Positions 1 through 64,000 of a DNA stretch of 64,000 nucleotides are shown in pieces. How positions within the stretch are numbered: the first letter of the stretch is position 1; each line of letters starts with the position of its first letter. The stretch lies in NCBI GenBank assembly GCA_947632455.1, contig CANRPK010000001.1, positions 18,228 to 82,227 of the forward strand, read 5' to 3'. The DNA comes from an uncultured Bacilli bacterium (GTDB lineage Bacteria; Bacillota_I; Bacilli_A; RF39; UBA660). The translations under genes were made by a program, and so were the position numbers. The notes under the pieces were generated by a model. That model had not been told where the DNA came from. It saw only the letters and a program-made list of their open reading frames with translations, and did not search any database.

Positions 1-60
1 GCCATAGCAATTAAACTACATGCCATCATTTTTTTCATATTTCCACCTCTAGTTATATTA

Positions 61-2262
61 TTAACTATTATTCAGAAATTTATTCATTAATTTATCTTTA
101 AGCATTGTTTTTCTAGTAGATGCATAATCATTATTAACTGCCATTAAAAAGGCATTAATTTCTCCAATAACTATTAAACTTTTCTTTGCTCTTGAAACGC
201 CAGTATATATAAGTTTATTATAAAGCATTTTATAATAACTCTTTGTAATAGGTAGAATTACATGTGGAAACTCACTTCCCTGACTTTTATGAATTGTAAT
301 CGCATAAGCATGTTTTACTTGATACATATCCTCTTTTGTATATTCTACTTTATTGCCTTCAAAATCAATAATTATTGTATCCTTTTTACCACCTTTTTTA
401 TTTATTTTATATATATAACCTATATCTCCATTAAAAACATTACAATCAGGATTATTTTGTAATTGTAATACTTTGTCTTTTTCTCGGTATATAATCTCTC
501 CAATTACTATTTCTTCTTTATTATTTTCTGGTGGATTAAATAATTCTTGTAAAATTATATTTAAATTATCTATTCCATTTTCTCCCTTATACATAGGAGC
601 TAATACTTGAATATCATTTTCATTTAATCCTTTAGACTTACTCATAAGACAAATCTTTTTAATCATATCTTTAATATATTTACTATCTACTTTTAAAAAG
701 TTATAATCATCTTTTTGCATTGTAAAATCTAGAGCTAAATCTTTCTTTTTTATTTCTAATGCTAAATAAGGTATATAAGAATTTTCACTTTGTCGATAAA
801 TTTTCTCTAACGGACAAAAAGTAAATAGATCACTCGCTATTAAATCACTTAAAATTAATCCAGGACCTACACTAGGAAGTTGAAATACATCTCCAACCAT
901 AATTAATTGTACTCCACTCTTAATTCCCTTTAATAAAGCATCAAATAAACTAATATCAATCATACTCATTTCATCGACAATTATTAAATTTTCTGTAGAT
1001 TTATGATATTCATTAATTCCAAAATTATTAGTATCTTTATTCCATTTTAAATAACGATGAATAGTCATCGCTGGCATTCCTGTAGCCATACTCATCTTTT
1101 TACTTGCTCTTCCTGTCGGAGCTATTAAAGCTATATTTGCTAAAGCTTCCATTGGAGAAAAATTATGAGTTTTTATATATAATTTTACAATCGCATTAAT
1201 AATTGTTGTTTTACCTGTTCCAGGTCCCCCAGATATAATAGTTATCTTATTTTCCAAAGCTTTTCTAATTGCATTTTTTTGATCAACATTATATCTAAAA
1301 TTAGTTTCTTTTTCTAATTCATTTATTTCTTCGTCAAAATCATATATAGGTGAAGCATTATCATTTTGCATATCATATAAATTATTTACTACATCTTCTT
1401 CAGCTTCATAAAATTCTGTTAAATAATATAAATTATTTTCTAATACTACTTTATTTTCTGTCTCTAACGTATAAAAAGCTTCATCAAAATCATCATCATT
1501 TAAAATGATATTAAATTCTTTAGTTAAAGCGTCTTTTATTTCTTCTCTATAATAATATGTATCCCCATTATTAAAACTTAAACGCTTCATTGCTTCTAAC
1601 ATACAAGCTTTAATTCTTATTTGATCATCTAAAGCATGTGTTTTACAATAAATACTATCTACTTTAGCAAAATCTAATATTTCTGTTAAAACATATAAAT
1701 TAGCTTCAATTATATATTTTGTACCCTCTTGATATTTTTTATATATTTTCGTAGCTTCTGGAATTGAAAAACCTAACTCTTTAAGTTTTATTAAACAATC
1801 ATCCGCGGCGGAATATTCCAATATAGAATTTCTAATAGTTCGCGCTTTAGCTTCATTAATACCAACCTCTGTAATTAAAATACTAGCATCATCTTTAATT
1901 TTATTTATGGCATCTAATCCTAAAGTTTTAACAATTTTATCCGCGGTCTTTGCTCCACATCCTTTAATTAAAGAACTAGTTAAGAATTCTTTAACTGCAT
2001 CCATACTAGTTAATTCTTCTTTTTCATAACTATTTACTTTGTATTGAAAACCAAATCTCTCATGTTTCAAAGGTTCACCTTTTAAAATATAATTTTCTTC
2101 TGTATTAATATCTAAAAAATTACCCGTGATAGTCACTGTTTTATTGATATATTCTTTCATTTTTTTATCATTAGTCTCTTTAACGCGAAAAACAGCCACT
2201 ACAAAGCCGCTTTCTTTATTCTGATAAATTATATTTCTGATTTTACCTTTGATGTAATTCAT
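61..2262 (-). CDS. recD2: ATP-dependent RecD-like DNA helicase (RecD2/YrrC type)
   Basis: 733-aa ORF; Walker A GGPGTGKTT in the middle of the protein; SF1 helicase organisation with a long N-terminal region and a C-terminal UvrD_C-like part. Confidence 0.85.
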   Translation of the reverse strand: MNYIKGKIRNIIYQNKESGFVVAVFRVKETNDKKMKEYINKTVTITGNFLDINTEENYILKGEPLKHERFGFQYKVNSYEKEELTSMDAVKEFLTSSLIKGCGAKTADKIVKTLGLDAINKIKDDASILITEVGINEAKARTIRNSILEYSAADDCLIKLKELGFSIPEATKIYKKYQEGTKYIIEANLYVLTEILDFAKVDSIYCKTHALDDQIRIKACMLEAMKRLSFNNGDTYYYREEIKDALTKEFNIILNDDDFDEAFYTLETENKVVLENNLYYLTEFYEAEEDVVNNLYDMQNDNASPIYDFDEEINELEKETNFRYNVDQKNAIRKALENKITIISGGPGTGKTTIINAIVKLYIKTHNFSPMEALANIALIAPTGRASKKMSMATGMPAMTIHRYLKWNKDTNNFGINEYHKSTENLIIVDEMSMIDISLFDALLKGIKSGVQLIMVGDVFQLPSVGPGLILSDLIASDLFTFCPLEKIYRQSENSYIPYLALEIKKKDLALDFTMQKDDYNFLKVDSKYIKDMIKKICLMSKSKGLNENDIQVLAPMYKGENGIDNLNIILQELFNPPENNKEEIVIGEIIYREKDKVLQLQNNPDCNVFNGDIGYIYKINKKGGKKDTIIIDFEGNKVEYTKEDMYQVKHAYAITIHKSQGSEFPHVILPITKSYYKMLYNKLIYTGVSRAKKSLIVIGEINAFLMAVNNDYASTRKTMLKDKLMNKFLNNS

Positions 2263-2274
2263 TTTTACTCCTAC

Positions 2275-2880
2275 TTAAAGATGTCTAATATCATTATTCT
2301 CCATTATATTATATTTTTCAGGAATTATATATAAATAATCAAAATCATCTACATGACTATTTAATATTAAATCAACTAAATACCCTTGCTCATCTTTAAT
2401 TAAATCTCCATATTCTCCTGCTTGATTAATACAACCAGTTTTTGTAGAATTTATATAATAAATATTCCCCGTTACTCCATAAAAGAATACTCTTCCTAAT
2501 TTATCAAAATGAAATTCCATTCCTGGCATTTCTCTATTTAACATATTTAATTTTAAATATTCTGGAATATGACTTATTACATCCCAAAAATCTCTTTTAA
2601 TTAAATAACTATTTCCTTTAGAAAAACGAGCAATATTAGCATTTCCTTTAATAGTATGCTTATTATTCTCGCCATTTCCATTATAAAATCCTCTTATATC
2701 AATTATTTGAGCATCAGCATTCTTTTTATCTTCTGAAAAATGAGCAATAATCTTAGAATTAGAACTTCCATTCTCCACTACATAATCATATAAAGTCCCT
2801 TCTTTAGTCTCCCCTAAATTTAATTTGCTAGCCTCTTTTAATAAAACTTTAATATCACTATTAAAAAGTGAAGCATTCAT
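2275..2880 (-). CDS. hypothetical protein
   Basis: 201-aa ORF co-oriented with recD2 and mtaB and tightly packed between them; no signal peptide or recognisable motif. Confidence 0.45.
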   Translation of the reverse strand: MNASLFNSDIKVLLKEASKLNLGETKEGTLYDYVVENGSSNSKIIAHFSEDKKNADAQIIDIRGFYNGNGENNKHTIKGNANIARFSKGNSYLIKRDFWDVISHIPEYLKLNMLNREMPGMEFHFDKLGRVFFYGVTGNIYYINSTKTGCINQAGEYGDLIKDEQGYLVDLILNSHVDDFDYLYIIPEKYNIMENNDIRHL

Positions 2881-2896
2881 AATATCACCCTTCTTA

Positions 2897-4189
2897 TTAT
2901 AAACTTATTTCTTCATTCCTGCAAGTAATTACATCTGCAAATATTTTTTTATTTTCAATCTTAACTATTTGTACTTCATAAAAAGTATTTAACATACAAT
3001 CTCGAGATATATATACTTTTAAATAATTGCTTGTATGTCCCACAATATAATTATCCTCAAATTCTTCTGTAAGCACTTCCATTTTCGTATTTAAAAACTT
3101 TTTCGCATATTCTAATTCTAAATTATCTGAAAGAGCTAATAATTTATTTACTCTTTGTTTTTTAATATTATTATCTACTTGAGGCATTAAAGCCGCGGCA
3201 GTTCCATTTCGCATAGAATATGGAAAAACATGAATTTTAGCAAACTTTAATTTTTGTGAAAACTCTAAACACTCTAAAAAATCTTCATCAGTCTCATATG
3301 GATGCCCCACTATTATATCAGTTGTAATAGCTATATCTTTTCTAATATCTCTAATTTCGGCAATTTTTTTAGCAAAAAATGCTTTATCATATTTTCTATT
3401 CATTCTCTTTAAAACATTCTCACTACCACTTTGAAGAGGAATATGTAAATGGTTAGCAATTTTATCACAAGTTTTTAATACATTCATAAATTTGCCATTT
3501 AACTCTGTAATCTCTATACTCGATATTCTAATTCGTTTTAAATCTTCTATTTTAGCTAACTCCAAAATTAAATCGCTTAAATCATGTCCCAAAGAATTGT
3601 ATGATCCTGTATGTATTCCCGTTAAAACTAACTCTTTATGGCCCTTTGCCACTAAATCTTTTGCTTCCTCTATTACTAAATTAAAGTCTTTACTTCTAAT
3701 AGAACCTCTTACATAAGGAATTATACAATAAGAGCAAAAATTATCACATCCATCTTGAATTTTAATAAATGCTCTAGTATGAGTATCAAAATTTTGAATA
3801 TTCATATTTTCAAAATCTAGTTTTCTTTCTCTTGTAAAATATTCATATTTTTGTTTAGTTTCTAAGTATTCTTCGATAATATCTACAATCATACTTTTTT
3901 GTCTGTTACCAAGTAAAATATCAATACCTAAATTTTGATATTTCTCTGGATTATTTTGCGAACTACAACCACACACAACTAAAACACTATTAGGATATTC
4001 TCTTCTTTCTCTTCTAATAGTTTTTAAAGATTTATTATCTGCTGTATTAGTTACAGTACAAGTATTAATTATAATAATATCTGGTGTTTCTTCATCTAAT
4101 ATATAATTATTTTTTAATAATTGTTCTCTAATATATTCACTTTCATAAGAATTAACTTTACATCCTAAAGTTATTATTTTAAATTTCAT
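2897..4189 (-). CDS. mtaB: tRNA methylthiotransferase MtaB (radical SAM, MiaB family)
   Basis: 430 aa; N-terminal MTTase Cys residues; radical-SAM CxxxCxxC (CDNFCSYC); same position relative to dnaJ as yqeV/mtaB in Bacillus. Confidence 0.85.
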   Translation of the reverse strand: MKFKIITLGCKVNSYESEYIREQLLKNNYILDEETPDIIIINTCTVTNTADNKSLKTIRRERREYPNSVLVVCGCSSQNNPEKYQNLGIDILLGNRQKSMIVDIIEEYLETKQKYEYFTRERKLDFENMNIQNFDTHTRAFIKIQDGCDNFCSYCIIPYVRGSIRSKDFNLVIEEAKDLVAKGHKELVLTGIHTGSYNSLGHDLSDLILELAKIEDLKRIRISSIEITELNGKFMNVLKTCDKIANHLHIPLQSGSENVLKRMNRKYDKAFFAKKIAEIRDIRKDIAITTDIIVGHPYETDEDFLECLEFSQKLKFAKIHVFPYSMRNGTAAALMPQVDNNIKKQRVNKLLALSDNLELEYAKKFLNTKMEVLTEEFEDNYIVGHTSNYLKVYISRDCMLNTFYEVQIVKIENKKIFADVITCRNEEISL

Positions 4190-4209
4190 TTAAATTACCC
4201 CCATCTAAA

Positions 4210-4725
4210 TTAATTAAGATTTTGTTGCAAAGTTTTAAGTGCTTCTAAAAAAGCTTCTTCTTTTTCATAAGAAATAACTGTTACATTTAAATTTGGTTTA
4301 ATAGTTACCTCTTTATTTACTAAATTATCTAAATCTACTTTCTTAACAGTTAAATCATCAGCTAAATTTTCTTCTTCACTATAATTTAAAGCAAAATCAT
4401 TACGATGTTTTAATAATTCTTCATAACTAATTATTGCTTTTTCTTCTTGTTCTTCTTCATATTCATTTAAATTAATATTACTAGGTTCCGCATTTTCTAA
4501 TGCCTCAGTAATAGCCTTTAAATCATCTACTTCTGTTGTTTGAGTAGGCTTTTCTTCATATATAATATCCAAACTAGAATTATCTTTATTTTCATTTATA
4601 AAATAAATTAGCGTTATAATTAGTAACATTAATACTAAAACCGCTACAAAGAATACAACATCAACAAATGATAATGTCTGTAAAAAACTAATTGCATCAT
4701 TAAGTAGATTCATGTATATCACCAC
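4210..4725 (-). CDS. hypothetical membrane-anchored acidic protein
   Basis: 171 aa; one N-terminal TM helix followed by an Asp/Glu-rich extracytoplasmic region. Confidence 0.45.
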   Translation of the reverse strand: MVIYMNLLNDAISFLQTLSFVDVVFFVAVLVLMLLIITLIYFINENKDNSSLDIIYEEKPTQTTEVDDLKAITEALENAEPSNINLNEYEEEQEEKAIISYEELLKHRNDFALNYSEEENLADDLTVKKVDLDNLVNKEVTIKPNLNVTVISYEKEEAFLEALKTLQQNLN

Positions 4726-4803
4726 ATCTTTATTTTATCAAAAAAACATTTGAGAGAAAAGCCCTAATAAAACATTTACATCTTATTGGCAAAGTATTTA
4801 CAA

Positions 4804-6045
4804 TTATTGTTCTAAGGTTGGGATATATGGATTTTCTATAGATCCATCACCTGTTACAGTTACTTTGCGGTTAAGACTAATAACTGGTCTTAAATGTCGG
4901 AATAATAAACCTGAAACATTGCTAACTACTCTTCCATCAGTATTAATAGCAAAAGGTTTAAAATCTGTTTCTGATGCTAAAGCTAAAGTAGAAGTCCACC
5001 AAACATTATCTAAATCAGCATTATATAAATAATATTTTTTATTTTCTTCCCCTGTACTAGCTCCAGCATATATTGCTTCATCTGCGCTTAATAATCCTAT
5101 TTTACTACTATAAGAGCTACCAAGGCAATTAAAAGTTGGAATTTTATCTGTTACTATTCGATTATAAGCATTATATATTTTATTAGTAGCTCCATTATTT
5201 AAAGAATCAATACAAAATTTATGAGCAGCAATATAATTATCATAATTTTGTAAATAAATCTCATAATAAACATTTAAAGCTTTAATTATACTGGTATTTT
5301 CAATATCTTCTGAACCTTCAAGTGTATCATTAAAACTAGTAAGCTCACCAGTTGAAGAATTTAATATCATCTTAACTGTACCATCACCATTTATTCTTAC
5401 TATTCGCCATATATTATCTGCAAATTTAACATAATTATTTGCAATATTACCTCTAAAATAATAAGTATTACCTAAATCATCAAAATCCTCAATTAAACCT
5501 TCATTTCCCACGGCTACTTCATCACCAATTTTTGTTAAAGTATCTTTACCTACTGGATTATTTTCTAATAAAGTCATATAAAAATATTCTTTAGAATCAG
5601 TAGTTTTTCTAATTGTTAATTTAAAAGAAGTCATTTTATTATTAAATAATGCAAACGTAAAATTTTGCGTTGCTCCTTTTGGTATTAAAAGATTACCAAC
5701 AAGTACATTAGTGTTTCTATTTAAAGTATTACTAATATCTATATTTCCATCAGTACTAACTAAATTAAAACCTACTTTAGAATCATAATTTTTTAAATTT
5801 TCCATAACAATATCATAATAAACATCATTAGCACTATTATTAGTTATTGAAAAAGTATAAGCTCTATTATCATCAATCATTTTTCCATCAATATAATTAA
5901 TTGATAACTCTTCTACAATTTCCACTTCAGTTCCCACATTAATAACATGATCATAAAAAAGATAACTAACGCCTAAAACTACACACGCTAGAATTAAAAA
6001 AGCAATAAAATATAATATTCTTTTGTATTTTCTTCGCATAAGCAA
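4804..6045 (-). CDS. membrane-anchored secreted protein, distant paralogue of 38331..39842 and 40531..42039
   Basis: 413 aa; N-terminal TM; shares the blocks F/YRGN...NxWRIxRINGDGT and C-terminal RPVIxL...GxGxxxxP[YF] with the two ppdK-adjacent paralogues. The annotated first codon is TTG; an ATG at about 6039 preceded by AAAGGGG is the likelier start. Confidence 0.6.
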   Translation of the reverse strand: MLMRRKYKRILYFIAFLILACVVLGVSYLFYDHVINVGTEVEIVEELSINYIDGKMIDDNRAYTFSITNNSANDVYYDIVMENLKNYDSKVGFNLVSTDGNIDISNTLNRNTNVLVGNLLIPKGATQNFTFALFNNKMTSFKLTIRKTTDSKEYFYMTLLENNPVGKDTLTKIGDEVAVGNEGLIEDFDDLGNTYYFRGNIANNYVKFADNIWRIVRINGDGTVKMILNSSTGELTSFNDTLEGSEDIENTSIIKALNVYYEIYLQNYDNYIAAHKFCIDSLNNGATNKIYNAYNRIVTDKIPTFNCLGSSYSSKIGLLSADEAIYAGASTGEENKKYYLYNADLDNVWWTSTLALASETDFKPFAINTDGRVVSNVSGLLFRHLRPVISLNRKVTVTGDGSIENPYIPTLEQ

Positions 6046-6061
6046 GCCCCTTTATATTTTA

Positions 6062-6090
6062 AGTATATAAATATTTATCTTAATTGTCAA
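6062..6090 (-). promoter_or_regulatory. sigma-A-type promoter (TTGACA-17 nt-TATACT) for the 4804..6045 gene
   Basis: Read on the minus strand: AAATTGACAATTAAGATAAATATTTATATACTT, consensus -35, 17-nt spacer, near-consensus -10; it sits just downstream of the dnaJ terminator. Confidence 0.5.
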
Positions 6091-6116
6091 TTTATTAACA
6101 TTAACTTTACTAAAAA

Positions 6117-6134
6117 AAGCATCAATCGATGCTT
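6117..6134 (-). terminator. intrinsic terminator of dnaJ
   Basis: Perfect 7-bp inverted repeat AAGCATC-AATC-GATGCTT overlapping the dnaJ stop codon; an A7 run on the plus strand (6112-6118) gives the U-tract on the minus-strand RNA. Confidence 0.6.
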
Positions 6135-7257
6135 ATAAATATTTTTTAAAAGTTTTAAAAGCCGGTTCATCATTTAAAGATGTTTCACTTAATTCTTTTA
6201 ATAATTTCTTTTGGGTAAGTGATAATTTAGAAGGAGTAATAACATCATATATTACATACATATTTCCCCGACCAATCGCATTAACTTTTTTAATTCCTTT
6301 ATTCTTTAATTTAACTTTGTCATTAGAATTAGTTCCCGGTTTTACTTCTAAAATTACATTACCAGTAAGCGTAGGAATTTCCTTTTTACAACCAAATATT
6401 GCTTCTGTAATTGTTAAAGGAACGTGTAAATATATATCTTCTTCTTCTCGTGTAAAAATTTCATGGTCTCCCACTTTAAATTCTAAATAAACATCACCAT
6501 TAGGTCCCCCATTAGAACCCGCTGAACCTTTACCGCTAATTCTTAATTGATATCCAGTATCTACTCCCTCAGGAATAGTAACTTCAATATTCTTTTTAGC
6601 TCTTACATTACCAGTTCCACGACATTTGCTGCACTCTTCTTGGAATACTACCCCAGAGCCTCCGCAGGCATTACATGTTGTTTGAGTTTGAAAAACGCCA
6701 AATAACGATCTTTGTTCACTTATTATATGTCCGCTTCCTCCACAAGTTTTACAAGTAGTTTGTTTAAAGCCGCCGACTCCATGACAAGCATCACAAACAT
6801 CATTAAGATCTAAAGATATAGTTTTTTTACAGCCAAAAGCTGCTTCTTCAAAAGATAAACGAACAACAACTAAACTATCTTCGCCTTTTCTTGGTCTTTT
6901 ACTTGAACTCCGAGTAGCCCCACCAAAGTTAAAGCCACTACTAAAACCGCCGAAAGAACCTCCAAATAAATCACTGAATATATCGCCTAAATCAATATCA
7001 TCCGCGCTAAAGCCACTAAAACCTGCTCCACCATTATTCGTAAAAGCTTGATGACCAAATTGATCATATTGTTTTCTTTTAGCTGGATCAGAAAGTATGG
7101 CATAGGCTTCTCCAACTTCTTTAAATTTGGTTTCATCCCCAGTTTGTTTATTATCTGGATGATATTGTTTAGCTAATTTTCTAAAAGCTCGTTTTATTTC
7201 TTCATCACTAGCTGTTTTAGAAACGCCTAAAACCTCATAATAATCTTTTTTATCCAT
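6133..7257 (-). CDS. dnaJ: chaperone DnaJ
   Basis: J-domain with HPD (YYEVLGV...HPD); Gly/Phe-rich linker; four CxxCxGxG zinc-finger repeats. Confidence 0.95.
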
Positions 7258-7267
7258 ATTATCACCT

Positions 7268-9088
7268 CTAGCTATTTAATTTTTCAAGTTCTAAAACTAA
7301 ATTATTAAAATAAACAAAAGCATCTTCTAAAGCTTCTGGCTTTAACATATCTACACCCGCAACTTTTAAAGAATCAATCGGTGTTTTGGTACATCCTAGT
7401 TTTAAAAACTCTAAATAATTTTCTTTAGCATTTTGTTTACCATTTAATATATCCATAGCTATTTTAATCGCTGCCGCATAAGCTGTTGCATATTGATAAA
7501 CATAAAAATTCATATAGAAATGTGGTATTCTTTCCCATTCGTATTTAATAATATCGTCCACTACAATATTTTTTCCAAAATACTCTTTATTCAATTTATA
7601 ATATATATTACATAAATCTTCATGAGTTAAAACATTGCCTGCCTCATCTTCTTCATGGATAATCTTTTCAAATTCTGCAAACATTGTTTGACGATATATA
7701 GTTGATTTAAAATCTTGAATTAAATCATCTATTAAATACTTAATTTCTTCTTTATTTTTTGAATTAGCAATCAAATACTTACTTAATAAAATTTGATTTA
7801 CTTGACTAGCTACTTCCGCTACAAAAATTGAGTAACCATAGTCTTGATAATGTTGATTTTTGCTCGCATAATAGTAATGCATTGCATGTCCAAGTTCATG
7901 AGCTAAAGTAGAAACATTGTTTAAAGAACCATCAAAACTTAATAAAACATAAGGATGAACACTATAAGCATTAGTACAATAAGCCCCATTTCTTTTTCCA
8001 TCATTTGGGCAAAAATCAATCCAACGTTCCTCAAAAGCCTTTTTTAAATCATTTATATAATCATCACCTAAAACAGCTAAAGCTTTATATAATAAATCAC
8101 GTGCTTCATCTTCTGTATATTTTTGATTTATTTCTTTAGTTATTGGGGCATAAGTATCATATAAATGTAAAGTAGAAACTCCCAACATTTGTTTTTTTAA
8201 TTTCCAAAATTTTGATAAAGGCTTAATATTTTTTTTAACTACACTTATTAAATTATCATATATTTCTACTGGTATATCATTTTGATATAAAGAAGCATGT
8301 AAAGAGCTATCATAGCCTCTAATACTAGCAACTTTATTTGAATTTTTAGCCTCAGCCATTAATAAAGCCGCATAAGTATTTTTAAATTTACTATAAGTAG
8401 TTAATAATTTAGTAAAAGCTTGTTTTCTTACTCTTCTATTATTTGATTCAATAAACTTTCTATAACTTTTTTCAGTTAATTCTTCTTTTTTATTATTTTC
8501 ATTTCTTATTGTTCCAAATTCTAAATCAGCATCACTAAGTAATGAATATACATCATCGGGAGTTTTAAAAACACTAACCATATTTGAAAGTAAATTTTCT
8601 TCTTTAGCACTTAATGTATATTTTTTATACTTAAATATTTCTTTTAAACTTCTTTCAAATTCTTTTAATCTAGGTTCTTCTTCAATATATTTTAAAATTA
8701 AATTATAATCACTTTTTAAGATTTCTGGAGTAATAAAAGATGTTGTTGCTACATACTTTTCATATAATTTATATGTTTTTCCAAACATCGTTTGAAATTC
8801 TGTATCAGTTGTATCTTGATCATTTTGTAAATGAGCATATACATATATTTTTTCTAACGCTTCACTAAAATTAGTATCAAATTTCAATAATTCATATAAA
8901 TTATTTGCACTATCTAAAATATGACCCTGATATTTTTCATATTCTTTTAAATTATCTTCTAATTTTTTATATTCTCTTTCATAATCTTGTTTAGTTGCAT
9001 AAATATCATTAACATTCCACTTTAAATTATCAGTATACTCATTTCTTTTCTTTCCCATATATAATATCCTTCTATTTATTTTTTTCAC
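7268..9088 (-). CDS. pepF: oligoendopeptidase F (M3B family)
   Basis: 606 aa; HEXXH zinc motif (HELGHAMH); M3-family length and architecture; located between dnaK and dnaJ. Confidence 0.85.
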
Positions 9089-9095
9089 AAAGATA

Positions 9096-9115
9096 AGTTC
9101 TAGTCACCTAGAACT
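9096..9115 (-). terminator. hairpin between dnaK and pepF (possible partial terminator/attenuator)
   Basis: 8-bp perfect inverted repeat AGTTCTAG-TCAC-CTAGAACT; the following minus-strand sequence is only moderately U-rich. Confidence 0.3.
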
Positions 9116-9120
9116 TTATC

Positions 9121-10947
<1,827 letters not shown>

Positions 10948-11003
10948 TTATATCATTTCCTTTCAATTTAATAAGTTTTTTCTCCATAGGTTTTTAGACT
11001 TTC

Positions 11004-11564
11004 TTAGTTATTTTCTTTTTCATTTACTTTAACCATCGCCGGTCTAATTAATCTATCATTATACATATATCCTTTTTGCATACATTCTAAAACTATATTA
11101 TTATCTATATCATCATGTTTTTCAGTCATTACTGCATGCATAATATTAGGATCAAATTCTTTATTAACAACTTCTATTTCTACTACACCTTTAGCTTTTA
11201 AAATATCTAGCAAATTTTCATATATCATTTTAAACCCTGATAAATATTTATCTGCCCCCTCTATTTTAATTGCCATAGCTCTCTCAAAATTATCAATAAC
11301 TGGTAATAATTTTTCAATTAATTCAAAGCCTTCGTATTTATAGAAGTTTGCCATATCTAAATCATATCTTTTACGCATATTTTGCATTTCCGCACTAATT
11401 CTTAAAACTTTTTCTTTAAGTTCTAAATTAGCTTTTAATAACTCATCTTTTTCATGGGAAATCTTTTTATGCTTATTTTTCTTATTAGTATCTTCGGCCT
11501 TTTGCTCGAAAGACTTTTCTTTTTCGTTTTTTACTTCATCTTGTTTTACTGTATTATCTTCCAT
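11004..11564 (-). CDS. grpE: nucleotide exchange factor GrpE
   Basis: 186 aa; Lys/Glu-rich N-terminus; conserved GrpE C-terminal region; position between hrcA and dnaK. Confidence 0.9.
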   Translation of the reverse strand: MEDNTVKQDEVKNEKEKSFEQKAEDTNKKNKHKKISHEKDELLKANLELKEKVLRISAEMQNMRKRYDLDMANFYKYEGFELIEKLLPVIDNFERAMAIKIEGADKYLSGFKMIYENLLDILKAKGVVEIEVVNKEFDPNIMHAVMTEKHDDIDNNIVLECMQKGYMYNDRLIRPAMVKVNEKENN

Positions 11565-12569
11565 TTATTCACCTTTTTCCTCTAGCCATTTATTTAGAAT
11601 ATTTAATAAACCTACAACTCGGTCATATTCCATTCGCTTTGGCCCTACTATTGCAATAGTACCTTTTTCTCCTCCTAAAGAATAATTAGTTTTAATAATT
11701 GTAACATTATCATCAAATTCTGTTTCTTTACCTATATAAATACTAATATCTTTAGCATCATCATTTTTTTCAATTTTTCTAATGGCTTCTTCATCTTCTA
11801 ATTTAGTAATTAGATTTTTAATTTCCTTAGAATCATTATATTCTGGTTGTTGTAGCATTTTAGCTTTTCCTACCACATGAAAATTTTCTTTAGAACTAAC
11901 AAAATCATTAAAAGCATTATAAAAAATATCATATATTGTTTCATATTGCTTTATTTGTTGTGAAATAATTGGTTTGATTTCATATTCTAGTCTTTCTGAA
12001 ATTTGCGATATTGGTGTACCCACTAACATTTTATTAATTATTTCACTAGTTTTTACTATTTCTACAATATTAATACCTTTAGGAATAGTAAATTGCTTAT
12101 TTTTAACAATTCCTTTATCTGTACAAACTAAAGCTACAATTTGTTCATCTTCTAAAGGAATAATTGATATTTGTCTTAAATTATTTTCATTAGATTCTTT
12201 ACCTAAAGCAATACTAGTATAATGCGTAATATCACTAATAATCTCTAAACATTCTTCAATCGCATCACTTACAACTAAATTTTTATTAGAAAAAATAGTT
12301 TGTAATTTTAGCATATCTTCTCCAGTTAATTCCTTAGGTTTCATTAAATTTTCTACATAATATTTGTAACCAGCTTCACTAGGAATTCTTCCACTAGAAA
12401 TATGATTTTTCTCAAGTAGTCCTAATTTTTCTAAGGCTGCCATTTCATTTCTAATCGTGGCACTAGAACAATTAAACTTGTTACATAAATGCTTTGAACC
12501 AATAGGTCTAGCTTCTTTTATATAGCCTTCTACTATTTCTTTTAAGATGTTTCTTTGTCTTTCGTCCAT
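11565..12569 (-). CDS. hrcA: heat-inducible transcription repressor HrcA
   Basis: 334 aa; N-terminal winged-helix HrcA signature; first gene of the operon; preceded by a CIRCE element. Confidence 0.9.
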   Translation of the reverse strand: MDERQRNILKEIVEGYIKEARPIGSKHLCNKFNCSSATIRNEMAALEKLGLLEKNHISSGRIPSEAGYKYYVENLMKPKELTGEDMLKLQTIFSNKNLVVSDAIEECLEIISDITHYTSIALGKESNENNLRQISIIPLEDEQIVALVCTDKGIVKNKQFTIPKGINIVEIVKTSEIINKMLVGTPISQISERLEYEIKPIISQQIKQYETIYDIFYNAFNDFVSSKENFHVVGKAKMLQQPEYNDSKEIKNLITKLEDEEAIRKIEKNDDAKDISIYIGKETEFDDNVTIIKTNYSLGGEKGTIAIVGPKRMEYDRVVGLLNILNKWLEEKGE

Positions 12570-12581
12570 TTCATCACCTTA

Positions 12582-12608
12582 TTAGCACTATTACATCTTC
12601 AGTGCTAA
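12582..12608. promoter_or_regulatory. CIRCE operator (HrcA binding site)
   Basis: TTAGCACTA-N9-CAGTGCTAA matches the CIRCE consensus TTAGCACTC-N9-GAGTGCTAA; it lies between the hrcA promoter -10 and the start codon. Confidence 0.85.
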
Positions 12609-12612
12609 TATC

Positions 12613-12641
12613 ATTATAATATTATGCTTAGCACTTGTCAA
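12613..12641 (-). promoter_or_regulatory. sigma-A promoter of the hrcA operon (TTGACA-17 nt-TATAAT)
   Basis: Minus strand reads TTGACAAGTGCTAAGCATAATATTATAAT; the spacer and -35 edge carry an extra TTAGCACT half-site. Confidence 0.55.
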
Positions 12642-12709
12642 TATATAACTGCTAATTTTTTAAAAACTTCTTTTAACATAAATATTTATTTCTAAAAATA
12701 TAATCTAAT

Positions 12710-13084
12710 ATGAATATTGGGGAAAAATTAAAGAGATTAAAAAATGAAGATTTAATTTGGTTAATATATTTTTTTATCGTTATTGGTGCTTTAATGTCTA
12801 ATAATTATGAAAAGAATTATTTACTTACTGGTAATAGTAGTAATCAAAAAAAATTTAAAGTGCTCAATATTACTATTTTTAGTGTAGCTTTTTTTATTTA
12901 TCTTTATTTTGTCCTTTTAAATTATGAAGATGTTGCTACTTTAAGAAAAGATGCCACAAGAAAAGAAGTACTAAATGTCCATATTGGACTTATATCTGCA
13001 CTTCTCTTTTTAGTCGCGGGAGCACTAGCCTTAATTGGAGAAATCAATCGTGGTGGACCCGATGAAGATATTGGTTTTATTTAA
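12710..13084 (+). CDS. small hypothetical membrane protein
   Basis: 124-aa ORF with two predicted TM segments, divergent from hrcA; no obvious Shine-Dalgarno sequence, so the call is tentative. Confidence 0.4.
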   Translation: MNIGEKLKRLKNEDLIWLIYFFIVIGALMSNNYEKNYLLTGNSSNQKKFKVLNITIFSVAFFIYLYFVLLNYEDVATLRKDATRKEVLNVHIGLISALLFLVAGALALIGEINRGGPDEDIGFI

Positions 13085-14264
13085 AATTATAATAAGCATG
13101 TCCGGCCTCTAATGGTTTATTTTTAAGTTTTGCTAATTCTGAAACACTTACAACATTATAACCATTTACATAAAGCCATGGCAAAATTTCATCTAAAGCT
13201 TGATAACTAGTTTCATATAATTCATGCATTAAAATAATTGAACCATCACTAACATTATTTTTAATATATTCAACTATATGATTAACATCATGATAGCGCC
13301 AATCTTCTGTATCTAAATTCCATAATATTAAAGGATCATCAATATTTTGTAAATTAGTTTTATTATAAGAACCATATGGTGGTCTAACTAACTTAATAGT
13401 ATCATTAGTAACACTAGTATATATATCTTCTACCTTTTTTAAACTATTTTGATAATTAGCTATACTATTACTCTTAATATTCATATGTTCATAAGTATGG
13501 GACCCTATTTCATTCCCAAACATATAAGTATTTTTAACACACTCTTCACAACTCTTCATCATATTACCAACCATAAAAAATGTTGCGTGTGCTTTATTAT
13601 TAGCTAAAGCTTCTAAGAAATAATGATTATATACTTTAGTTGGTCCATCATCAAAAGTAAGAGCGACACTTTTTTTATTAGGATCATAATTATATCCATC
13701 TTCATTTTCATATTGAGAATCTAAAACTGGCGTAAATTTAATTAATTTTTTTACTTCATTATAATTAATTTTTAAACTTACTTGTTCTTTATATTCATAT
13801 GGAAATTCTAATCTATCATAATATATAATAACTTCATTATCTTTAACATAATAAGTTTTAGCGGGATTTTCATTAATAATTGTATCTGCAATAAATTTAG
13901 GATATTTTAAATTTAGTAATTCTTGTTCCTTTTCTGCAAATTTATCTTGATCTTTTATTAAATCCTCAAAAGATATATATTCTCCTGTCTTAGTATCAAT
14001 TATTATATTTTTATATTTATCTTCGACTAAATATACTAAACTTTTTATTTCTTTTATTTGCCTAGATTCATATTCTAAAGAATAATCCTTATTTTCTTCT
14101 TTTACTTGAGCAATTATTTCATTTATTTTAACCTTTTGCTCTTCTGCTTTTTTAGTTTCATCTATTTTCTCTTCTTTAAAAAGCATAAAATAACCTATTC
14201 CTAAAATGCCAATAAAAGCAATCGTTACTAAAACCAAAATCCACCAATTTTGTTTAATATTCAT
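13077..14264 (-). CDS. polysaccharide deacetylase family protein (NodB homology domain), membrane-anchored
   Basis: 395 aa; N-terminal TM; NodB motifs TFDDGP and HxxxH (HTYEHMN), followed by RPPYG. Confidence 0.8.
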   Translation of the reverse strand: MNIKQNWWILVLVTIAFIGILGIGYFMLFKEEKIDETKKAEEQKVKINEIIAQVKEENKDYSLEYESRQIKEIKSLVYLVEDKYKNIIIDTKTGEYISFEDLIKDQDKFAEKEQELLNLKYPKFIADTIINENPAKTYYVKDNEVIIYYDRLEFPYEYKEQVSLKINYNEVKKLIKFTPVLDSQYENEDGYNYDPNKKSVALTFDDGPTKVYNHYFLEALANNKAHATFFMVGNMMKSCEECVKNTYMFGNEIGSHTYEHMNIKSNSIANYQNSLKKVEDIYTSVTNDTIKLVRPPYGSYNKTNLQNIDDPLILWNLDTEDWRYHDVNHIVEYIKNNVSDGSIILMHELYETSYQALDEILPWLYVNGYNVVSVSELAKLKNKPLEAGHAYYNFK

Positions 14265-14297
14265 CTAACTCACTACCTAGATTTATTATATCTCAAA

Positions 14298-15704
14298 TTA
14301 AATATTTTTTACATCTTTTTTATCAAAGTAAATATAAGTTATACATAACATGACAATCAAATATACCCCCACTACAATTAAAGATGTTGTCGCTGAAAAA
14401 TTATAAGGATTAGCTTCTAAATTAACTAAATAATTAAAATCCCAATGTAAGAAAACTAAATAATTAAATATTTTAAATTTATAAACTAAAGCTAAATTAG
14501 CAATAACATTACCAATTAAATATATTAAGAAAGCTATAGTAATGGCTGCACTAGTTGAAGCCATAATAGTACTAATCATAAAGGCAATAACTCCTAAAAT
14601 TAGATAAAGTGGAATATTACATAATAAAGTTAAAACTAAATATCTAAAAATATTCCATGTTTTTATTATGCCATGACTATATAACACTACAGGTACATTA
14701 AGTGAACTAAAACCAAAAATCATTCCGCCCATAATAATCTCAATACTGCACATCATTACCATCACTATTGGAATAAATAATAATACTGTAATTAATTTAC
14801 TAGTTAAAATAGTACTTCTTTTATAAGGTCTTGTAAGTAATGATTTAATCGTTCCTTTATTAAATTCTTCGCTAACAATCGAACCACTAATCATTATAAT
14901 ATAAATTAAAATAAATAAATCAAACTCCTGAGAAAAATTTTTAAGAACTGCTCTTAAACTTTGATCATTATTAATATCAACTTTATGTTCAATAATATAT
15001 TTGTTTATTTGCATTTCTTTTGTAATATAATCAAATCTTGTTTTCTCTTCCTTAGTTAAACTACTAGCATATTTTAAATTATAATACTCTGCTATATCTA
15101 TTGCAATTTCATTTAAAGCATTATGTAAATAATTATCTTTATCATAGGCAATCCCTTCATTTAAACGATATTCTTCCATCTTTAATAAAGTATTATATCG
15201 CTCTTTTGTTGAAGTATCTAAATCATCTTTTAATGCTTCCTTATAATTTGCAATATTAAGTTTTGTAAAATATTCCCAATTCTCTTTTCTTATCTTTTCT
15301 TCAATATCTTTTATTTCTTCATCTATTTTTTCTAATTTAGCATCTTCTAAAGAAATATATTTATAATTTAAATATAAACTTATTTTAGGTGCCAAATATC
15401 TTTCAATTAAATATTTTTGAACATTACTATCATATTCATCTTTATATTTTTCTACTTCTATTTTTTCTAAATTAGCTACATAAGTTTCTAAATCTTTTTT
15501 TAAACTTAAATCTAAAGATTTATTTTCGTCTTCTAAATAGGTGATATCTTCTTCATATTCATTTAATATATCGCTATTTTGATAAATAACATTCGTTAAT
15601 AAGCAATATAAAATAAAAATTAAAGTTACAATTAAAAAACTTTTTTTCTTAATTATTTTTATAAATTCTGCTTTAATTAAACTAAACATTTTTACCTCCA
15701 GCAA
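14298..15704 (-). CDS. ABC-2 family transporter permease
   Basis: 468 aa; N-terminal TM, a large extracytoplasmic loop, then five or more TM helices; overlaps the ATPase gene (translational coupling). Confidence 0.7.
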   Translation of the reverse strand: MLEVKMFSLIKAEFIKIIKKKSFLIVTLIFILYCLLTNVIYQNSDILNEYEEDITYLEDENKSLDLSLKKDLETYVANLEKIEVEKYKDEYDSNVQKYLIERYLAPKISLYLNYKYISLEDAKLEKIDEEIKDIEEKIRKENWEYFTKLNIANYKEALKDDLDTSTKERYNTLLKMEEYRLNEGIAYDKDNYLHNALNEIAIDIAEYYNLKYASSLTKEEKTRFDYITKEMQINKYIIEHKVDINNDQSLRAVLKNFSQEFDLFILIYIIMISGSIVSEEFNKGTIKSLLTRPYKRSTILTSKLITVLLFIPIVMVMMCSIEIIMGGMIFGFSSLNVPVVLYSHGIIKTWNIFRYLVLTLLCNIPLYLILGVIAFMISTIMASTSAAITIAFLIYLIGNVIANLALVYKFKIFNYLVFLHWDFNYLVNLEANPYNFSATTSLIVVGVYLIVMLCITYIYFDKKDVKNI

Positions 15705-16578
15705 TATTGATAAATGCTTCTTCTAAAGTAAGAGATTCCTTTATCACTTCATATATATCTATTTTATTATTAACTAAAACTCGAATAAATTCTGAAATAC
15801 AATCTTCATCTTTATAAACTTCAAAATAATTATTATCTATTACTTTAATTCCCTCTAATTTTAATTTAGTTAACTTCTTAGTATCATCTATTTTTATTCG
15901 ATATTTTACTTCACTTAAATTTTTTAAAGTATCAATACTACTTTCTTTAATAATTGAACCATTTGATATAATACATACTTTGTTGCAAAAACTCTCTAAC
16001 TCACTTAAATTATGACTTGAAATTAATATTCCAACCCTTTGTTTAGCTAAGTTTATTAATAATTCTCTTAAATCTTTAATTCCTTCAGGATCTAACCCAT
16101 TAGTAGGTTCATCTAATATTAGTAAATTAGGATTGTTTATTAACGCTATTGCAATTCCTAATCTTTGACGCATACCTAAAGAATATTTACTAACTTTATC
16201 ATTGATTCTATTTTCTAATCCCACTAATTTAATAACGCGATATATTTCTTCATCTGTAATATTTTTATATAAACTTGCTTGTAATCTTAAATTATCCATA
16301 CCTGATAAATACATATAAACATCCGGAGCTTCAACTATTGCTCCAACTCTAGTAATAGCCCTAACAAAATCTTTTTTAATATCAAAACCATTGATTGTAA
16401 TTTCTCCACCATTTATCTTTTGAAGTCCTAAAATACATTTTATAGTGGTAGTTTTACCCGCTCCATTAGGACCTATAAAAGCTAATATTTCCCCTTCATT
16501 TACTTCAAAAGATACAGCCTTTAATACTTCCTTTTTGCCAAATCTTTTATTTAAGTTTGCTACTTTTAAAATTGCCAT
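15682..16578 (-). CDS. ABC transporter ATP-binding protein
   Basis: Walker A GPNGAGKTT, ABC signature LSGGMRQRLG, Walker B LLILDEP; AAGGAG ribosome-binding site. Confidence 0.9.
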   Translation of the reverse strand: MAILKVANLNKRFGKKEVLKAVSFEVNEGEILAFIGPNGAGKTTTIKCILGLQKINGGEITINGFDIKKDFVRAITRVGAIVEAPDVYMYLSGMDNLRLQASLYKNITDEEIYRVIKLVGLENRINDKVSKYSLGMRQRLGIAIALINNPNLLILDEPTNGLDPEGIKDLRELLINLAKQRVGILISSHNLSELESFCNKVCIISNGSIIKESSIDTLKNLSEVKYRIKIDDTKKLTKLKLEGIKVIDNNYFEVYKDEDCISEFIRVLVNNKIDIYEVIKESLTLEEAFINIAGGKNV

Positions 16579-16661
16579 TTTTTCTCCTTTTTTAACTCAA
16601 GTGAAATAGATAATATTAATATATCACAAAACCCTAATTTCCTCAAGTATATAAAAAGTGA

Positions 16662-18686
16662 CTATTTAACATAGCCACATTGCTCACATATCACATTTTT
16701 ATTTTTTATAACTAATAAGTTTTGACAATTAGGACATATTTCTTTAGTTGGCTCATACCAAGTCGCATAATCACATTTTGGAAAATTACTGCATCCATAA
16801 AAGATTTTACCTCTTTTAGTTTTGCGTTTTACAATATCATGTTCACATTTAGGACATTTACCAAAAGAAACTATTTCTTTTTCTTCCTTCTTAATGTATT
16901 TGCAAGTTGGATAATTACTACAAGCAACAAATTCTCCATATTTACCAGTTCTAACCACTAAATCATTTCCACATAAAGGACAAACTTCACCTGTTTTTTC
17001 TGGTTCTTTTTTCTCCATTTCTTTAAAAGCTTTTTCTACTAAAGGGGCAAACTTTGTATAAAAGTCATTTAATACTTTAATATTATCTAACTTATCTTCC
17101 GCAATTTGATCTAATTCATTTTCCATATTAGCCGTATATTCTACATTTACTATATCACTAAAGAATTCTTGTAATTTATCTGTAGATTCATAACCAATAT
17201 CCGTCGGTATAAACTTTTTATCTTCTAGTGTAACATATCCTCGATCCTTAATTGTTTTCATAATTGTCGCATATGTACTAGGACGTCCTATACCTAAAGC
17301 TTCCATTTCTTTAATTAAACTAGATTCAGTATATCTTGGTGCCGGTTTAGTAAAATGTTGATATTTATCAATACTATTTGCTACAACTACATCACTATGA
17401 TAATTTTTAAAATCTGGTAAAATAGTATCTTCAGTATCTTCATACTCTTTATAAACTTTTAAATAGCCATCAAATTTTAAAACACTTCCAGTCGCTTTAA
17501 ACAAATAACCATTATTTTCTAAATCAACAACGGTTGCTAAAGTTTTAGCACTACTCATAAGATAAGCTAAACTTCGAATATAAATTAAGCGATATAACTT
17601 ATATTCATCATTACTTAAATACTCTTTAATAGACTCTGGAGTTCGCATAATACTAGTAGGTCTTATAGCTTCATGAGCATCTTGAGCTCCTTTAGGTTCT
17701 TTAGCTACTTTAACACTTCCTACGTATTCATCGCCATATTTTCCTTTTATGTATTTTTTAGTATCATTAACAAATACTTCACTTAATCTAGTAGAATCTG
17801 TACGCATATAAGTAATTAAACCTACTGTTTCTTTTCCAATATTCATACCTTCATATAATTTTTGAGCAATTTGCATAGTTTTACTAGATGAAAAATTAAG
17901 TCTATTCGCGGCCATTTGTTGTAAAGTTGAAGTTCTAAAAGGATCTTTAGGTGCTTTCATCTTTTCTTTTTCTTCTACATTAGCAATCCTAAATGATAAC
18001 GATAATGCTTTTAAAATTTCATTAGCTTGAACTTCTGTATGGATTTCTACTTTTTTATTATGGTATTTTTCTAAAACTGCTTTAAAATCTTTAAAATCCG
18101 CTTCTATCGTCCAATATTCTTCTGGAACAAATGCTTCTATTTCTCTTTCTCTATCTACCACTAATTTAACTGCAACACTTTGTACCCGTCCTGCACTTTT
18201 ACCCCCAGTTTTCCTTTGCATTAATTTACTTAATCTAAAACCAATTATTCGATCTAACATTCTTCTTGTTTCTTGTGATTTAACTAAATCCATATCTATT
18301 TTTCGAGGATTATTCATTGAATTAACTACAACATCTTTAGTTATCTCATTAAATACTACTCTTTCATATTTATCTTCATTTAACTTTAATTCATCAAATA
18401 AATGCCAAGATATTGCCTCTCCTTCACGATCGGGATCGGTTGCTAATATTACTTTATCGGCACTTTTAGCTAATTTTTTCAAACTAGCTATATCTTTTGC
18501 TTTACCTTTTATTGCAATATAATTAGGTTTAAAATTATCTTCTATATCTATACCTAATCCATATTTACCGGTTGTAGCTAAATCTCTAATATGTCCCTTA
18601 CTAGAAACAACTTTATAATCCCCACCTAAATATTTTTCAATCGTTTTACTTTTAGCTGGAGACTCTACAATTACTAAATTATTCAT
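16662..18686 (-). CDS. topA: DNA topoisomerase I
   Basis: 674 aa; TOPRIM N-terminus (LVIVESPAKSKTIEKYLG); C-terminal C4 zinc ribbons. Confidence 0.95.
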   Translation of the reverse strand: MNNLVIVESPAKSKTIEKYLGGDYKVVSSKGHIRDLATTGKYGLGIDIEDNFKPNYIAIKGKAKDIASLKKLAKSADKVILATDPDREGEAISWHLFDELKLNEDKYERVVFNEITKDVVVNSMNNPRKIDMDLVKSQETRRMLDRIIGFRLSKLMQRKTGGKSAGRVQSVAVKLVVDREREIEAFVPEEYWTIEADFKDFKAVLEKYHNKKVEIHTEVQANEILKALSLSFRIANVEEKEKMKAPKDPFRTSTLQQMAANRLNFSSSKTMQIAQKLYEGMNIGKETVGLITYMRTDSTRLSEVFVNDTKKYIKGKYGDEYVGSVKVAKEPKGAQDAHEAIRPTSIMRTPESIKEYLSNDEYKLYRLIYIRSLAYLMSSAKTLATVVDLENNGYLFKATGSVLKFDGYLKVYKEYEDTEDTILPDFKNYHSDVVVANSIDKYQHFTKPAPRYTESSLIKEMEALGIGRPSTYATIMKTIKDRGYVTLEDKKFIPTDIGYESTDKLQEFFSDIVNVEYTANMENELDQIAEDKLDNIKVLNDFYTKFAPLVEKAFKEMEKKEPEKTGEVCPLCGNDLVVRTGKYGEFVACSNYPTCKYIKKEEKEIVSFGKCPKCEHDIVKRKTKRGKIFYGCSNFPKCDYATWYEPTKEICPNCQNLLVIKNKNVICEQCGYVK

Positions 18687-18704
18687 AATAGTTATCCTTT
18701 CTAA

Positions 18705-20747
18705 TTATTCCGAAGTGGCCTTATAATTATCCATTTTTTTCTTTAAATATTCAAAATAATTATTTTTAATCGCTAAACTACTCATATCTAATTTTAAACT
18801 CACTAATTCATTTATGCCAAGTAATTCTTCATCACTATACACTTTTGATGTATAGTAATTAATAGTATTTGTCGTTGTACTATAAAAACCTATTGCGTTT
18901 TTCCATGAACCATCCGCGAATATTACCATATCATCTATATCATCACTTAAAATATCATGTCCCATATATAATCTAGAATCATAATCTAAATTAAATAAAT
19001 TAGCAATCGTTGGAGTTATATCGATATAACTAGTATAATCATCATATATTTTATTCGTTAATTCACTATTATAAATAATAAAAGGTACTTGATCCGCATT
19101 ATTATCTATATTAATTTCATATCCATAAGCTTCAGATAAATTTTTATTTGATAATGCATAAGGATAATGATCTGCATATAACACAATAACTGTATCATCT
19201 AATATATCTCTTTCTTCTAAGCCTTCTAATAATACCCCTATTGCTTCATCTACCGTTTTTAATTTTGACATATATCTTCTAACATCTTTTGCATATTCAC
19301 TAGGCATTAAATCTAAATATTTATCATTATAAGTACTAGAATTAGAATAAGGTTGATGTGCCGTCACTGTTGTAATCCATGACATAAATGGTCCTTCTTC
19401 CCTTTCGTCTAAACTCTTTAAATAGAAATTCATTAAATCAACATCACTTGCCCAATCTCCATAAGTTGTTCCATAATAAATATCCATATCTTGTACTTTA
19501 TAAAACTTTTTACTTCCCATATTTTTATGAATAGTTGTTCGATAATAATATTCATCAAAATTATTATGATAACTGCTTGTATTATAACCTTTTTGATTAA
19601 ATAAGTTAAATATACTCTCAAAATAAGTATTTTTACGATATACATTAGCCGTACAATTATTATAAATAGAATATAACGAAATCATTCCACTCATTTCATT
19701 ATTACCTGTACTACAAGTATTTCTTGGTGAATAATAATTTTTCCATGACCATCCTTCATTATATAATTTACTAATATTAGGATATAACTCTTCATTAAGC
19801 ATTAAATTACTACCAGACTCTGCCATAATTATAATTAAATTTTTTCCTTCAAATAATCCAGTATAATCATTAGTCATTGTACTATCTTTACTAATAAAAT
19901 ATTTATTTAAAGCATTATAATTTTTATTAGTCTCATTATCAATTAAATCTTTCCAAAAATCATTATCCACGGTTAAATGAGGAATATATTCTTTATGTTC
20001 TACTTCTAAATCAGTATTAGGTATTAAATTTGGATCATAAGAGACATTAATATTTTGATCTTCCCCAGGAAAGAAATATTCTTTTATATCTAATAAAGCA
20101 AAAGAAATATAACCAAAATCATTAATCGCTAAACTAGGATTATCTGGTTTTTTAAATAATTCTAAACTTGTTTCTACTTGAGTTTTATTTTGCATAAAAG
20201 AAAATTCCAATGTTCCTATATAAGTTAAAATCAAAGAACTAAGTACAAATAAATATATAAAGAAATATAAAATATTTTTCTTACCCTTTTTCTTCTTTGG
20301 CATATCTAAAACAATCTTTTTATCAATAAAAATATAATAAATAAATACTATAATAAATGGAATTAATAATAAATAATAAAACCATTTAAAACTCATTACA
20401 AAATCTTTAGTATATGAAAGTACTGCCCCAGCTTGAGAACTAGTACTAACGGAAGCAAATACTCCCAAAAAATTCTTAAATCCTAATTCGGCTATTCCAT
20501 AAATACTTGCAATAAATATCAAAAAAGAATTTATTATTTTCGCTACAATATTAGGTAATTTTTTTTCTATAAATGCTATAATAAAAGCTATTATTGCTAC
20601 TCCTAAACTAACTCTTAAAAAAGAGTACTCTAATAAATTTAACTTGGAAATTAATCTAAATTCTAATTCTAAAATCATAAAACTTCCAAATAAAATTATA
20701 AAGTTCCTCCCAAAATTATTTTGCCATATTTTCAATACTTTTTTCAT
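18705..20747 (-). CDS. LtaS-family lipoteichoic acid synthase / phosphoglycerol transferase (sulfatase superfamily)
   Basis: 680 aa; about five N-terminal TM helices followed by an extracellular alkaline-phosphatase-like domain. Confidence 0.75.
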   Translation of the reverse strand: MKKVLKIWQNNFGRNFIILFGSFMILELEFRLISKLNLLEYSFLRVSLGVAIIAFIIAFIEKKLPNIVAKIINSFLIFIASIYGIAELGFKNFLGVFASVSTSSQAGAVLSYTKDFVMSFKWFYYLLLIPFIIVFIYYIFIDKKIVLDMPKKKKGKKNILYFFIYLFVLSSLILTYIGTLEFSFMQNKTQVETSLELFKKPDNPSLAINDFGYISFALLDIKEYFFPGEDQNINVSYDPNLIPNTDLEVEHKEYIPHLTVDNDFWKDLIDNETNKNYNALNKYFISKDSTMTNDYTGLFEGKNLIIIMAESGSNLMLNEELYPNISKLYNEGWSWKNYYSPRNTCSTGNNEMSGMISLYSIYNNCTANVYRKNTYFESIFNLFNQKGYNTSSYHNNFDEYYYRTTIHKNMGSKKFYKVQDMDIYYGTTYGDWASDVDLMNFYLKSLDEREEGPFMSWITTVTAHQPYSNSSTYNDKYLDLMPSEYAKDVRRYMSKLKTVDEAIGVLLEGLEERDILDDTVIVLYADHYPYALSNKNLSEAYGYEINIDNNADQVPFIIYNSELTNKIYDDYTSYIDITPTIANLFNLDYDSRLYMGHDILSDDIDDMVIFADGSWKNAIGFYSTTTNTINYYTSKVYSDEELLGINELVSLKLDMSSLAIKNNYFEYLKKKMDNYKATSE

Positions 20748-21375
20748 CCTGTTCCTCCAACAATTCTCTTACTGGTTTATATGATACACGATATTCTTCC
20801 ATAATACCATACTTTTTTATTAAATTTAAATGTTCTTTCGTCGGGTATCCTTTATGTTTTTTTAAATTATATTCCGGATATTTTTTATCTAACTCATACA
20901 TTATATGATCTCTTGTAACTTTTGCTACTACACTCGCCGCGGCAATCGATAAAGATAAAGCATCTCCATGAATTATTGGTCTTGATGGAATATCAATATC
21001 ATCTAAACTCATTGCATCACTAAGTATATATTGTGGTGTAACCTCTAAATTATTTAAGGCTATATACATAGCTTTTCTTGATGCTTCTAAAATATTTATC
21101 TCATCAATTTCTTTAGCTTCAACTATTCCAACCCCAATACTTATTGCTTCTTTTTGTAATATTTTAAAATATTCTTCTCTTTTCTTTTCACTTAATTGCT
21201 TAGAATCTGTTAACCCCTCTAATTTATAATTTACTGGTAAAATTACTGCTCCTGCTACTACTGGGCCACACAAAGGACCTCTTCCTGCTTCATCTACTCC
21301 TGCTATTAAAGTAATGTTATTTTTATATAATTCTTTTTCATATTTTAGTAGATTAGATTTCATTATCAAACACAA
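20716..21375 (-). CDS. rnhB: ribonuclease HII
   Basis: LIAGVDEAGRGPLCGPVV N-terminal signature; conserved pairing with rbgA. Confidence 0.9.
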   Translation of the reverse strand: MCLIMKSNLLKYEKELYKNNITLIAGVDEAGRGPLCGPVVAGAVILPVNYKLEGLTDSKQLSEKKREEYFKILQKEAISIGVGIVEAKEIDEINILEASRKAMYIALNNLEVTPQYILSDAMSLDDIDIPSRPIIHGDALSLSIAAASVVAKVTRDHIMYELDKKYPEYNLKKHKGYPTKEHLNLIKKYGIMEEYRVSYKPVRELLEEQDEKSIENMAK

Positions 21376-22219
21376 TTCCTTTTATATATTCATCTTTTAA
21401 ATCATTAATTATTTTAGTACTAACTCTTTCATAATCTACTTCATTATTTTTAATTGCTCCCATTTTTCTCCCAATAACATCATATACTTCTTCTAAATCC
21501 AATACATTTTGAGGAGTTATTTCATATCGTTCTTTTAATTTATCTGGATAATATTTATTTAACTTATTTAATATATGATAAGCTACTTCATTAACATCAA
21601 ATACATCTATTTTAATCGCCGAAAGAGCAGCTAAATTTCGAGCTACTTCCGCATTCTCTAGCTTTGGCCATAATATTCCTGGTGTATCTAATAAAACAAT
21701 ATTATGATTTGTTTTAAGCCATGTTAAGTTTTTAGTAAATCCTGGCACATTTCCTACTCCCGCTACTTTTCTTCCAACTAATTTATTAATTAATGTAGAT
21801 TTACCTACATTTGGAATACCCACTACTAAAACTCTAACTTCTTTTTTATTTAACCCTTTTTCTGCTCTTTTATCTTGCATATTTTCCATCAATTCATGAG
21901 TAGTATCAATTATTTTTTTAATATCACTATCATCATTTAAATCACAAGCTAAAACCTTATTTCCTAAATTTTCATAATACCTAACCCAACGATCAAGCAT
22001 TACTCTATCAGCTAAATCTTTTTTTGTCATAATAAGAATTTTTTGCTTAGATCCAATAACATCATATATATTAGTTATTTTTGAACTTCTAGGAATTCTA
22101 GCATCAATCAACTCATAAACCATATCAATATTTTTATATTCTTTAATCATTAATTTTTTAGCTTTTTCCATATGTCCTGGATACCAATTAATATCCGTTG
22201 TTGCCTTTTCCCTTAACAT
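21353..22219 (-). CDS. rbgA: ribosome biogenesis GTPase A (YlqF/RbgA)
   Basis: WYPGHM signature; circularly permuted GTPase motifs (G4 before G1 GIPNVGKST). Confidence 0.9.
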   Translation of the reverse strand: MLREKATTDINWYPGHMEKAKKLMIKEYKNIDMVYELIDARIPRSSKITNIYDVIGSKQKILIMTKKDLADRVMLDRWVRYYENLGNKVLACDLNDDSDIKKIIDTTHELMENMQDKRAEKGLNKKEVRVLVVGIPNVGKSTLINKLVGRKVAGVGNVPGFTKNLTWLKTNHNIVLLDTPGILWPKLENAEVARNLAALSAIKIDVFDVNEVAYHILNKLNKYYPDKLKERYEITPQNVLDLEEVYDVIGRKMGAIKNNEVDYERVSTKIINDLKDEYIKGIVFDNEI

Positions 22220-22234
22220 TTTAAAACCTTCCTT

Positions 22235-22549
22235 CTATTTTACATTATCATTAATCCAAGCTATTATTTCTTTACTAGCATTCTTAATTTCATAACTTGA
22301 AATTTCCGCGACATCATAATCATGGATCTTCTTTATTTCTTTCTCGATTTCCTTAAACTTACTTGCCTTAGTTCTAAATTCTAATTTGTATTCCTCACCA
22401 TTTTCCAGTTTATTATTCCACCAATATTTAGAACTAACTTTAGTTACTTGACTACCTGCAACTAATCTTTTCTCTAGCAATGTATCTATTATTTTATTGG
22501 CTATTTCTTCTTTATCACATAGTGTTGTTACAATTATCCATTTATTCAT
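22235..22549 (-). CDS. cutA: CutA1-like divalent-cation tolerance protein
   Basis: 104 aa; size and conserved Tyr-Trp/Glu core are typical of the CutA family. Confidence 0.55.
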   Translation of the reverse strand: MNKWIIVTTLCDKEEIANKIIDTLLEKRLVAGSQVTKVSSKYWWNNKLENGEEYKLEFRTKASKFKEIEKEIKKIHDYDVAEISSYEIKNASKEIIAWINDNVK

Positions 22550-23289
22550 AATTTGCCTCCAGCCTCTTTTAATAACAGAATAGATCTATATGCTTTTTCT
22601 TTTTCACTCAAAGAATATTTTGCACATCTTCTTGAAGGTGATGGTAACATTGTAATTCTAAAAATTTTATTATCTATTTTTGCCAGTGCCTTTTTTATTT
22701 TAACTCCAAATACTTCTATAATTTCTATATTTGTTAATTTACATTTATAAGCTTTTTTAAAATAATATATCGCTCCATAAGGAACATCATATCCCGTAAA
22801 TATTAATTCTACCGATGAAGGTATCTCTTTTAAACAATCAGTTAAAACTTCATTTTTTAAATTAATATCTCCTGCTTTACCATCTTTATGTTCACATTCT
22901 TCAATTAAATCAATAAAGCCGACATGATTATCTTCTGCCCATTTTATTTTTTTATCTTTATCTTTTAAGTTAAAAAATTGCCAAAATTCATTATTTTCAG
23001 ACTCATAAAAAAAAGCCTCATTCGAATTATAATATTCTTCATATAATTTATGACAATATTTCTTTGGAGGCATAGTTCCCACCACTATTTTATCAACTAT
23101 TTTCGGAAGATACATCCAATTTTTTTTATTACCCCATTTTGGATGAATAGATTTAACCTGTTTATCAAAATATCTGTATAAATTACCTACATTCTTTAAT
23201 ATCAAATCTTTTTTATCTTCCTCTAAACTAGCCCAATAATTATCAAATTTAGGCCAATCTATATCTTTAGTTATATCGATTTTTTCCAT
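22546..23289 (-). CDS. hypothetical protein (possibly a uracil-DNA-glycosylase-superfamily fold)
   Basis: 247 aa; weak resemblance to UDG-superfamily motifs (GTMPP near residue 70, LPSPS near the C-terminus). Function is uncertain. Confidence 0.4.
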   Translation of the reverse strand: MEKIDITKDIDWPKFDNYWASLEEDKKDLILKNVGNLYRYFDKQVKSIHPKWGNKKNWMYLPKIVDKIVVGTMPPKKYCHKLYEEYYNSNEAFFYESENNEFWQFFNLKDKDKKIKWAEDNHVGFIDLIEECEHKDGKAGDINLKNEVLTDCLKEIPSSVELIFTGYDVPYGAIYYFKKAYKCKLTNIEIIEVFGVKIKKALAKIDNKIFRITMLPSPSRRCAKYSLSEKEKAYRSILLLKEAGGKL

Positions 23290-23308
23290 TCTTACCTCCC
23301 CAAATTAT

Positions 23309-23806
23309 TTAATTATTAGAACTAACTTTTCCAAAGCTTTTAAAAGGATATAATATAAAATTAGTTGTACCCTTTATATTTTCTTTTTTTATTGGTCCAA
23401 ATTTACGAGAATCAAGAGAAATTAATCGATTATCGCCAAGTACAAAATACTCATCATCACCTAAAGTAATTTCATTTATATTATAAGTTACTCCATATCC
23501 ATATTCATCATCAATTACTTTTCCATTAATATAAATTTTACTATCCATGATTTCAATCTTTTCCCCTGGCATACCAATAACTCTTTTTATTAATTCGCCA
23601 TCTTCCTCTGGAACTTTTAAGACTACAATATCATATCTCTTAATATCAGATATTCTACTTAAAAGCATAACTTCTCCACCTTTTAATGTTGGATACATAC
23701 TTTCTCCATTAACTTTAACTGGTGTAGCTAAAAAAGTTCTTATTAGAACTACCACTACTATAATAACTACATAAGGAACCATACTTTTAATAAATTTCAT
23801 ATTCAA
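23309..23806 (-). CDS. lepB: signal peptidase I
   Basis: N-terminal TM; catalytic Ser box GESMYPTL; Lys box; GDNRxxSxDSR motif. Confidence 0.9.
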   Translation of the reverse strand: MNMKFIKSMVPYVVIIVVVVLIRTFLATPVKVNGESMYPTLKGGEVMLLSRISDIKRYDIVVLKVPEEDGELIKRVIGMPGEKIEIMDSKIYINGKVIDDEYGYGVTYNINEITLGDDEYFVLGDNRLISLDSRKFGPIKKENIKGTTNFILYPFKSFGKVSSNN

Positions 23807-23884
23807 TCACCTAATTTATTTAATAGTAACACGTTTTTTTTATTTGTTCAATATTTAAGCAAGAAAAAAGCAATATTTAACACC

Positions 23885-24918
23885 TTATCTAAGAAGATTA
23901 ACATCCATATTTTCTTTAGCTTTTAACATAGTATCTATCAAATTTAAAATAAGATTAATACTATAATTATTATTACTAAAGTTCTCTTTAAATTCCTTAC
24001 AATCTATAATTTCTTGAAGATCACTTTTTAACCGAGCAATCGTTGGAATATCCATAAACATTAAAGTTCCTTTAATTAAACATTGATAATTATTTACTTG
24101 ATTAATATAATATTGTTCACTATAAAATTCATCGCATATACCTAAAATAGTTAAAGAATATTCAAAAGCTATTTTATAACAATAATTATTACATAGACTA
24201 GAATAATCTTCACTTGATAAAATACCACATTGTTCTAATAATCGATAATTATTAGAAATATTATGAGCAAAATGAAATTTATTTTTAATAGCTACATCTT
24301 CCATATCCGGTAAAATAAATAATAGATTATAAAAAGTTGCAACTACCTCATCATGAATATTTTTAAGTTGTTTCTCATTAGATAATGTCTCTAATAACCC
24401 TAAGAATATATAATAAATATCTAAATTTATTGCTTTAATATATTCAATAATATGATTTTGTAATACTTCTTTAGAAACTTGTGGTTTAACAGTTAAGTTT
24501 TTTATTACTTCTTCTATTTCATCAGCTAATGCTTCATTTTTAATTTCACACTATCACTTGCATATTGTAAAATATTAAATATTATTCGCCGATAACTTCT
24601 TTTTTCAAAATTACCAGCTAAAACCAAATCTACATCATTAGAATCTTCCATATTATTTAATTCATTTATATATGTAATATAATTATTAACTTGTTCTTTA
24701 GTTATCTTTGCTTTCGTATATTTATCTTTTTCTAAAGCTATAACTACTTCTAAATAATAAAGTAATTTTTGAAATTCTAAAGTATCTGTTTTATTTTCAC
24801 TAGCTAATTTTTGCATTTTAGTATATAAGTCATCTATTAATCTAGTTACTTTTACAAAACCTTCAATAGTATTTAAATCTTCTTCACTTAAATAAATATA
24901 TTCGCCATAGTCCGCCAT
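23885..24918 (-). pseudogene. probable single gene (about 340 aa, unknown function) split by two frameshifts at short poly-T tracts into 24526..24918, an unlisted middle reading frame, and 23885..24304
   Basis: My translation shows all three frame segments reading continuously as protein, and they join across T5/T6 runs at about 24536-24540 and 24495-24500. The upstream part has a strong GAGGTGAGG ribosome-binding site. The downstream part has no RBS, and its frame stays open for about 60 codons upstream of its ATG with no alternative start. Confidence 0.4.
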
Positions 24919-24986
24919 AACCTCACCTCAAAAAACTAAACTTATTATATACCATTCTTAAGATTTCAACAATAAAAAAAGAAAGA

Positions 24987-25328
24987 TTAATTTCTTTCTT
25001 TAACACGATATTCTTTACGCATATCTTTAATGAAGTTAAGTTTAGCTCTACGTACAATTCCTTTTTTAATAACCACAATCTTATCAATAGTTGGGGCATT
25101 AACTGGGAAAATACGAGTAACTCCTACTCCACTGGATTTTTTACGAACTGAGAAAGTTTCAGATACTCCAGAACCTTTTTTAGCTACAACTAAGCCTTCA
25201 AAAGCTTGAATTCTTTCTTTCTTTCCTTCTTTAACCCATACATCAACACGAACTGTGTCTCCTACACGAAACTCAGGTATGTCTTTTCTGATATGACGTT
25301 CATTAATCTTATCAACTAAATTAGCCAT
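24987..25328 (-). CDS. rplS: 50S ribosomal protein L19
   Basis: 113 aa; highly conserved L19 sequence. Confidence 0.95.
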   Translation of the reverse strand: MANLVDKINERHIRKDIPEFRVGDTVRVDVWVKEGKKERIQAFEGLVVAKKGSGVSETFSVRKKSSGVGVTRIFPVNAPTIDKIVVIKKGIVRRAKLNFIKDMRKEYRVKERN

Positions 25329-25438
25329 TATCTACATCCTCTCTATATTTATATTAACCAACAATCATTTAACAATTAAAGCGGATTGTTTTCTTGGGTC
25401 TTAAGTATTATAACATAATACCATTTAAAAAACAAGTA

Positions 25439-25906
25439 TTATGAAACTTCCTTTAAAAGAACTTCATAGGAACCATTAGGGCTTTCCACTGATACTTTTT
25501 CACCAGCTTTATGACCAATTACGGCTTTTCCTATTGGAGATTCATTAGAAATCTTATTATTAAATGGATCTGCTTCTAAAGAACCAACTAGCTTATATTC
25601 TTCTTCATCTCCAGGTTCATATTCTACAACGATTGTTGAACCAACATTAGCAATATGCTTATCTTTATTATCAATTATTTCTGAATGTTCAAGCTTATAT
25701 TCAAGTTCTTTAATTCTGCTCTCTAATTGAGCTTGTTCATTACGAGCCGCATCATAATCGGCATTTTCAGATAAGTCCCCTAAGCTACGTGCATATTTAA
25801 GTGCATTTATAACTTCTGGTCTTTTATTTAATTTTAAATCATTTAATTCCGCCTCAAGTTCTAAATAGCCTTCAGGCGTCAAAACTACTTTATTTTCTTT
25901 TTTCAT
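25439..25906 (-). CDS. greA: transcription elongation factor GreA
   Basis: 155 aa; coiled-coil N-terminus with the acidic tip (GDLSENADYDAA); FKBP-like C-terminal domain. Confidence 0.9.
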   Translation of the reverse strand: MKKENKVVLTPEGYLELEAELNDLKLNKRPEVINALKYARSLGDLSENADYDAARNEQAQLESRIKELEYKLEHSEIIDNKDKHIANVGSTIVVEYEPGDEEEYKLVGSLEADPFNNKISNESPIGKAVIGHKAGEKVSVESPNGSYEVLLKEVS

Positions 25907-25947
25907 ATTTTTCCACCTCGAATAAATATTTAATCTATAAAAGAATA

Positions 25948-27135
25948 CTACAAATAAGTATTTTTGTCAAATACTTTTAAACGCATCATAGCCCCCTCAG
26001 GTAATGCTTCATCTATCTCTAAATATACTTGCATTCTTGGATGTCTAGCCACCTCAATTTCTTCCATATCTTCATTGTATATTTTATTTATTTTAAAGCT
26101 TAATGGTGCCATATTTGGTCCAAAAAATTCTACTTCATCACCAACTTTAAAATAATTACGTTCTTCAATTAAAACTTTGTTTTTTTCTTGTTTTAAAACT
26201 ATTCCTAAAAAATCTTGATTTGATATCTCTTCTCTACCTAAAAAATATTGTTCTTTATAAGTAGGTAATCCCGTATAAAATTGTGCAGTACTTTCACGAT
26301 TAGCACAACGATTAATGATATCATTAGAATATAATATGTCACTTTCTTTTAATGTAGAACTAAGCATTTTATCAATTAATTTCCGATATTCATAAATTAC
26401 TGTAGCAATATAATATACTGATCGCATTCTACCTTCAACTTTAAAAGAGTTAATTCCAATATTAACCATATCTTCAATATATCTTGCCATATTTAAATCT
26501 TTAGGTGTCATACTAAAAATTTCATCTTCATCATTAATTTTAAATGTCCAACGACATATTTGTGCGCATCCTCCACGATTAGAATCTCGATTAGTTGTAA
26601 CATTTGATAATACACATTTACCACTAAAACTAGTACACATTGCTCCTTGAATAAATGCTTCTAAATCAAGACCTGTTTTTTCTTTAATAACTTTAATATC
26701 TTCCCTGCTAGCTTCTCTAGCTAAAACTATTCTTTTTACTCCTAATTTTTTATAAAATAACGCGGCTTCATAATTAAGAGTACTAGCCTGCGTAGATAAA
26801 TGTATTTCTAAATTAATCTTATTTTTTCTAATTGCGTTTATTACTGCAATATCACTTACTATTACAGCATCTACCCCTATATTAGCTAATTCTTTTAAGT
26901 AATTAACTAGTCCTGGTATTTCTTTATTATGTAACACAATATTTACCGTTACATATAATTTCTTATTTAAATTATGAGCAAACATTACTGCTTCTTTTAA
27001 TTCTTCACTACTAAAATTTATAGCATTTGCTCTTAAACTATAATTATATCCTCCGATATATACAGCATCCGCTCCATATAAATAAGCAATCTTTAATCTT
27101 TCTAAATTTCCCGCTGGAGCAAGTAATTCAATCAT
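25948..27135 (-). CDS. peptidase U32 family protein (YrrO/TrhP-type, tRNA ho5U-associated)
   Basis: 395 aa; U32 signature EAFIQGAMCTSFSGKCVLS; it sits in a yrrM-yrrN-yrrO-like cluster. Confidence 0.8.
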   Translation of the reverse strand: MIELLAPAGNLERLKIAYLYGADAVYIGGYNYSLRANAINFSSEELKEAVMFAHNLNKKLYVTVNIVLHNKEIPGLVNYLKELANIGVDAVIVSDIAVINAIRKNKINLEIHLSTQASTLNYEAALFYKKLGVKRIVLAREASREDIKVIKEKTGLDLEAFIQGAMCTSFSGKCVLSNVTTNRDSNRGGCAQICRWTFKINDEDEIFSMTPKDLNMARYIEDMVNIGINSFKVEGRMRSVYYIATVIYEYRKLIDKMLSSTLKESDILYSNDIINRCANRESTAQFYTGLPTYKEQYFLGREEISNQDFLGIVLKQEKNKVLIEERNYFKVGDEVEFFGPNMAPLSFKINKIYNEDMEEIEVARHPRMQVYLEIDEALPEGAMMRLKVFDKNTYL

Positions 27136-27935
27136 TTTTCTTCCTCCTTTATTTTAACAATCGTTGGTTTTTCACTTAAATATTTATATGGATATAAATC
27201 TTCTAAATCTAATGGATTATTCAAAATATTTAATACTTCCTCATCTGTTAAAAAAACTGTATTAATTAAATTATATAACACATTATCTTTTTTTCTTAAA
27301 TTTAAAGCATTAAATGGTTTAGATGTATAAATAACCGTACCATAAGGATCTTCAATTATCTTAAATTTATGACTAGTAATAGTATCTTCTAATGAAGCTA
27401 AATTAGCCACTTTTTTCTTATAATAATCATTATAATTAGTTATTAAAGTCCTTCTTGAATACATTATATTAACATATCCAAAAGTATATAAAACTACTGG
27501 TTTAATAGCTTTTTTTAATATTTCGTCAATCTCTTCAAAAGTAATATCAGTACTTACTACTACACTATCTACAAATTCTAAATAAGCATTAATGCTTTCG
27601 TAATTGCAATTTAAATGATTTAAATATAATATTTTTACTAAATTATTAGGTGTATTCATTAAAACATTTAATACCCCTAAATCATCAAAAACAATTCCTT
27701 TTATGTTTTTAGGTAATTTATCTAAAAGTTTTTTAAACTCTAAAATTGCTTGATTATCCATTATTCTATTTACAAAAATAAAAGCATTTTCTTTAATTTC
27801 TTCAATATCAAAAGTTTTTGGAAATCCCACTGAAAATCCTTTAATTGGAAAAAGGAAAGTAATATTACTTTCTTCTTTTAATTTTTGAATTAAATCTTCA
27901 CTTTGAACTAATAAAATAATTTTATTTTTTTTCAT
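27132..27935 (-). CDS. U32-family peptidase-like partner protein (YrrN-like)
   Basis: 267 aa; overlaps the downstream U32 gene by 4 bp; position matches yrrN in Bacillus. Sequence similarity was judged by eye only. Confidence 0.5.
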   Translation of the reverse strand: MKKNKIILLVQSEDLIQKLKEESNITFLFPIKGFSVGFPKTFDIEEIKENAFIFVNRIMDNQAILEFKKLLDKLPKNIKGIVFDDLGVLNVLMNTPNNLVKILYLNHLNCNYESINAYLEFVDSVVVSTDITFEEIDEILKKAIKPVVLYTFGYVNIMYSRRTLITNYNDYYKKKVANLASLEDTITSHKFKIIEDPYGTVIYTSKPFNALNLRKKDNVLYNLINTVFLTDEEVLNILNNPLDLEDLYPYKYLSEKPTIVKIKEEEK

Positions 27936-28518
27936 CTTTTTTTACACTCACAGATAAGCCATCGCCAACATCATAAAAATTAGTATCAAATTCTTTATTT
28001 TCTTTTAAAAATTCAATATATTCTTCTATTTTACTTACTAGACTTCTTAAATTTTTAGATTCTATTTCATCAGCTTTTCCTGTATAACCATGAAATTTTA
28101 AATTATCAGTAATAATTACGCCATTAGGCTTTAAAAAATATTTAAATTTCTCAAAAAATTTCGTATTTTGTGCTTTAGCCGCATCTATAAAGATCATATC
28201 ATAGCTAACATTGCTTAAATTAACTTCTAAAGCATCTTGAAATACTACATTTATTTTTTGCTCAAAATTACATTTTTTTACATTTTTTAAGCATTCCATA
28301 TATCGTACTTCATCTCGCTCTATAGTTGTTACAGTAACATCCGGAGCAACACTTGCCATTAAAATTGTTGAATATCCAATCGCACTTCCAATTTCTAAAA
28401 TATTTTTTATATTATGAGCTTTTATAAACTTCATAATAAAGGCAATGGAATCCTTCTCAATAATTGGAACATTATGCTCCGCGGCATAACTTTCCATTTC
28501 TAATATTAATTGTTTCAT
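27922..28518 (-). CDS. SAM-dependent O-methyltransferase, class I family 3 (YrrM/TrmR-like)
   Basis: 198 aa; methyltransferase motif I ILEIGSAIGYST; acidic motif II; cluster context. Confidence 0.8.
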   Translation of the reverse strand: MKQLILEMESYAAEHNVPIIEKDSIAFIMKFIKAHNIKNILEIGSAIGYSTILMASVAPDVTVTTIERDEVRYMECLKNVKKCNFEQKINVVFQDALEVNLSNVSYDMIFIDAAKAQNTKFFEKFKYFLKPNGVIITDNLKFHGYTGKADEIESKNLRSLVSKIEEYIEFLKENKEFDTNFYDVGDGLSVSVKKDEKK

Positions 28519-28532
28519 TAAAAATCACTTTC

Positions 28533-29603
28533 CTATTTATATTCATACCATAACCCATTAGCTTTTAATTCACTAACTTTTGCTTCATGTTCCGCATTAG
28601 TCTTGGTAAAATATGTTTTTTTATTTTTATCAGCAACAAAGAATAAATAATCATGTTTACTAGGTTTTATTGTAGCTAAAATAGAATCTACACTAGCGCT
28701 ACATATTGGCCCAACTGGTAATTTTCCTCTATTGCAATTTCCTCTTGTATTATAACCATTATTACAATTATATAAATCACTATTTGTTAAATCACTAGAG
28801 AAATCTTTTTTAACTGCATAATAAGTTGTAACATCGCTTCCTAATGATTCGCCAATCTTTAAACGATTATAGAAAACCCCCGCAACTCCAGCTCTATCAT
28901 TTGAAGCTGCCCCTTCTAATTCTACAATGCTTGCCATTGTAAGTATTTCATGAACACTATAATTAGAATTTTCAATTTCATCTCTATAATTATTCAAAAC
29001 ATTTTCCATGCCTGAAAGCATTTTCTCTATTATATCTTTTACTCCACTATCTTTATACACCTCATAAGTACTAGCAAATAAATATCCCTCTAAAGGATAA
29101 TATATATCATCATTTAATATATCATCTGTTAAAAACCAATATTTATCGATAAGTAGATCTAAATATTCTGGATCATTCATAATATCCATAACATCTTCTG
29201 TGCTTGTATTAGTAAGAGTTGCTATTTTTGCCGCATAATCAACTAATCTCTTTCCTTCAATAAAGGTAATATTATAAATATTTTGATTGCCAGCAATATC
29301 TCCTTTGTTGATTTTATCTAATATTTTTTTTATTCCCATGTTATAACTAAGCTCATATTTTCCAGCTTGTAAATTCATATCTCTATTTAATAATACATAA
29401 ATATATCCCGAAAACTTACTTCGTATTAATCCTCTAACTTTTAAATCATTAATAATATCTATTTTATTCGTATTTTCTTTTAAAATATATTCCACACTCT
29501 CAGTAGATTTTGAAACTGGACCCAAGCCATAAAAATATAATCCCACAGCTAAGATGCATATTACCACTAAACTAATTACTATTCCCAAAACTACTTTTTT
29601 CAT
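28533..29603 (-). CDS. mltG: endolytic murein transglycosylase MltG (YceG-like)
   Basis: 356 aa; N-terminal TM; YceG domain organisation; it follows yrzB and ruvX as in Bacillus. Confidence 0.85.
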   Translation of the reverse strand: MKKVVLGIVISLVVICILAVGLYFYGLGPVSKSTESVEYILKENTNKIDIINDLKVRGLIRSKFSGYIYVLLNRDMNLQAGKYELSYNMGIKKILDKINKGDIAGNQNIYNITFIEGKRLVDYAAKIATLTNTSTEDVMDIMNDPEYLDLLIDKYWFLTDDILNDDIYYPLEGYLFASTYEVYKDSGVKDIIEKMLSGMENVLNNYRDEIENSNYSVHEILTMASIVELEGAASNDRAGVAGVFYNRLKIGESLGSDVTTYYAVKKDFSSDLTNSDLYNCNNGYNTRGNCNRGKLPVGPICSASVDSILATIKPSKHDYLFFVADKNKKTYFTKTNAEHEAKVSELKANGLWYEYK

Positions 29604-29610
29604 TGTAACC

Positions 29611-29886
29611 TCATTCTGCTATTTTATCTTCAATTTGTGATAATAAATTTTCAATTAGTACCCATTCCTTTTCTGTTTTAATATCATTTAATTCTAATTT
29701 ATTACCATCCTTTTCATAAGTTGCTGCATAAGTAATAATATTACCATCACTATCTTTATTATTATCAGTAAAAACTATATAACTCTTATTAGTTTCATCT
29801 GAATCAAAAGTAAATAATATATCATATTCTACTACATTCCCTAAATTATCAGTAATTGTAAAAGAACGTTCTTTTTCATTCTGCAT
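29611..29886 (-). CDS. DUF1292/YrzB-family small protein
   Basis: 91 aa; acidic; conserved position between ruvX and mltG. Confidence 0.7.
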   Translation of the reverse strand: MQNEKERSFTITDNLGNVVEYDILFTFDSDETNKSYIVFTDNNKDSDGNIITYAATYEKDGNKLELNDIKTEKEWVLIENLLSQIEDKIAE

Positions 29887-30364
29887 TTGTATTTTCCTCC
29901 CTTTTTATAAAAGTCTCTAAAATTATCTGAGCTGCCATACCATCAATAACCTTTTTTCTTTTTTGTCTACTTAAATCAGCATCTAATAATATATTTTCTG
30001 CCTCAAGTGTACTTAATCTCTCATCTATCAAAAAAATAGGAATATTCACTTTAGTTTCCAATAATTTCTTAAATTCTAAACTTCTTGAACTAGCAAATCC
30101 CTCTGAATTATTCATATTTTTAGGAAGGCCCAAAACTATTTTCTCTATTTCATAAGAATTTATTATTTTAAGAAGTTTTTCTAAAGCTTCATTATAATCG
30201 TTGCTTTTAAATCTAATAACTTCAAGTACATGACAAATCGTTTTTGTTTTATCAGTAATTGCTACACCCAAAGTCTTAGTACCTAAATCAAGACCTAAAT
30301 AACGCATAAAAATTCCTCTCCTAAGTACAGACAATATTTTAACAAATTTTTCTATAAAATACAA
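29876..30364 (-). CDS. ruvX: Holliday-junction-resolvase-like putative pre-16S rRNA nuclease RuvX (YqgF)
   Basis: MRYLGLDLGTKTLGVAI signature; the true start is probably the internal ATG at about 30307 (MRYLGLD...). Confidence 0.85.
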   Translation of the reverse strand: MYFIEKFVKILSVLRRGIFMRYLGLDLGTKTLGVAITDKTKTICHVLEVIRFKSNDYNEALEKLLKIINSYEIEKIVLGLPKNMNNSEGFASSRSLEFKKLLETKVNIPIFLIDERLSTLEAENILLDADLSRQKRKKVIDGMAAQIILETFIKREENTNAE

Positions 30365-30388
30365 GCTTTCTCACTTTTTAAGTCAAAA

Positions 30389-30408
30389 AAAATAATCTTA
30401 TAGATTAT
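30389..30408 (-). terminator. intrinsic terminator after the small Cys-rich ORF
   Basis: AATAATCT-ATA-AGATTATT hairpin followed by a U7 run on the minus strand. Confidence 0.4.
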
Positions 30409-30650
30409 TTATAAAATTTTGAGCAATTACCTCTCCAAGTTACAATCGTCGCATTATTATCTAATTTATAATTATAACATATTGTATTATCTTCATTACA
30501 AGTTGCTACTTCTTCTACACAATGTCCCTTTAATTCATTATAATTTCTAATTGGTAAAATAAAGCAAAATATTAGTATTTCAATAAATGCTAAAGAACCT
30601 ATTACAAATAAAAATTTTTTTAAACTTATTTCTCTATCCATACATTTCAC
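30405..30650 (-). CDS. small secreted/membrane Cys-rich protein
   Basis: 81-aa ORF (GTG); the likelier start is the ATG at about 30641 with an AGGTGA ribosome-binding site. N-terminal hydrophobic helix, then a 45-aa tail with four Cys. Confidence 0.45.
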   Translation of the reverse strand: MKCMDREISLKKFLFVIGSLAFIEILIFCFILPIRNYNELKGHCVEEVATCNEDNTICYNYKLDNNATIVTWRGNCSKFYK

Positions 30651-30767
30651 CTACAATAATGGAGTTATAAACTTAGCTAAAACTATATAAAGCAAAAATA
30701 AAAATGCAAATCCTAAAAATAAAGCTTCATACAATTTTATAGTTTTCCCTTTCTTTTTATCTTTCAT
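30651..30767 (-). CDS. 38-aa hydrophobic peptide (not in the ORF track)
   Basis: ATG at 30767 preceded by GAGGT; translates as MKDKKKGKTIKLYEALFLGFAFLFLLYIVLAKFITPLL; its stop abuts the start of the next small ORF. Confidence 0.3.
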   Translation of the reverse strand: MKDKKKGKTIKLYEALFLGFAFLFLLYIVLAKFITPLL

Positions 30768-30849
30768 ATCATTACCTCATATTAATTATAACACACTTTA
30801 ATATATAAAAAAAGGCATATTGTTTAATTAATAAATTATTATATATCCT

Positions 30850-31279
30850 CTAATATTTTTTTAATTTATCTATATCTGTAAAAAAGATTTTAATTCCTCT
30901 ATTATGAAGTTTCATTAAATTTTTAAAATTTTTAAGTATTATTTTTTCTAATTTTAATGGAACTCTTGCTGGTTTTCCATCTATTTGTATGTACATGATC
31001 AATGTATTTTTCTAAAGTTGGGAAAGCATTCTATAATAATATAGCACAATCTTCACTGAAAATTTTTTCAATAATTATTGTATTGCAAAAACCATATTTA
31101 TCTGTCTTTTTGTCCACTATAGAGCTAATAGGAATAAACCATAATATATTTCCTTCTTTAACTGTAAAATACGGAGGCCTCTTCTTGCCTCTTTCATGAT
31201 TTTGCATTAAATTTTCATCATTAACGACATCAAAATATTCATCTTTGATATGATATAAATATCCAGTTTTTATTTCCAT
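30850..31279 (-). pseudogene. degenerate ToxN/AbiQ-like (type III toxin) gene remnant
   Basis: The 82-aa ORF 31031..31279 resembles the N-terminal half of ToxN/AbiQ endoribonucleases (Y..I.DEY...V......RPPY.......I...IPISS). The frame then hits TAG, and the downstream frames are full of stops. Confidence 0.3.
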
Positions 31280-31428
31280 TGTCTATAAACTCCATCTAAA
31301 GTAAAAGAAAACTCCATCTTTGATGAAAATTTCTCTATTTTCAACCAAAATCATTTATTATTCGTACTATCAAGAAGCAAAAAAATTTTCACTCTTTCTC
31401 AAGGCACAATTAAATATAATTTACTAGC

Positions 31429-31500
31429 AATTATTTGAATTAATATAGAACACCTTTACGGACTATTTGTTCTCTTTTTCACATATAGCAGCTTGTGCCA
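31429..31500. repeat. left direct repeat: about 72-bp displaced copy of the ppdK 3' end (attL-like)
   Basis: 66 of 72 matches to 35491..35562. On the minus strand it encodes ...AQAAICEKENK* versus the authentic ...AQAAIREKENK*; all but one difference are at wobble positions. Confidence 0.8.
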
Positions 31501-31620
31501 CAATTTTATTCGGGATGAATAAGATTAAATTTATATAAATTTACTAATGACTAATGTCTCCAATACTATTTAATTATACCACTTTCAGTTCAAAATTAAA
31601 ACCTAGTTATTAAAACTAGG

Positions 31621-31665
31621 CTCCGAATGACCTAGAGCTTCAAAAGTTTTCTAGGCACCACTCAT
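31621..31665. repeat. 45-bp hairpin-containing repeat, copy 1 (second copy at 32580..32620)
   Basis: ATGACCTAGrGCTTCAAAAGTTTyCTAGGCACyACTC is present in direct orientation on both sides of the Abi_2 gene; it contains a CCTAGrG...CTAGG inverted repeat. Confidence 0.6.
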
Positions 31666-31691
31666 TAATATTATATTACTAAATTTAAAAA

Positions 31692-32561
31692 TTATACATT
31701 AGGATAACCCATAATTCTTAAAATATTTTTTACACTTATTGAATTTAATTTTTTATCTAATTTTTTAATTTCTTTTTCTATTGATATAATTAAACTATTA
31801 TATTGTCTTTTATCTAAAATAACTTGCATTGATTTTATCATCATATATAAATTTGTAAGATTATCTTTAGATTTATAATTAACATCTATTTCTTTAAATT
31901 TTAAAGTATATTTATCTCTATAGCAAAATAAACGGTCATTATGAGCACAAATATTTCTAACATTCGTTAAACACCTTAATATTTGTTTTAATAAAACATC
32001 AGATATTTTAAATTTTTTAGCAATAATTTGCCTATCACTCTGTTTAAGTAATCCATAATAACTACTTATAATTCCGAAAGTTAAAATTTTGGTTAAAACA
32101 AATGGTGGAACAAATCCATAAGTATTCTTATAATGTGTAATAGCTAGATGAACACCATAATTTTTATTAATTTCTTTATTTATTTTGTTAATTAACTTTT
32201 TTCTGACTTTTATACCAGTATTTCCATCTAAATTATTAACATCAAGGTAATAATCAATATCATAAACACTGGCAAGATGATTAGCTAATAAAGATTTAAT
32301 AATTGTTTCTATTTCCAAAGAATATTTTAAAATTATTAACTTAATATTTTTGTCAAATTCGTATAAAGCAAATATTTCCTCAAAAGTAACATTAGGCAAA
32401 TAATTATTATTAGAGTCCTTAAAATTATATTTGTAACTATTAACGATGGAATAATAAGAATATTTTTCTAACCTTTTTAAAGCAAGTTTTCTTTTATTAA
32501 TAGTAACACTCTTTGATTCTAAATAATTTAGTAGTTCTTCATTAGTTTTATATTGCTTCAT
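31692..32561 (-). CDS. Abi_2 family (AbiD/AbiF-like, HEPN-type) abortive-infection protein
   Basis: 289 aa; C-terminal motif VRNICAHNDRLF (RNxxxHxxR), typical of Abi_2/HEPN. Confidence 0.8.
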   Translation of the reverse strand: MKQYKTNEELLNYLESKSVTINKRKLALKRLEKYSYYSIVNSYKYNFKDSNNNYLPNVTFEEIFALYEFDKNIKLIILKYSLEIETIIKSLLANHLASVYDIDYYLDVNNLDGNTGIKVRKKLINKINKEINKNYGVHLAITHYKNTYGFVPPFVLTKILTFGIISSYYGLLKQSDRQIIAKKFKISDVLLKQILRCLTNVRNICAHNDRLFCYRDKYTLKFKEIDVNYKSKDNLTNLYMMIKSMQVILDKRQYNSLIISIEKEIKKLDKKLNSISVKNILRIMGYPNV

Positions 32562-32579
32562 TTAACCTCCTGAAATAAA

Positions 32580-32620
32580 AATGACCTAGGGCTTCAAAAG
32601 TTTCCTAGGCACTACTCGAT
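32580..32620. repeat. 45-bp hairpin-containing repeat, copy 2
   Basis: See copy 1; this copy lies immediately upstream of the Abi_2 start codon. Confidence 0.6.
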
Positions 32621-32686
32621 TTATAATATACCATACTTATATAAATTAAGTCAATACAAAATTATGCTAAATATGAAAATTTATTT

Positions 32687-33868
32687 TTATTTATTATCTA
32701 TTTTTTTATTTTCTACTTCTTTTTTATAATTTGAATATATTTCTCTTACAATATCATCAAATTTATTTTTACTATCATTGCATTTATAATAGTTTAATGC
32801 ATAATGCTTAAATTCACTAAAAGTTTCAGGATTAAATGTATATCCATAAATAGTTATTTTATTATGATATTTGACTCCAGCCATTTGTGCTTGCAAATCA
32901 CACAAAGGTATGAAATCTTCTTTTAAATAATTAAACATTTCCTCGTATGTCATTTTACCATTAAATAAATTAGGATACTTATTTTTTAAATTAAACATTT
33001 TTCTAGCATTACCATATTTAAGTTCTATTAATCCATTTTTGTAAACAGCATCATCTGGAATTAATTCATTAGGAATATTTATTGATACATTAAATGAATT
33101 ATTTTTTCGTGCATATTCAATTAAACTTGGCACTTGTATATGTACTTTATCTAAATATTCAAGTAAAAACAAATAAAATGAATATAAAGTATTTTCTATT
33201 GTACTATTTGATCTAGCTAATAAAGTATCATTATTAGGTATAAGAGTAACATTAGTAACATTATCTTTATCGACATTAAAAATTAATCCTTGATCCAAAA
33301 TACAAATAATTGAAATTTGATTATTACCATCAACTTTTTTGTTCAATTCAAATAATCTTTTTTGTATTTGCTCTAAAGAATAATTTGATGAATAAGCCAA
33401 TACAAAACCTAACGGATAAGCATTGTCATATAAATTATAAATTCCATTTTTATTAGGCAGTTTACTTAATTGCCTAACACTTTCAACATTTTTTACACTT
33501 TGTTCAAGTGTAGAATAATCAAGTATTGATTTTATCTCTACTGTAGCATAAATACTTTCTATTGGTAAAATGGAGTTTGAATCCGTTTTAAAAAAACTTG
33601 GACAATTAAAAGCATCATATATTATAAAATCTTGTTGTTTACTTTGATGTTGATTGTTATCTATAACAATTCCACTAGAAATCGAATACTTTTCTGGAAG
33701 TAATTTTTTTAAATAGTCTTTAAGTAAATCTTCACGTGCACTTCCTTTAACCCCATTATGCTTAATTTGTTTAGTAATACCATCAAAATCAATTTTTAAT
33801 TTTTTTGCAATATCTTCAATATTATAAATAAACATATAACATCTCCAAAAAAAGCAACTAATATACAT
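32687..33868 (-). CDS. large hypothetical protein with an N-terminal PD-(D/E)xK-like nuclease signature
   Basis: 393-aa ORF; the likelier start is the internal ATG at about 33835 with a GGAGATG ribosome-binding site. N-terminal region GVKGSAREDLL...DFIIYD...VEIKS fits a D-x(n)-E-x-K restriction-endonuclease-like core; about 250 aa of uncharacterised C-terminus follow. Confidence 0.55.
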   Translation of the reverse strand: MYISCFFWRCYMFIYNIEDIAKKLKIDFDGITKQIKHNGVKGSAREDLLKDYLKKLLPEKYSISSGIVIDNNQHQSKQQDFIIYDAFNCPSFFKTDSNSILPIESIYATVEIKSILDYSTLEQSVKNVESVRQLSKLPNKNGIYNLYDNAYPLGFVLAYSSNYSLEQIQKRLFELNKKVDGNNQISIICILDQGLIFNVDKDNVTNVTLIPNNDTLLARSNSTIENTLYSFYLFLLEYLDKVHIQVPSLIEYARKNNSFNVSINIPNELIPDDAVYKNGLIELKYGNARKMFNLKNKYPNLFNGKMTYEEMFNYLKEDFIPLCDLQAQMAGVKYHNKITIYGYTFNPETFSEFKHYALNYYKCNDSKNKFDDIVREIYSNYKKEVENKKIDNK

Positions 33869-33895
33869 ATATTATAACATTAACGATTATTTTTT

Positions 33896-34752
33896 TCATT
33901 TTATTTTGTTATATTGAATAATTGCCTCAATAATATATTGTTCAATATATCTTTTATCCCTTTTTAATAATTCTTTTGGTAATACCGATTCTATTTTTTC
34001 TTTATTAAATGAAATTTTGTCATTTTGATTTCCTTTTTTCTCTAGCAATATATTTTCTACCATATCAAAAGTTAATTTTTTCTTTTCACTTATTTTTCTA
34101 ATTTTCAAAGCTTGAGCATAACTTGGTGTAACTTCTTCATAAGTAATTGTAAAATATACTAATTCTTGAGCAGCTTTTGCTAGATAAGAAAGTTCAACAG
34201 CAGTAGTTATTCCTAAAGTTAAAATACTTCTCTTATCATAAATTACTGTATTATCAACAATTTTTAGTATCTCTGGTATCAAATAAGTCAGTCTTATATA
34301 TCTCCGTACTTGTTCTCGGGATTCTCCACTAACTTTAGATATTAATTCAACTGATGTTAACTTCTGCACACCCTGTGTAGAAGTGTTTTTTTTCCTTGAT
34401 GTTTAATTGCCTCTAATTTCATTTTATAGACAAATGCTTTTTCTGATGGTAAAATTTTATTTCGATAAATATTAGAATCTACCATGTAAATAGTAGCTTC
34501 ATCATCATTTAATTCTTCAATATAACAATCAGCCTCATGAATTCCATTTAATTCTAATGCTAATTTTCTTCTATGGCCTGATATCATTTCAAATCTTCCG
34601 TTTTCTTTTCTTCTTACCACTAATGGATTTAACAATCCATTTTCTTTAATGCTATTTCTTAATTCATTTAATGATTCATCTTTTTCTACTCTAAAAGGAT
34701 GATTTTTAAATGAATCTATCATTCTTAAATCTATTTTTATTACTTTTTTCAT
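33896..34752 (-). pseudogene. ParB/Srx N-terminal-domain plus HTH protein, split by a -1 frameshift in an A8 tract
   Basis: ORF 34357..34752 carries the ParB box (GLLNPLVVRR...EMISGHRR). ORF 33896..34369 carries the HTH (SVELISKVSGESREQVRRYI). The two frames overlap across GGAAAAAAAAC at about 34385-34394, and one additional A would fuse them into a single 288-aa protein. Confidence 0.6.
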
Positions 34753-35226
34753 CTATTCTCCTTCTTTCAATTCATAGTTAAGTTTCCATTCAAGATATTT
34801 TTCATAAGACAATTCTCTTGTATCTCGAAGTTTCCTCATTTTTTCCCATTCTTCCATAAATTTTAAAATCAAATTATCTCTATCATTACGAAAGTATTCA
34901 GAAATTGCAAAATCAATATTCATTTTAGGAAATAACTCTTCTAACCATAATAGGAAATAAATTATATCTTCAGATTTGTCAAAGTTATATTTTCGAATAC
35001 AATTAACATTAACATTTAAAATGTTAGCTATTTCTAAAAGTCTATCTTCTTTGGGAACTCTTTCTCCACTTTCATATCTTGCCATTCCTCTTCTCTTATT
35101 TTCCTTTTTCATTCCTAACTTTTCCGCAACCTCTTCTTGTGTTAAACCTCTAAACTGCCTTATAAATGCAATTCTTGCTCCTTGTGTTAAATCATCTAAT
35201 TCATGTCTAAAATATATTCTTCTCAT
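34753..35226 (-). CDS. XRE-family HTH transcriptional regulator
   Basis: 157 aa; HTH_3 motif LTQEEVAEKLGM...YESGERVP; strong GAGAGGAG ribosome-binding site; first gene of the island's co-oriented gene string. Confidence 0.8.
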   Translation of the reverse strand: MRRIYFRHELDDLTQGARIAFIRQFRGLTQEEVAEKLGMKKENKRRGMARYESGERVPKEDRLLEIANILNVNVNCIRKYNFDKSEDIIYFLLWLEELFPKMNIDFAISEYFRNDRDNLILKFMEEWEKMRKLRDTRELSYEKYLEWKLNYELKEGE

Positions 35227-35490
35227 TTTTATTAATCTCCTCTCTTTTACATTAAATATTTTTTAAGACAAAAACTAAGGCATCATTATCATAACTTATT
35301 TAGATTGAATTAAAAAATTATTTATCGCATTTTTTCAACTCCTTAAATTTGTCGCAAAAATACAATTTTTAACAAAAAAAGACCAAGATTATTTAAAATC
35401 TCAGTCTAAATTGAATTTATATAATTACTTTTTTTAGTTATTTAATTTTAACTCTAATTATCGCAAAATCTTCTAACATAATTATTATAA

Positions 35491-35562
35491 GTAATTATTT
35501 GAATAAATGTAGAACGCCTTTACGGACTATTTGTTCTCCTTTTCACGTATAGCAGCTTGTGC
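35491..35562. repeat. right direct repeat: the authentic ppdK 3' end (attR-like)
   Basis: Partner of 31429..31500; it overlaps the last 14 codons and the stop codon of ppdK. Confidence 0.8.
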
Positions 35563-38163
35563 TGCAGCAAGTCTAGCGATTGGAACTCTAAATGGACTAC
35601 ATGATACATAATCAAGGCCTATATTATGGCAAAATTCTACGCTTGATGGATCTCCACCATGTTCACCACAAATACCAATATGTAAATTATCATTTACATT
35701 TCTACCTAATTTAATAGCCATATCCATAAGTTTTCCTACCCCATTTTGATCTAATTTTGCAAATGGATCATTTTCTAAAATCTTAGTATCATAGTATGCT
35801 CTTAAGAATTTACCAGCATCATCTCTTGAAAAACCATAAGTCATTTGTGTTAAATCGTTTGTTCCAAAGCAGAAGAAATCAGCTTCTTTTGCAATTTCAT
35901 CCGCAGTAACACAAGCACGTGGTATCTCAATCATTGTTCCAACTTTATAATCTAATTTAACTCCAGCCTTTTTAATTTCTTCATCAGCAGTTTCAACAAC
36001 AATATTTTTAACATATTTTAATTCTTTAACTTCTGAAACTAATGGAATCATAATTTCTGGAACGATATTCCAATCTGCATGTTTCTTTTGGACATTTATA
36101 GCCGCTCTAATAACCGCTTTAGTTTGCATTTTAGCTATTTCTGGATAAGTTACTGCTAAACGACAACCTCTATGTCCCATCATTGGATTAACTTCATGTA
36201 AGCTAGCAATTAAATTTTTGATATCTTCCACACTCTTATTTTGTGCCTTAGCTAATTTAGCTATTTCTTCTTCAGTTGTTGGTACAAATTCATGTAAAGG
36301 TGGATCCAAATATCTTATTGTAACAGCATAGCCTTCTAATGCTTCATATAACTCTTCAAAGTCATTTTGTTGATAAGGAAGTATTTTATCTAAAGCTTTT
36401 TCTCTTTCTTCAACTGTATCAGCACAAATCATTTCTCTAAAAGCTGCAATTCTATCCTCTTCAAAGAACATATGCTCAGTTCTACAAAGCCCAATACCTT
36501 CAGCTCCTAATTCTCTAGCTTTTTTAGCATCTTTAGGTGTATCAGCATTAGTTTTAACTTTAAGTTTTCTAAACTTATCAGCCCAATTCATTACTCTTTC
36601 AAATTCTCCAGCAATAGTAGCATCTACAGTTTTAATAATTCCATCATAAATATTACCAGTTGTACCATCTATTGAAATATAATCTCCTTCATGGAATGTC
36701 TTACCACCTAAAGTAAATTGCTTATTTTCTTCATCCATTGTGATATCACCACATCCAGATACACAGCAAGTACCCATTCCTCGAGCAACAACTGCCGCAT
36801 GACTAGTCATACCACCACGAACAGTTAAAATACCTTGACTAGCCTTCATACCTGTTATATCTTCTGGAGAAGTTTCAAGTCTTACTAAAATAACTTTTTC
36901 TCCTTTAGCATGCCAAGCCTCAGCATCATCTGCTGTAAATACAACTTTACCACAAGCAGCTCCCGGAGAAGCACCTAAACCTTTACCCATTGGAGTAGCG
37001 GCTTTAAGTTCATTAGTATCAAATTGTGGATGAAGTAAAGTATCTAGATTTCTAGGGTCAATCATCTCTACAGCTTCTTCTTCAGTTCTCATACCTTCAT
37101 CAACTAAATCACAAGCAATCTTTAAAGCAGCTTTAGCAGTACGTTTACCATTTCTAGTTTGTAACATATAAAGTTTACCATGTTCCACTGTAAATTCCAT
37201 ATCTTGCATATCTCTATAATGAGTTTCTAATATATTACATACTTCTTTAAATTGTTTAAAAGCTTCTGGAAATTTAACTTCCATTTCACTAATTTTCATT
37301 GGAGTTCTAACACCAGCCACAACATCTTCACCTTGAGCATTTGTTAAAAATTCTCCAAATAAACCTTTTTCTCCTGTAGCAGGATCTCTAGTAAAGGCAA
37401 CACCTGTTCCACAATCATCGCCCATATTACCAAAAGCCATAGATTGAACATTTACTGCAGTTCCCCAAGAATAAGGAATATCATTATCTCTACGATAAAC
37501 ATTAGCTCTAGGATTATCCCAGCTTCTAAATACAGCTTTAATCGCTCCCATTAATTGTTCTTTTGGATCAGTTGGAAAATCTGTACCTATTTTAGATTTG
37601 TATTCTTCTTTAAATTCTCTTGCTAATTCTTTTAAATCTTCAGCACTAAGTTCAATATCTTGAGTAACTCCCTTAGCTTCTTTCATTTTATCAATAAGTT
37701 GTTCAAAATATTTTTTACCAACTTCCATAACTACATCAGAATACATTTGAATAAATCTTCTATAGCAATCCCAAGCCCATCTAGGATTATTAGATTTTTC
37801 AGCTAAAACATTTACTACTTCTTCATTTAAGCCTAAATTCAAAATAGTATCCATCATACCTGGCATACTAGCACGAGCACCACTTCTTACAGAAACTAAT
37901 AAAGGATTTTCTTTATCACCAAATTTTTTACCAGTTTCTTTTTCAAGCTTTAAGATATATTCATTAATCTGAGCTTGAATTTCTTCATTAATTTCTCTAC
38001 CATCTTCATAGTATTTTGTACAAGCTTCAGTAGTAATAGTAAAACCTTGAGGTACTGGTAACCCAATACTAGTCATCTCTGCTAAATTGGCACCTTTACC
38101 ACCTAAAAGGTCTCGCATATCTTTGTTTCCTTCTTTGAAGGAATAAACATATTTTTTCTCCAT
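35527..38163 (-). CDS. ppdK: pyruvate, phosphate dikinase
   Basis: 878 aa; N-terminal ATP-grasp region GGKGANLAEM; central phospho-His domain; C-terminal PEP-utilising TIM-barrel region; strong AGGAGGG ribosome-binding site; extended -10 TGCTATAAT upstream. Confidence 0.95.
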   Translation of the reverse strand: MEKKYVYSFKEGNKDMRDLLGGKGANLAEMTSIGLPVPQGFTITTEACTKYYEDGREINEEIQAQINEYILKLEKETGKKFGDKENPLLVSVRSGARASMPGMMDTILNLGLNEEVVNVLAEKSNNPRWAWDCYRRFIQMYSDVVMEVGKKYFEQLIDKMKEAKGVTQDIELSAEDLKELAREFKEEYKSKIGTDFPTDPKEQLMGAIKAVFRSWDNPRANVYRRDNDIPYSWGTAVNVQSMAFGNMGDDCGTGVAFTRDPATGEKGLFGEFLTNAQGEDVVAGVRTPMKISEMEVKFPEAFKQFKEVCNILETHYRDMQDMEFTVEHGKLYMLQTRNGKRTAKAALKIACDLVDEGMRTEEEAVEMIDPRNLDTLLHPQFDTNELKAATPMGKGLGASPGAACGKVVFTADDAEAWHAKGEKVILVRLETSPEDITGMKASQGILTVRGGMTSHAAVVARGMGTCCVSGCGDITMDEENKQFTLGGKTFHEGDYISIDGTTGNIYDGIIKTVDATIAGEFERVMNWADKFRKLKVKTNADTPKDAKKARELGAEGIGLCRTEHMFFEEDRIAAFREMICADTVEEREKALDKILPYQQNDFEELYEALEGYAVTIRYLDPPLHEFVPTTEEEIAKLAKAQNKSVEDIKNLIASLHEVNPMMGHRGCRLAVTYPEIAKMQTKAVIRAAINVQKKHADWNIVPEIMIPLVSEVKELKYVKNIVVETADEEIKKAGVKLDYKVGTMIEIPRACVTADEIAKEADFFCFGTNDLTQMTYGFSRDDAGKFLRAYYDTKILENDPFAKLDQNGVGKLMDMAIKLGRNVNDNLHIGICGEHGGDPSSVEFCHNIGLDYVSCSPFRVPIARLAAAQAAIREKENK

Positions 38164-38257
38164 AATTCCCTCCTAATAATGTTTCTAAAATATTATAGCA
38201 AAAGTCAACTAAACACACAATTAAACAAGTTAAATTTTACAAATAATATACAAAAAA

Positions 38258-38327
38258 ATAGGGATAAACCCTATTTGATAAATATATCTTGCCTATACTT
38301 AGAATAAGAAGAAGACGCATAGGCAAG
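38258..38327 (-). terminator. pair of hairpins after surface-protein gene 1
   Basis: ATAGGG-ATAAA-CCCTAT with a U7 run on the minus-strand RNA (38258-38274), plus the palindrome CTTGCCTATAC...GTATAGGCAAG (38288-38327) with a T-run on the plus side. The equivalent pair recurs after the second copy. Confidence 0.55.
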
Positions 38328-38330
38328 TTT

Positions 38331-39842
38331 TTATATGTTTGTTTTTACTACGAATGGACTACCAGATTTACCATTTCCTCCACTAAATTCTATATTAGAT
38401 TTAAGATTGATTACAGGTCTAACACCATGATTGCCATACACTGCGAAGCCGTTGAGGTCTCCACCATTAAGTACCCGAAACACATGAACCAGCTTGCCAG
38501 TGACATTATAGCGGGATGGAGACATTGTCCAATAATATTGGTTAGTATATAACCAATAATCAGTTGATGCTGTTCCTCCAAATCCTCCGACCATCATTAC
38601 TTCATCACTTGTTATTAAAGCAGCTGGTACATCTAAAGATTGGTTGCCAACATTTGAACCAATAGTTGTAAATAAGTCTCTTTTTAATGAATTTAGATCT
38701 ATTTCATCAAAACTTTTAAATCCTTCTACGTCTGATGGACTTGTTTCAGACATTTTTACTCCACACTTTAATGTTGAATACTGATTTTTTCTCCATCTAT
38801 CAGTTGTCATTAATCTTGATATTGGTGCATATCCTGTTGCAGTTTCTCCGGTACCATCGCCATTATAACCATTAAAAACATTTTTTACGACAGTTCTGTC
38901 ATTACACCATCCGGTGCTTCCCTCTAGATAATCTGTATAACCACTCATTGATCCTATTCCGTTATACCATGTTTGTACTGCTTCGGCGATATTACTTGGT
39001 GTAGTATTTGAGTGAGCCTCTTCATATTTTGGATTAGGATATTCTTCTGATTTTGCTGTTCCATAATAATAGCCAATGTAGGTGTTGTCATCATATGGTG
39101 CTGATTTATATGCTGATGTTGTGGCATTTGTTGTCTCTCCTTCAGTGGTTTCACAATTTGGTTCTGCACATTGGAATATTAATCTTAATGTGCCATCTCC
39201 ATTTATTCTGATTATTCTCCATGTATGATTTGCAAATGTTACCCAGTTATTTACATCATCATTATTTCCTCTAAATACATAGCTTGTTCCATAGTTATCT
39301 GGACTAGTATATAATTTCTCTTTTCCTTCGGGATTTTCTGTACTCTCATCGTATGGACCAGTTATGGGGTTTGGCATGGCGTCTATAGTATACTTGCTCC
39401 CTTTTGATGTTTCTAACTTACCTAACATTTCTTTTACTAAACTATCAAAATATATATAACATTTTGTTCCTTTTTCTGTTAAGTGAGATATATTTATTTC
39501 GCTATTTACATATTCTATTTCTACTTCTTCTATTGGTTTGCCATTTACTTCACAATAACTATCTTCACTTAGTTTATATCCCATTGTAGGTATCTTACTT
39601 ATATTGATATATTCCTTTTCTTCAGATGTACTATCATCTTTTTCTTGATACATCGCGATTATGTTTAAATCTGCTTTATTATAACTTATATTTCCACTTG
39701 CTAGTTCTATACTTTCTGTATTTCTATATCTTGCTAAACTCGTTATATAGTTTATTAATATTACTAATCCTATAGTTAGTAATATCCCTATTATTACTCC
39801 CTTTACTTTGGAGGTATTATCCTCCAATTTTTCTAATTTCAT
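38331..39842 (-). CDS. membrane-anchored secreted protein, paralogue 1 (unknown family)
   Basis: 503 aa; N-terminal TM; the roughly 40 residues after the TM helix are identical to paralogue 2 apart from one N/S difference, and the C-terminus is conserved; Cys-, Thr- and Gly-rich variable middle; no LPXTG motif and no cell-wall-binding repeats. Confidence 0.7.
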   Translation of the reverse strand: MKLEKLEDNTSKVKGVIIGILLTIGLVILINYITSLARYRNTESIELASGNISYNKADLNIIAMYQEKDDSTSEEKEYINISKIPTMGYKLSEDSYCEVNGKPIEEVEIEYVNSEINISHLTEKGTKCYIYFDSLVKEMLGKLETSKGSKYTIDAMPNPITGPYDESTENPEGKEKLYTSPDNYGTSYVFRGNNDDVNNWVTFANHTWRIIRINGDGTLRLIFQCAEPNCETTEGETTNATTSAYKSAPYDDNTYIGYYYGTAKSEEYPNPKYEEAHSNTTPSNIAEAVQTWYNGIGSMSGYTDYLEGSTGWCNDRTVVKNVFNGYNGDGTGETATGYAPISRLMTTDRWRKNQYSTLKCGVKMSETSPSDVEGFKSFDEIDLNSLKRDLFTTIGSNVGNQSLDVPAALITSDEVMMVGGFGGTASTDYWLYTNQYYWTMSPSRYNVTGKLVHVFRVLNGGDLNGFAVYGNHGVRPVINLKSNIEFSGGNGKSGSPFVVKTNI

Positions 39843-39898
39843 TGCTCTTATTCCCTTTCCATTATCAATATTATTAGAAATTCCTAATTTATATTTAA

Positions 39899-39927
39899 AT
39901 TATAATATCTGTTATTATTAAAGTCAA
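39899..39927 (-). promoter_or_regulatory. consensus sigma-A promoter (TTGACT-17 nt-TATAAT) for 38331..39842, inside a roughly 75-bp intergenic block shared with the second module
   Basis: Minus strand reads TTGACTTTAATAATAACAGATATTATAAT. The -10 overlaps a near-palindromic AATTATAAT, and an imperfect palindrome TTAGAAATTCCTAA lies just downstream. Confidence 0.55.
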
Positions 39928-39999
39928 GAAAAATTGCATTATTTGTCCCACTTTTAATTATTTTTTTTTATAACATGAGACAATATTCCTGGTGATAAT

Positions 40000-40452
40000 A
40001 TGTACACGGCTAAATTAAAAGAATTAAGAGAACGCATAGGTTTAAGCAAAACTGAAATTGCAAAAATAATAGGTATTGATCGCAGCCAATATGGCCATTA
40101 TGAAAATGATTATATAACTATACCTATAAAACATTTAGTAGCATTAGCCAATTATTACAATGTTTCCCTAGATTATATTTTTAATTTAAATCAAAACAAG
40201 CAATATCCGAAAATTAAAAAAGTAGTGGATCCCAAAATTAGTGGAAAACGTTTAAAGGAACTTAGAAAAGAATTTAAAATATCTCAAACCAATTTAGCTA
40301 ATTATTTAAATACAGCTTTTTCTACTATTTCATCTTACGAAAGAGGTATAAACACTATTGCAACAAATTATGTTTATGCCATATGTAAAAAATATAATAT
40401 TTCTGCTGATTACTTATTAGACAGAATTGATGATCCCAAATATTTAAAATAA
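40000..40452 (+). CDS. tandem-HTH (2x HTH_3/XRE) transcriptional regulator
   Basis: 150 aa; two helix-turn-helix units (LSKTEIAKIIGIDRSQYGHYE and ISQTNLANYLNTAFSTISSYE); divergent from surface-protein gene 1. Confidence 0.8.
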   Translation: MYTAKLKELRERIGLSKTEIAKIIGIDRSQYGHYENDYITIPIKHLVALANYYNVSLDYIFNLNQNKQYPKIKKVVDPKISGKRLKELRKEFKISQTNLANYLNTAFSTISSYERGINTIATNYVYAICKKYNISADYLLDRIDDPKYLK

Positions 40453-40461
40453 CCATAAAAA

Positions 40462-40526
40462 AGAATACCCACAAAGGTATTCTAATAAATATGCCTATAC
40501 TTGGAATAAGAAAGCAGTATAGGCAT
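40462..40526. terminator. convergent terminator pair between HTH gene 1 (+) and surface gene 2 (-)
   Basis: AGAATACC-CACAAA-GGTATTCT with a U-run on the minus-strand RNA (40462-40483), and ATGCCTATAC...GTATAGGCAT followed by a T5 run on the plus strand (40491-40526). Confidence 0.6.
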
Positions 40527-40530
40527 ATTT

Positions 40531-42039
40531 TTATATATTTGTTTTTACGATAAATGGATTGTCAGATTTACCAGTACCTCCACTAAATTCGATATCGGCA
40601 TTAAGATTAATTACTGGACGAACACCAAAAGTGCTATATACACCCCAAGTACGGAGGTTGCCATCGTAATGCACGTGGAAAGCGGCAGCTTCATTAACAT
40701 TGGTATCATACCAAAAAGGAGACATTGTCCAATAGTTTTGGCCTGTGTATAACCAATAGTTAGTACTTACTGTTCCTCCAAAGCCTCCGGCCATAACTAC
40801 TTCATCACTTGTAATTAATGCTGATGGTACAGAAAGTCTTTCATTTCCTCTATTTGAGCTTTCAGTAGTAAATAAATCTCTTTTTAATGCTGTAGCATCT
40901 ATTTCATCAAAACTACTAAATCCGACATTATCTGATGGACTTATTTCTGGCATTACTACTCCACACTTTAACGTTGGATATTGCTTTGTTCTATAGTTTC
41001 CTGTTGGAATTAATCGTGAAGCTGGGGCATATCCTGTTGCAGTTTGTGCTGTTCCATCACCTTCATAACCACCCCAAACTTTCTTTACGATAGTTCGATC
41101 ATTACACCATCCAGTATCTCCATTTAAATATTTGGTATAATTTGTCATTGCTCCTGTTCCACTATACCAACTGTCAACAGCTTTTGCTATATCACTAGGA
41201 GTGGAATTTGAATGTGTTTCTTCATATGTTGGATCTTCTTCGTCTTTATCCGCTTTGGATGTTCCATAATAATAGCCGACATAAGTGTTATCATCAACTG
41301 GTCTAGATTTATATGCATTATTACCTATTTGAGTTTGAATGCCTGTTGTATCTGTACATTCTGGTGTTGCACATTGGAATATCATTCTTAATGTGCCATC
41401 TCCATTTATTCTGATTATCCTCCATGTATGACCTGCAAAAGTTACCCAGTTATGCACATCCTCATTATTTCCCCTAAAGACATAACTGGTTCCATAATTA
41501 TCTTCGGTTGTGTATAATTTTTCTTTTCCTTCGGGATTTTCTTTTTGTGCATCATATGGTCCTGTTATAGGACTTGGCATGGCATCTATGGTATATTTGC
41601 TTTGTTTTGTTGTTTCTAACTTTGCTAACATATCATCTGCCTTATAATCCATATCAAAATATACATAACATTTCGTTCCTCTTTTATTTATTTTACTTAC
41701 ACTTATATATCCTTCTTCATATGTTATCTGTGCTTCTTCTACTTTTTGTCCTTCTACTTCACAATAGCTTTTATTACTCAATGTATATTTTTCAGTTGGT
41801 ACATCATCTATTTGTTTATATCCATTTGTACCATAACTGCTTTCTTGATACATCGCTATTATACTTAAATCTGCTTTATTATAACTTATATTACCACTTG
41901 CAAGTTCTATACTTTCTGTATTCCTATATCTTGCTAAACTGGTTATATAGTTTATTACTATAAATAATATTGCACATACTATAAAGCCATATATAAATAA
42001 TTTTTTATCTTTTTCTTTACTTAACCCTTTTAATTTCAT
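40531..42039 (-). CDS. membrane-anchored secreted protein, paralogue 2
   Basis: 502 aa; same architecture as paralogue 1. The nucleotide sequence is near-identical at both ends of the gene and diverged in the middle. Confidence 0.7.
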   Translation of the reverse strand: MKLKGLSKEKDKKLFIYGFIVCAILFIVINYITSLARYRNTESIELASGNISYNKADLSIIAMYQESSYGTNGYKQIDDVPTEKYTLSNKSYCEVEGQKVEEAQITYEEGYISVSKINKRGTKCYVYFDMDYKADDMLAKLETTKQSKYTIDAMPSPITGPYDAQKENPEGKEKLYTTEDNYGTSYVFRGNNEDVHNWVTFAGHTWRIIRINGDGTLRMIFQCATPECTDTTGIQTQIGNNAYKSRPVDDNTYVGYYYGTSKADKDEEDPTYEETHSNSTPSDIAKAVDSWYSGTGAMTNYTKYLNGDTGWCNDRTIVKKVWGGYEGDGTAQTATGYAPASRLIPTGNYRTKQYPTLKCGVVMPEISPSDNVGFSSFDEIDATALKRDLFTTESSNRGNERLSVPSALITSDEVVMAGGFGGTVSTNYWLYTGQNYWTMSPFWYDTNVNEAAAFHVHYDGNLRTWGVYSTFGVRPVINLNADIEFSGGTGKSDNPFIVKTNI

Positions 42040-42086
42040 ATCTATCCTTTCCTCAATATTATTAGAAATTCCTAACTTATATTTAA

Positions 42087-42115
42087 ATTATAATATCTGC
42101 TATCATTAAAGTCAA
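42087..42115 (-). promoter_or_regulatory. consensus sigma-A promoter (TTGACT-17 nt-TATAAT) for 40531..42039; duplicate of 39899..39927
   Basis: Same conserved intergenic block, including the TTAGAAATTCCTAA palindrome and the ATGAGACAATA motif ahead of the HTH gene. Confidence 0.55.
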
Positions 42116-42176
42116 GAAAAATATTTCTATTTAGCACGTTTTGTTTTTTATAAAATAAATAAATGAGACAATAATC

Positions 42177-42641
42177 TTGGTGATTTCTATGAATTATGAA
42201 AATAATTTAAAAGCTCTAAGAACAGAATTTAACATCTCTCAAAAACAACTTAGTGAAATGTTAGAAATTGATAGAACAACCTACAATCATTATGAAAATA
42301 ATTACATAACTATCCCTATAAAACATTTAATTAAACTTAGTGAATTTTTTCACACTTCAATAGACTATATTTTTGGTTTTACTAATTTACATAATAAATT
42401 ACCCAATATAACCCCTTCTCTTGCTTCTACTCGTCTTAAAGAATTTCGCAAAAATAATAAATTAACTCAAGCCAAACTAGCTGAAATACTAAACACCAAT
42501 CAATCAGTTATTGCCAATTATGAAAGAGGAAGAACACTAATTGCTACTCCATTTTTATATACGATTTGCAAAAAATATGATATATCCGCGGATTACTTAT
42601 TAGGCAGAACTGATGAACCAAAAGTCATAAAAAAACAATGA
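42177..42641 (+). CDS. tandem-HTH (2x HTH_3/XRE) transcriptional regulator, paralogue 2
   Basis: 154 aa; same two-HTH organisation as 40000..40452. Confidence 0.8.
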   Translation: MVISMNYENNLKALRTEFNISQKQLSEMLEIDRTTYNHYENNYITIPIKHLIKLSEFFHTSIDYIFGFTNLHNKLPNITPSLASTRLKEFRKNNKLTQAKLAEILNTNQSVIANYERGRTLIATPFLYTICKKYDISADYLLGRTDEPKVIKKQ

Positions 42642-42652
42642 TCATCTATTTA

Positions 42653-43345
42653 TCATTGTTTTTTATTTATAACATCTAAAAATACATAATTAGCAAGTGT
42701 TAACCCGGCAATTCCTGGTGTAAAAATAGCACTTCCTAAATCTTGATCTGTCTTTAGTGGTAATGCTGCACTAAAGACTACTAAAGTATTTAAATTCAAA
42801 TTTTCTTTTTTAAGTAAATATCTTAATTTCTTAGCCAAAGGGTCATTAAACGTTTTATTTAATTTAGTTACCTGTATTCCCGAAATATCAAGTCTTCTAG
42901 CCGTACCAAGACAAGTAATAATTTTTATATTATTTTCTTGTGCCAATTTTATTAAACCAACTTTAATATCAATATCATCACAAGCATCTATAATATAATC
43001 ATAATCTTTATTTACATATTCTTCCAAATTATCTTTAGTTAAAAATTTATTTATGGCTTCTAAATTAATATTGGGATTAATACTATAAGCTCTTTTTTTA
43101 GCTTCTAAAACTTTAGATTTAGTTAAATTATCTTGAAGAGCAATAATTTGTCTATTTAAATTTGAGGCATCAATTACATCTCCATCAATAATTGTAATAT
43201 TTCTAAAGCCACTTCTAATTAAAGCTTCTAAAACAAAACCGCCAACTCCCCCAACACCAATTAAAAGCACTTTAGTCATAGCGATTTTTTCTAAATCTTC
43301 TTCTGTAATTAACTTTAATAATCTTGAAAACATTTTAAACACCAC
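42653..43345 (-). CDS. tcdA: tRNA threonylcarbamoyladenosine dehydratase (TcdA/CsdL, ThiF/MoeB family)
   Basis: 230 aa; Rossmann motif GVGGVGG; ThiF-family middle region; extended -10 TGGTATAAT upstream. Confidence 0.8.
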   Translation of the reverse strand: MVFKMFSRLLKLITEEDLEKIAMTKVLLIGVGGVGGFVLEALIRSGFRNITIIDGDVIDASNLNRQIIALQDNLTKSKVLEAKKRAYSINPNINLEAINKFLTKDNLEEYVNKDYDYIIDACDDIDIKVGLIKLAQENNIKIITCLGTARRLDISGIQVTKLNKTFNDPLAKKLRYLLKKENLNLNTLVVFSAALPLKTDQDLGSAIFTPGIAGLTLANYVFLDVINKKQ

Positions 43346-43392
43346 TTAAATTATACCAAATAAAAACCCAAAGGAAAAGTCTATTTGTCGAT

Positions 43393-43414
43393 AAAAGCCC
43401 GCGCACTCGCAGGT
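43393..43414 (-). terminator. GC-rich hairpin downstream of the HerA-like gene
   Basis: CCUGCG-AGUG-CGCGGG followed by CUUUUAU on the minus-strand RNA; it is conspicuously GC-rich for this genome. Confidence 0.35.
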
Positions 43415-43611
43415 GGTAAGAAACATACATACTTCTGGATTCTGGCTAATCAATGACCAGCATTCAACTCCATATGTAATTATTCCCCCAATATTATCTC
43501 ATAGTCGGTTTTATGTAAAATAAACTATATCCTCTAGGTAATATTATTATATCATATAACATCAAAATTATTCAATATAGATGACAATTATTTACACTTT
43601 TTCTTTTATAT

Positions 43612-45540
43612 TTAAGAAACAACTCCTGTAGTATTAGGATTAACTCTTGAAGTAACTCTACTTTGAGCTTGCATTTGTCCCGTAATATTATCAGTTGGAA
43701 CACCTTCTGTAACATAATTATTCGCTACTGGTTGAGCATTTATTGGTTTTTCTGCAGGCTTTTGTCCCCAACAACCTGAAACATTACAGTTAGTACTATA
43801 AGGCATAGGATCTGGCATTTCTAGTTTACAAATCATAGGTATTTTAAAAGCTGACCCAAACGCTACACAATTTCCTGGTTGAAGAACTTTTTGTTTTTCA
43901 ATAACATCCGCGCTAATATTTGGAAGCATTTCTTCAATATATTTAATATCTTTAGGGTGTGTCATTTTAAATATTAAGAAATTAGAACATTGCGCAATAA
44001 CTGTATCACTTATTTCAACTGGTCTTTGGCTTATAATATCTAACATAACTCCATATTTACGACCCTCTTTAGCAATTCTATCAAATATATTATAACCTAA
44101 TAAGAAAGTATCTGTATCTTGTTGAATATACCTATGGGCCTCTTCCAAAAATAAATGAAATGGAATACTTGCTCTTTGTTTTAAACCTTTAGCATAATCA
44201 AATAATAATTTAGATATAATTTTAACAATAACTTTAGCCATTGCATCATCAATATCTTCCAAATTTATATTAACAATTTGAGCTTTTGAATTATTTTTTC
44301 GACATAACTCTTCAATAAATTCTTCTACACTTGTATATTTTGAACCATCAAAATAATTATTTACTGGTCCACTTATAATAGTATTAAGTCTTACTTGTAA
44401 AATCATTGCTTCATTATACATTACTTGATTACCTTGAAAACCTTCACTAATTAAAGTAAACTCTAATGCATTAGCTAATTCTTTTAAAGTATAAAAGCTT
44501 TTTTCTGGAATTGCAATTTCTTCAATAGATTCATCGATATGTTTTAAAATATATTCTGTAATTAATACAGATTCTCCAAAATTACCATTAGAATCTATTT
44601 CAAAACATTCACTAAAACTTCTAGTATAACCAACTCCTGGAATTATAGAATCAAAATTAAATTCTTCAGTATGACATACTTCAATTACTTTAAATATTTC
44701 ATTCTTTTTATAACTAGTAGTCATATTACTAAATAAAATAGCAATTAAAGCTTTAGCAATTAAATGATTTTTATATTTAGTTACTTCTTCCCCTTCACTA
44801 GCAAATAATTTAGCATATTTTATACTACGTTCCAAAATAGGTAGTTGGGAATGGCTAGAAGCTTGTAAAAGTAAAGCTACATCATCTAAAGTAAGTAAAT
44901 TAACTGGTATTTTAAGTAAAAAATCTGATGCATCTTGGGGATGGGTTGTAACAAACTTATAACTATAATTTGGATTAATTTTATCTAAAGAGCCAAAAGC
45001 ATTTTTATATTCACCATAAGCATCAAAGAAAAACATATTGGCATTATAAGTAGTCATTTTAGGATTACTAAAAATATTTTGAATAATCCTAGAAACACCA
45101 CAAGATTTACCTGAACCAGAATTTCCAAAAATAGCTAAATGATTAGAAAATAAACTATTTATATCTGGACATATTTGAAATCCTTTATATGTTGCACTTG
45201 TTCCTAAAACAAAGTTTTTATCACTAAGTCTACCTACAATCTCTAATAATTCTTCGCCATTTATTACTCTAATTTTACTAGATAGTAAAGGCTTTCTAAT
45301 AACACCATTTACATATTTAGTACCCATAAATTCACCTAAAAAGCGAATAATAATCTCCTCGCTATTTAATTCTACAACTTCCCCTAAAATTCTTTGATCT
45401 TTATCTTCAAAAATAACATGAATATTCATTAAATCCGCGGTAATAGTATCTTTACTAATATTTTCAACATGGGCTATATTATCACTTATATATAAAATTT
45501 TTCCAAATATCATCTTATCGCACCCTTTTACTATAACCAA
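43612..45540 (-). CDS. HerA/FtsK-like (DUF87-type) P-loop ATPase
   Basis: 642-aa ORF; the likelier start is the ATG at about 45513 with an AAAGGGTG ribosome-binding site. N-terminal beta-barrel-like region, Walker A GNSGSGKS, Walker B with the HerA-type LFLEEAHRY, and a low-complexity C-terminal tail. Confidence 0.7.
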   Translation of the reverse strand: MVIVKGCDKMIFGKILYISDNIAHVENISKDTITADLMNIHVIFEDKDQRILGEVVELNSEEIIIRFLGEFMGTKYVNGVIRKPLLSSKIRVINGEELLEIVGRLSDKNFVLGTSATYKGFQICPDINSLFSNHLAIFGNSGSGKSCGVSRIIQNIFSNPKMTTYNANMFFFDAYGEYKNAFGSLDKINPNYSYKFVTTHPQDASDFLLKIPVNLLTLDDVALLLQASSHSQLPILERSIKYAKLFASEGEEVTKYKNHLIAKALIAILFSNMTTSYKKNEIFKVIEVCHTEEFNFDSIIPGVGYTRSFSECFEIDSNGNFGESVLITEYILKHIDESIEEIAIPEKSFYTLKELANALEFTLISEGFQGNQVMYNEAMILQVRLNTIISGPVNNYFDGSKYTSVEEFIEELCRKNNSKAQIVNINLEDIDDAMAKVIVKIISKLLFDYAKGLKQRASIPFHLFLEEAHRYIQQDTDTFLLGYNIFDRIAKEGRKYGVMLDIISQRPVEISDTVIAQCSNFLIFKMTHPKDIKYIEEMLPNISADVIEKQKVLQPGNCVAFGSAFKIPMICKLEMPDPMPYSTNCNVSGCWGQKPAEKPINAQPVANNYVTEGVPTDNITGQMQAQSRVTSRVNPNTTGVVS

Positions 45541-45566
45541 TTATAACATATTTAATAATCAAAAAA

Positions 45567-45582
45567 AAGAGGTTTTCCTCTT
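45567..45582 (-). terminator. intrinsic terminator after 45584..46588
   Basis: AAGAGG-AAAA-CCUCUU followed by a U8 run on the minus-strand RNA, immediately after the stop codon. Confidence 0.6.
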
Positions 45583-45583
45583 T

Positions 45584-46588
45584 TTATGTTTCTCGCCAAA
45601 TTTCATACCAATTTTTTAAATTAGTAAGACCATCTCCCGCGATATCCTTTATTAATTCCCAAGATAAATGGAAATTTTGTTTTAATTCTGTAAAACCATC
45701 TTTTGCCTGATTGCATAAAGTTGGTTCATTAGTACAAACTTTAGTAGTAATAGTTAAATAAGCTTCTACAATTTTACTTTTGACATTTGTATAAACTTTG
45801 GTAACCCCATTACTTATCGTTTCTTTATATCCTGGAAAATATTGTTCAATTTTTGTATCAAAATATAAAGCCATTCCTAATACTTTAAGTTTAACTGTAT
45901 TTGTTAAATCACTAAACTTATAACCCTTTATAGTTCCATTATAAAATAAAAAATCAACTACACTTACAAAACCTTTTTTTATAGTATTACTATTTTTATT
46001 TTCATCAATACTTACTTTATAATCATTAAAATAAGCTATTACTTCTGTATCTGCATTACCACTATTACCTGTTTCAGTATTATTATCTTCACTATTATTT
46101 AGATCATTATTAGGATTTTTAACCTCTTCATTTTTACTTACTTCATTATTAGGCTTTTCATTAACAATTTTATCCTCTACATTATTTTCTTTATTTTCAT
46201 CATCTATATCCGGAGTTTCATTTTCTGTATCATCCGTATTTATATCTTCATCTATTTTTTCATCACTATTATTTTCATTAACCTTAATTAATTCTTCATC
46301 ACTAATTATAATAGTTTTAGGACTAGCATCATCATTTAAATTACTTTTATCATAACTAAATTTAACTTCATCCCCAACTTGATATATACCTTTAATATTT
46401 TGAATTAAATAATCTTCATCATCTGCTTCAATCATCACATAATTTGGAGAAGCAATTATAACTACTCCCGTAATTTCTTGTAAGTCATCTTTATTATTAT
46501 CTTTAATTAAATAATAAATAACTACTAAAGCACCAATAAAAAGAATAAATAAAACAACTAAAAGAATATTCTTTGTTTTATCCCGCAT
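45584..46588 (-). CDS. membrane-anchored protein with an Asn/Asp/Glu-rich disordered linker
   Basis: 334 aa; N-terminal TM; small beta-rich domain; about 90 aa of low-complexity acidic/Asn-rich linker; C-terminal domain of about 150 aa; GAAAGGGGA ribosome-binding site. Confidence 0.6.
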   Translation of the reverse strand: MRDKTKNILLVVLFILFIGALVVIYYLIKDNNKDDLQEITGVVIIASPNYVMIEADDEDYLIQNIKGIYQVGDEVKFSYDKSNLNDDASPKTIIISDEELIKVNENNSDEKIDEDINTDDTENETPDIDDENKENNVEDKIVNEKPNNEVSKNEEVKNPNNDLNNSEDNNTETGNSGNADTEVIAYFNDYKVSIDENKNSNTIKKGFVSVVDFLFYNGTIKGYKFSDLTNTVKLKVLGMALYFDTKIEQYFPGYKETISNGVTKVYTNVKSKIVEAYLTITTKVCTNEPTLCNQAKDGFTELKQNFHLSWELIKDIAGDGLTNLKNWYEIWRET

Positions 46589-46677
46589 TTTAATCCCCTT
46601 TCAAAACAAATATATTATAACACTTATATTATAAAAACACAAATTAACAAAAAAACAAATTAGTTTTATAATTTGTT

Positions 46678-48108
46678 TTAGTTATTTAATTTTTCATTTA
46701 ATATTTCTTTAGTTAAAACCGGATTAGCTTTTCCTCTTGTATTTTTCATTACTTGACCAACAAAATAATCAAATAAATTAGTTCTACCAGCCTTATATTG
46801 CTCTACTTGATTAGGACTATTACTTATAATATCATCGATTATTTTAATTAATTCATCTCTATCACTTAATTGAGCATTATCACTACTTACATAAGTTTTT
46901 ATCTCTTGTTTTTCTTCCATAGCTTTCATAAATATTTCTTTAGCTTGTTTTGAACTAATAGTTCCATCATTAATCAAATCTACTAAATCTTTAAGTCTCT
47001 TGGGATTTATAAATATATCATTAATACTTAAACCCTCTTTATTAAGATATCCCAAAATCTGTGTAGTAATCCAATTACTTGCTACTTTAGCATCTATTTT
47101 AAGTTTTAAACATTCTTCAAAATAATCAGCAATATCTTTTTCTTTTACTAAAATACCAGCATCGTAAGCACTTAAACCATAATTATTAATATAATCATAT
47201 TTTCTCTCTAAATGTAATCTTGGTATTTGTCTTCTTAACTCTTCCAACCATTCTTTAGAAATTTTATATTTAGGAATATTAGGTTCTACAAAATATTTGT
47301 AATCGATAGCATCTACTTTACTACGCATATGTACCGTTTCCATTTTTTCTTCATCCCAACGTCTAGTATCTTGTGAAACTTCATCATATCTTCCTTGTTT
47401 TTTTAATTCTGTCTGTCTTTTTATTTCGTAATTTATAGCATCTCTTACTCCACTAAAAGAATTAACATTTTTAATTTCTACTCTGGTTCCTAACTCTTTA
47501 GCATCTATATCTTTAATTGAAACATTAACATCACATCTAATTTGTCCTTTTTTAGTATCTGCCTCACTTATCCCACAATAACGATAAACATCTCTTATAT
47601 GTTCTAAAAAAGCTACTGCTTCTGAAGCATTATGTAAACAAGGCTCCGTAACTAATTCTAATAAAGGTACACCTGCTCTATTATAATCAATCGTTGAAGT
47701 ATCAAAATAATGATCTAAGCTAGCTGAATCTTCCTCTAAATGAATATCATGAATTTCAACTGGTACTAATTTTCCTTCCACTTCGATTTCAATCTTTCCA
47801 TTTATACCTACTGGCTCAGACATTTGAGTAATTTGATATCCTTTAGGTAAATCTGGATAATAATAATTCTTTCGATCAAAATACATATATTTAGGTTGAC
47901 TACAATTAAGGATCATACTCATTTTCAAAGCATCCTCTACACATTTTTTATTTACAACTGGCAAAGTTCCAGGAAACGCCATATCTAATGGTGCAATATT
48001 TACATTAGGTGTTTCATCATAAGCATTACGAGCAAAGGAGAATACTTTAGAATTACTTTTAAGTTCACAATGCATTTCCAAACCAATAACTGCGACTTGT
48101 TCTTTCAT
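46678..48108 (-). CDS. gatB: Asp-tRNA(Asn)/Glu-tRNA(Gln) amidotransferase subunit B
   Basis: 476 aa; GatB/YqeY organisation; its start overlaps the gatA stop. Confidence 0.95.
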   Translation of the reverse strand: MKEQVAVIGLEMHCELKSNSKVFSFARNAYDETPNVNIAPLDMAFPGTLPVVNKKCVEDALKMSMILNCSQPKYMYFDRKNYYYPDLPKGYQITQMSEPVGINGKIEIEVEGKLVPVEIHDIHLEEDSASLDHYFDTSTIDYNRAGVPLLELVTEPCLHNASEAVAFLEHIRDVYRYCGISEADTKKGQIRCDVNVSIKDIDAKELGTRVEIKNVNSFSGVRDAINYEIKRQTELKKQGRYDEVSQDTRRWDEEKMETVHMRSKVDAIDYKYFVEPNIPKYKISKEWLEELRRQIPRLHLERKYDYINNYGLSAYDAGILVKEKDIADYFEECLKLKIDAKVASNWITTQILGYLNKEGLSINDIFINPKRLKDLVDLINDGTISSKQAKEIFMKAMEEKQEIKTYVSSDNAQLSDRDELIKIIDDIISNSPNQVEQYKAGRTNLFDYFVGQVMKNTRGKANPVLTKEILNEKLNN

Positions 48109-49562
48109 TATTCTACCTCCTTTGCTATTTGATTTTTATATGGCATTTGTGCTTCTAAAGCATAAGCAATATTAAGTACTTTTTCATCATCATAGCAATT
48201 TCCTGTAATATTAACTCCGACTGGTAAATTATTTACAAAACCATTAGGAATTGTAATAGATGGAAATCCTCCAAAATTAGCTATTTGTAAATGTTCTTCT
48301 AAAACATTAGTATTTTCATCAATTACATCATCAGCTTGTTCAAATAATTTAGCTGGACCACTAGATACTGGCAAAATTAAACCATCATATTCTTTAAAAA
48401 GCTCTTTTATTTTATCTACAATTAATCTTCTAACTCTTTGAGCGTTTTTAAAATATCTCTCTTGATTTTCTTTTTGTAAAATATATGAGCCAATAACAAA
48501 TCTTCTTTTTATTAATGGTGAAAATCCTTTTGTTCTATGTTCCATCATCATCTCGGTAATTTGCTTACTATTACCTCTAGGCCCAAAAATAATTCCTGTT
48601 AAATTTGACATATTACTAGTTGCTTCCGCACAAGATAAAATAACATACACGGCTGGTAAAGCATTAAGTAAATCATTATCTATACTAACTGCATCTACTT
48701 TTATTCCTAGTTTTTTAGCTATATCTAAAGTTTTTTCAAAATTTTCTAAATGTTTTTTTAATTCATCTGTCGCATGCGGATAATTATTTAAATCTACTAA
48801 TTCTTTAATATAAAATAATTTTATATTATCTACATTTCCAGTTAAAGCCTTTTCTAAATTAATTTTGCTAGAATCCCAACTTGTCATATCATTTCTGTCT
48901 TGACCCTTCATCGCATCCACAACAATAGCCGCATCTTCTACACTTCTTGTTAAAACCCCACAATGGTCTAACGAACTAGCAAAAGGAAATAAACCATATC
49001 TTGATAACATCCCATAAGTTGGTTTATATCCCACAATTCCACAATAAGCCGCCGGTTTACGAATAGAATCCCCAGTATCACTTCCTAAAGCATAAGGATA
49101 AACCCCAGCCGCCACCGCACAAGCTGACCCAGCCGAAGAACCAGCACACATTCTTTTTTTACTCCACGGATTTAAAACAGCTCCTGTATGGCATGTTGTA
49201 CCTGTTCCACCCATACCAAATTCATCTAAAGCTGTTTTATTAACCATAACTGCTCCCTTATCAAATAAGTTTTGCACAACACTTGCTGTAAAAAAAGGAA
49301 CATAATTACTTAAAGTATTTGATGAACCTGTTGAAAGAACGTCTTTAGTAGAATAATTATCTTTAACTCCAAAAGGAATTCCTGATAATAATTCATTAGT
49401 TACTTCTGTTTCTTTTACATCATCTAAAATAGTTACAAATGCATTATATTTGTCGGAAACTTCATGAGATTTACTAATCGCTTCTCGAACTAAATCATCA
49501 CTAGTTATTTCTCCTTTTTTTAATAATTCATGTAATTCTCTAATACTTTTATCTAAATACAT
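48108..49562 (-). CDS. gatA: Asp-tRNA(Asn)/Glu-tRNA(Gln) amidotransferase subunit A
   Basis: 484 aa; amidase signature with the GGSSGGSA-like Ser-rich motif. Confidence 0.95.
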   Translation of the reverse strand: MYLDKSIRELHELLKKGEITSDDLVREAISKSHEVSDKYNAFVTILDDVKETEVTNELLSGIPFGVKDNYSTKDVLSTGSSNTLSNYVPFFTASVVQNLFDKGAVMVNKTALDEFGMGGTGTTCHTGAVLNPWSKKRMCAGSSAGSACAVAAGVYPYALGSDTGDSIRKPAAYCGIVGYKPTYGMLSRYGLFPFASSLDHCGVLTRSVEDAAIVVDAMKGQDRNDMTSWDSSKINLEKALTGNVDNIKLFYIKELVDLNNYPHATDELKKHLENFEKTLDIAKKLGIKVDAVSIDNDLLNALPAVYVILSCAEATSNMSNLTGIIFGPRGNSKQITEMMMEHRTKGFSPLIKRRFVIGSYILQKENQERYFKNAQRVRRLIVDKIKELFKEYDGLILPVSSGPAKLFEQADDVIDENTNVLEEHLQIANFGGFPSITIPNGFVNNLPVGVNITGNCYDDEKVLNIAYALEAQMPYKNQIAKEVE

Positions 49563-49879
49563 TATTCTACCACCTTTGGTACTTCTATTTCTCGACCTTC
49601 AACTTGTCCCGCATTTCTTAAAGCATCATTTATTGGAATAGACTCTTCGCTTATATCTTCCCGTAAATCAAAAGCAAAATCATCTAAAGCATGGGTCATA
49701 GGTTCTATTTGGGAAATATTAGGAATTTTATTTACCATATCGATTGATTTATCTATTGCTTCAAATTCATTTAAAACCATTTCATTTTCTTCATCAGTTA
49801 AACCAATTAATAGTTTTTTAGCGTAATCATCAACCATCTCTTTTGTAAATTTACTCATAATTACCTCTAATATTCGCAA
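49562..49879 (-). CDS. gatC: Asp-tRNA(Asn)/Glu-tRNA(Gln) amidotransferase subunit C
   Basis: 105 aa; directly precedes gatA. Confidence 0.8.
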   Translation of the reverse strand: MRILEVIMSKFTKEMVDDYAKKLLIGLTDEENEMVLNEFEAIDKSIDMVNKIPNISQIEPMTHALDDFAFDLREDISEESIPINDALRNAGQVEGREIEVPKVVE

Positions 49880-51234
49880 TTTCCTGGAGTTCTAGGATAA
49901 GGAATAACATCTCTTATATTATCAACTCCTGTAATATAAATTAATAATCGCTCAAAGCCCATTCCAAATCCTGAATGAACACATCCTCCGTATTTTCTTA
50001 AATTTAAATACCATTCCATATCTTGATAATTCATTCCTAAATCATCCATCCGTTTTTTAAGTTTAGTATAATCTTCTTCTCTTTGAGAACCACCCATAAG
50101 CTCACCTGCTCCTGGTACTTCTAAATCTACCGCGGCTACTGTTTTACCATCAGGATTTTGTTTCATATAGAAAGCTTTAATATCCTTTGGCCAATTTTTT
50201 ATAAATACTGGACCATCAAAATATTCTGTAATATATTTCTCATGTTCTTTAGCAATATCTTCTCCATATTCTGGAGGAAATTCCCATTTAACATCGGCCT
50301 CTTTTAATATTTTTATAACCTCTTCATGATCAATTCTTACAAACTTACTATTAACTAGCTTTTCTAATTTAGCTTTTAAACCTTTTTCTACAAAATTATC
50401 AAATAAATTAATTTCTGTAGGACAATTATCTAAAACATATTTAACTACATATTTTAGCATTTCTTCCATAATATCCATATCCCCATTTAAATCACAAAAA
50501 GCTATTTCTGGTTCAATCATCCAAAATTCTGAGGCATGAGTTTTGGTATTGGAGTTTTCTGCTCTAAAAGTTGGGCCAAAAGTATAAGTTTTTTTATAAG
50601 CTAAAGCAAAAGTTTCAGCTTCTAATTGACCACTTACTGTTAAATTAGTCATTTTTCCAAAGAAATCTTTACTATAATCAACTTCTCCTTTTATTTTATC
50701 TATCGGAAGAGTAGTTACTTGAAACATTTCTCCAGCCCCTTCACAATCACTTGCTGTTATAAGTGGGGCATGAAAATATACATATCCTCGATCTTGAAAA
50801 TATTTATGAATAGCATAAGCAGCTATACTTCTTACTCTAAATACAGCTTGAAATAAATTAGTACGAGGACGAAGATAAGCTATTTCTCTTAAAAATTCTT
50901 TTGTTGGACGTCCTTTAGCCTGTAAAGGATAATCTTTTGAACAATCACCAAGTAAAGTTATTTCTCGAGCTTCTAATTCATAATCTTGTTTTCCTTGTGA
51001 TTTAATTACTTTTCCTACAACTTTTATGGCACAACCTACTAAATATTTTTGTACTTCATTAAAATTTTTTAAGTCCTCATTATATACAACTTGAAAATGT
51101 TCTTGACAAGTTCCATCAGCAAAATCAATAAAGCCAAAAGTTTTTTGATCGCGATGATTTCTAATCCAACCTTCCAAAGTTACTTCTTTTTCTAAATATT
51201 TATCTATATCTTTTATTAAATCTCTTAAATCCAT
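49867..51234 (-). CDS. asnS: asparagine--tRNA ligase
   Basis: 455 aa; matches AsnRS along its whole length (LITASDCEGAGEMFQV, TFGPTFRAENSNT, KDIKAFYM, GGSQREE, HSGFGMGFERL). Confidence 0.85.
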   Translation of the reverse strand: MDLRDLIKDIDKYLEKEVTLEGWIRNHRDQKTFGFIDFADGTCQEHFQVVYNEDLKNFNEVQKYLVGCAIKVVGKVIKSQGKQDYELEAREITLLGDCSKDYPLQAKGRPTKEFLREIAYLRPRTNLFQAVFRVRSIAAYAIHKYFQDRGYVYFHAPLITASDCEGAGEMFQVTTLPIDKIKGEVDYSKDFFGKMTNLTVSGQLEAETFALAYKKTYTFGPTFRAENSNTKTHASEFWMIEPEIAFCDLNGDMDIMEEMLKYVVKYVLDNCPTEINLFDNFVEKGLKAKLEKLVNSKFVRIDHEEVIKILKEADVKWEFPPEYGEDIAKEHEKYITEYFDGPVFIKNWPKDIKAFYMKQNPDGKTVAAVDLEVPGAGELMGGSQREEDYTKLKKRMDDLGMNYQDMEWYLNLRKYGGCVHSGFGMGFERLLIYITGVDNIRDVIPYPRTPGNCEY

Positions 51235-51246
51235 CTTTTATTCTCC

Positions 51247-52974
51247 TTAATCTCGTACTTTGATATGTAATTCTCTTAATTGCTTTTCATCAAGTTCATT
51301 TGGACTTCCCATTAGTAAATCCATGCCTGAAACATTAGGTGGAAATACTTGAACTTCTCTTAAATTTTCTTCATCACTTAAAAGCATAATCATTCGATCA
51401 ATTCCAGGCGCCATTCCGGCATGAGGTGGCGCTCCATATTGAAAAGCAGTATATAAACTTCTAAATTTATTTTTAATAACTTCCTCATCATAACCTGCAA
51501 TGGCAAAAGCTTTTTTCATAATTTCAATATCATGATTTCTGACTGCTCCACTAGCCATTTCATTTCCATTACATACAAAATCATATTGGTACGCTACGAT
51601 ATTTTCAATATCTCCATCTTCTAAAGCTTTTAATCCTCCTTTAGGCATACTAAATGGATTATGTCCAAAATCCCATTTTTGTTCTTCTTCATTATATTCA
51701 TACATTGGAAAATCATTAATAATACAAAACTCAAAACAATCTTTTTTAATTAAATCTAATTCTTCACCTAATTTATTTCTTAATATTCCTGCTAGTTTAG
51801 CTGGATCTTTTTGATCAGCAATTAAGAATATTACATTATTATTTTTTAAACTTAATTTCTCTTTTAAAGCCTTTTGTTCTTCTTCACTTAAAAACTTAAT
51901 AATTGATCCCTTAAACTCTTCTTCCATTAACTTTAAGTAAGCTAATCCTAAAGCACCTTTTTCTTTCATAAATTCTTCTAATTTTTTATACCAAGAATTA
52001 GGTTTATCACATAAATCTACTTTAATAGCCTTTACTCTTTTACCTTTAAAGCCATTAAATTCACTATTTATAAATATATCACTTACATCCTCAATTATTA
52101 AAGGATTTCTTAAATCAGGTTTATCAGATCCATATTTAGCCATCGCTTCTCGATAAGGAATTCTTCTAAATGGTGGCTTAGAAACTATTTTATCAGAAAA
52201 ATGAGTAAAAATATCATAAAAAACTTTTTCGCCTACTGCATAAACATCTTCTTCCGTAGCAAAACTCATTTCCAAATCTAATTGATAAAATTCTAAAGTA
52301 CGATCAGCTCTACAATCCTCATCTCTAAAACATGGAGCTATTTGAAAATAGCGATTAAAACCTGATACCATAAGTAATTGTTTATATATTTGTGGTGCTT
52401 GAGGTAAAGCATAAAATTTTCCTTTATAATTACGCGAAGGAATTACAAAGTCTCTAGCTCCTTCAGGACTTGATGCTGTAATAATTGGAGTTGTTATTTC
52501 TGTAAAACCTAAATCTTTCATTGTTTTTCTAATAAAATCAATAACATCCACTCTAAGTTTAATTTTATCATGAACTAAAGGATTTCTTAAATCTAAGTAA
52601 CGATATTTAAGTCTTGTCTCTTCACTAGCTTCTTTACTTCTATTAATTTCAAAAGGTAAAATATTTAAGCATTTTCCTAATATTTCTATACTTTCTAAAA
52701 CTATTTCGATCTCTCCAGTAGGCATATTAGGATTAATATCACTTCTTACCCTTACTTCTCCGACAATCGTCGCCGTACTTTCTCTTGTTATATCTTCAAA
52801 AGTTTTTACATCTTCACTTATAATTTGAACTAAACCAGTTTCATCTCTTAAAGTAACGAATACTAATCCCCCTAAATTTCTAATAGAATTTATCCAACCC
52901 GCTACTCTAACTTTCTTTCCGGCATCTTCTCTTCTTAATTCTCCACAATAATGATCACGATATATATTTTCCAT
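51247..52974 (-). CDS. aspS: aspartate--tRNA ligase
   Basis: 575 aa; class II synthetase with the bacterial AspRS insertion domain; motif 3 GMAPGIDRM. Confidence 0.95.
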   Translation of the reverse strand: MENIYRDHYCGELRREDAGKKVRVAGWINSIRNLGGLVFVTLRDETGLVQIISEDVKTFEDITRESTATIVGEVRVRSDINPNMPTGEIEIVLESIEILGKCLNILPFEINRSKEASEETRLKYRYLDLRNPLVHDKIKLRVDVIDFIRKTMKDLGFTEITTPIITASSPEGARDFVIPSRNYKGKFYALPQAPQIYKQLLMVSGFNRYFQIAPCFRDEDCRADRTLEFYQLDLEMSFATEEDVYAVGEKVFYDIFTHFSDKIVSKPPFRRIPYREAMAKYGSDKPDLRNPLIIEDVSDIFINSEFNGFKGKRVKAIKVDLCDKPNSWYKKLEEFMKEKGALGLAYLKLMEEEFKGSIIKFLSEEEQKALKEKLSLKNNNVIFLIADQKDPAKLAGILRNKLGEELDLIKKDCFEFCIINDFPMYEYNEEEQKWDFGHNPFSMPKGGLKALEDGDIENIVAYQYDFVCNGNEMASGAVRNHDIEIMKKAFAIAGYDEEVIKNKFRSLYTAFQYGAPPHAGMAPGIDRMIMLLSDEENLREVQVFPPNVSGMDLLMGSPNELDEKQLRELHIKVRD

Positions 52975-52982
52975 AATTCCTC

Positions 52983-54248
52983 CTACACATTACTAATAAT
53001 GTAATCTAATATTTCATTTTCATCAACTTTTGTCTCTTCATGTGTTAAATTATCTTTAACCGTTATAATACCTCTTTGTAAATCTTCACTATTAAGTAAT
53101 ATTAATAATCTGGCATTTAACCTATCAGCTTGTTTAAATTGAGCTTTTAAACTTCTATTTAACGTATCAATTTCACATTTAATTTCACTTAAACGAATAT
53201 CTTGAGCTAAAGTTATAGCTTTTAATTTTTCTTCTTCATTTACCGCGGTAATATAAACATCAAGATTATTCTCAATAGTCTTATCTTTATTTAATTCTTT
53301 TAAAATTAATATTAATCGATCAATACCACAAGCAAAACCTACACAAGGTGTAGATGGTCCATCTAATTGTTCTACTAAACTATTATAACGCCCACCAGCC
53401 CCTAAAGTATTAGCATTACCTAATTCTTCCATATTACTAACAAACTCAAAAACTGTATGATTATAATAATCTAAGCCTCTAACTAAATTATCATCTAATT
53501 CATAGTCAATATCTAAATAACCTAAATATTCTAAAACTTTAGCAAATCTTTCTTTACTTTCTAAATTATAATAATCTTTTATTTTTGGTGCATTCTTTAA
53601 AACTTCATTATCTTTATCTACTTTACAATCTAATATTCTTAAAGGATTAGTTTTAAACCTTTTTTGACAATCTTCACATAAAGTATCAATATGTGGTTCC
53701 AAATAATCTTTTAAGGCATCCCTATATCTATCTCTTGTTTCTTTATCACCTAAAGAATTGATTTTCACAGTAATATCTTCAATTCCCATTTCTTCCATAG
53801 CTCTATAAGCTAAAGAAATAACTTCAGCATCCTGCATTGCATCATCACTACCTAAAACTTCCACCCCAAATTGTGATAATTCACGATATCTTCCAGCTTG
53901 TGGTCTTTCATAACGATACATCGTACCACTATAATATAATTTAATTGGTTGATTAACATCTCCATACATTTTATTCTCAATATAGGCTCTAACTACTCCC
54001 GCAGTTCCTTCTGGTCTTAAAGTTAAATCTCGATCGCCTCTATCTTTAAAATCATAAGTTTCCTTTGTAACAATATCACTAGTTTCTCCTACACTTCGAT
54101 GAAATAAATTACTCTCCTCAAAAATTGGTGTTCTAACATAATTATAATTATATAATTCACTAATAGTGGTAAAAACATTATTAATATAATTATAATATTT
54201 AGCATCTTCTCCATAAATATCATAGGTTCCTTTTGGTCTTGTTATCAT
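52983..54248 (-). CDS. hisS: histidine--tRNA ligase
   Basis: 421 aa; class II motifs; canonical hisS-aspS pairing. Confidence 0.95.
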   Translation of the reverse strand: MITRPKGTYDIYGEDAKYYNYINNVFTTISELYNYNYVRTPIFEESNLFHRSVGETSDIVTKETYDFKDRGDRDLTLRPEGTAGVVRAYIENKMYGDVNQPIKLYYSGTMYRYERPQAGRYRELSQFGVEVLGSDDAMQDAEVISLAYRAMEEMGIEDITVKINSLGDKETRDRYRDALKDYLEPHIDTLCEDCQKRFKTNPLRILDCKVDKDNEVLKNAPKIKDYYNLESKERFAKVLEYLGYLDIDYELDDNLVRGLDYYNHTVFEFVSNMEELGNANTLGAGGRYNSLVEQLDGPSTPCVGFACGIDRLILILKELNKDKTIENNLDVYITAVNEEEKLKAITLAQDIRLSEIKCEIDTLNRSLKAQFKQADRLNARLLILLNSEDLQRGIITVKDNLTHEETKVDENEILDYIISNV

Positions 54249-54261
54249 AATTTTCCTCCTT

Positions 54262-54445
54262 TAAAATAAAAAAACTTAGTATCTTGTAAGGACGCAAAAA
54301 CTTGCGCGGTGCCACCTTACTTTACTAAGTACGCTCTAAATTTTATCGCATATTATGCGTTTTCTAATTTTGAAAGTTGTCTTTTCAGTTAATATTATTT
54401 AGACCTTTCCACCCTCTAGTCCTCTCTTTAAAACAATAATTAACT
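54262..54445 (-). promoter_or_regulatory. T-box riboswitch leader of the hisS-aspS-asnS-gatCAB operon
   Basis: The minus-strand RNA contains AGAGAGG (stem I AG-box-like) and the T-box core AAGGUGGCACCGCG. A terminator helix CUUAGUA..GUAAGG / CCUUAC..UACUAAG followed by a U7 run lies directly upstream of the hisS ribosome-binding site. Confidence 0.7.
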
Positions 54446-54510
54446 TACTTTTCTTTCTTAGAAAAATATTACATAAATATTTTATTATAATTTTTAATCT
54501 AAGTCAAGTT

Positions 54511-55092
54511 TTATCTATAAGAACGTTGTCTAATTTGCATATCAGTTTTTAAATTAAAATCTTGTATTTTTCTTCTCAATTCTCTTTCATAATTAATAAT
54601 AAAACTATTACCCAATAAATATAAATCTGCTTCTTTTTTATTTTCTTGTATTTTTTCTAAAACTGCTTGATAAATTTTGGAAATCATAATATTATTTAAA
54701 AACATCATTTTAACTTCTTCTCTATCATTTTCTACCTCCAGAATGTTTTTACCTAATAAACTATCATCATTCGTTGCTTTTATAAATCCAAATTCATCTA
54801 TTAAAACTCTTCCTCTAATTAAATTAATTGTTAAACATTTATTAAAAGTTAAATAATTCTTTTCAAATAAACATAAATATTCTAAATCTTCTTTACTTAA
54901 AGCTAATAAAGATACATCATCATCTTCTTTAGCTTTCAAAAATTTAGCTTTAACTATAATTGTTAACTTATCTACAAGGCGTCTTAAAAAAGCTATATCT
55001 TCATTATCAAAGCCAAAATATTTTTCTGCAAAAAAACAAACTTCCTCTAATTTTTTATTATTTAATTTATTCATATTCATTCTCCTTAACAT
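54511..55092 (-). CDS. hypothetical protein
   Basis: 193-aa ORF between dtd and the hisS leader; no recognisable motif. Confidence 0.5.
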   Translation of the reverse strand: MLRRMNMNKLNNKKLEEVCFFAEKYFGFDNEDIAFLRRLVDKLTIIVKAKFLKAKEDDDVSLLALSKEDLEYLCLFEKNYLTFNKCLTINLIRGRVLIDEFGFIKATNDDSLLGKNILEVENDREEVKMMFLNNIMISKIYQAVLEKIQENKKEADLYLLGNSFIINYERELRRKIQDFNLKTDMQIRQRSYR

Positions 55093-55204
55093 TTATCTTT
55101 TTAAAATCAGATAAACTGCATTATAACAAATATTATATGAATAGTAAATAATAAAATGCCTGCTAAAAATGTAATATTTTTACTCTTTTAATCGAATTAT
55201 TTAT

Positions 55205-55639
55205 TTAAAACTCTAAACTTATCGTAATAGGTCCATCATTATTAATATTAACTAACATCTCTGCCCCAAATATTCCAGTTTCAACAGGTACATATTCTCT
55301 TAATTTTTTATTAAATAAATCATAAAGTTTTATTGCTTCTTCTCCATTTAACGCTTCCACATAAGAAGGCCTATTTCCTTTTTTAGTATTAGCATATAAA
55401 GTAAATTGACTAATTGATAAAACCTCTCCTTGTGTCTCTAAAATACTCCGATTCATAACTCCATTTTCATCATCAAAAATTCGTAAGTTAATAATCTTCT
55501 TAATCATTTTATCAATTATTTGCTCATTATCATTCTCTGTAAAACCTACTAAAATAACTAAACCTTTATTTATTTTTCCAACAACTTTGTTATCTACTTT
55601 TACATAACTATCTTTACTTCTTTGAATAATTGTCCGCAT
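55205..55639 (-). CDS. dtd: D-aminoacyl-tRNA deacylase
   Basis: 144 aa; SQFTL motif and C-terminal GPxT; it follows relA as in Bacillus. Confidence 0.9.
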   Translation of the reverse strand: MRTIIQRSKDSYVKVDNKVVGKINKGLVILVGFTENDNEQIIDKMIKKIINLRIFDDENGVMNRSILETQGEVLSISQFTLYANTKKGNRPSYVEALNGEEAIKLYDLFNKKLREYVPVETGIFGAEMLVNINNDGPITISLEF

Positions 55640-57786
55640 TATCTACTCCTTTTAACACTAATTACAAATGGTAAATTTTCTAAATCTAATATAATTTTAT
55701 CTAATTCTTCTTTATTACCAACTTTTAATGTTATTTCATATAAAAAACTATTTTCAAATTCTTTAGTTTTTAAAGAATCCAAATATATATTTCTTTTAGT
55801 AAATGCCGCGATTATATCTGTAAGAAAATTTTTACTATTTTCTGTTTCAATAAATAGATCAGTTAAATAAACTGCTTCACTATCTAAATTCCATGATACA
55901 TCAATAAGTCTTTCAGTTTCTCCTAAGATATTTGCGCAATCACTTTTATGTACCGTAATTCCTTGACCTTTAGTTATAAATCCTGTTATTTTATCTCCTC
56001 TTACTGGTTTACAGCATTTAGCAATATTAACTAAAATTTCATCCATACCCGCTACAATAATATCATTTTTATTATTAATTTTATTTCCTGAACGATTATT
56101 TACTTTTTCTAATAAAGCATCTTCAATATTATCTTTGTTGTCTAATAAACCAATAATAAAACCAGCCGTATATCTAAGAGTACCAATCGATAAATAAATA
56201 TCTTCTAAATCTTTTAATTTTAAATCTTTGGTAATTTTCTTAACATTAGCTTCACTCATTACATCATTAAAAGGTAATTTTCTCTTTCGTAATTCTTTTT
56301 CAAGTATATCTTTACCTTTTTCTACCATAAAGCTACGTTCTTGTTTGCTAAAATAAGTTCTAATCTTATTCTTAGCTTGAGTTGTTTTTACAAAATTAAG
56401 CCAATCTTTATTAGGTGTAGCATTACTATTAGTTTTAATTTTTACTATATCGCTATCAGCTAATTCATAATCAAGTGGAACTATTACATCATTAACAATA
56501 GCCCCCACAGTTCGATCACCAACATCAGAATGTATTCGATATGCAAAATCTATTGGCGTAGCCCCTCTAGGAAGTTCCATAACATCCCCTTTTGGCGTAA
56601 AGACATAAATCATCTCAGCAAGCATATCATTTGTTACTTCATTAGCAAATGAAGCATCATCATCATCTTCATGCGTTTCAATAATATTTCGAAACATCTC
56701 TAATTTTTGTTCCATAATACTTTGAACTTTTTTAGTGCCATGCTCTTTATAAGACCAATGTGAAGCCATACCTTTTTCAGCAAATTCATCCATTTCATAA
56801 GTTCTAAACTGAATTTCAAATAAATGACCATTTACTCCAAATACTGTTGTATGTAAACTTTGATACATATTTGCCTTAGGCATAGCAATATAATCTTTAA
56901 ACCTTTTAGGAATTGGTCTGTATTTTGAATGAACAAGTCCCACGGCCGTATAACAATCACTTACTTCATCTAATATTACTCTTAAAGCTAAAATATCGTA
57001 AATTTCACTCCATTTTTTACCTGAAGAAAGTTTATTATAAATTGAATGGACACTTTTTACTCGACCCTTTATTTTAAACTTTAATCCATGTTCTTGTAAA
57101 ATACTGACAATGCTATCTTGCATTTCTTGAAGATCATCATTTAATTCTTTTCTAGTTTCATTTAATTTCTCTAAAATATCATTATAAACATCCGGTTTAG
57201 TATAATATAAACATAAATCTTCAAGTTCACTTTTTATTGAGTTAATTCCTAATCTATGAGCAATAGGTATTAAAACTGCTTGTGTTTCATAAGCTTTGTC
57301 TTTTTGTTTTTTCTTATCTATTGCATAATTAGTCCGCATATTATGTAGTCTATCCGCTAACTTGATAAATAACACTCTAACATCTGTTGCTAGGCCAACT
57401 AGAACTTTTCTTAAATATATGGCACTATACTCTGAATCATCTACTAATTCCAACTTATTTATTTTACTTACGGAATCTACTATAGTCGCTACTTCTTCTC
57501 CAAACTTATCACTAATTTCACTAAGTGGTGTTTCCCCATTGTTCATTACTTCATGCAATAAAGCCGCGACAATCGTCGTCGTATCAACATTTAAGCTATT
57601 GACAATTTCTGTAACATGTAAAGGATGAGTTATAAAATCTTCGCCATTTAATCTCTTCATTCCTTTATGTTTTTGATATGCAAAATTATAAGCTTCTTTT
57701 ATTTTTAATAAATCTTCTGTATCTTTAATATTTTCTTTAATTTTATTATATACTTCTTCAAAAGTTATCGTTTCTTCAACTTTCAT
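55639..57786 (-). CDS. relA: bifunctional (p)ppGpp synthetase/hydrolase RelA/SpoT family
   Basis: 715 aa; HD hydrolase domain, synthetase domain, TGS and ACT-like C-terminal domains. Confidence 0.95.
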   Translation of the reverse strand: MKVEETITFEEVYNKIKENIKDTEDLLKIKEAYNFAYQKHKGMKRLNGEDFITHPLHVTEIVNSLNVDTTTIVAALLHEVMNNGETPLSEISDKFGEEVATIVDSVSKINKLELVDDSEYSAIYLRKVLVGLATDVRVLFIKLADRLHNMRTNYAIDKKKQKDKAYETQAVLIPIAHRLGINSIKSELEDLCLYYTKPDVYNDILEKLNETRKELNDDLQEMQDSIVSILQEHGLKFKIKGRVKSVHSIYNKLSSGKKWSEIYDILALRVILDEVSDCYTAVGLVHSKYRPIPKRFKDYIAMPKANMYQSLHTTVFGVNGHLFEIQFRTYEMDEFAEKGMASHWSYKEHGTKKVQSIMEQKLEMFRNIIETHEDDDDASFANEVTNDMLAEMIYVFTPKGDVMELPRGATPIDFAYRIHSDVGDRTVGAIVNDVIVPLDYELADSDIVKIKTNSNATPNKDWLNFVKTTQAKNKIRTYFSKQERSFMVEKGKDILEKELRKRKLPFNDVMSEANVKKITKDLKLKDLEDIYLSIGTLRYTAGFIIGLLDNKDNIEDALLEKVNNRSGNKINNKNDIIVAGMDEILVNIAKCCKPVRGDKITGFITKGQGITVHKSDCANILGETERLIDVSWNLDSEAVYLTDLFIETENSKNFLTDIIAAFTKRNIYLDSLKTKEFENSFLYEITLKVGNKEELDKIILDLENLPFVISVKRSR

Positions 57787-58067
57787 TATATCGCCTCTTT
57801 ATCTATGCCTCTCCGATATCCTTTCAAAATATTTTGAGTATAAATATCTAACTCATCTATCTTAACATCAAATATATCATTAACCATACTAGCTAAATCT
57901 AAATCTACTGCTTGAAGCCATTTATTTTCTTTTAAAAAATTCCAAATATCTTCTTCATGAATATATTTTAAACCCATCTTATTTAATTCTCTTGCTTTGC
58001 TTCTTAAAGCTGGTAAAAGCCTAACATATAAATCTTCCAAACTTCTAAACTTAATTTCATCATTCAT
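57786..58067 (-). CDS. small protein, possibly a ComN/YrzD-like post-transcriptional regulator
   Basis: 93 aa; its position divergent from a spoVB-like gene mirrors comN in Bacillus. The sequence assignment is tentative. Confidence 0.35.
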   Translation of the reverse strand: MNDEIKFRSLEDLYVRLLPALRSKARELNKMGLKYIHEEDIWNFLKENKWLQAVDLDLASMVNDIFDVKIDELDIYTQNILKGYRRGIDKEAI

Positions 58068-58171
58068 ACTAATGCCCTTTCTAAAGAATAATATCTCAAA
58101 AATTCATAAAATGAGTTAATAAAATATATATATTATTATATCTTATAATTACCATTTTTGAAAGAGGCTAT

Positions 58172-59473
58172 ATGAAAAAGAATAAATTTTTAAAAGCAAC
58201 CTTTATTTTACTTATTGGTGGTTTTTTTACTAAAATACTCGGTTTTATAATTCGTATTATTTACACTAGAATGGTAGGTAATGATGCCATAAATCTTTAT
58301 TCCTTAGTTATGCCTACCTATTCTCTTTTATTATCTTTGGCAACTCTTGCTCTACCAATCGTTATTTCCAAATTAGTTAGTGAAGCTAAAATTCCTTCTT
58401 TAAAAATTATATCTAATGCTACTTTTATTACTCTAATATTAAATACATTAGTTATTATAATTATTTATTTTGTTAAAGATTTTATTGCTATAAATCTCTT
58501 ACATGATGCTAGAACTAGTATTCTTATATTTGCTATGGCTCTTACTTTTCCCTTCATTTCTATATCAAGTATTTTAAAAGGTTACTTTTATGGTAAACAA
58601 AAAATGCTTCCCCATACTATATCAAATATAATTGAGCAAATAGTTCGTTTAACTTTAATTTATATTGTTATTCCCCCTTTAGTAAATAAAGGTATAACCT
58701 ATGCTGTATTAGGCTTAATTCTTTTAAGTATTGCCTCCGAAACTGCTTCTATAATTGTCTTTTTAATATGTCTTCCTAAAAAATTTAAAATTAATCCTAA
58801 ATATTTAAAACCTGATCTTAAAACCACTAAAGAAATATTAAATATGTCTATTCCCACTGTTTCATCTCGTTTAATTGGTAATATTGGCTTTTTTTTAGAA
58901 CCTATCATTTTAACTAATACACTATTATTTTCGGGTTATAGTATGTCTTATATTTTGCAAGAATATGGTTCCTATAATGCTTACTCCATTTCTCTTTTAG
59001 CTATGCCTTCATTTTTTATTCAAGCTATATCTTCCGCTTTACTTCCTGAAATATCCCATTACTATTACCAAAAAGATTTAAAAATGGTAAAACATCGTTA
59101 TAAACAAGCTTTAATCTTATCCTTGATTACTGGTCTTATTTTTTCTTCTTTCATCTTTATTTTCCGCAACTTTCTTTTAACTACTTTATATAATACTACT
59201 AATGGTTCTAATTTCATTAAAATTTTAGCTCCATTTTTTGTCTTATTTTACTTAGAAGGTCCTATGCAAAGTACTCTCCAAGCTTTAGGTCAAGCTAAAA
59301 AAGCCATGTATATAACTACCATCGCTATCATAACCAAACTAATAACTATGACTTTGCTTTCTTTAATTCATATAGGTATGTATTCTTTAGTTATATCTGA
59401 AATAATAGATATATTTGTCGTCGTAATTATAAGTGAGATCACTATCAATAAAACATTAAAAAAGAGAATTTAA
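58172..59473 (+). CDS. MOP-superfamily flippase (SpoVB/MurJ/Wzx-like polysaccharide biosynthesis protein)
   Basis: 433 aa; about 12 TM helices; GAAAGAGG ribosome-binding site. Confidence 0.7.
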   Translation: MKKNKFLKATFILLIGGFFTKILGFIIRIIYTRMVGNDAINLYSLVMPTYSLLLSLATLALPIVISKLVSEAKIPSLKIISNATFITLILNTLVIIIIYFVKDFIAINLLHDARTSILIFAMALTFPFISISSILKGYFYGKQKMLPHTISNIIEQIVRLTLIYIVIPPLVNKGITYAVLGLILLSIASETASIIVFLICLPKKFKINPKYLKPDLKTTKEILNMSIPTVSSRLIGNIGFFLEPIILTNTLLFSGYSMSYILQEYGSYNAYSISLLAMPSFFIQAISSALLPEISHYYYQKDLKMVKHRYKQALILSLITGLIFSSFIFIFRNFLLTTLYNTTNGSNFIKILAPFFVLFYLEGPMQSTLQALGQAKKAMYITTIAIITKLITMTLLSLIHIGMYSLVISEIIDIFVVVIISEITINKTLKKRI

Positions 59474-60064
59474 TTATTCTCCATCTGCAAAATTTACATC
59501 AATCTTTCCTGTTAAAGATATATCTGGCCCCATATTATGATTTTGAGCTTTACCAGTATCTACAAAATTAAGTTCTAATTCATAATTAAACTCTTCTTTT
59601 TCACTTACAGTTTGAGTTCGAACAGCTAACTCAATTTCTCCTGTTTGTTCTGTTAAATCCCCACTTGCAATTATTGCCCCATTCTCTTTTAAAGTATATT
59701 TTAATTCCTCAGCATTTAAATCACAATCATTTTTAATATCATCATGATTACTTGATGTACACTTTTTAAAGGTATTTTCAGAAATATTAAATTTTATGGC
59801 ATATATAACTGTTTTTTGTTTACTTCCTGGTTCTACAGTCACTTTAAAATTTTTGGTACCTTTACGTCCTGGATAAACATCTGATAAGGTAAAATTAGCA
59901 TCTTCTCCAGCATCATACGTTACTTTTAATAATTTAGCCATCTTAACATTAGTTGATGCTCCCTCTCCTGTAATATTAATCCCCACCATAAAATAACCAA
60001 ATGATACTCCAACTACTACCACAATCAAGATTAAAACTACATACAATAACTTTTCATTCTTCAT
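59474..60064 (-). CDS. hypothetical membrane-anchored extracytoplasmic protein
   Basis: 196 aa; N-terminal TM helix, then a beta-rich domain. Confidence 0.5.
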   Translation of the reverse strand: MKNEKLLYVVLILIVVVVGVSFGYFMVGINITGEGASTNVKMAKLLKVTYDAGEDANFTLSDVYPGRKGTKNFKVTVEPGSKQKTVIYAIKFNISENTFKKCTSSNHDDIKNDCDLNAEELKYTLKENGAIIASGDLTEQTGEIELAVRTQTVSEKEEFNYELELNFVDTGKAQNHNMGPDISLTGKIDVNFADGE

Positions 60065-60231
60065 TTAAACCATCCTTTACTTTTCTATTTTATATCATAA
60101 TATTAAATTTTTCATTACAATCGACAAAACATGTCAAAAATATTTTTTGCACTATATATTGTAATACTATTAGTTATATATATAATAACGTATAATTAGA
60201 AATTATTCAATATATTTTAGAAAAAATTTAT

Positions 60232-60257
60232 AAAAAAAAGAAATACTTATGTATTTC
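60232..60257 (-). terminator. intrinsic terminator after the FtsW/RodA-family gene
   Basis: GAAATAC-TTAT-GTATTTC hairpin; an A8 run on the plus strand gives a U8 run on the minus-strand RNA. Confidence 0.55.
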
Positions 60258-60260
60258 CAA

Positions 60261-61433
60261 TTAATTAGTTATATTAGCCATTTCTCGTTTCATTTTTATA
60301 TTTTTATTTTCAATATTAACTCTTTGTACTACAAAAAGCATTAAAATAACATTTACTGTAAACGATCCTCCATAACTTAGAAACGGAAGAGGAACTCCTG
60401 TAAGTGGAATTAATGCTAAAACCCCTAATAGATTAACTAAAATATGTAAAAGTAGATACAAAAATACTCCATAAGCTAAAATACTAAGTCGCAAGTTTTC
60501 AGCATTTCTCGCAGTCTTTAATATCCGCCAAAGCATAATCATATAACCAATAATTACTACTACTCCCCCAACTAAACCCCATTCTTCAACAATAATAGGA
60601 AATATAAAATCTGTATGACTTTCCGGTAAATATAAATATTTCTGACTACTATTTCCAAGCCCAACTCCAAATAATCCCCCATTATGAATAGCAATAAAAC
60701 CATTACAAACTTGATAACCAGTATCTTGTGTATACCTTTTACAAGGTTCTCTAAATTCAAACCTTTGTAATTGCCGAGAATTAAATATTTTAGCTCCACT
60801 ATATAAAAGAGCAATACCACCTATTCCTAAAGCAATAAGTCCTATTTTAAATACCTTAACCATATTTTTTTTAATAAAAGGTAAACTAATAAAAATTAAA
60901 AATAGTATTCCACAAATAATTAATGCAGTTCCTAAATCTGGTTGAAGTGCAATTAAGAATACGGCAATTAAAGAAACCGCTAACGGTATTAAATAAGCAT
61001 ATATATTACTAGAATTAAGTTTATCTAATTTTTCATAAGCAACAGCTAAAAAGATTATAATTATAGATTTAGCAAACTCACTAGGTTGTAAAGCAAATGG
61101 TCCAATATCATACCAACTGCGAGCATTATTAGTAATTCTACCATAAACGAATAATCCTATTAATGCAATAATAATTCCTAACATTGCTACATATGAAAAA
61201 TATTTATACTTCGAAGTAGGAAATCTAATTACAAAGACAAAACCCAGAAAAAACGCTGCTAAAACAAATATAGCTTGTCTAATAAAAAAGTGATATTGCG
61301 CTACATTATAACGTAAAACAGTTGAAACACTAGAAGCTGAAAATATCATGATTAAACCAAAAATACTAAATAAAATCATGATAAGTAATAACCATTTATC
61401 CATCTTAGCTAGTGTTTTCTTCATGTTACTCAC
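60261..61433 (-). CDS. SEDS-family peptidoglycan glycosyltransferase (FtsW/RodA/SpoVE)
   Basis: 390 aa; about 10 TM helices; conserved SEDS C-terminal region (GGSF...). Confidence 0.85.
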   Translation of the reverse strand: MSNMKKTLAKMDKWLLLIMILFSIFGLIMIFSASSVSTVLRYNVAQYHFFIRQAIFVLAAFFLGFVFVIRFPTSKYKYFSYVAMLGIIIALIGLFVYGRITNNARSWYDIGPFALQPSEFAKSIIIIFLAVAYEKLDKLNSSNIYAYLIPLAVSLIAVFLIALQPDLGTALIICGILFLIFISLPFIKKNMVKVFKIGLIALGIGGIALLYSGAKIFNSRQLQRFEFREPCKRYTQDTGYQVCNGFIAIHNGGLFGVGLGNSSQKYLYLPESHTDFIFPIIVEEWGLVGGVVVIIGYMIMLWRILKTARNAENLRLSILAYGVFLYLLLHILVNLLGVLALIPLTGVPLPFLSYGGSFTVNVILMLFVVQRVNIENKNIKMKREMANITN

Positions 61434-61548
61434 CCATCATAATTGTATCATACTCTAAATTTAATTTAAATAAATTTTAAAAATTAGACTTTTTTAATGT
61501 CAAAAAGATGTTTAGATGAGTAAACTATAATAGATACATAAAGGAGGT

Positions 61549-61764
61549 ATGAATATGTATTACTATGGAAATAATGGTTACTATGGTGGTGGCTATGGTG
61601 GATATAGTGGTTGCCCTTGTGGTGGCTATGGCAATAATAATGGATATGCCGGTTATACAAGTGGATATGGTTTAGGCGCAGCTATATGGATAGTATTATT
61701 CATCTTGCTTGTTATCATAATTGGGGCCGGTTGGAACTGGGGCTCAAACAATAATAATAACTAG
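61549..61764 (+). CDS. YjcZ-like Gly/Tyr-rich small membrane protein (sporulation-associated family)
   Basis: 71 aa; GYGG/GNNG repeats followed by the hydrophobic segment AAIWIVLFILLVIIIGAGW; strong AAAGGAGG ribosome-binding site. Confidence 0.6.
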   Translation: MNMYYYGNNGYYGGGYGGYSGCPCGGYGNNNGYAGYTSGYGLGAAIWIVLFILLVIIIGAGWNWGSNNNNN

Positions 61765-61843
61765 GAAGAAAACTCATCTTCCTTTTTATTTGAAAAAATA
61801 TAACATTTATGATAAAATATAACTGCTTTAGGGGTGAAGCCAT

Positions 61844-62395
61844 ATGAAATTACCAAATATTACAATTTTAGATGAAACTGATAAATTATTGCATGAAATC
61901 AGTGAAGAAGTAAAATTTCCTTTATCTAAAGAAGATAAACAACATATTAATAATATGCTTACATATTTAAAAATGAGCCAAATTGAAGAATATGCTCAAA
62001 AATATAATTTACGTGCTGGCATGGGTCTAGCTTATGTACAAACCGGCATTTTAAAAAGAATATTTGTTATCGTTGAAGAATTAGATGATAAAACTTTTAA
62101 AAACTATGTTATTATTAATCCTAAAATAATTAGTCATAGTGAAGAACAAATCTATGTTGGCGAAGGTGAAGGCTGTCTAAGTGTTAATCGTGAAGTTGAA
62201 GGTATAGTTCCAAGATATGCGAGAATAACTATTGAAGCTCAAGATATTGATGGTAATCCTTTTAAAATTCGTGTTCGTGAAGATATAAGTGTTGCCTTCC
62301 AACATGAAATTGATCATTTAAATGGCATATTATTCGTTGATAAAATAGATAAAAAAGATCCATATAAAAATATTGATTTATATCGTGAAATATAA
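61844..62395 (+). CDS. def: peptide deformylase
   Basis: Def motifs G.GLAA...Q, EGCLS and QHEIDHLNG. Confidence 0.9.
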   Translation: MKLPNITILDETDKLLHEISEEVKFPLSKEDKQHINNMLTYLKMSQIEEYAQKYNLRAGMGLAYVQTGILKRIFVIVEELDDKTFKNYVIINPKIISHSEEQIYVGEGEGCLSVNREVEGIVPRYARITIEAQDIDGNPFKIRVREDISVAFQHEIDHLNGILFVDKIDKKDPYKNIDLYREI

Positions 62396-62424
62396 AAAAT
62401 GCTTTCTAACTAAGCATTTTTTTA

Positions 62425-64000
62425 TTAAGCATTTTCTAAATTGACACTAACTAATTTACTAACTCCAGACTCTTGCATTGTCATTCCATATAAAATATCC
62501 GCATATTCCATAGTTCTTTTTTTATGGGTAATCAATATAAATTGACTAGCATCTTTCTTTTCTTGTAAATATTTTCCAAAAGTATCTACATTAGCTTCAT
62601 CTAAAGCTGCCTCTACCTCATCTAAAATACAAAATGGACTTGGTTTTACATTAAGCATAGCAAATAATACTGATATGGCTGTTAATGTTTTTTCTCCTCC
62701 AGATAAAAGTGCAATAGAATTTAATTTTTTTCCGGGAGGTGAAGCAATAATATCTATTCCTGTATTTAATAAATCATCAGGTTCTGTTAATTTTAAAGTC
62801 CCACTTCCCCCTTTAAATAATTTTCTAAATACATTATTAAATTCTTTAGAAATAGCTTCAAAAGTATTTTTAAATTTTTCAATCATAATTTTATCCATTT
62901 CAGTAATAATATCTGTTAATTCTTTTGAAGAATCTTCCAGATCACTACTTTGTTTAATTAAAAAATCATATCTTTCTTTAACTCTTTCATATTCGCTTAT
63001 TGCCCCAGTATTTACAACTCCTAAAGAAGCAACTTCATTTTTAATATCTAGTACTTTATTCCTAGCTAAGTCCTCCTCAAGTGTAAGTTCATAATTACTG
63101 CAAGCATATTCATAAGTAATACCATAAGTATTTGATAAATCTAAAAGTAAATTATCTAATTTAACATCATACTTTCCTAATATGATTTCTTTTTCTTTAA
63201 GTTCATTTGCAACACGATTATAATCTAAGTTAACTTTTTTATATTTTGCTTCTACTTCATTTATTTCTAAACTTAAATCTGATTTCTGTTTTTTTAATTT
63301 ATTTAATTCATTTAAAGCAATATCTTTATCACTCGCTACTACATTAGCTTCCTCTAAAATACTAACTAATTTTTTATCTAATTTTTTATCGCCTATCTCT
63401 TCATTTCCCTTTATTTCCAATTCTTTTTTAGCCATGCTATCTTCTAAAGTTCTTATTTTATTAGTTTTAGTATTTAATATTTCATTTAAATTAATTAAAC
63501 TTTTATTTATATCATTTTCTTTTGCTTCTAAATTATTAAACTCTTCCAAAAGCTTTTTCAAATCAACATTTAAATCATCCAACTCTAATTTTTTAATTTC
63601 TAATTGTTCTACCACTTCATTAAGTTGTAATTTATCACTCATTACTCCAGATTGACTTTTATCTCTACCTCCAGCAATCGCTCCACCAGAATAAAGAATT
63701 TCTCCATCTAAAGAAACAACTCGATAATAATAATTTAAAAGTTTCCCAATTCTATTTAAAGCATCAATATCTTTTACCACAATAACATTTCCTAGTTGAT
63801 TTTTCATAATATTATCATACATTTTATCGTATTTAATTAAATTACTAGCTACGTTTATAAAACCTTCATCATTTTTTATTTTTGCTATATCTTCCTCGCT
63901 AATATTTCTAGGTTTTATAACATTTAATGGTAAAAAAGTTGCTCTTCCCAATCTATTATCTTTTAAATAATTTATACATTCTTTACTAGCCTCTGAAGAA
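62425..64000 (-). CDS. smc: chromosome segregation protein SMC (3' part; the gene continues beyond the window)
   Basis: C-terminal ABC signature LSGGEKTLTAISVLFA and Walker B FCILDEVEAALD; hinge motif GRATFLPLN. The reading frame stays open upstream to position 64000, and the track's start at 63951 is a TTG artefact. Confidence 0.85.
   Translation of the reverse strand, partial: SSEASKECINYLKDNRLGRATFLPLNVIKPRNISEEDIAKIKNDEGFINVASNLIKYDKMYDNIMKNQLGNVIVVKDIDALNRIGKLLNYYYRVVSLDGEILYSGGAIAGGRDKSQSGVMSDKLQLNEVVEQLEIKKLELDDLNVDLKKLLEEFNNLEAKENDINKSLINLNEILNTKTNKIRTLEDSMAKKELEIKGNEEIGDKKLDKKLVSILEEANVVASDKDIALNELNKLKKQKSDLSLEINEVEAKYKKVNLDYNRVANELKEKEIILGKYDVKLDNLLLDLSNTYGITYEYACSNYELTLEEDLARNKVLDIKNEVASLGVVNTGAISEYERVKERYDFLIKQSSDLEDSSKELTDIITEMDKIMIEKFKNTFEAISKEFNNVFRKLFKGGSGTLKLTEPDDLLNTGIDIIASPPGKKLNSIALLSGGEKTLTAISVLFAMLNVKPSPFCILDEVEAALDEANVDTFGKYLQEKKDASQFILITHKKRTMEYADILYGMTMQESGVSKLVSVNLENA

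Follow-up and report, generated by a model that had tools for sequence, protein, structure and literature searches.

The window, a 64-kb stretch of DNA (64,000 nucleotides) from an uncultured Bacilli bacterium, contains a 4.1-kb segment bounded by direct repeats at the 3′ end of ppdK, the pyruvate phosphate dikinase gene (Table 1; loci used for comparison carry L numbers). The domains PPDK_N, PEP-utilizers and PEP-utilizers_C were found on a protein identical to the window PpdK. Read from ppdK, the segment holds the genes of an XRE-family regulator, an ICE-type ParB protein, a DUF6602 protein and an Abi_2 protein, in agreement with the gene calls of a preliminary description of this DNA. Outside the island lies a decayed CptIN toxin-antitoxin locus with one cptI-like repeat and a CptN pseudogene, which contains a stop and a frameshift and is 71% identical to the intact 155-aa CptN of L200; the L200 locus has two cptI repeats of ~49 nt.

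Table 1. Features of the ppdK-associated island and its surroundings (window coordinates)
Feature	Position	Strand	Basis or content
ppdK (pyruvate phosphate dikinase), target gene	35527..38163	-	ORF call
attL, right copy of the direct repeat	35485..35562	-	core CACAAGCTGCTAT, then element-borne tail IREKENK-stop and TCCGTAAAGG
Intrinsic terminator for ppdK, element-borne	35380..35407	-	AGACTGAGATT...AATCTTGGTCT and T-run
XRE-family regulator, 157 aa	34753..35226	-	Pfam HTH_19/HTH_3; N-terminal HTH and conserved C-terminal domain
ICE-type ParB gene, two overlapping ORFs	33896..34752	-	Pfam and homology
Candidate recoding signal	34360..34395	-	GG-A8-C slippery run (A8 = 34386-34393); 2 nt later a 10/11-bp stem-loop (34360-34384)
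DUF6602 / NucC-fold PD-(D/E)xK nuclease, 382 aa	32687..33835	-	DUF6602 match, PADLOC models
Self-contained AbiF-type cassette	31598..32654	-	promoter, hairpins, RBS, gene, terminator
Promoter of the cassette	32625-32654	-	5′ end of cassette
5′ hairpin of the cassette	32580-32617	-	followed by RBS
Abi_2/AbiD gene	31692-32561	-	2.3e-45; HEPN motif RNICAH
3′ hairpin of the cassette	31626-31663	-	3′ UTR
Terminator hairpin of the cassette	31598-31624	-	
Island right end (element-side arm of attR)	31499..31524	-	CTTATTCATCCCGAATAAAATTGTGG, directly before the crossover core; conserved
attR, left copy of the direct repeat	31421..31498	-	core and displaced ppdK tail ICEKENK-stop
Decayed CptIN type III toxin-antitoxin locus, outside the island	30856..31385	-	NCBIfam NF047359, 1.8e-19

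The bracketing repeats are real and, at 78 nt with 70 identical positions in a repeat search of the window, slightly longer than the ~72 bp originally given. The pattern of their 23-nt core matches exactly twice in the 64 kb, both times in the repeat copies, with 0 matches expected from 100 shuffles. The right copy comprises the final 36 nt of ppdK (...AQAAIREKENK-stop) and ~42 nt of 3′ flank, while the left copy encodes ...AQAAICEKENK-stop. Of the eight differences, two (a synonymous change and an R-to-C replacement) fall within the coding part of 36 bases and six follow the stop codon, so that the earlier view that most lie at wobble positions and reflect coding constraint is not supported. 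Locus comparison reveals that the PpdK tail varies with the inserted element; the last ~20 nt of ppdK and its 3′ flank are supplied by the island. The element-borne tail of the window is also present in L003 and L119 and in near-identical form in L118; the ppdK terminator hairpin is kept in L003, and L200 has a near-identical one. The tail displaced into attR is likewise of the element-borne type, implying an earlier occupant of the site or accretion there, and the displaced tails of L088, L092, L118 and L119 are host-specific. At the right end, a motif TCCC(G/A)AA-N5-A-N-(T/A)GT is common to the window, L118, L119 and the ends of both the island and the ICE of L200. A small palindrome at this end, ATCCC...GGGAT, is degraded in the window to ATCCC...AAAAT, and hence the window island may be immobile. 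The window contains no tRNA gene. Neither between the repeats, as noted before, nor among the tested ORFs of the window was a recombinase found, so that this copy is at most potentially mobile. No empty ppdK site, suggested as a check, was found; all conspecific contigs carry the island. The repeats are the attL and attR scars of a site-specific insertion into the last ppdK codons, as the duplicated gene end had been interpreted, and related elements occupy the same site.

A whole family of such elements shares this site in hosts whose PpdK is only 64–92% identical. Its members include ICEs, small islands that encode a large serine recombinase, and islands without any recombinase, such as that of the window. 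ICEs also lie downstream of ppdK in L015, L025, L048 and L069, and the large elements characterised at this site, L015 and L200, are conjugative elements carrying TraG/VirD4, TrbL and RepA_N. In L200, an ICE tail (TraG/VirD4, a 2125-aa SNF2 protein and a 609-aa serine recombinase) is followed by an att copy and then by an XRE-ParB island. A metagenome scan yielded ppdK-XRE(-ParB) arrangements in 10 further loci; over the portion present on each contig, their PpdK is 64–86% identical to that of the window. L128 and L129 have att copies in tandem, and L130 and L132 have a second one at a distal position. CcrB/XisF-like large serine recombinases are encoded inside L088-L095, L132 and L200, and decayed ones in L130 and in L104/L105, there as a deletion fusion with DUF6602. 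The match to the CcrB model is 138 bits, far under its cut-off of 900 bits. The enzyme acting in this family is thus most probably a large serine recombinase; within the subfamily of the window, one tandem locus (L200) and arm similarity point to the serine type. The islands of L088 and L092 encode an identical DUF6602 protein (P0039) behind ppdK genes 87% and 67% identical to that of the window and in different genomic surroundings. Their element ends agree fully as far as ...GGTT-CACAAGCTGCAATCAAA, after which the displaced PpdK tails differ. Likewise, the right end TTATTCATCCC(G/A)AAT...GTGG-CA(C/T)AAGC is common to the window, L118 and L119, and the displaced tails after it differ. All ppdK-site elements swap the C-terminal tail of PpdK and leave the old one at their far end. 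The site history is more complex than a single insertion, as L002, from the closest species, carries a decayed Abi_2 cassette directly behind ppdK and neither a recognisable attR nor XRE-ParB. A published report of ppdK as an integration target was not found in the literature.

XRE and ParB form the conserved backbone of these islands. Throughout the family the XRE gene is the first after attL; it immediately follows ppdK in L088-L095, L118-L125, L128, L130, L132 and L133. The ParB gene is broken at an A8 tract, as described previously, into a first ORF (34357-34752, 131 aa) with ParB_N (2.6e-15) and a GHRR box and a second (33896-34369, 157 aa) encoding the HTH/C-terminal part. A -1 shift joins them into a 285-aa product collinear with uninterrupted ParB proteins; single-piece tblastn matches from plasmid and phage records share 41–48% identity, and the ICE ParB genes behind ppdK in L015, L025, L048 and L069 share 48–50%. 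The slippery site of L119 is a dnaX-type heptamer (A_AAA_AAG), and the window, L118 and L119 have the same stem arms but different loops (GGG, GGA, ACC). The A8 break and stem-loop are retained in elements diverged to dS ~0.9-1.4, and dN/dS against L119 is 0.08 and 0.07 for the two halves, indicative of purifying selection. Since both halves are under purifying selection and the signal is kept, the break is probably programmed -1 recoding that yields full-length ParB, rather than decay as first suspected. In L200, ParB is fragmented.

The protein of roughly 390 aa to which a PD-(D/E)xK core had been ascribed does possess one. The 393-aa ORF (32687-33868) matches DUF6602 (1.1e-28) as well as the PADLOC PD_DExK and NucC models; its true start is probably M12, in line with the called homologues. 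Residues D69, E100 and K102 do not vary among 40 homologues and correspond to D73, E104 and K106 of NucC. Compared with NucC, the cA3-activated effector of CBASS and type III CRISPR systems, the protein has other residues at the pocket and gate positions (R53 to K, Y81 to N, H136 to N) and an extra helical C-terminal domain of ~130 aa, for which a search gave no fold match. Neither a CD-NTase nor Cas10 was found near the gene, either in the window or in the 18 loci of homologues for which genes had been called. Another counterpart is Damona, a tested single-gene DUF6602 defence cassette of the Vibrio cholerae chromosomal integron (bioRxiv 10.1101/2024.07.02.601686). It shows the same secondary matches (Cas-associated PD_DExK, CBASS small endonuclease) and is likewise a single gene on mobile or variable DNA, but the host phylum and the C-terminal extension may differ. 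The DUF6602 protein is a candidate stand-alone, Damona-like defence nuclease.

The Abi_2 protein is predicted to be an AbiF-type HEPN toxin. It matches PbAbiF (PDB 8VZ6) at 1.6e-18, and a conserved hairpin, seen only beside Abi_2 genes, occurs in each UTR. In an alignment of 8 related sequences, 95% of cells are paired and three pairs show compensatory change; no thermodynamic signal was obtained for the 5′ copy (z = 0.05). AbiF is known to be paired with an RNA antitoxin (PMC12373285, PMC12737573). Like the AbiF/AbiFr type III systems (PbAbiF; AbiFCd-RCd22 of C. difficile), the window locus combines the Abi_2 domain and HEPN Rx4H motif with two copies of a cis-encoded structured RNA motif. 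Its hairpins, however, flank the ORF, whereas both lie upstream in AbiF/AbiFr, and the Rfam abiF motif (RF03085) does not match them even at E <= 10.

The co-oriented, tightly spaced genes had been proposed as one novel defence system, in which XRE and ParB would serve as sensors or regulators and the two nucleases as joint effectors. No terminator is predicted from XRE to the DUF6602 gene, and L118 also combines an XRE-ParB head with an Abi_2-family gene. Against this, each gene is found without the others, and the four do not co-occur. In L088-L105, DUF6602 homologues (70–79% identity) are found singly or with other neighbours, and neither ParB nor Abi_2 accompanies them; Abi_2 homologues (81–90%) are independent cassettes, each with its own promoter and terminator, in unrelated contexts (L108-L117). 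XRE-ParB heads sister islands with wholly different cargo (L118, L119, L124, L200), and sister-island cargo is defence-type (a type IIG R-M enzyme, a type I R-M system, an OLD-like ATPase-TOPRIM with another Abi_2, REase_MTES_1575) or unknown. The Abi_2 protein of L118 belongs to another subfamily (332 aa, AbiD model 3.7e-18) without the hairpin. The suggested PADLOC and profile check gave matches to single-protein models, but no multi-gene PADLOC model covers the set. A single four-gene system is therefore very unlikely, and by homology the island appears to carry two distinct single-gene anti-phage nucleases, each of a kind described before.

Islands related to ICESt1 and ICESt3 at the fda 3′ end of Streptococcus thermophilus exemplify cis-mobilizable elements (CIMEs) and accretion. 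As in the definition and accretion model of CIMEs (PMC5704250), the window island keeps attL and attR around a gene 3′ end and lacks integration and transfer genes, full ICEs occupy the same site, and tandem arrays with hybrid att sites (L128, L129, L200) and deletion decay (L003, L104) occur. Different from CIMEs are the ppdK target, the large serine rather than tyrosine recombinases and the recurrence of a conserved XRE-ParB head with exchangeable defence cargo in several recombinase-less copies. A second parallel is SCCmec, whose Ccr-type large serine recombinases place a variable-cargo island, bounded by direct repeats, in a conserved housekeeping gene at its 3′ end; ccr-less pseudo-SCC copies and tandem composites exist in staphylococci. 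The ppdK family shares Ccr/XisF-type recombinases, recombinase-less copies and tandem composites, but differs in target gene, hosts, cargo (defence, not resistance) and the low CcrB score. Taken together, the 4.1-kb segment is probably a non-autonomous, CIME-type integrative island of three independent modules from a family inserting at ppdK, and the earlier reading as cargo of an integrative element without its integrase was essentially right, as same-site islands carry a large serine recombinase.

XRE-ParB islands might instead be dedicated recombinase-less cargo shuttles rather than decayed relics, in which a conserved head and conserved att arms surround an interchangeable defence slot and which ICEs targeting ppdK would routinely mobilise with their serine recombinase. 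The islands of the window, L118 and L119 share head, recoding signal, right-end arm and purifying selection, and all lack a recombinase despite different cargo, which simple independent decay does not predict; the L200 tandem with its common arm motif and the many metagenomic loci fit as well. We consider this unlikely, as there are three or four complete examples only (the L118 contig stops just past attR, and the L124 island end is outside the data), the window palindrome is degraded and the L200 ParB is fragmented. Less probable still is a fixed chromosomal scar whose cargo varies by homologous recombination between conserved flanks (ppdK/XRE-ParB and the core genes on the other side), as in other defence hotspots. 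Presence on all conspecific contigs, in-place deletion variants (L003, L002, the L104 fusion) and the missing recombinase would agree with it, but the identical DUF6602 protein and element ends behind ppdK genes of 87% and 67% identity in different surroundings, the tandem att arrays and the conserved arms before differing tails are signatures of site-specific insertion. A remnant of a ppdK-integrating prophage or phage satellite is extremely improbable: the first gene is repressor-like, some ParB homologues come from phage-labelled records and Abi genes are common in prophages (PMC12373285), but no capsid, terminase, primase or other phage-type Pfam match was found in the island, L088-L095, L118 or L119, the XRE alignment gave 0 matches in 2.9 million viral contigs (Abi_2 only one distant match), and the characterised large elements are conjugative.

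On the favoured CIME-type reading, members of the family would insert site-specifically into the last ppdK codons at a core around CACAAGCTGCTAT, which encodes AQAAI, most likely through a large serine recombinase, each supplying a replacement PpdK tail and terminator and leaving the previous tail at its far end. Retaining attL, attR and the right-end arm, the window copy could move only if a recombinase were provided in trans, or in cis once it had accreted with an ICE that targets ppdK; it may just as well be fixed at its present position. XRE and ParB, the latter probably full-length through -1 recoding at A8, would presumably serve regulation and maintenance. The NucC-fold DUF6602 nuclease would cut DNA upon phage infection without a cyclic-oligonucleotide signal, its extra C-terminal domain being the likely regulator. 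The AbiF-type HEPN RNase toxin would be restrained by the RNA hairpins that its gene carries in the 5′ and 3′ UTRs and, by type III toxin-antitoxin logic, may bring about abortive infection.

The preliminary description had placed the island at the 3′ end of ppdK, between imperfect direct repeats of about 72 bp. A repeat search of the window returned a direct repeat of 78 nt, identical at 70 of 78 positions, the right copy of which (attL) contains the end of ppdK and the left copy (attR) a displaced tail of the same gene, all genes of the island region lying on the minus strand. The duplication of the ppdK tail is thus confirmed, and the insertion at ppdK is borne out by this repeat, by element ends shared with relatives and by the differing displaced tails in these. 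The 23-nt repeat core occurs exactly twice in the window and in none of 100 shuffles; a search with this core found no third att copy in the window, which also contains no tRNA gene. Eight differences separate the copies. Because only two of them fall within the coding 36 nt (one synonymous, one exchanging R for C), the earlier argument that the differences lie mostly at wobble positions does not hold; apart from this argument, the description of the repeat was correct. Profile searches likewise confirmed the assignment of the genes as XRE, ParB-like, PD-(D/E)xK-like and Abi_2/HEPN.

Features of the island at the ppdK 3′ end and predicted junctions (window coordinates)
Feature	Position	Strand	Remarks
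ppdK	35527-38163	-	tail ...AQAAIREKENK* in right repeat copy
Right repeat copy	35485-35562	-	last 36 nt of ppdK (...AQAAIREKENK*) plus ~42 nt past the stop
XRE regulator	34753-35226	-	profile search
ParB_N ORF	34357-34752	-	profile search
Second ParB ORF	33896-34369	-	profile search; overlapping, weak ParB-HTH signal
DUF6602 protein	32687-33868 (true start probably 33835, giving 382 aa)	-	profile search
38-nt hairpin element, 5′ UTR	32580-32617	-	copies 92% identical
Abi_2/AbiD protein	31692-32561	-	profile search; HEPN motif RNICAH
38-nt hairpin element, 3′ UTR	31626-31663	-	copies 92% identical
Left repeat copy	31421-31498	-	reads ...AQAAICEKENK*
Predicted attB-restored junction			ppdK ...GCACAAGCTGCTATATGTGAAAAAGAG...
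Predicted circular attP junction			...AAAATTGTGG / CACAAGCTGCTATACGTGAAAAGG...

The displaced tail in the window is of the element-borne type, hence the unusual length of the 78-nt repeat, and this implies an earlier occupant of the ppdK site. An attR of this presumed older element was not found around the CptIN remnant described below. Database entries identical to PpdK, the DUF6602 protein or the CptN fragment were found only on conspecific contigs, all of them occupied, and in related species (loci L004, L005) the synteny downstream of ppdK differs. No clean attB was obtained. The palindrome at the right end of the window island is degraded, AAAAT standing in place of GGGAT; this copy may therefore be stuck at its present site.

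To place the island among its relatives, homologous proteins (P numbers) and loci (L numbers) were compared with the window, whose host belongs to a lineage of uncultured low-GC Bacilli from gut metagenomes. P0039, a DUF6602 homologue with 70% identity, is encoded at eight metagenome loci, again directly downstream of ppdK, in the layout ppdK, XRE homologue (37% identical to the window XRE), variable cargo, large serine recombinase and DUF6602. The same P0039 protein lies behind a ppdK that is 87% (L088) or 67% (L092) identical to that of the window. Both loci have the identical element end (...TTGATTATGGTT / CACAAGCTGCAATCAAA), past which the displaced PpdK tails are different and host-specific (KANSNK*, KSGDRK*), while the functional ppdK has its tail supplied by the element. 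Since protein and element ends are the same behind diverged ppdK genes and the displaced tails differ, these loci show site-specific insertion into the AQAAI codons with horizontal transfer between hosts.

An XRE protein search led to more closely related sister islands, L118 (XRE 97% identical), which reads ppdK, XRE, split ParB, OLD-like ATPase-TOPRIM and a different Abi_2, and L119 (XRE 76% identical), in which a 1205-aa protein without family match follows the split ParB. Window, L118 and L119 have a common right end, TTATTCATCCC(G/A)AAT...(T/A)GTGG, directly before CA(C/T)AAGC, beyond which their displaced tails differ; the installed tail IREKENK* plus TCCG... is kept in L003, L119 and the window. 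When metagenomes were scanned with the XRE alignment, ten further loci with ppdK-XRE(-ParB) emerged; as far as each contig covers PpdK, it is 64-86% identical to that of the window. L130 and L132 each have another att copy on the distal side, and three to five tandem copies of the ppdK tail occur in L128 (3962, 5682, 11901) and L129 (429, 938, 4363, 5110), where they separate short segments; in these arrays, elements have accreted one after another at the ppdK 3′ end. In the closest species (L002) only a decayed Abi_2 cassette follows ppdK, and L003 has suffered a deletion removing XRE, ParB and the nuclease domain; window and L002 were compared by local blastn, as deletions misalign global MAFFT. 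Several hosts also carry a 299-302-aa tyrosine recombinase upstream of ppdK (L088 1-404, L104 2178-3086, L119 5090-5989), XerC/D-like by size and domains, which abuts ppdK in L119, has a Fic gene and an ORF of 58 aa between itself and ppdK in L088 and L104, and is absent in the window and L118.

Elements with a large serine recombinase encode their own enzyme with Resolvase and Recombinase domains, as do the relatives L088-L095, L132 and L200 (CcrB/XisF-like), whereas the window island has none. In L104/L105 a deletion has joined the recombinase to the DUF6602 C-terminal half, leaving a decay product, and in L130 the enzyme is reduced to a fragment. In the window, tblastn with three serine recombinases as queries revealed no trace of such a gene, Pfam detected no recombinase among the ten flanking ORFs, and no recombinase, relaxase or T4SS gene lies between the repeats (all ORFs by Pfam and PADLOC, three of the four genes also by NCBIfam); the earlier statement that an integrase is missing thus stands. 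Cis-mobilizable elements (CIMEs) are flanked by attL and attR and miss the genes for integration and transfer. Both traits are found in the window island, which retains a conserved element-side arm at its right end and an element-borne tail at its left end. Judged by its sequence, we regard it as a CIME-like, non-autonomous member of a family of ppdK-targeting islands.

Full ICEs are located behind ppdK in four Clostridia genomes (L015, L025, L048, L069); that of L015 encodes DUF6075, ParA, ParB, RepA_N, TraG/VirD4 and TrbL, L069 is similar, and the ParB proteins of all four are 48-50% identical to that of the window. L200 shows an ICE and an island in tandem. The last part of the ICE encodes TraG/VirD4, an SNF2 protein of 2125 aa and a serine recombinase of 609 aa that shares 57% identity with the 537-aa enzyme of L088. 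Directly after the ICE comes an att copy, and there follow the terminator hairpin known from the window, an XRE gene (product 72% identical to the window's), ParB in fragments, cargo and finally another att copy; the arm motif TCCCGAA-N5-A-N-TGT is common to the ICE end and the island end. By analogy with the CIME/ICE accretion described for streptococcal elements (PMC5704250), this tandem and the ICEs at the same site would present an accretion picture. A CIME stems from an ICE or IME of the same site specificity or is mobilised by one in cis, and the window island may have such a relation to the ppdK-targeting ICEs. The att copy at the ICE end (L200 9634-9797) is contained in the 3′ end of the ORF for the serine recombinase, hence this gene spans the recombination site. 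A phage or satellite origin was dropped because the viral collections gave one distant match for Abi_2 and none for the XRE alignment.

XRE and ParB travel jointly as the head of the island family. The preliminary description had the ParB-like gene interrupted at an A8 tract; this break is confirmed, and its reading as decay is not supported, in view of the conserved break, low dN/dS and a stem-loop. The ParB_N domain with its GxRR box and the HTH domain are both present, in two frames, and a -1 shift lengthens the product from 131 to 285 aa, collinear with ParB proteins whose genes have no break. The sequence at the frame break is GGA-AAA-AAA-ACA in L118 and the window; L119 has GGT-AAA-AAA-AAG instead, which contains A_AAA_AAG, the classical slippery heptamer. 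The same break recurs in the independent assemblies L082, L084 and L085. Between window and L119, both the N-terminal (dS 0.86, dN/dS 0.08) and the C-terminal ORF (dS 1.43, dN/dS 0.07) show low dN/dS. The stem-loop begins 2 nt past the A-run, with arms identical in window, L118 and L119 and a differing loop. ParB is hence probably recoded and not broken, with programmed -1 frameshifting or transcriptional slippage as the simplest reading; production of the fusion protein is what we infer from conservation only. The gene is uninterrupted in the more distant islands L121, L122, L124 and L126. In L124 (10835-10890) an A7 run in frame is followed, at the same place, by a different 8-bp hairpin, and the run-plus-hairpin arrangement may thus be older than the frame break.

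The third gene had been proposed to encode a PD-(D/E)xK nuclease core, which proved right: besides DUF6602 in Pfam (1.1e-28), its product matches the PADLOC model 'PD_DExK, Cas-associated' (4.7e-40) and two NucC effector models (1.3e-33, 6.7e-25), and the family-invariant D69, E100 and K102 align with NucC D73, E104 and K106, giving a NucC fold with an IDx30EAK-type active site. In E. coli NucC the cA3 pocket involves R53, Y81 and T226 and the gate loop H136 and Y141 (bioRxiv 10.1101/694703). In a phmmer alignment with NucC 6p7o, a sequence alignment only, these residues are mostly replaced in the DUF6602 protein (R53 to K49, Y81 to N77, H136 to N128), Y141 alone being kept (Y133) and T226 lying outside the alignment. 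Furthermore, NucC resides in CBASS operons with a CD-NTase or in type III CRISPR operons, whereas neither CD-NTase nor Cas10 was detected among the island genes, the scanned flanking window ORFs or the called neighbours at 18 homologue loci (L088-L105). The protein resembles Damona, a single-gene anti-phage cassette with a DUF6602 domain from a Vibrio cholerae integron (bioRxiv 10.1101/2024.07.02.601686), in having the same domain and exactly the same PD_DExK/NucC secondary matches, a likeness at the level of domains. These comparisons suggest a Damona-like stand-alone nuclease with an activator other than cA3. Its last ~130 residues, a helical extension, gave no fold match and would likely form the regulatory part. 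DUF6602 occurs without the other island genes in L096-L103: homologues with 78-79% identity stand alone in L096-L100, beside a hydrolase gene that other homologues have fused, or adjoin YhcG/PDC-S02, NUDIX and serine recombinase genes (L101). The fused forms (P0008, P0012, P0017, P0028; 559 aa) carry Ser_hydrolase (PF06821), and in L096-L100 (e.g. L096 9001-10679) the two parts are adjacent, overlapping ORFs.

The Abi_2 protein (Pfam Abi_2 2.3e-45, PADLOC AbiD 3.1e-52) is homologous to PbAbiF (PDB 8VZ6, 1.6e-18, residues 2-213) and shares with AbiF type III toxin-antitoxin systems the Abi_2 domain and the HEPN Rx4-6H motif. AbiF acts as a HEPN RNase toxin, and a structured RNA encoded in cis neutralises it (PMC12737573, PMC12373285). 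This RNA carries the Rfam abiF motif, whereas in the window the gene has a different conserved 38-nt hairpin on both flanks, whose fold comprises a stem of 7 bp and a small inner one. When eight copies from four loci are compared, 95% of the cells are paired, against 11-60% in slid controls, and three pairs show compensatory changes on both sides; a search of the window and ~2 Mb of sequence from the compared loci found the motif nowhere but beside Abi_2 genes. Rfam cmscan did not detect the abiF motif RF03085 (7 kb at E <= 1, two short flanks at E <= 10) or another credible family in the island, the sole match at E <= 1 being a chance snoRNA hit (E 0.44). Hence, the hairpin is best described as a variant AbiF-associated RNA, for which the analogy suggests an antitoxin role.

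Abi_2 homologues with 81-90% identity lie between LysR and radical-SAM genes or beside a Y1 transposase, in every case within the identical unit of promoter, hairpin, RBS, ORF, hairpin and terminator. This ~1.15-kb unit recurs in unrelated contexts in L108-L117 (e.g. L108 5900-7065, L116 140-1770), as if it were a mobile cassette, and a Y1 (IS200/IS605-type) transposase gene follows it in L116/L117 and lies ~5 kb off in L114. The two same-strand hairpins could in principle be IS200/IS605-type transposon ends; lying inside the transcript, between promoter and terminator, they fit an RNA role at least as well.

A single novel four-gene defence system, as had been considered initially, is not supported, for the modules occur apart: DUF6602 in L096-L103, Abi_2 in stand-alone units and XRE-ParB with other cargo. 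Sister islands hold a type IIG R-M enzyme, a type I R-M system, REase_MTES_1575/DUF4379 proteins or OLD-like plus Abi_2. Since head, DUF6602 and Abi_2 occur independently and sister islands hold other cargo, the slot is defence-rich and the gene combination in the window incidental. The window island would accordingly carry two independent single-gene cassettes of known kinds, predicted to act in defence, and no new defence mechanism is revealed. In the same slot, the 1205-aa protein of L119 (10402-14019) and a 487-aa protein of L088 (4729-6192) are without Pfam or PADLOC match, the latter also without NCBIfam match; both are candidates for uncharacterised defence genes.

The surroundings of the island hold further features. 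Just outside the left repeat lies a decayed CptIN type III toxin-antitoxin locus (30856-31385, minus strand), comprising one cptI-like repeat and a CptN pseudogene (82-aa ORF, NCBIfam NF047359 1.8e-19, then stop and frameshift); no cptI-like array turned up when the window was searched for tandem repeats. L200 has an intact CptIN at the same position past attR, with two ~49-nt repeats and a 155-aa toxin (71% identical). A HerA-family ATPase (642 aa; PADLOC HerA 1.8e-107, Pfam DUF87) adjoins a 334-aa protein without family match (43612-46588, minus strand) and may form with it a HerA-type defence pair ~5.5 kb upstream of ppdK. A ThiF/E1-like gene (42653-43345) is also present, as are two paralogous 502/503-aa proteins without Pfam or PADLOC match (38331-39842, 40531-42039), each paired with a divergently transcribed double-HTH XRE regulator (40000-40452, 42177-42641); homologues lie upstream of ppdK in L003, L004 and L006.

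One wider reading, which we hold to be rather unlikely, is that XRE and a programmed-frameshift ParB form the backbone of defence-cargo shuttles without a recombinase, a class not described before. To move between gut Firmicutes, they would exploit as parasites the serine recombinase of ICEs that target ppdK, and they would swap single-gene cassettes (NucC-fold/DUF6602, AbiF-like, OLD-like, R-M, the unannotated 487-aa and 1205-aa proteins) in a fixed slot. Recoding would set the proportion of the short and the full-length ParB forms, and this proportion would control maintenance or cargo expression.

A literature search found no publication linking ppdK with ICE/CIME-type elements. With the conserved slippery run plus hairpin in its gene, ParB may be a rare example of a partition-type protein subject to programmed recoding, and a NucC-fold nuclease apparently uncoupled from cyclic-oligonucleotide signalling, with an extra C-terminal domain, offers a testable detail. 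For genome engineering, the naturally occurring attL/attR pairs are of interest, together with the large serine recombinases that are candidates for their cognate enzymes. The ppdK 3′ end, with its core encoding AQAAI, is a conserved insertion hotspot in gut Bacilli and Clostridia at which ICEs, serine-recombinase islands and recombinase-less islands are all found, and because several element classes share it, variable defence cargo, including large proteins without family match such as those of 487 aa (L088) and 1205 aa (L119), can conveniently be collected there.

Follow-up and report, generated by a model that had tools for sequence, protein, structure and literature searches.

Paired genes for a predicted lectin-like S protein and a double-HTH regulator: two probable members of a module family in uncultured gut Bacilli

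Two neighbouring units of ~2.2 kb lie within a 64,000-nucleotide stretch of DNA from an uncultured Bacilli bacterium (the window), each encoding an N-terminally anchored protein of ~500 amino acids (S) and a divergently transcribed regulator of 150 amino acids (R). The locus raises the question of how this pair arose and what the regulators control. The initial annotation took it for a tandem duplication diversifying at a surface antigen. The explanation that we favor, and judge probable, is that S1-R1 and S2-R2 belong, side by side, to an uncharacterised family of self-contained modules in uncultured gut Bacilli that is old and has greatly expanded. Each module would combine a variable lectin-like binding protein with its own switch.

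Module layout and family size

The repeat period of ~2200 nt at the DNA level spans the entire unit. S1 and S2 are 64% identical (BLASTP, E = 0) and R1 and R2 49% identical. Open reading frames, BLASTP and HTH_3 matches agree with the layout first proposed, in which S lies on the minus strand opposite a divergent double-XRE regulator:

38331..39842, minus strand: S1, open reading frame of 503 aa
40000..40452, plus strand: R1, 150 aa, two PF01381 domains, divergent from S1
40531..42039, minus strand: S2, open reading frame of 502 aa, architecture as in S1
42189..42641, plus strand: R2, 150 aa, tandem XRE-HTH, divergent from S2
38256..38328, minus strand: S1 terminator of two hairpins, 38289-38328 first, then 38256-38276 with a T-run (terminator scan)
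40462..40530, no strand assigned: back-to-back hairpins between R1 and S2 (terminator scan; inverted repeat I10)

The R2 reading frame opens at a TTG at 42177 (42177-42641), and its true start is likely the ATG at 42189, which follows a conserved GGTGA ribosome-binding site and yields 150 aa as in R1. The S2 terminator is hairpin 40462-40483, whose T-run is on the minus strand; that of R1 is hairpin 40487-40530, which has perfect 15-nt arms and, on the plus strand, a T-rich tail. The S1 terminator repeat (D16) is also present in the second unit. The conserved terminator pairs and promoter block described earlier were both recovered, with hairpins after each S gene and promoter blocks (39865-39996 and 42053-42184) that are 79% identical and nearly so throughout their core.

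Related proteins form 10,886 clusters at 50% identity. A single search returned 1,481 S matches with up to 6 copies per contig; genomic S loci number more than 566, and some gut MAGs carry at least 10-15 copies. A divergent XRE gene lies within 600 nt of 47 of 75 S genes, and the other 28 have no regulator. Every S copy seen comes with a promoter or start codon of its own.

The control region and its regulator

Each pair shares a control region of ~150 bp with a near-consensus sigma-70 promoter for S:

39843..39999, no strand assigned: bidirectional S1-R1 control region with promoter, palindrome and conserved blocks
39927..39899, minus strand: S1 promoter TTGACT-17-TATAAT
39874-39887: S1-R1 palindrome TTAGGAATTTCTAA, predicted operator, inside the invariant block TATAATTTAAATATAAATTAGGAATTTCTAATAATATTGA
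42040..42188, no strand assigned: S2-R2 control region with promoter and palindrome
42115..42087, minus strand: S2 promoter TTGACT-17-TATAAT
42062-42075: S2-R2 palindrome TTAGGAATTTCTAA

The invariant sequence covers the -10 element together with the initial ~25 bases of the transcript, including the 14-bp palindrome, and on the R side of the S1-R1 region a GGTGA ribosome-binding site accompanies the conserved ATGAGACAAT. Of 36 S genes paired with a double-HTH regulator, 31 have the promoter block, versus none of 27 without one (p = 5e-13), and the block is kept across species whose S proteins share just 33-47% identity. S control regions are also conserved between strains, with an A9 tract that is identical in three assemblies, and we found no inverted repeats bracketing the S promoter.

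Both regulators contain two HTH_3 domains (E ~1e-28; 5e-29 for R1), scoring above the PF01381 threshold at 100.5 bits for R1 and 99.1 bits for R2. Across the R family, strong conservation is seen in the second HTH, whereas the first varies. The best library matches are XRE/Cro-C1-type repressors, including the phage families phrog_8 and RstR; against PADLOC defence models, R gave generic HTH matches only, and S1 and S3 (a distant S relative beside dnaJ) gave none. The modules share with XRE/Cro-C1 repressors (phage CI/Cro, restriction-modification C proteins, CapH, RstR) the HTH_3 domain, the divergent arrangement and a compact common control region with a palindrome beside the -10 element. 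They differ in that R has two HTH domains in one 150-aa chain, and in that its neighbour and presumed target codes for a putative surface protein, not for a phage, restriction or defence function.

The S promoter is expected to be intrinsically strong, with the palindrome at its -10 region as the putative operator for R. By binding the invariant block, R would repress S, and probably R itself too; such repression of a strong promoter at an invariant block would therefore give each S gene its own switch. R could also be an activator or act on other targets. A broader reading, which we regard as unlikely, treats the dozens of R-S modules per genome as one regulatory network with a near-invariant common operator, which the conserved second HTH would read, leaving member-specific control to the variable first HTH. 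If true, each cell would have many lectin-like surface proteins to draw on but expose just one or a few at once. This would be purely transcriptional adhesin or antigen variation with a germline repertoire, in a gut lineage without cultured members, and a cellular counterpart of the retroelement-diversified receptor-binding proteins of phages.

Age of the pair and comparison with a second strain

Recent local duplication of one module, with the copies diverging in place under diversifying selection, would fit the adjacency, common layout and ~2200-nt period of the units, and S1 and S2 resemble each other more than they do any S protein from another species (maximum identity 47%). We nevertheless consider this origin very unlikely. 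Because dS is high (0.69 between S1 and S2, 1.24 between R1 and R2) and R1 is nearer to other-species regulators (65% identity to one of them) than to R2, the recent tandem duplication of the initial annotation does not hold up. Likewise, S1 has relatives nearer than S2, namely copy P0004 at another place on this contig (76%) and copies from other contigs (78%). Modules of this type number in the thousands; a third one sits ~36 kb off, just beyond the window, and another strain has the same two-module layout with very different S alleles.

Identity between S1 and S2 is patchy along their length. The conserved stretch of ~40 residues after the TM helix with a single difference was found as described (residues 31-67, N60S; 97% identity at aa 31-60). 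The wider pattern of conserved ends around a diversified middle fared less well: part of the middle is ~85% identical (aa 150-225), yet aa 436-465 reach only ~40% and the first 30 residues 37%. Other low-identity stretches are aa 61-135 (~45%) and 226-300 (~58%). Conservation is thus best in a block of the middle and poorest in one close to the C-terminus. The conserved blocks reflect family-wide purifying selection rather than recent gene conversion, since aa 31-62 combine an omega of 0.03 with a dS of 0.42. Omega is 0.03-0.4 over most of the protein; between S1 and S2, dN/dS approaches ~1-1.2 only in aa 1-30 and 63-135, and not so between strains.

The sequence variation anticipated at this locus is evident in a second strain, where DNA identity is 97-100% in the flanks, R genes and intergenic regions but 59-89% in the S genes. 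At the protein level, identity is 98.7% for R1 and 100% for R2, versus 76% for S1 and 73% for S2. The 3' two-thirds of the S genes are diverged throughout, synonymous sites included, and contain the indels of the DNA alignment (21, 14 and 3 gap columns). Since the S proteins are only 76% and 73% identical, with dS of 0.5-0.8 between alleles, amid surroundings that are 97-100% identical, the alignments indicate that S alleles were replaced between these 99%-identical strains via recombination. The module locus itself is syntenic across strains and species.

A predicted lectin-like domain with a hypervariable patch

In S1, a TM helix or signal anchor (~aa 10-37) is followed by a conserved juxtamembrane segment (38-58), a beta-sandwich (59-134), a helix and a DUF6273-like domain. 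In its AF2 model (pLDDT 86, pTM 0.83), aa ~150-503 form an enlarged DUF6273 domain as judged by Foldseek, with a probable C-type-lectin-like fold. The top PDB match is 9qa6 (E = 0.013, probability 0.77, 370 columns), a T. ramosa IgA peptidase whose N-terminal domain (residues 31-322) is DUF6273, and several phage models annotated as "DUF6273 domain-containing" are among the top fold matches (E = 1.6e-5 to 1e-2). The match to DUF6273 is only moderate because TM-scores are low (0.16-0.26). At the sequence level, S1 (16.0 bits) and S2 (14.2 bits) fall below the PF19789 (DUF6273) gathering score of 23.5 bits and match only the C-terminal part of its 172-position profile; S3 does not match it. Eleven of 24 S relatives match PF19789 at E <= 0.1, all sub-threshold (best 4e-4), and precomputed matches exist for a few that are more distantly related. 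The S family, left unassigned by the initial annotation, can hence be placed on fold and sub-threshold profile matches as an apparent divergent branch of DUF6273, its best structural match, with C-terminal motifs that fit the DUF6273 profile. It departs from known DUF6273 proteins in several respects: the domain is ~350 aa, about twice the profile length, and contains large insertions as well as conserved Cys pairs; its fusion partners are a membrane helix and a beta-sandwich in place of peptidase or phage tail domains; and it has its own partner regulator.

Because of the TM helix, the conserved Cys pairs and the predicted lectin-like fold, we infer that S proteins are extracytoplasmic. The N-terminal hydrophobic helix may hold S at the cell surface as an uncleaved anchor or release it as a cleaved signal peptide; a conserved S/T-x-A precedes Y39. 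A suspected resemblance of this N-terminus to SipW-cognate (TasA/camelysin-type) signal peptides was not borne out by TIGR04088, which matched neither seven N-terminal fragments, even at E <= 10, nor the full proteins.

S might instead be an extracytoplasmic enzyme, or a sensor relaying its state to R. Some C-type-lectin-fold proteins are enzymes, such as the formylglycine-generating enzyme, and S has an invariant DE pair and one invariant Arg as well as the extremely conserved juxtamembrane segment (omega 0.03). Against this reading, which we consider quite improbable, searches of Pfam, NCBIfam and PDB sequences returned no enzyme family; nor is S a housekeeping enzyme family, an assignment that would have refuted the initial annotation. 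The invariant residues seem to match DUF1566/DUF6273-type structural motifs, R consists of two HTH domains only, with no space for a sensing or membrane domain, and a hypervariable tip is what one expects of a binding site rather than an active site.

It is highly improbable that the modules are prophage or mobile-element remnants, with a receptor-binding protein next to a CI/Cro-type repressor and no cellular role. DUF6273 is common in gut phage tail proteins, R matches phrog_8 and RstR, and S weakly matches phrog_9958. However, the modules have housekeeping neighbours (PPDK, a ThiF-family protein and 6S RNA), among which we found no phage structural, integrase or lysis genes; S carries a membrane helix at its N-terminus instead of a tail-attachment domain; and the locus is syntenic. 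Intact reading frames, the strong promoter and purifying selection argue for function.

If S proteins are variable binding proteins, as we propose, they would act as adhesins or receptors whose ligands are glycans or proteins from the host, the diet or microbes. Their most variable part is a stretch near the C-terminus, whose translation was verified in both genes:

38427..38522, minus strand: S1 hypervariable patch, aa 441-472, SPSRYNVTGKLVHVFRVLNGGDLNGFAVYGNH (column entropy)
40627..40722, minus strand: S2 hypervariable patch, SPFWYDTNVNEAAAFHVHYDGNLRTWGVYSTF

Flanked in S1 by the motifs YWTMSP and GVRPVINL, the patch shows the highest column entropy (2.2-2.6 bits, n = 51 close homologues). 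Its sequence is unique in 49 of these 51, and the S2 patch is 28% identical to that of S1. It aligns to PF19789 profile positions 127-172, C-terminal in the domain like the variable regions of phage proteins. A C-type-lectin-like fold has been reported for the DUF6273 family, and the DGR variable regions of phage DUF6273 proteins have been mapped to the same site as the S patch. We predict that the patch forms the ligand-binding tip of the lectin-like domain.

Close S homologues form a patchwork in which segment types assort freely (adjusted Rand index ~0) and the best-matching partner switches along the protein. Together with the strain alleles, this supports the mosaic rather than uniform divergence suggested at first. 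We found no long identical tracts between non-allelic copies among six S genes compared at the DNA level, and neither donors nor recent conversion events came to light. Diversity arises by segment shuffling among family members and by whole-allele replacement through homologous recombination, leaving the regulator, control region and flanking genes near-invariant while S diversifies. Positive selection on point mutations is not demonstrated, because dN/dS in the patch is 0.36-0.98 and not above 1. Of the earlier proposal of diversifying selection or gene conversion at a variable surface antigen or adhesin under local control, the variability, its mosaic recombination and the paired regulator stand, with the surface location inferred; a patch dN/dS above 1 and recent gene conversion do not.

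A retroelement or local duplication was rejected as the source of diversity, given the lack of a template in the window, the indels, the synonymous divergence and the high dS. That a DGR elsewhere in the genome writes the patch, as in phage DUF6273 proteins, is barely credible: patch position and predicted fold are those used by DGRs, but the 64-kb window holds no template-like copy of the patch, the strain alleles differ by indels, which DGRs are not known to create, and over the whole 3' two-thirds, synonymous sites included, rather than in one patch, and each of many dispersed copies would require a matching template. DGR variable proteins (Mtd of Bordetella phage BPP-1, TvpA of Treponema denticola, archaeal and Thermus proteins) share the C-type lectin scaffold presumed for S, a stable frame with a massively variable binding surface near the C-terminus. 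In the window, in contrast, there is no template repeat or nearby reverse transcriptase, and S diversity is "germline", made of recombined paralogues and alleles with indels and synonymous divergence.

Surface families that vary by recombination include Mycoplasma vlp/vsa/mgpB-MgPar, Neisseria pilE/pilS and opa, and Borrelia vlsE. As is generally known, these are multi-copy, mosaic and host-associated, with hypervariable exposed regions and conserved ends able to guide recombination, as would be the case for S. Mosaic recombination among family members, a hallmark of cassette-type variation, is likewise found in S, but among the copies seen there was no invertible promoter, length-variable repeat tract or silent promoterless cassette; S copies instead have a strong promoter and dedicated regulator, and a different fold. 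In their arrangement, the S-R modules resemble an inbuilt repertoire of variable binders.

The third, distant paralogue with its own consensus promoter was confirmed beside dnaJ, with a relationship to S1/S2 in the C-terminal domain only (hhalign probability 99.95%, E = 1.5e-38):

4804..6045, minus strand: S3, 411-413 aa, likely start ATG 6039 (hhalign)
6062..6090, minus strand: S3 promoter TTGACA-17-TATACT, downstream of the dnaJ terminator (6117-6134)
4210..4725, minus strand: acidic single-pass membrane protein, 167-171 aa, co-conserved with S3

S3 combines a TM helix and a beta-sandwich with a compact DUF6273-like domain (AF2 pLDDT 80.5). It has no partner regulator, and its promoter lacks the R-module control block. 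The acidic membrane protein had no family match in profile searches; it is 68% identical at the same position in L020 and also occurs in L082-L087. With orthologues of 404-416 aa at ~50% identity and a conserved gene order (dnaJ, S3, acidic membrane protein, mtaB), S3 appears to be a slowly evolving, single-copy "core" relative without a regulator.

Anatomy and age of the tandem R-S modules

Each R-S module consists of a gene for a protein of ~500 aa with an N-terminal hydrophobic helix (S), a divergent gene for a regulator with two HTH_3 domains (R), and the control region between them. The two S and two R open reading frames proposed in the initial annotation were borne out, with coordinates that match its description:

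38331-39842, minus strand: S1, ORF of 503 aa
39927..39899, minus strand: S1 promoter, TTGACT-17-TATAAT
40000-40452, plus strand: R1, ORF of 150 aa
40531-42039, minus strand: S2, ORF of 502 aa
42115..42087, minus strand: S2 promoter, TTGACT-17-TATAAT
42177-42641, plus strand: R2 ORF, 150 aa from the ATG at 42189

We take the ATG at 42189 as the true start of R2 because the conserved GGTGA ribosome-binding site points there. Paired hairpins lie 3' of the stop codon in both S genes, and the whole unit forms a DNA repeat with a period of ~2200 nt. Full-length S1 and S2 share 64% identity. The earlier picture of conserved ends and a diverged middle does not hold; identity is patchy instead, at 37% in aa 1-30, 97% in aa 31-60, about 45% in aa 61-135, about 85% in aa 150-225, about 58% in aa 226-300 and about 40% in aa 436-465.

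Recent tandem duplication of the module, the origin first proposed for this repeat, is less well supported: dS is 0.69 between S1 and S2 and 1.24 between R1 and R2, and R1 shares more identity with a foreign R (65%) than with R2 (49%). On this sequence divergence, the two units are best regarded as old, separate members of the family that sit next to each other.

Fold, relatives and spread of the S proteins

Searches of sequence libraries with S returned a sub-threshold match to DUF6273 at the C-terminus as the sole hit, and a PDB sequence search found no relative. The AlphaFold model of S (pLDDT 86, pTM 0.83) has four parts:

aa 10-37: N-terminal helix
between helix and beta-sandwich: conserved linker, modeled with low confidence
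aa 59-134: beta-sandwich
about aa 150-503: large mixed domain

The best solved structural match is the Thomasclavelia ramosa IgA peptidase, of which residues 31-322 were annotated as DUF6273 by its authors (PMC12402451). Canonical C-type lectin domains are weaker matches. Based on this fold match and the sub-threshold C-terminal profile match, we read S, a family left unassigned in the initial annotation, as a probable divergent and enlarged DUF6273 protein with a score below the formal Pfam cutoff. Most of S is probably outside the cell, to judge by its conserved Cys pairs and N-terminal helix. S/T-x-A is conserved at residues 35-37, and the helix may serve either as a membrane anchor or as a signal peptide that is cleaved off. 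For the N-terminal motif YRNTESIELASGxISY, a SipW/TasA-type signal or a donor strand found no HMM support; a structural role would be the simpler reading, since the equivalent residues of S3, the distant paralogue adjoining dnaJ, form the first two beta-sandwich strands in its model.

S3 (4804-6045, with its own promoter TTGACA-17-TATACT) is a genuine third paralogue, as had been claimed, with a profile-profile probability of 99.95% (E = 1.5e-38) that covers the C-terminal domain only. Its model follows the plan of S, with a helix, a beta-sandwich and a compact DUF6273-like domain; the residues matching the conserved S1 linker fall in the first beta-sandwich strands, and a fold search with S3 gave only weak jelly-roll or carbohydrate-binding-module-like matches, for its N-terminal beta-sandwich. 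The S3 orthologues form a uniform set (404-416 aa, about 50% identity) and occur in an invariable setting, hrcA-grpE-dnaK-pepF-dnaJ-S3-acidic membrane protein-mtaB. S3 itself has no regulator, module promoter or large insertions. S3 thus looks like a stable core member of the family. The acidic single-pass membrane protein (4210-4725, minus strand) has no family match and is 68% identical in a related locus (L020). In related genomes it always directly follows S3 and precedes mtaB, and this constant placement suggests that the two form a functional pair.

The S family is large. One search yielded 1,481 matches, with up to six copies on one contig. When one genome per species was scanned, more than 566 loci came up, nearly all of them in MAGs of uncultured gut Bacilli, "Tenericutes" or "Mycoplasma sp. 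CAG"; in some cases a single genome contributes 10-15 of the best 80 loci. A full HMMER pass gave 10,886 clusters at 50% identity (3,271 at E <= 1e-30), including giant proteins with up to 28 matched stretches. In P0244 (4905 aa), P0245 (3528 aa) and P0249 (2534 aa), the S-type C-terminal domain is repeated many times in tandem; it therefore also serves as a repeat unit in very large proteins. On the source contig itself, ~2.8 kb past the left edge of the window and after recD2, lies a third R-S module (L090 4408-6503), in which the gene for a double-HTH regulator of 147 aa diverges from that for an S protein of 500 aa (P0004/P0123; 76% identity to S1). At least three modules and S3 therefore occur within about 45 kb.

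Replacement between strains is confined to the S genes

The decisive evidence comes from another assembly of this species (ENA ERZ27249647; S3 100% identical), in which the layout is the same, ThiF-R2-S2-R1-S1-PPDK. In this comparison of strains for sequence variation at the locus, proposed in the initial annotation, DNA identity to the window is 97-100% in the flanks, R1, R2 and the two control regions and drops to 59-89% in the S genes. At the protein level, R1 and R2 are 98.7% and 100% identical, S1 and S2 only 76% and 73%. Because dS within the S alleles reaches 0.5-0.8 inside a 99%-identical background, these alleles have either been replaced by recombination or belong to long-maintained allelic lineages; judged from these values, in-place mutation cannot be the source of their divergence.

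Among 51 close homologues, the most variable stretch of S is aa 441-472, between YWTMSP and GVRPVINL, with an entropy of 2.2-2.6 bits and a unique sequence in 49 of the 51. The N-terminal leader falls into eight types and the beta-sandwich into six, and the type of one does not predict that of the other or of the remaining segments (adjusted Rand index about 0). The closest relative of S also switches from window to window along the protein. The mosaic pattern noted at the outset is thus upheld. Diversifying selection fares less clearly, as dN/dS is raised in the hypervariable patch (0.36-0.98) with no value above 1. Recent gene conversion is not supported: the conserved juxtamembrane block has an omega of 0.03 with a dS of 0.42, therefore reflecting purifying selection and not recent conversion, and among the six genes with available DNA, identical tracts between non-allelic copies reach 77 nt at the longest, most being <50 nt.

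The hypervariable patch is the site equivalent to the variable regions of phage diversity-generating retroelements (DGRs). A DGR as the source of S diversity is nevertheless less well supported, as no template repeat for writing the patch was found in the 64-kb window. Phase variation by slippage of an A9 tract was also rejected, with no length difference among three assemblies.

Several further features accompany these loci. The second-strain S2 allele P0050 (L088 10001-11485, L089 10001-11485) ends out of frame (…RPVINLNVMLNLVKVMVNLIIHLS), and two independent samples share this tail exactly, which suggests that the frameshift is real and that the last strands of the domain would be lost. PPDK is directly followed by a series of small genes (32687-35226, minus strand), for a protein with a single HTH, one with a ParB N-terminal domain, one of 157 aa and unknown nature, and a DUF6602 protein. 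The series resembles an accessory or defence-type islet, and different small genes take its place in the other strain (L088 16805-17700). On the opposite side, a HerA-like DUF87 ATPase (642 aa) followed by a 334-aa protein without Pfam match (43612-46588, minus strand) is a pair kept in the second strain. A 6S (SsrS) RNA gene (43361-43543, minus strand; 48.6 bits against a gathering score of 46.4) lies between the ThiF-family and HerA-like ATPase genes. In the rabbit-gut MAG Lapin-015__bin56 (L005 5393-10265), an R-S module occupies the same position upstream of PPDK; compared with window positions 35527-40452, PPDK is 92% identical and S only 42%, which mirrors the between-strain contrast at greater distance.

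The promoter-regulator cassette and a proposed role for S

A divergent XRE gene lies within 600 nt of 47 of the 75 S-family genes with upstream sequence, and mostly encodes about 150 aa with two HTH domains, the second strongly conserved and the first variable. Across species R is better conserved than S (50-65% vs 33-47% identity), and the control region is strikingly conserved despite this low S identity. It reads ATTTTTCTTGACTTT...TATAATTTAA-TATAAG-TAG-AA, and the palindrome TTAGAAATTTCTAA often comes next. In 24 loci the promoter pattern has a single occurrence, directly 5' of S, and the only two exact palindromes in the window lie 5' of S1 and S2. Of the 36 S genes with a double-HTH R, 31 have the promoter block, against none of 27 without R (p = 5e-13). 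No known RNA element (Rfam) was found in the control regions or UTRs of the window.

We infer that R represses S at the invariant block overlapping the -10 element and the transcription start; with a near-consensus promoter, S would need no activator. S itself would be a variable binding protein. Less well supported are the views that the modules are a prophage remnant and that S is an enzyme or sensor. Searches of defence-system and phage libraries gave nothing specific for S. As a variable binding protein, S would be of a kind with DUF6273 and C-type-lectin variable proteins, and its family with recombining surface-protein families. The R-S modules are set apart from both by their dedicated tandem-HTH regulator and cross-species-conserved control region, and S differs from phage DUF6273 proteins in being diversified without a retroelement. 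A literature search found no paper describing this system.

The DUF6273 scaffold has so far been known as a phage retroelement target; the S family shows that it can diversify by another route, paralogue expansion and recombination. The uncultured gut Bacilli concerned, relatives of "Mycoplasma sp. CAG:776" and of rabbit- and human-gut MAGs, are common. Large, rapidly exchanging, lectin-like and equipped with a conserved promoter-regulator cassette, the S family may provide their principal variable interface with the surroundings. The conserved promoter-operator block gives a practical means of locating every module in metagenomes and could be used to test selective expression.

Two further elements were seen near the control regions. 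Across species, ATGAGA(A/C)AAT is conserved at a distance of 10-15 nt 5' of R's GGTGA ribosome-binding site (window 39970-39999 and 42160-42188, and most R-carrying loci). Candidate functions are an extended -10-like element, an operator half-site and a tiny upstream ORF (MRQYSW-stop before R1 and MRQ-stop before R2). In a subfamily of modules (L015, L017, L022, L024, L025, L048, L063, L071) the 5' leader is longer and conserved, at about 20-110 nt past the -10 of the S promoter. There, AAGCTAGGAAAC, close to the start of transcription, is able to base-pair with …AAATGAAGCCTAGCATCATG just 5' of the ribosome-binding site, enclosing an ATCATA-N4-TATGAT hairpin, and the region may form a structured leader RNA.
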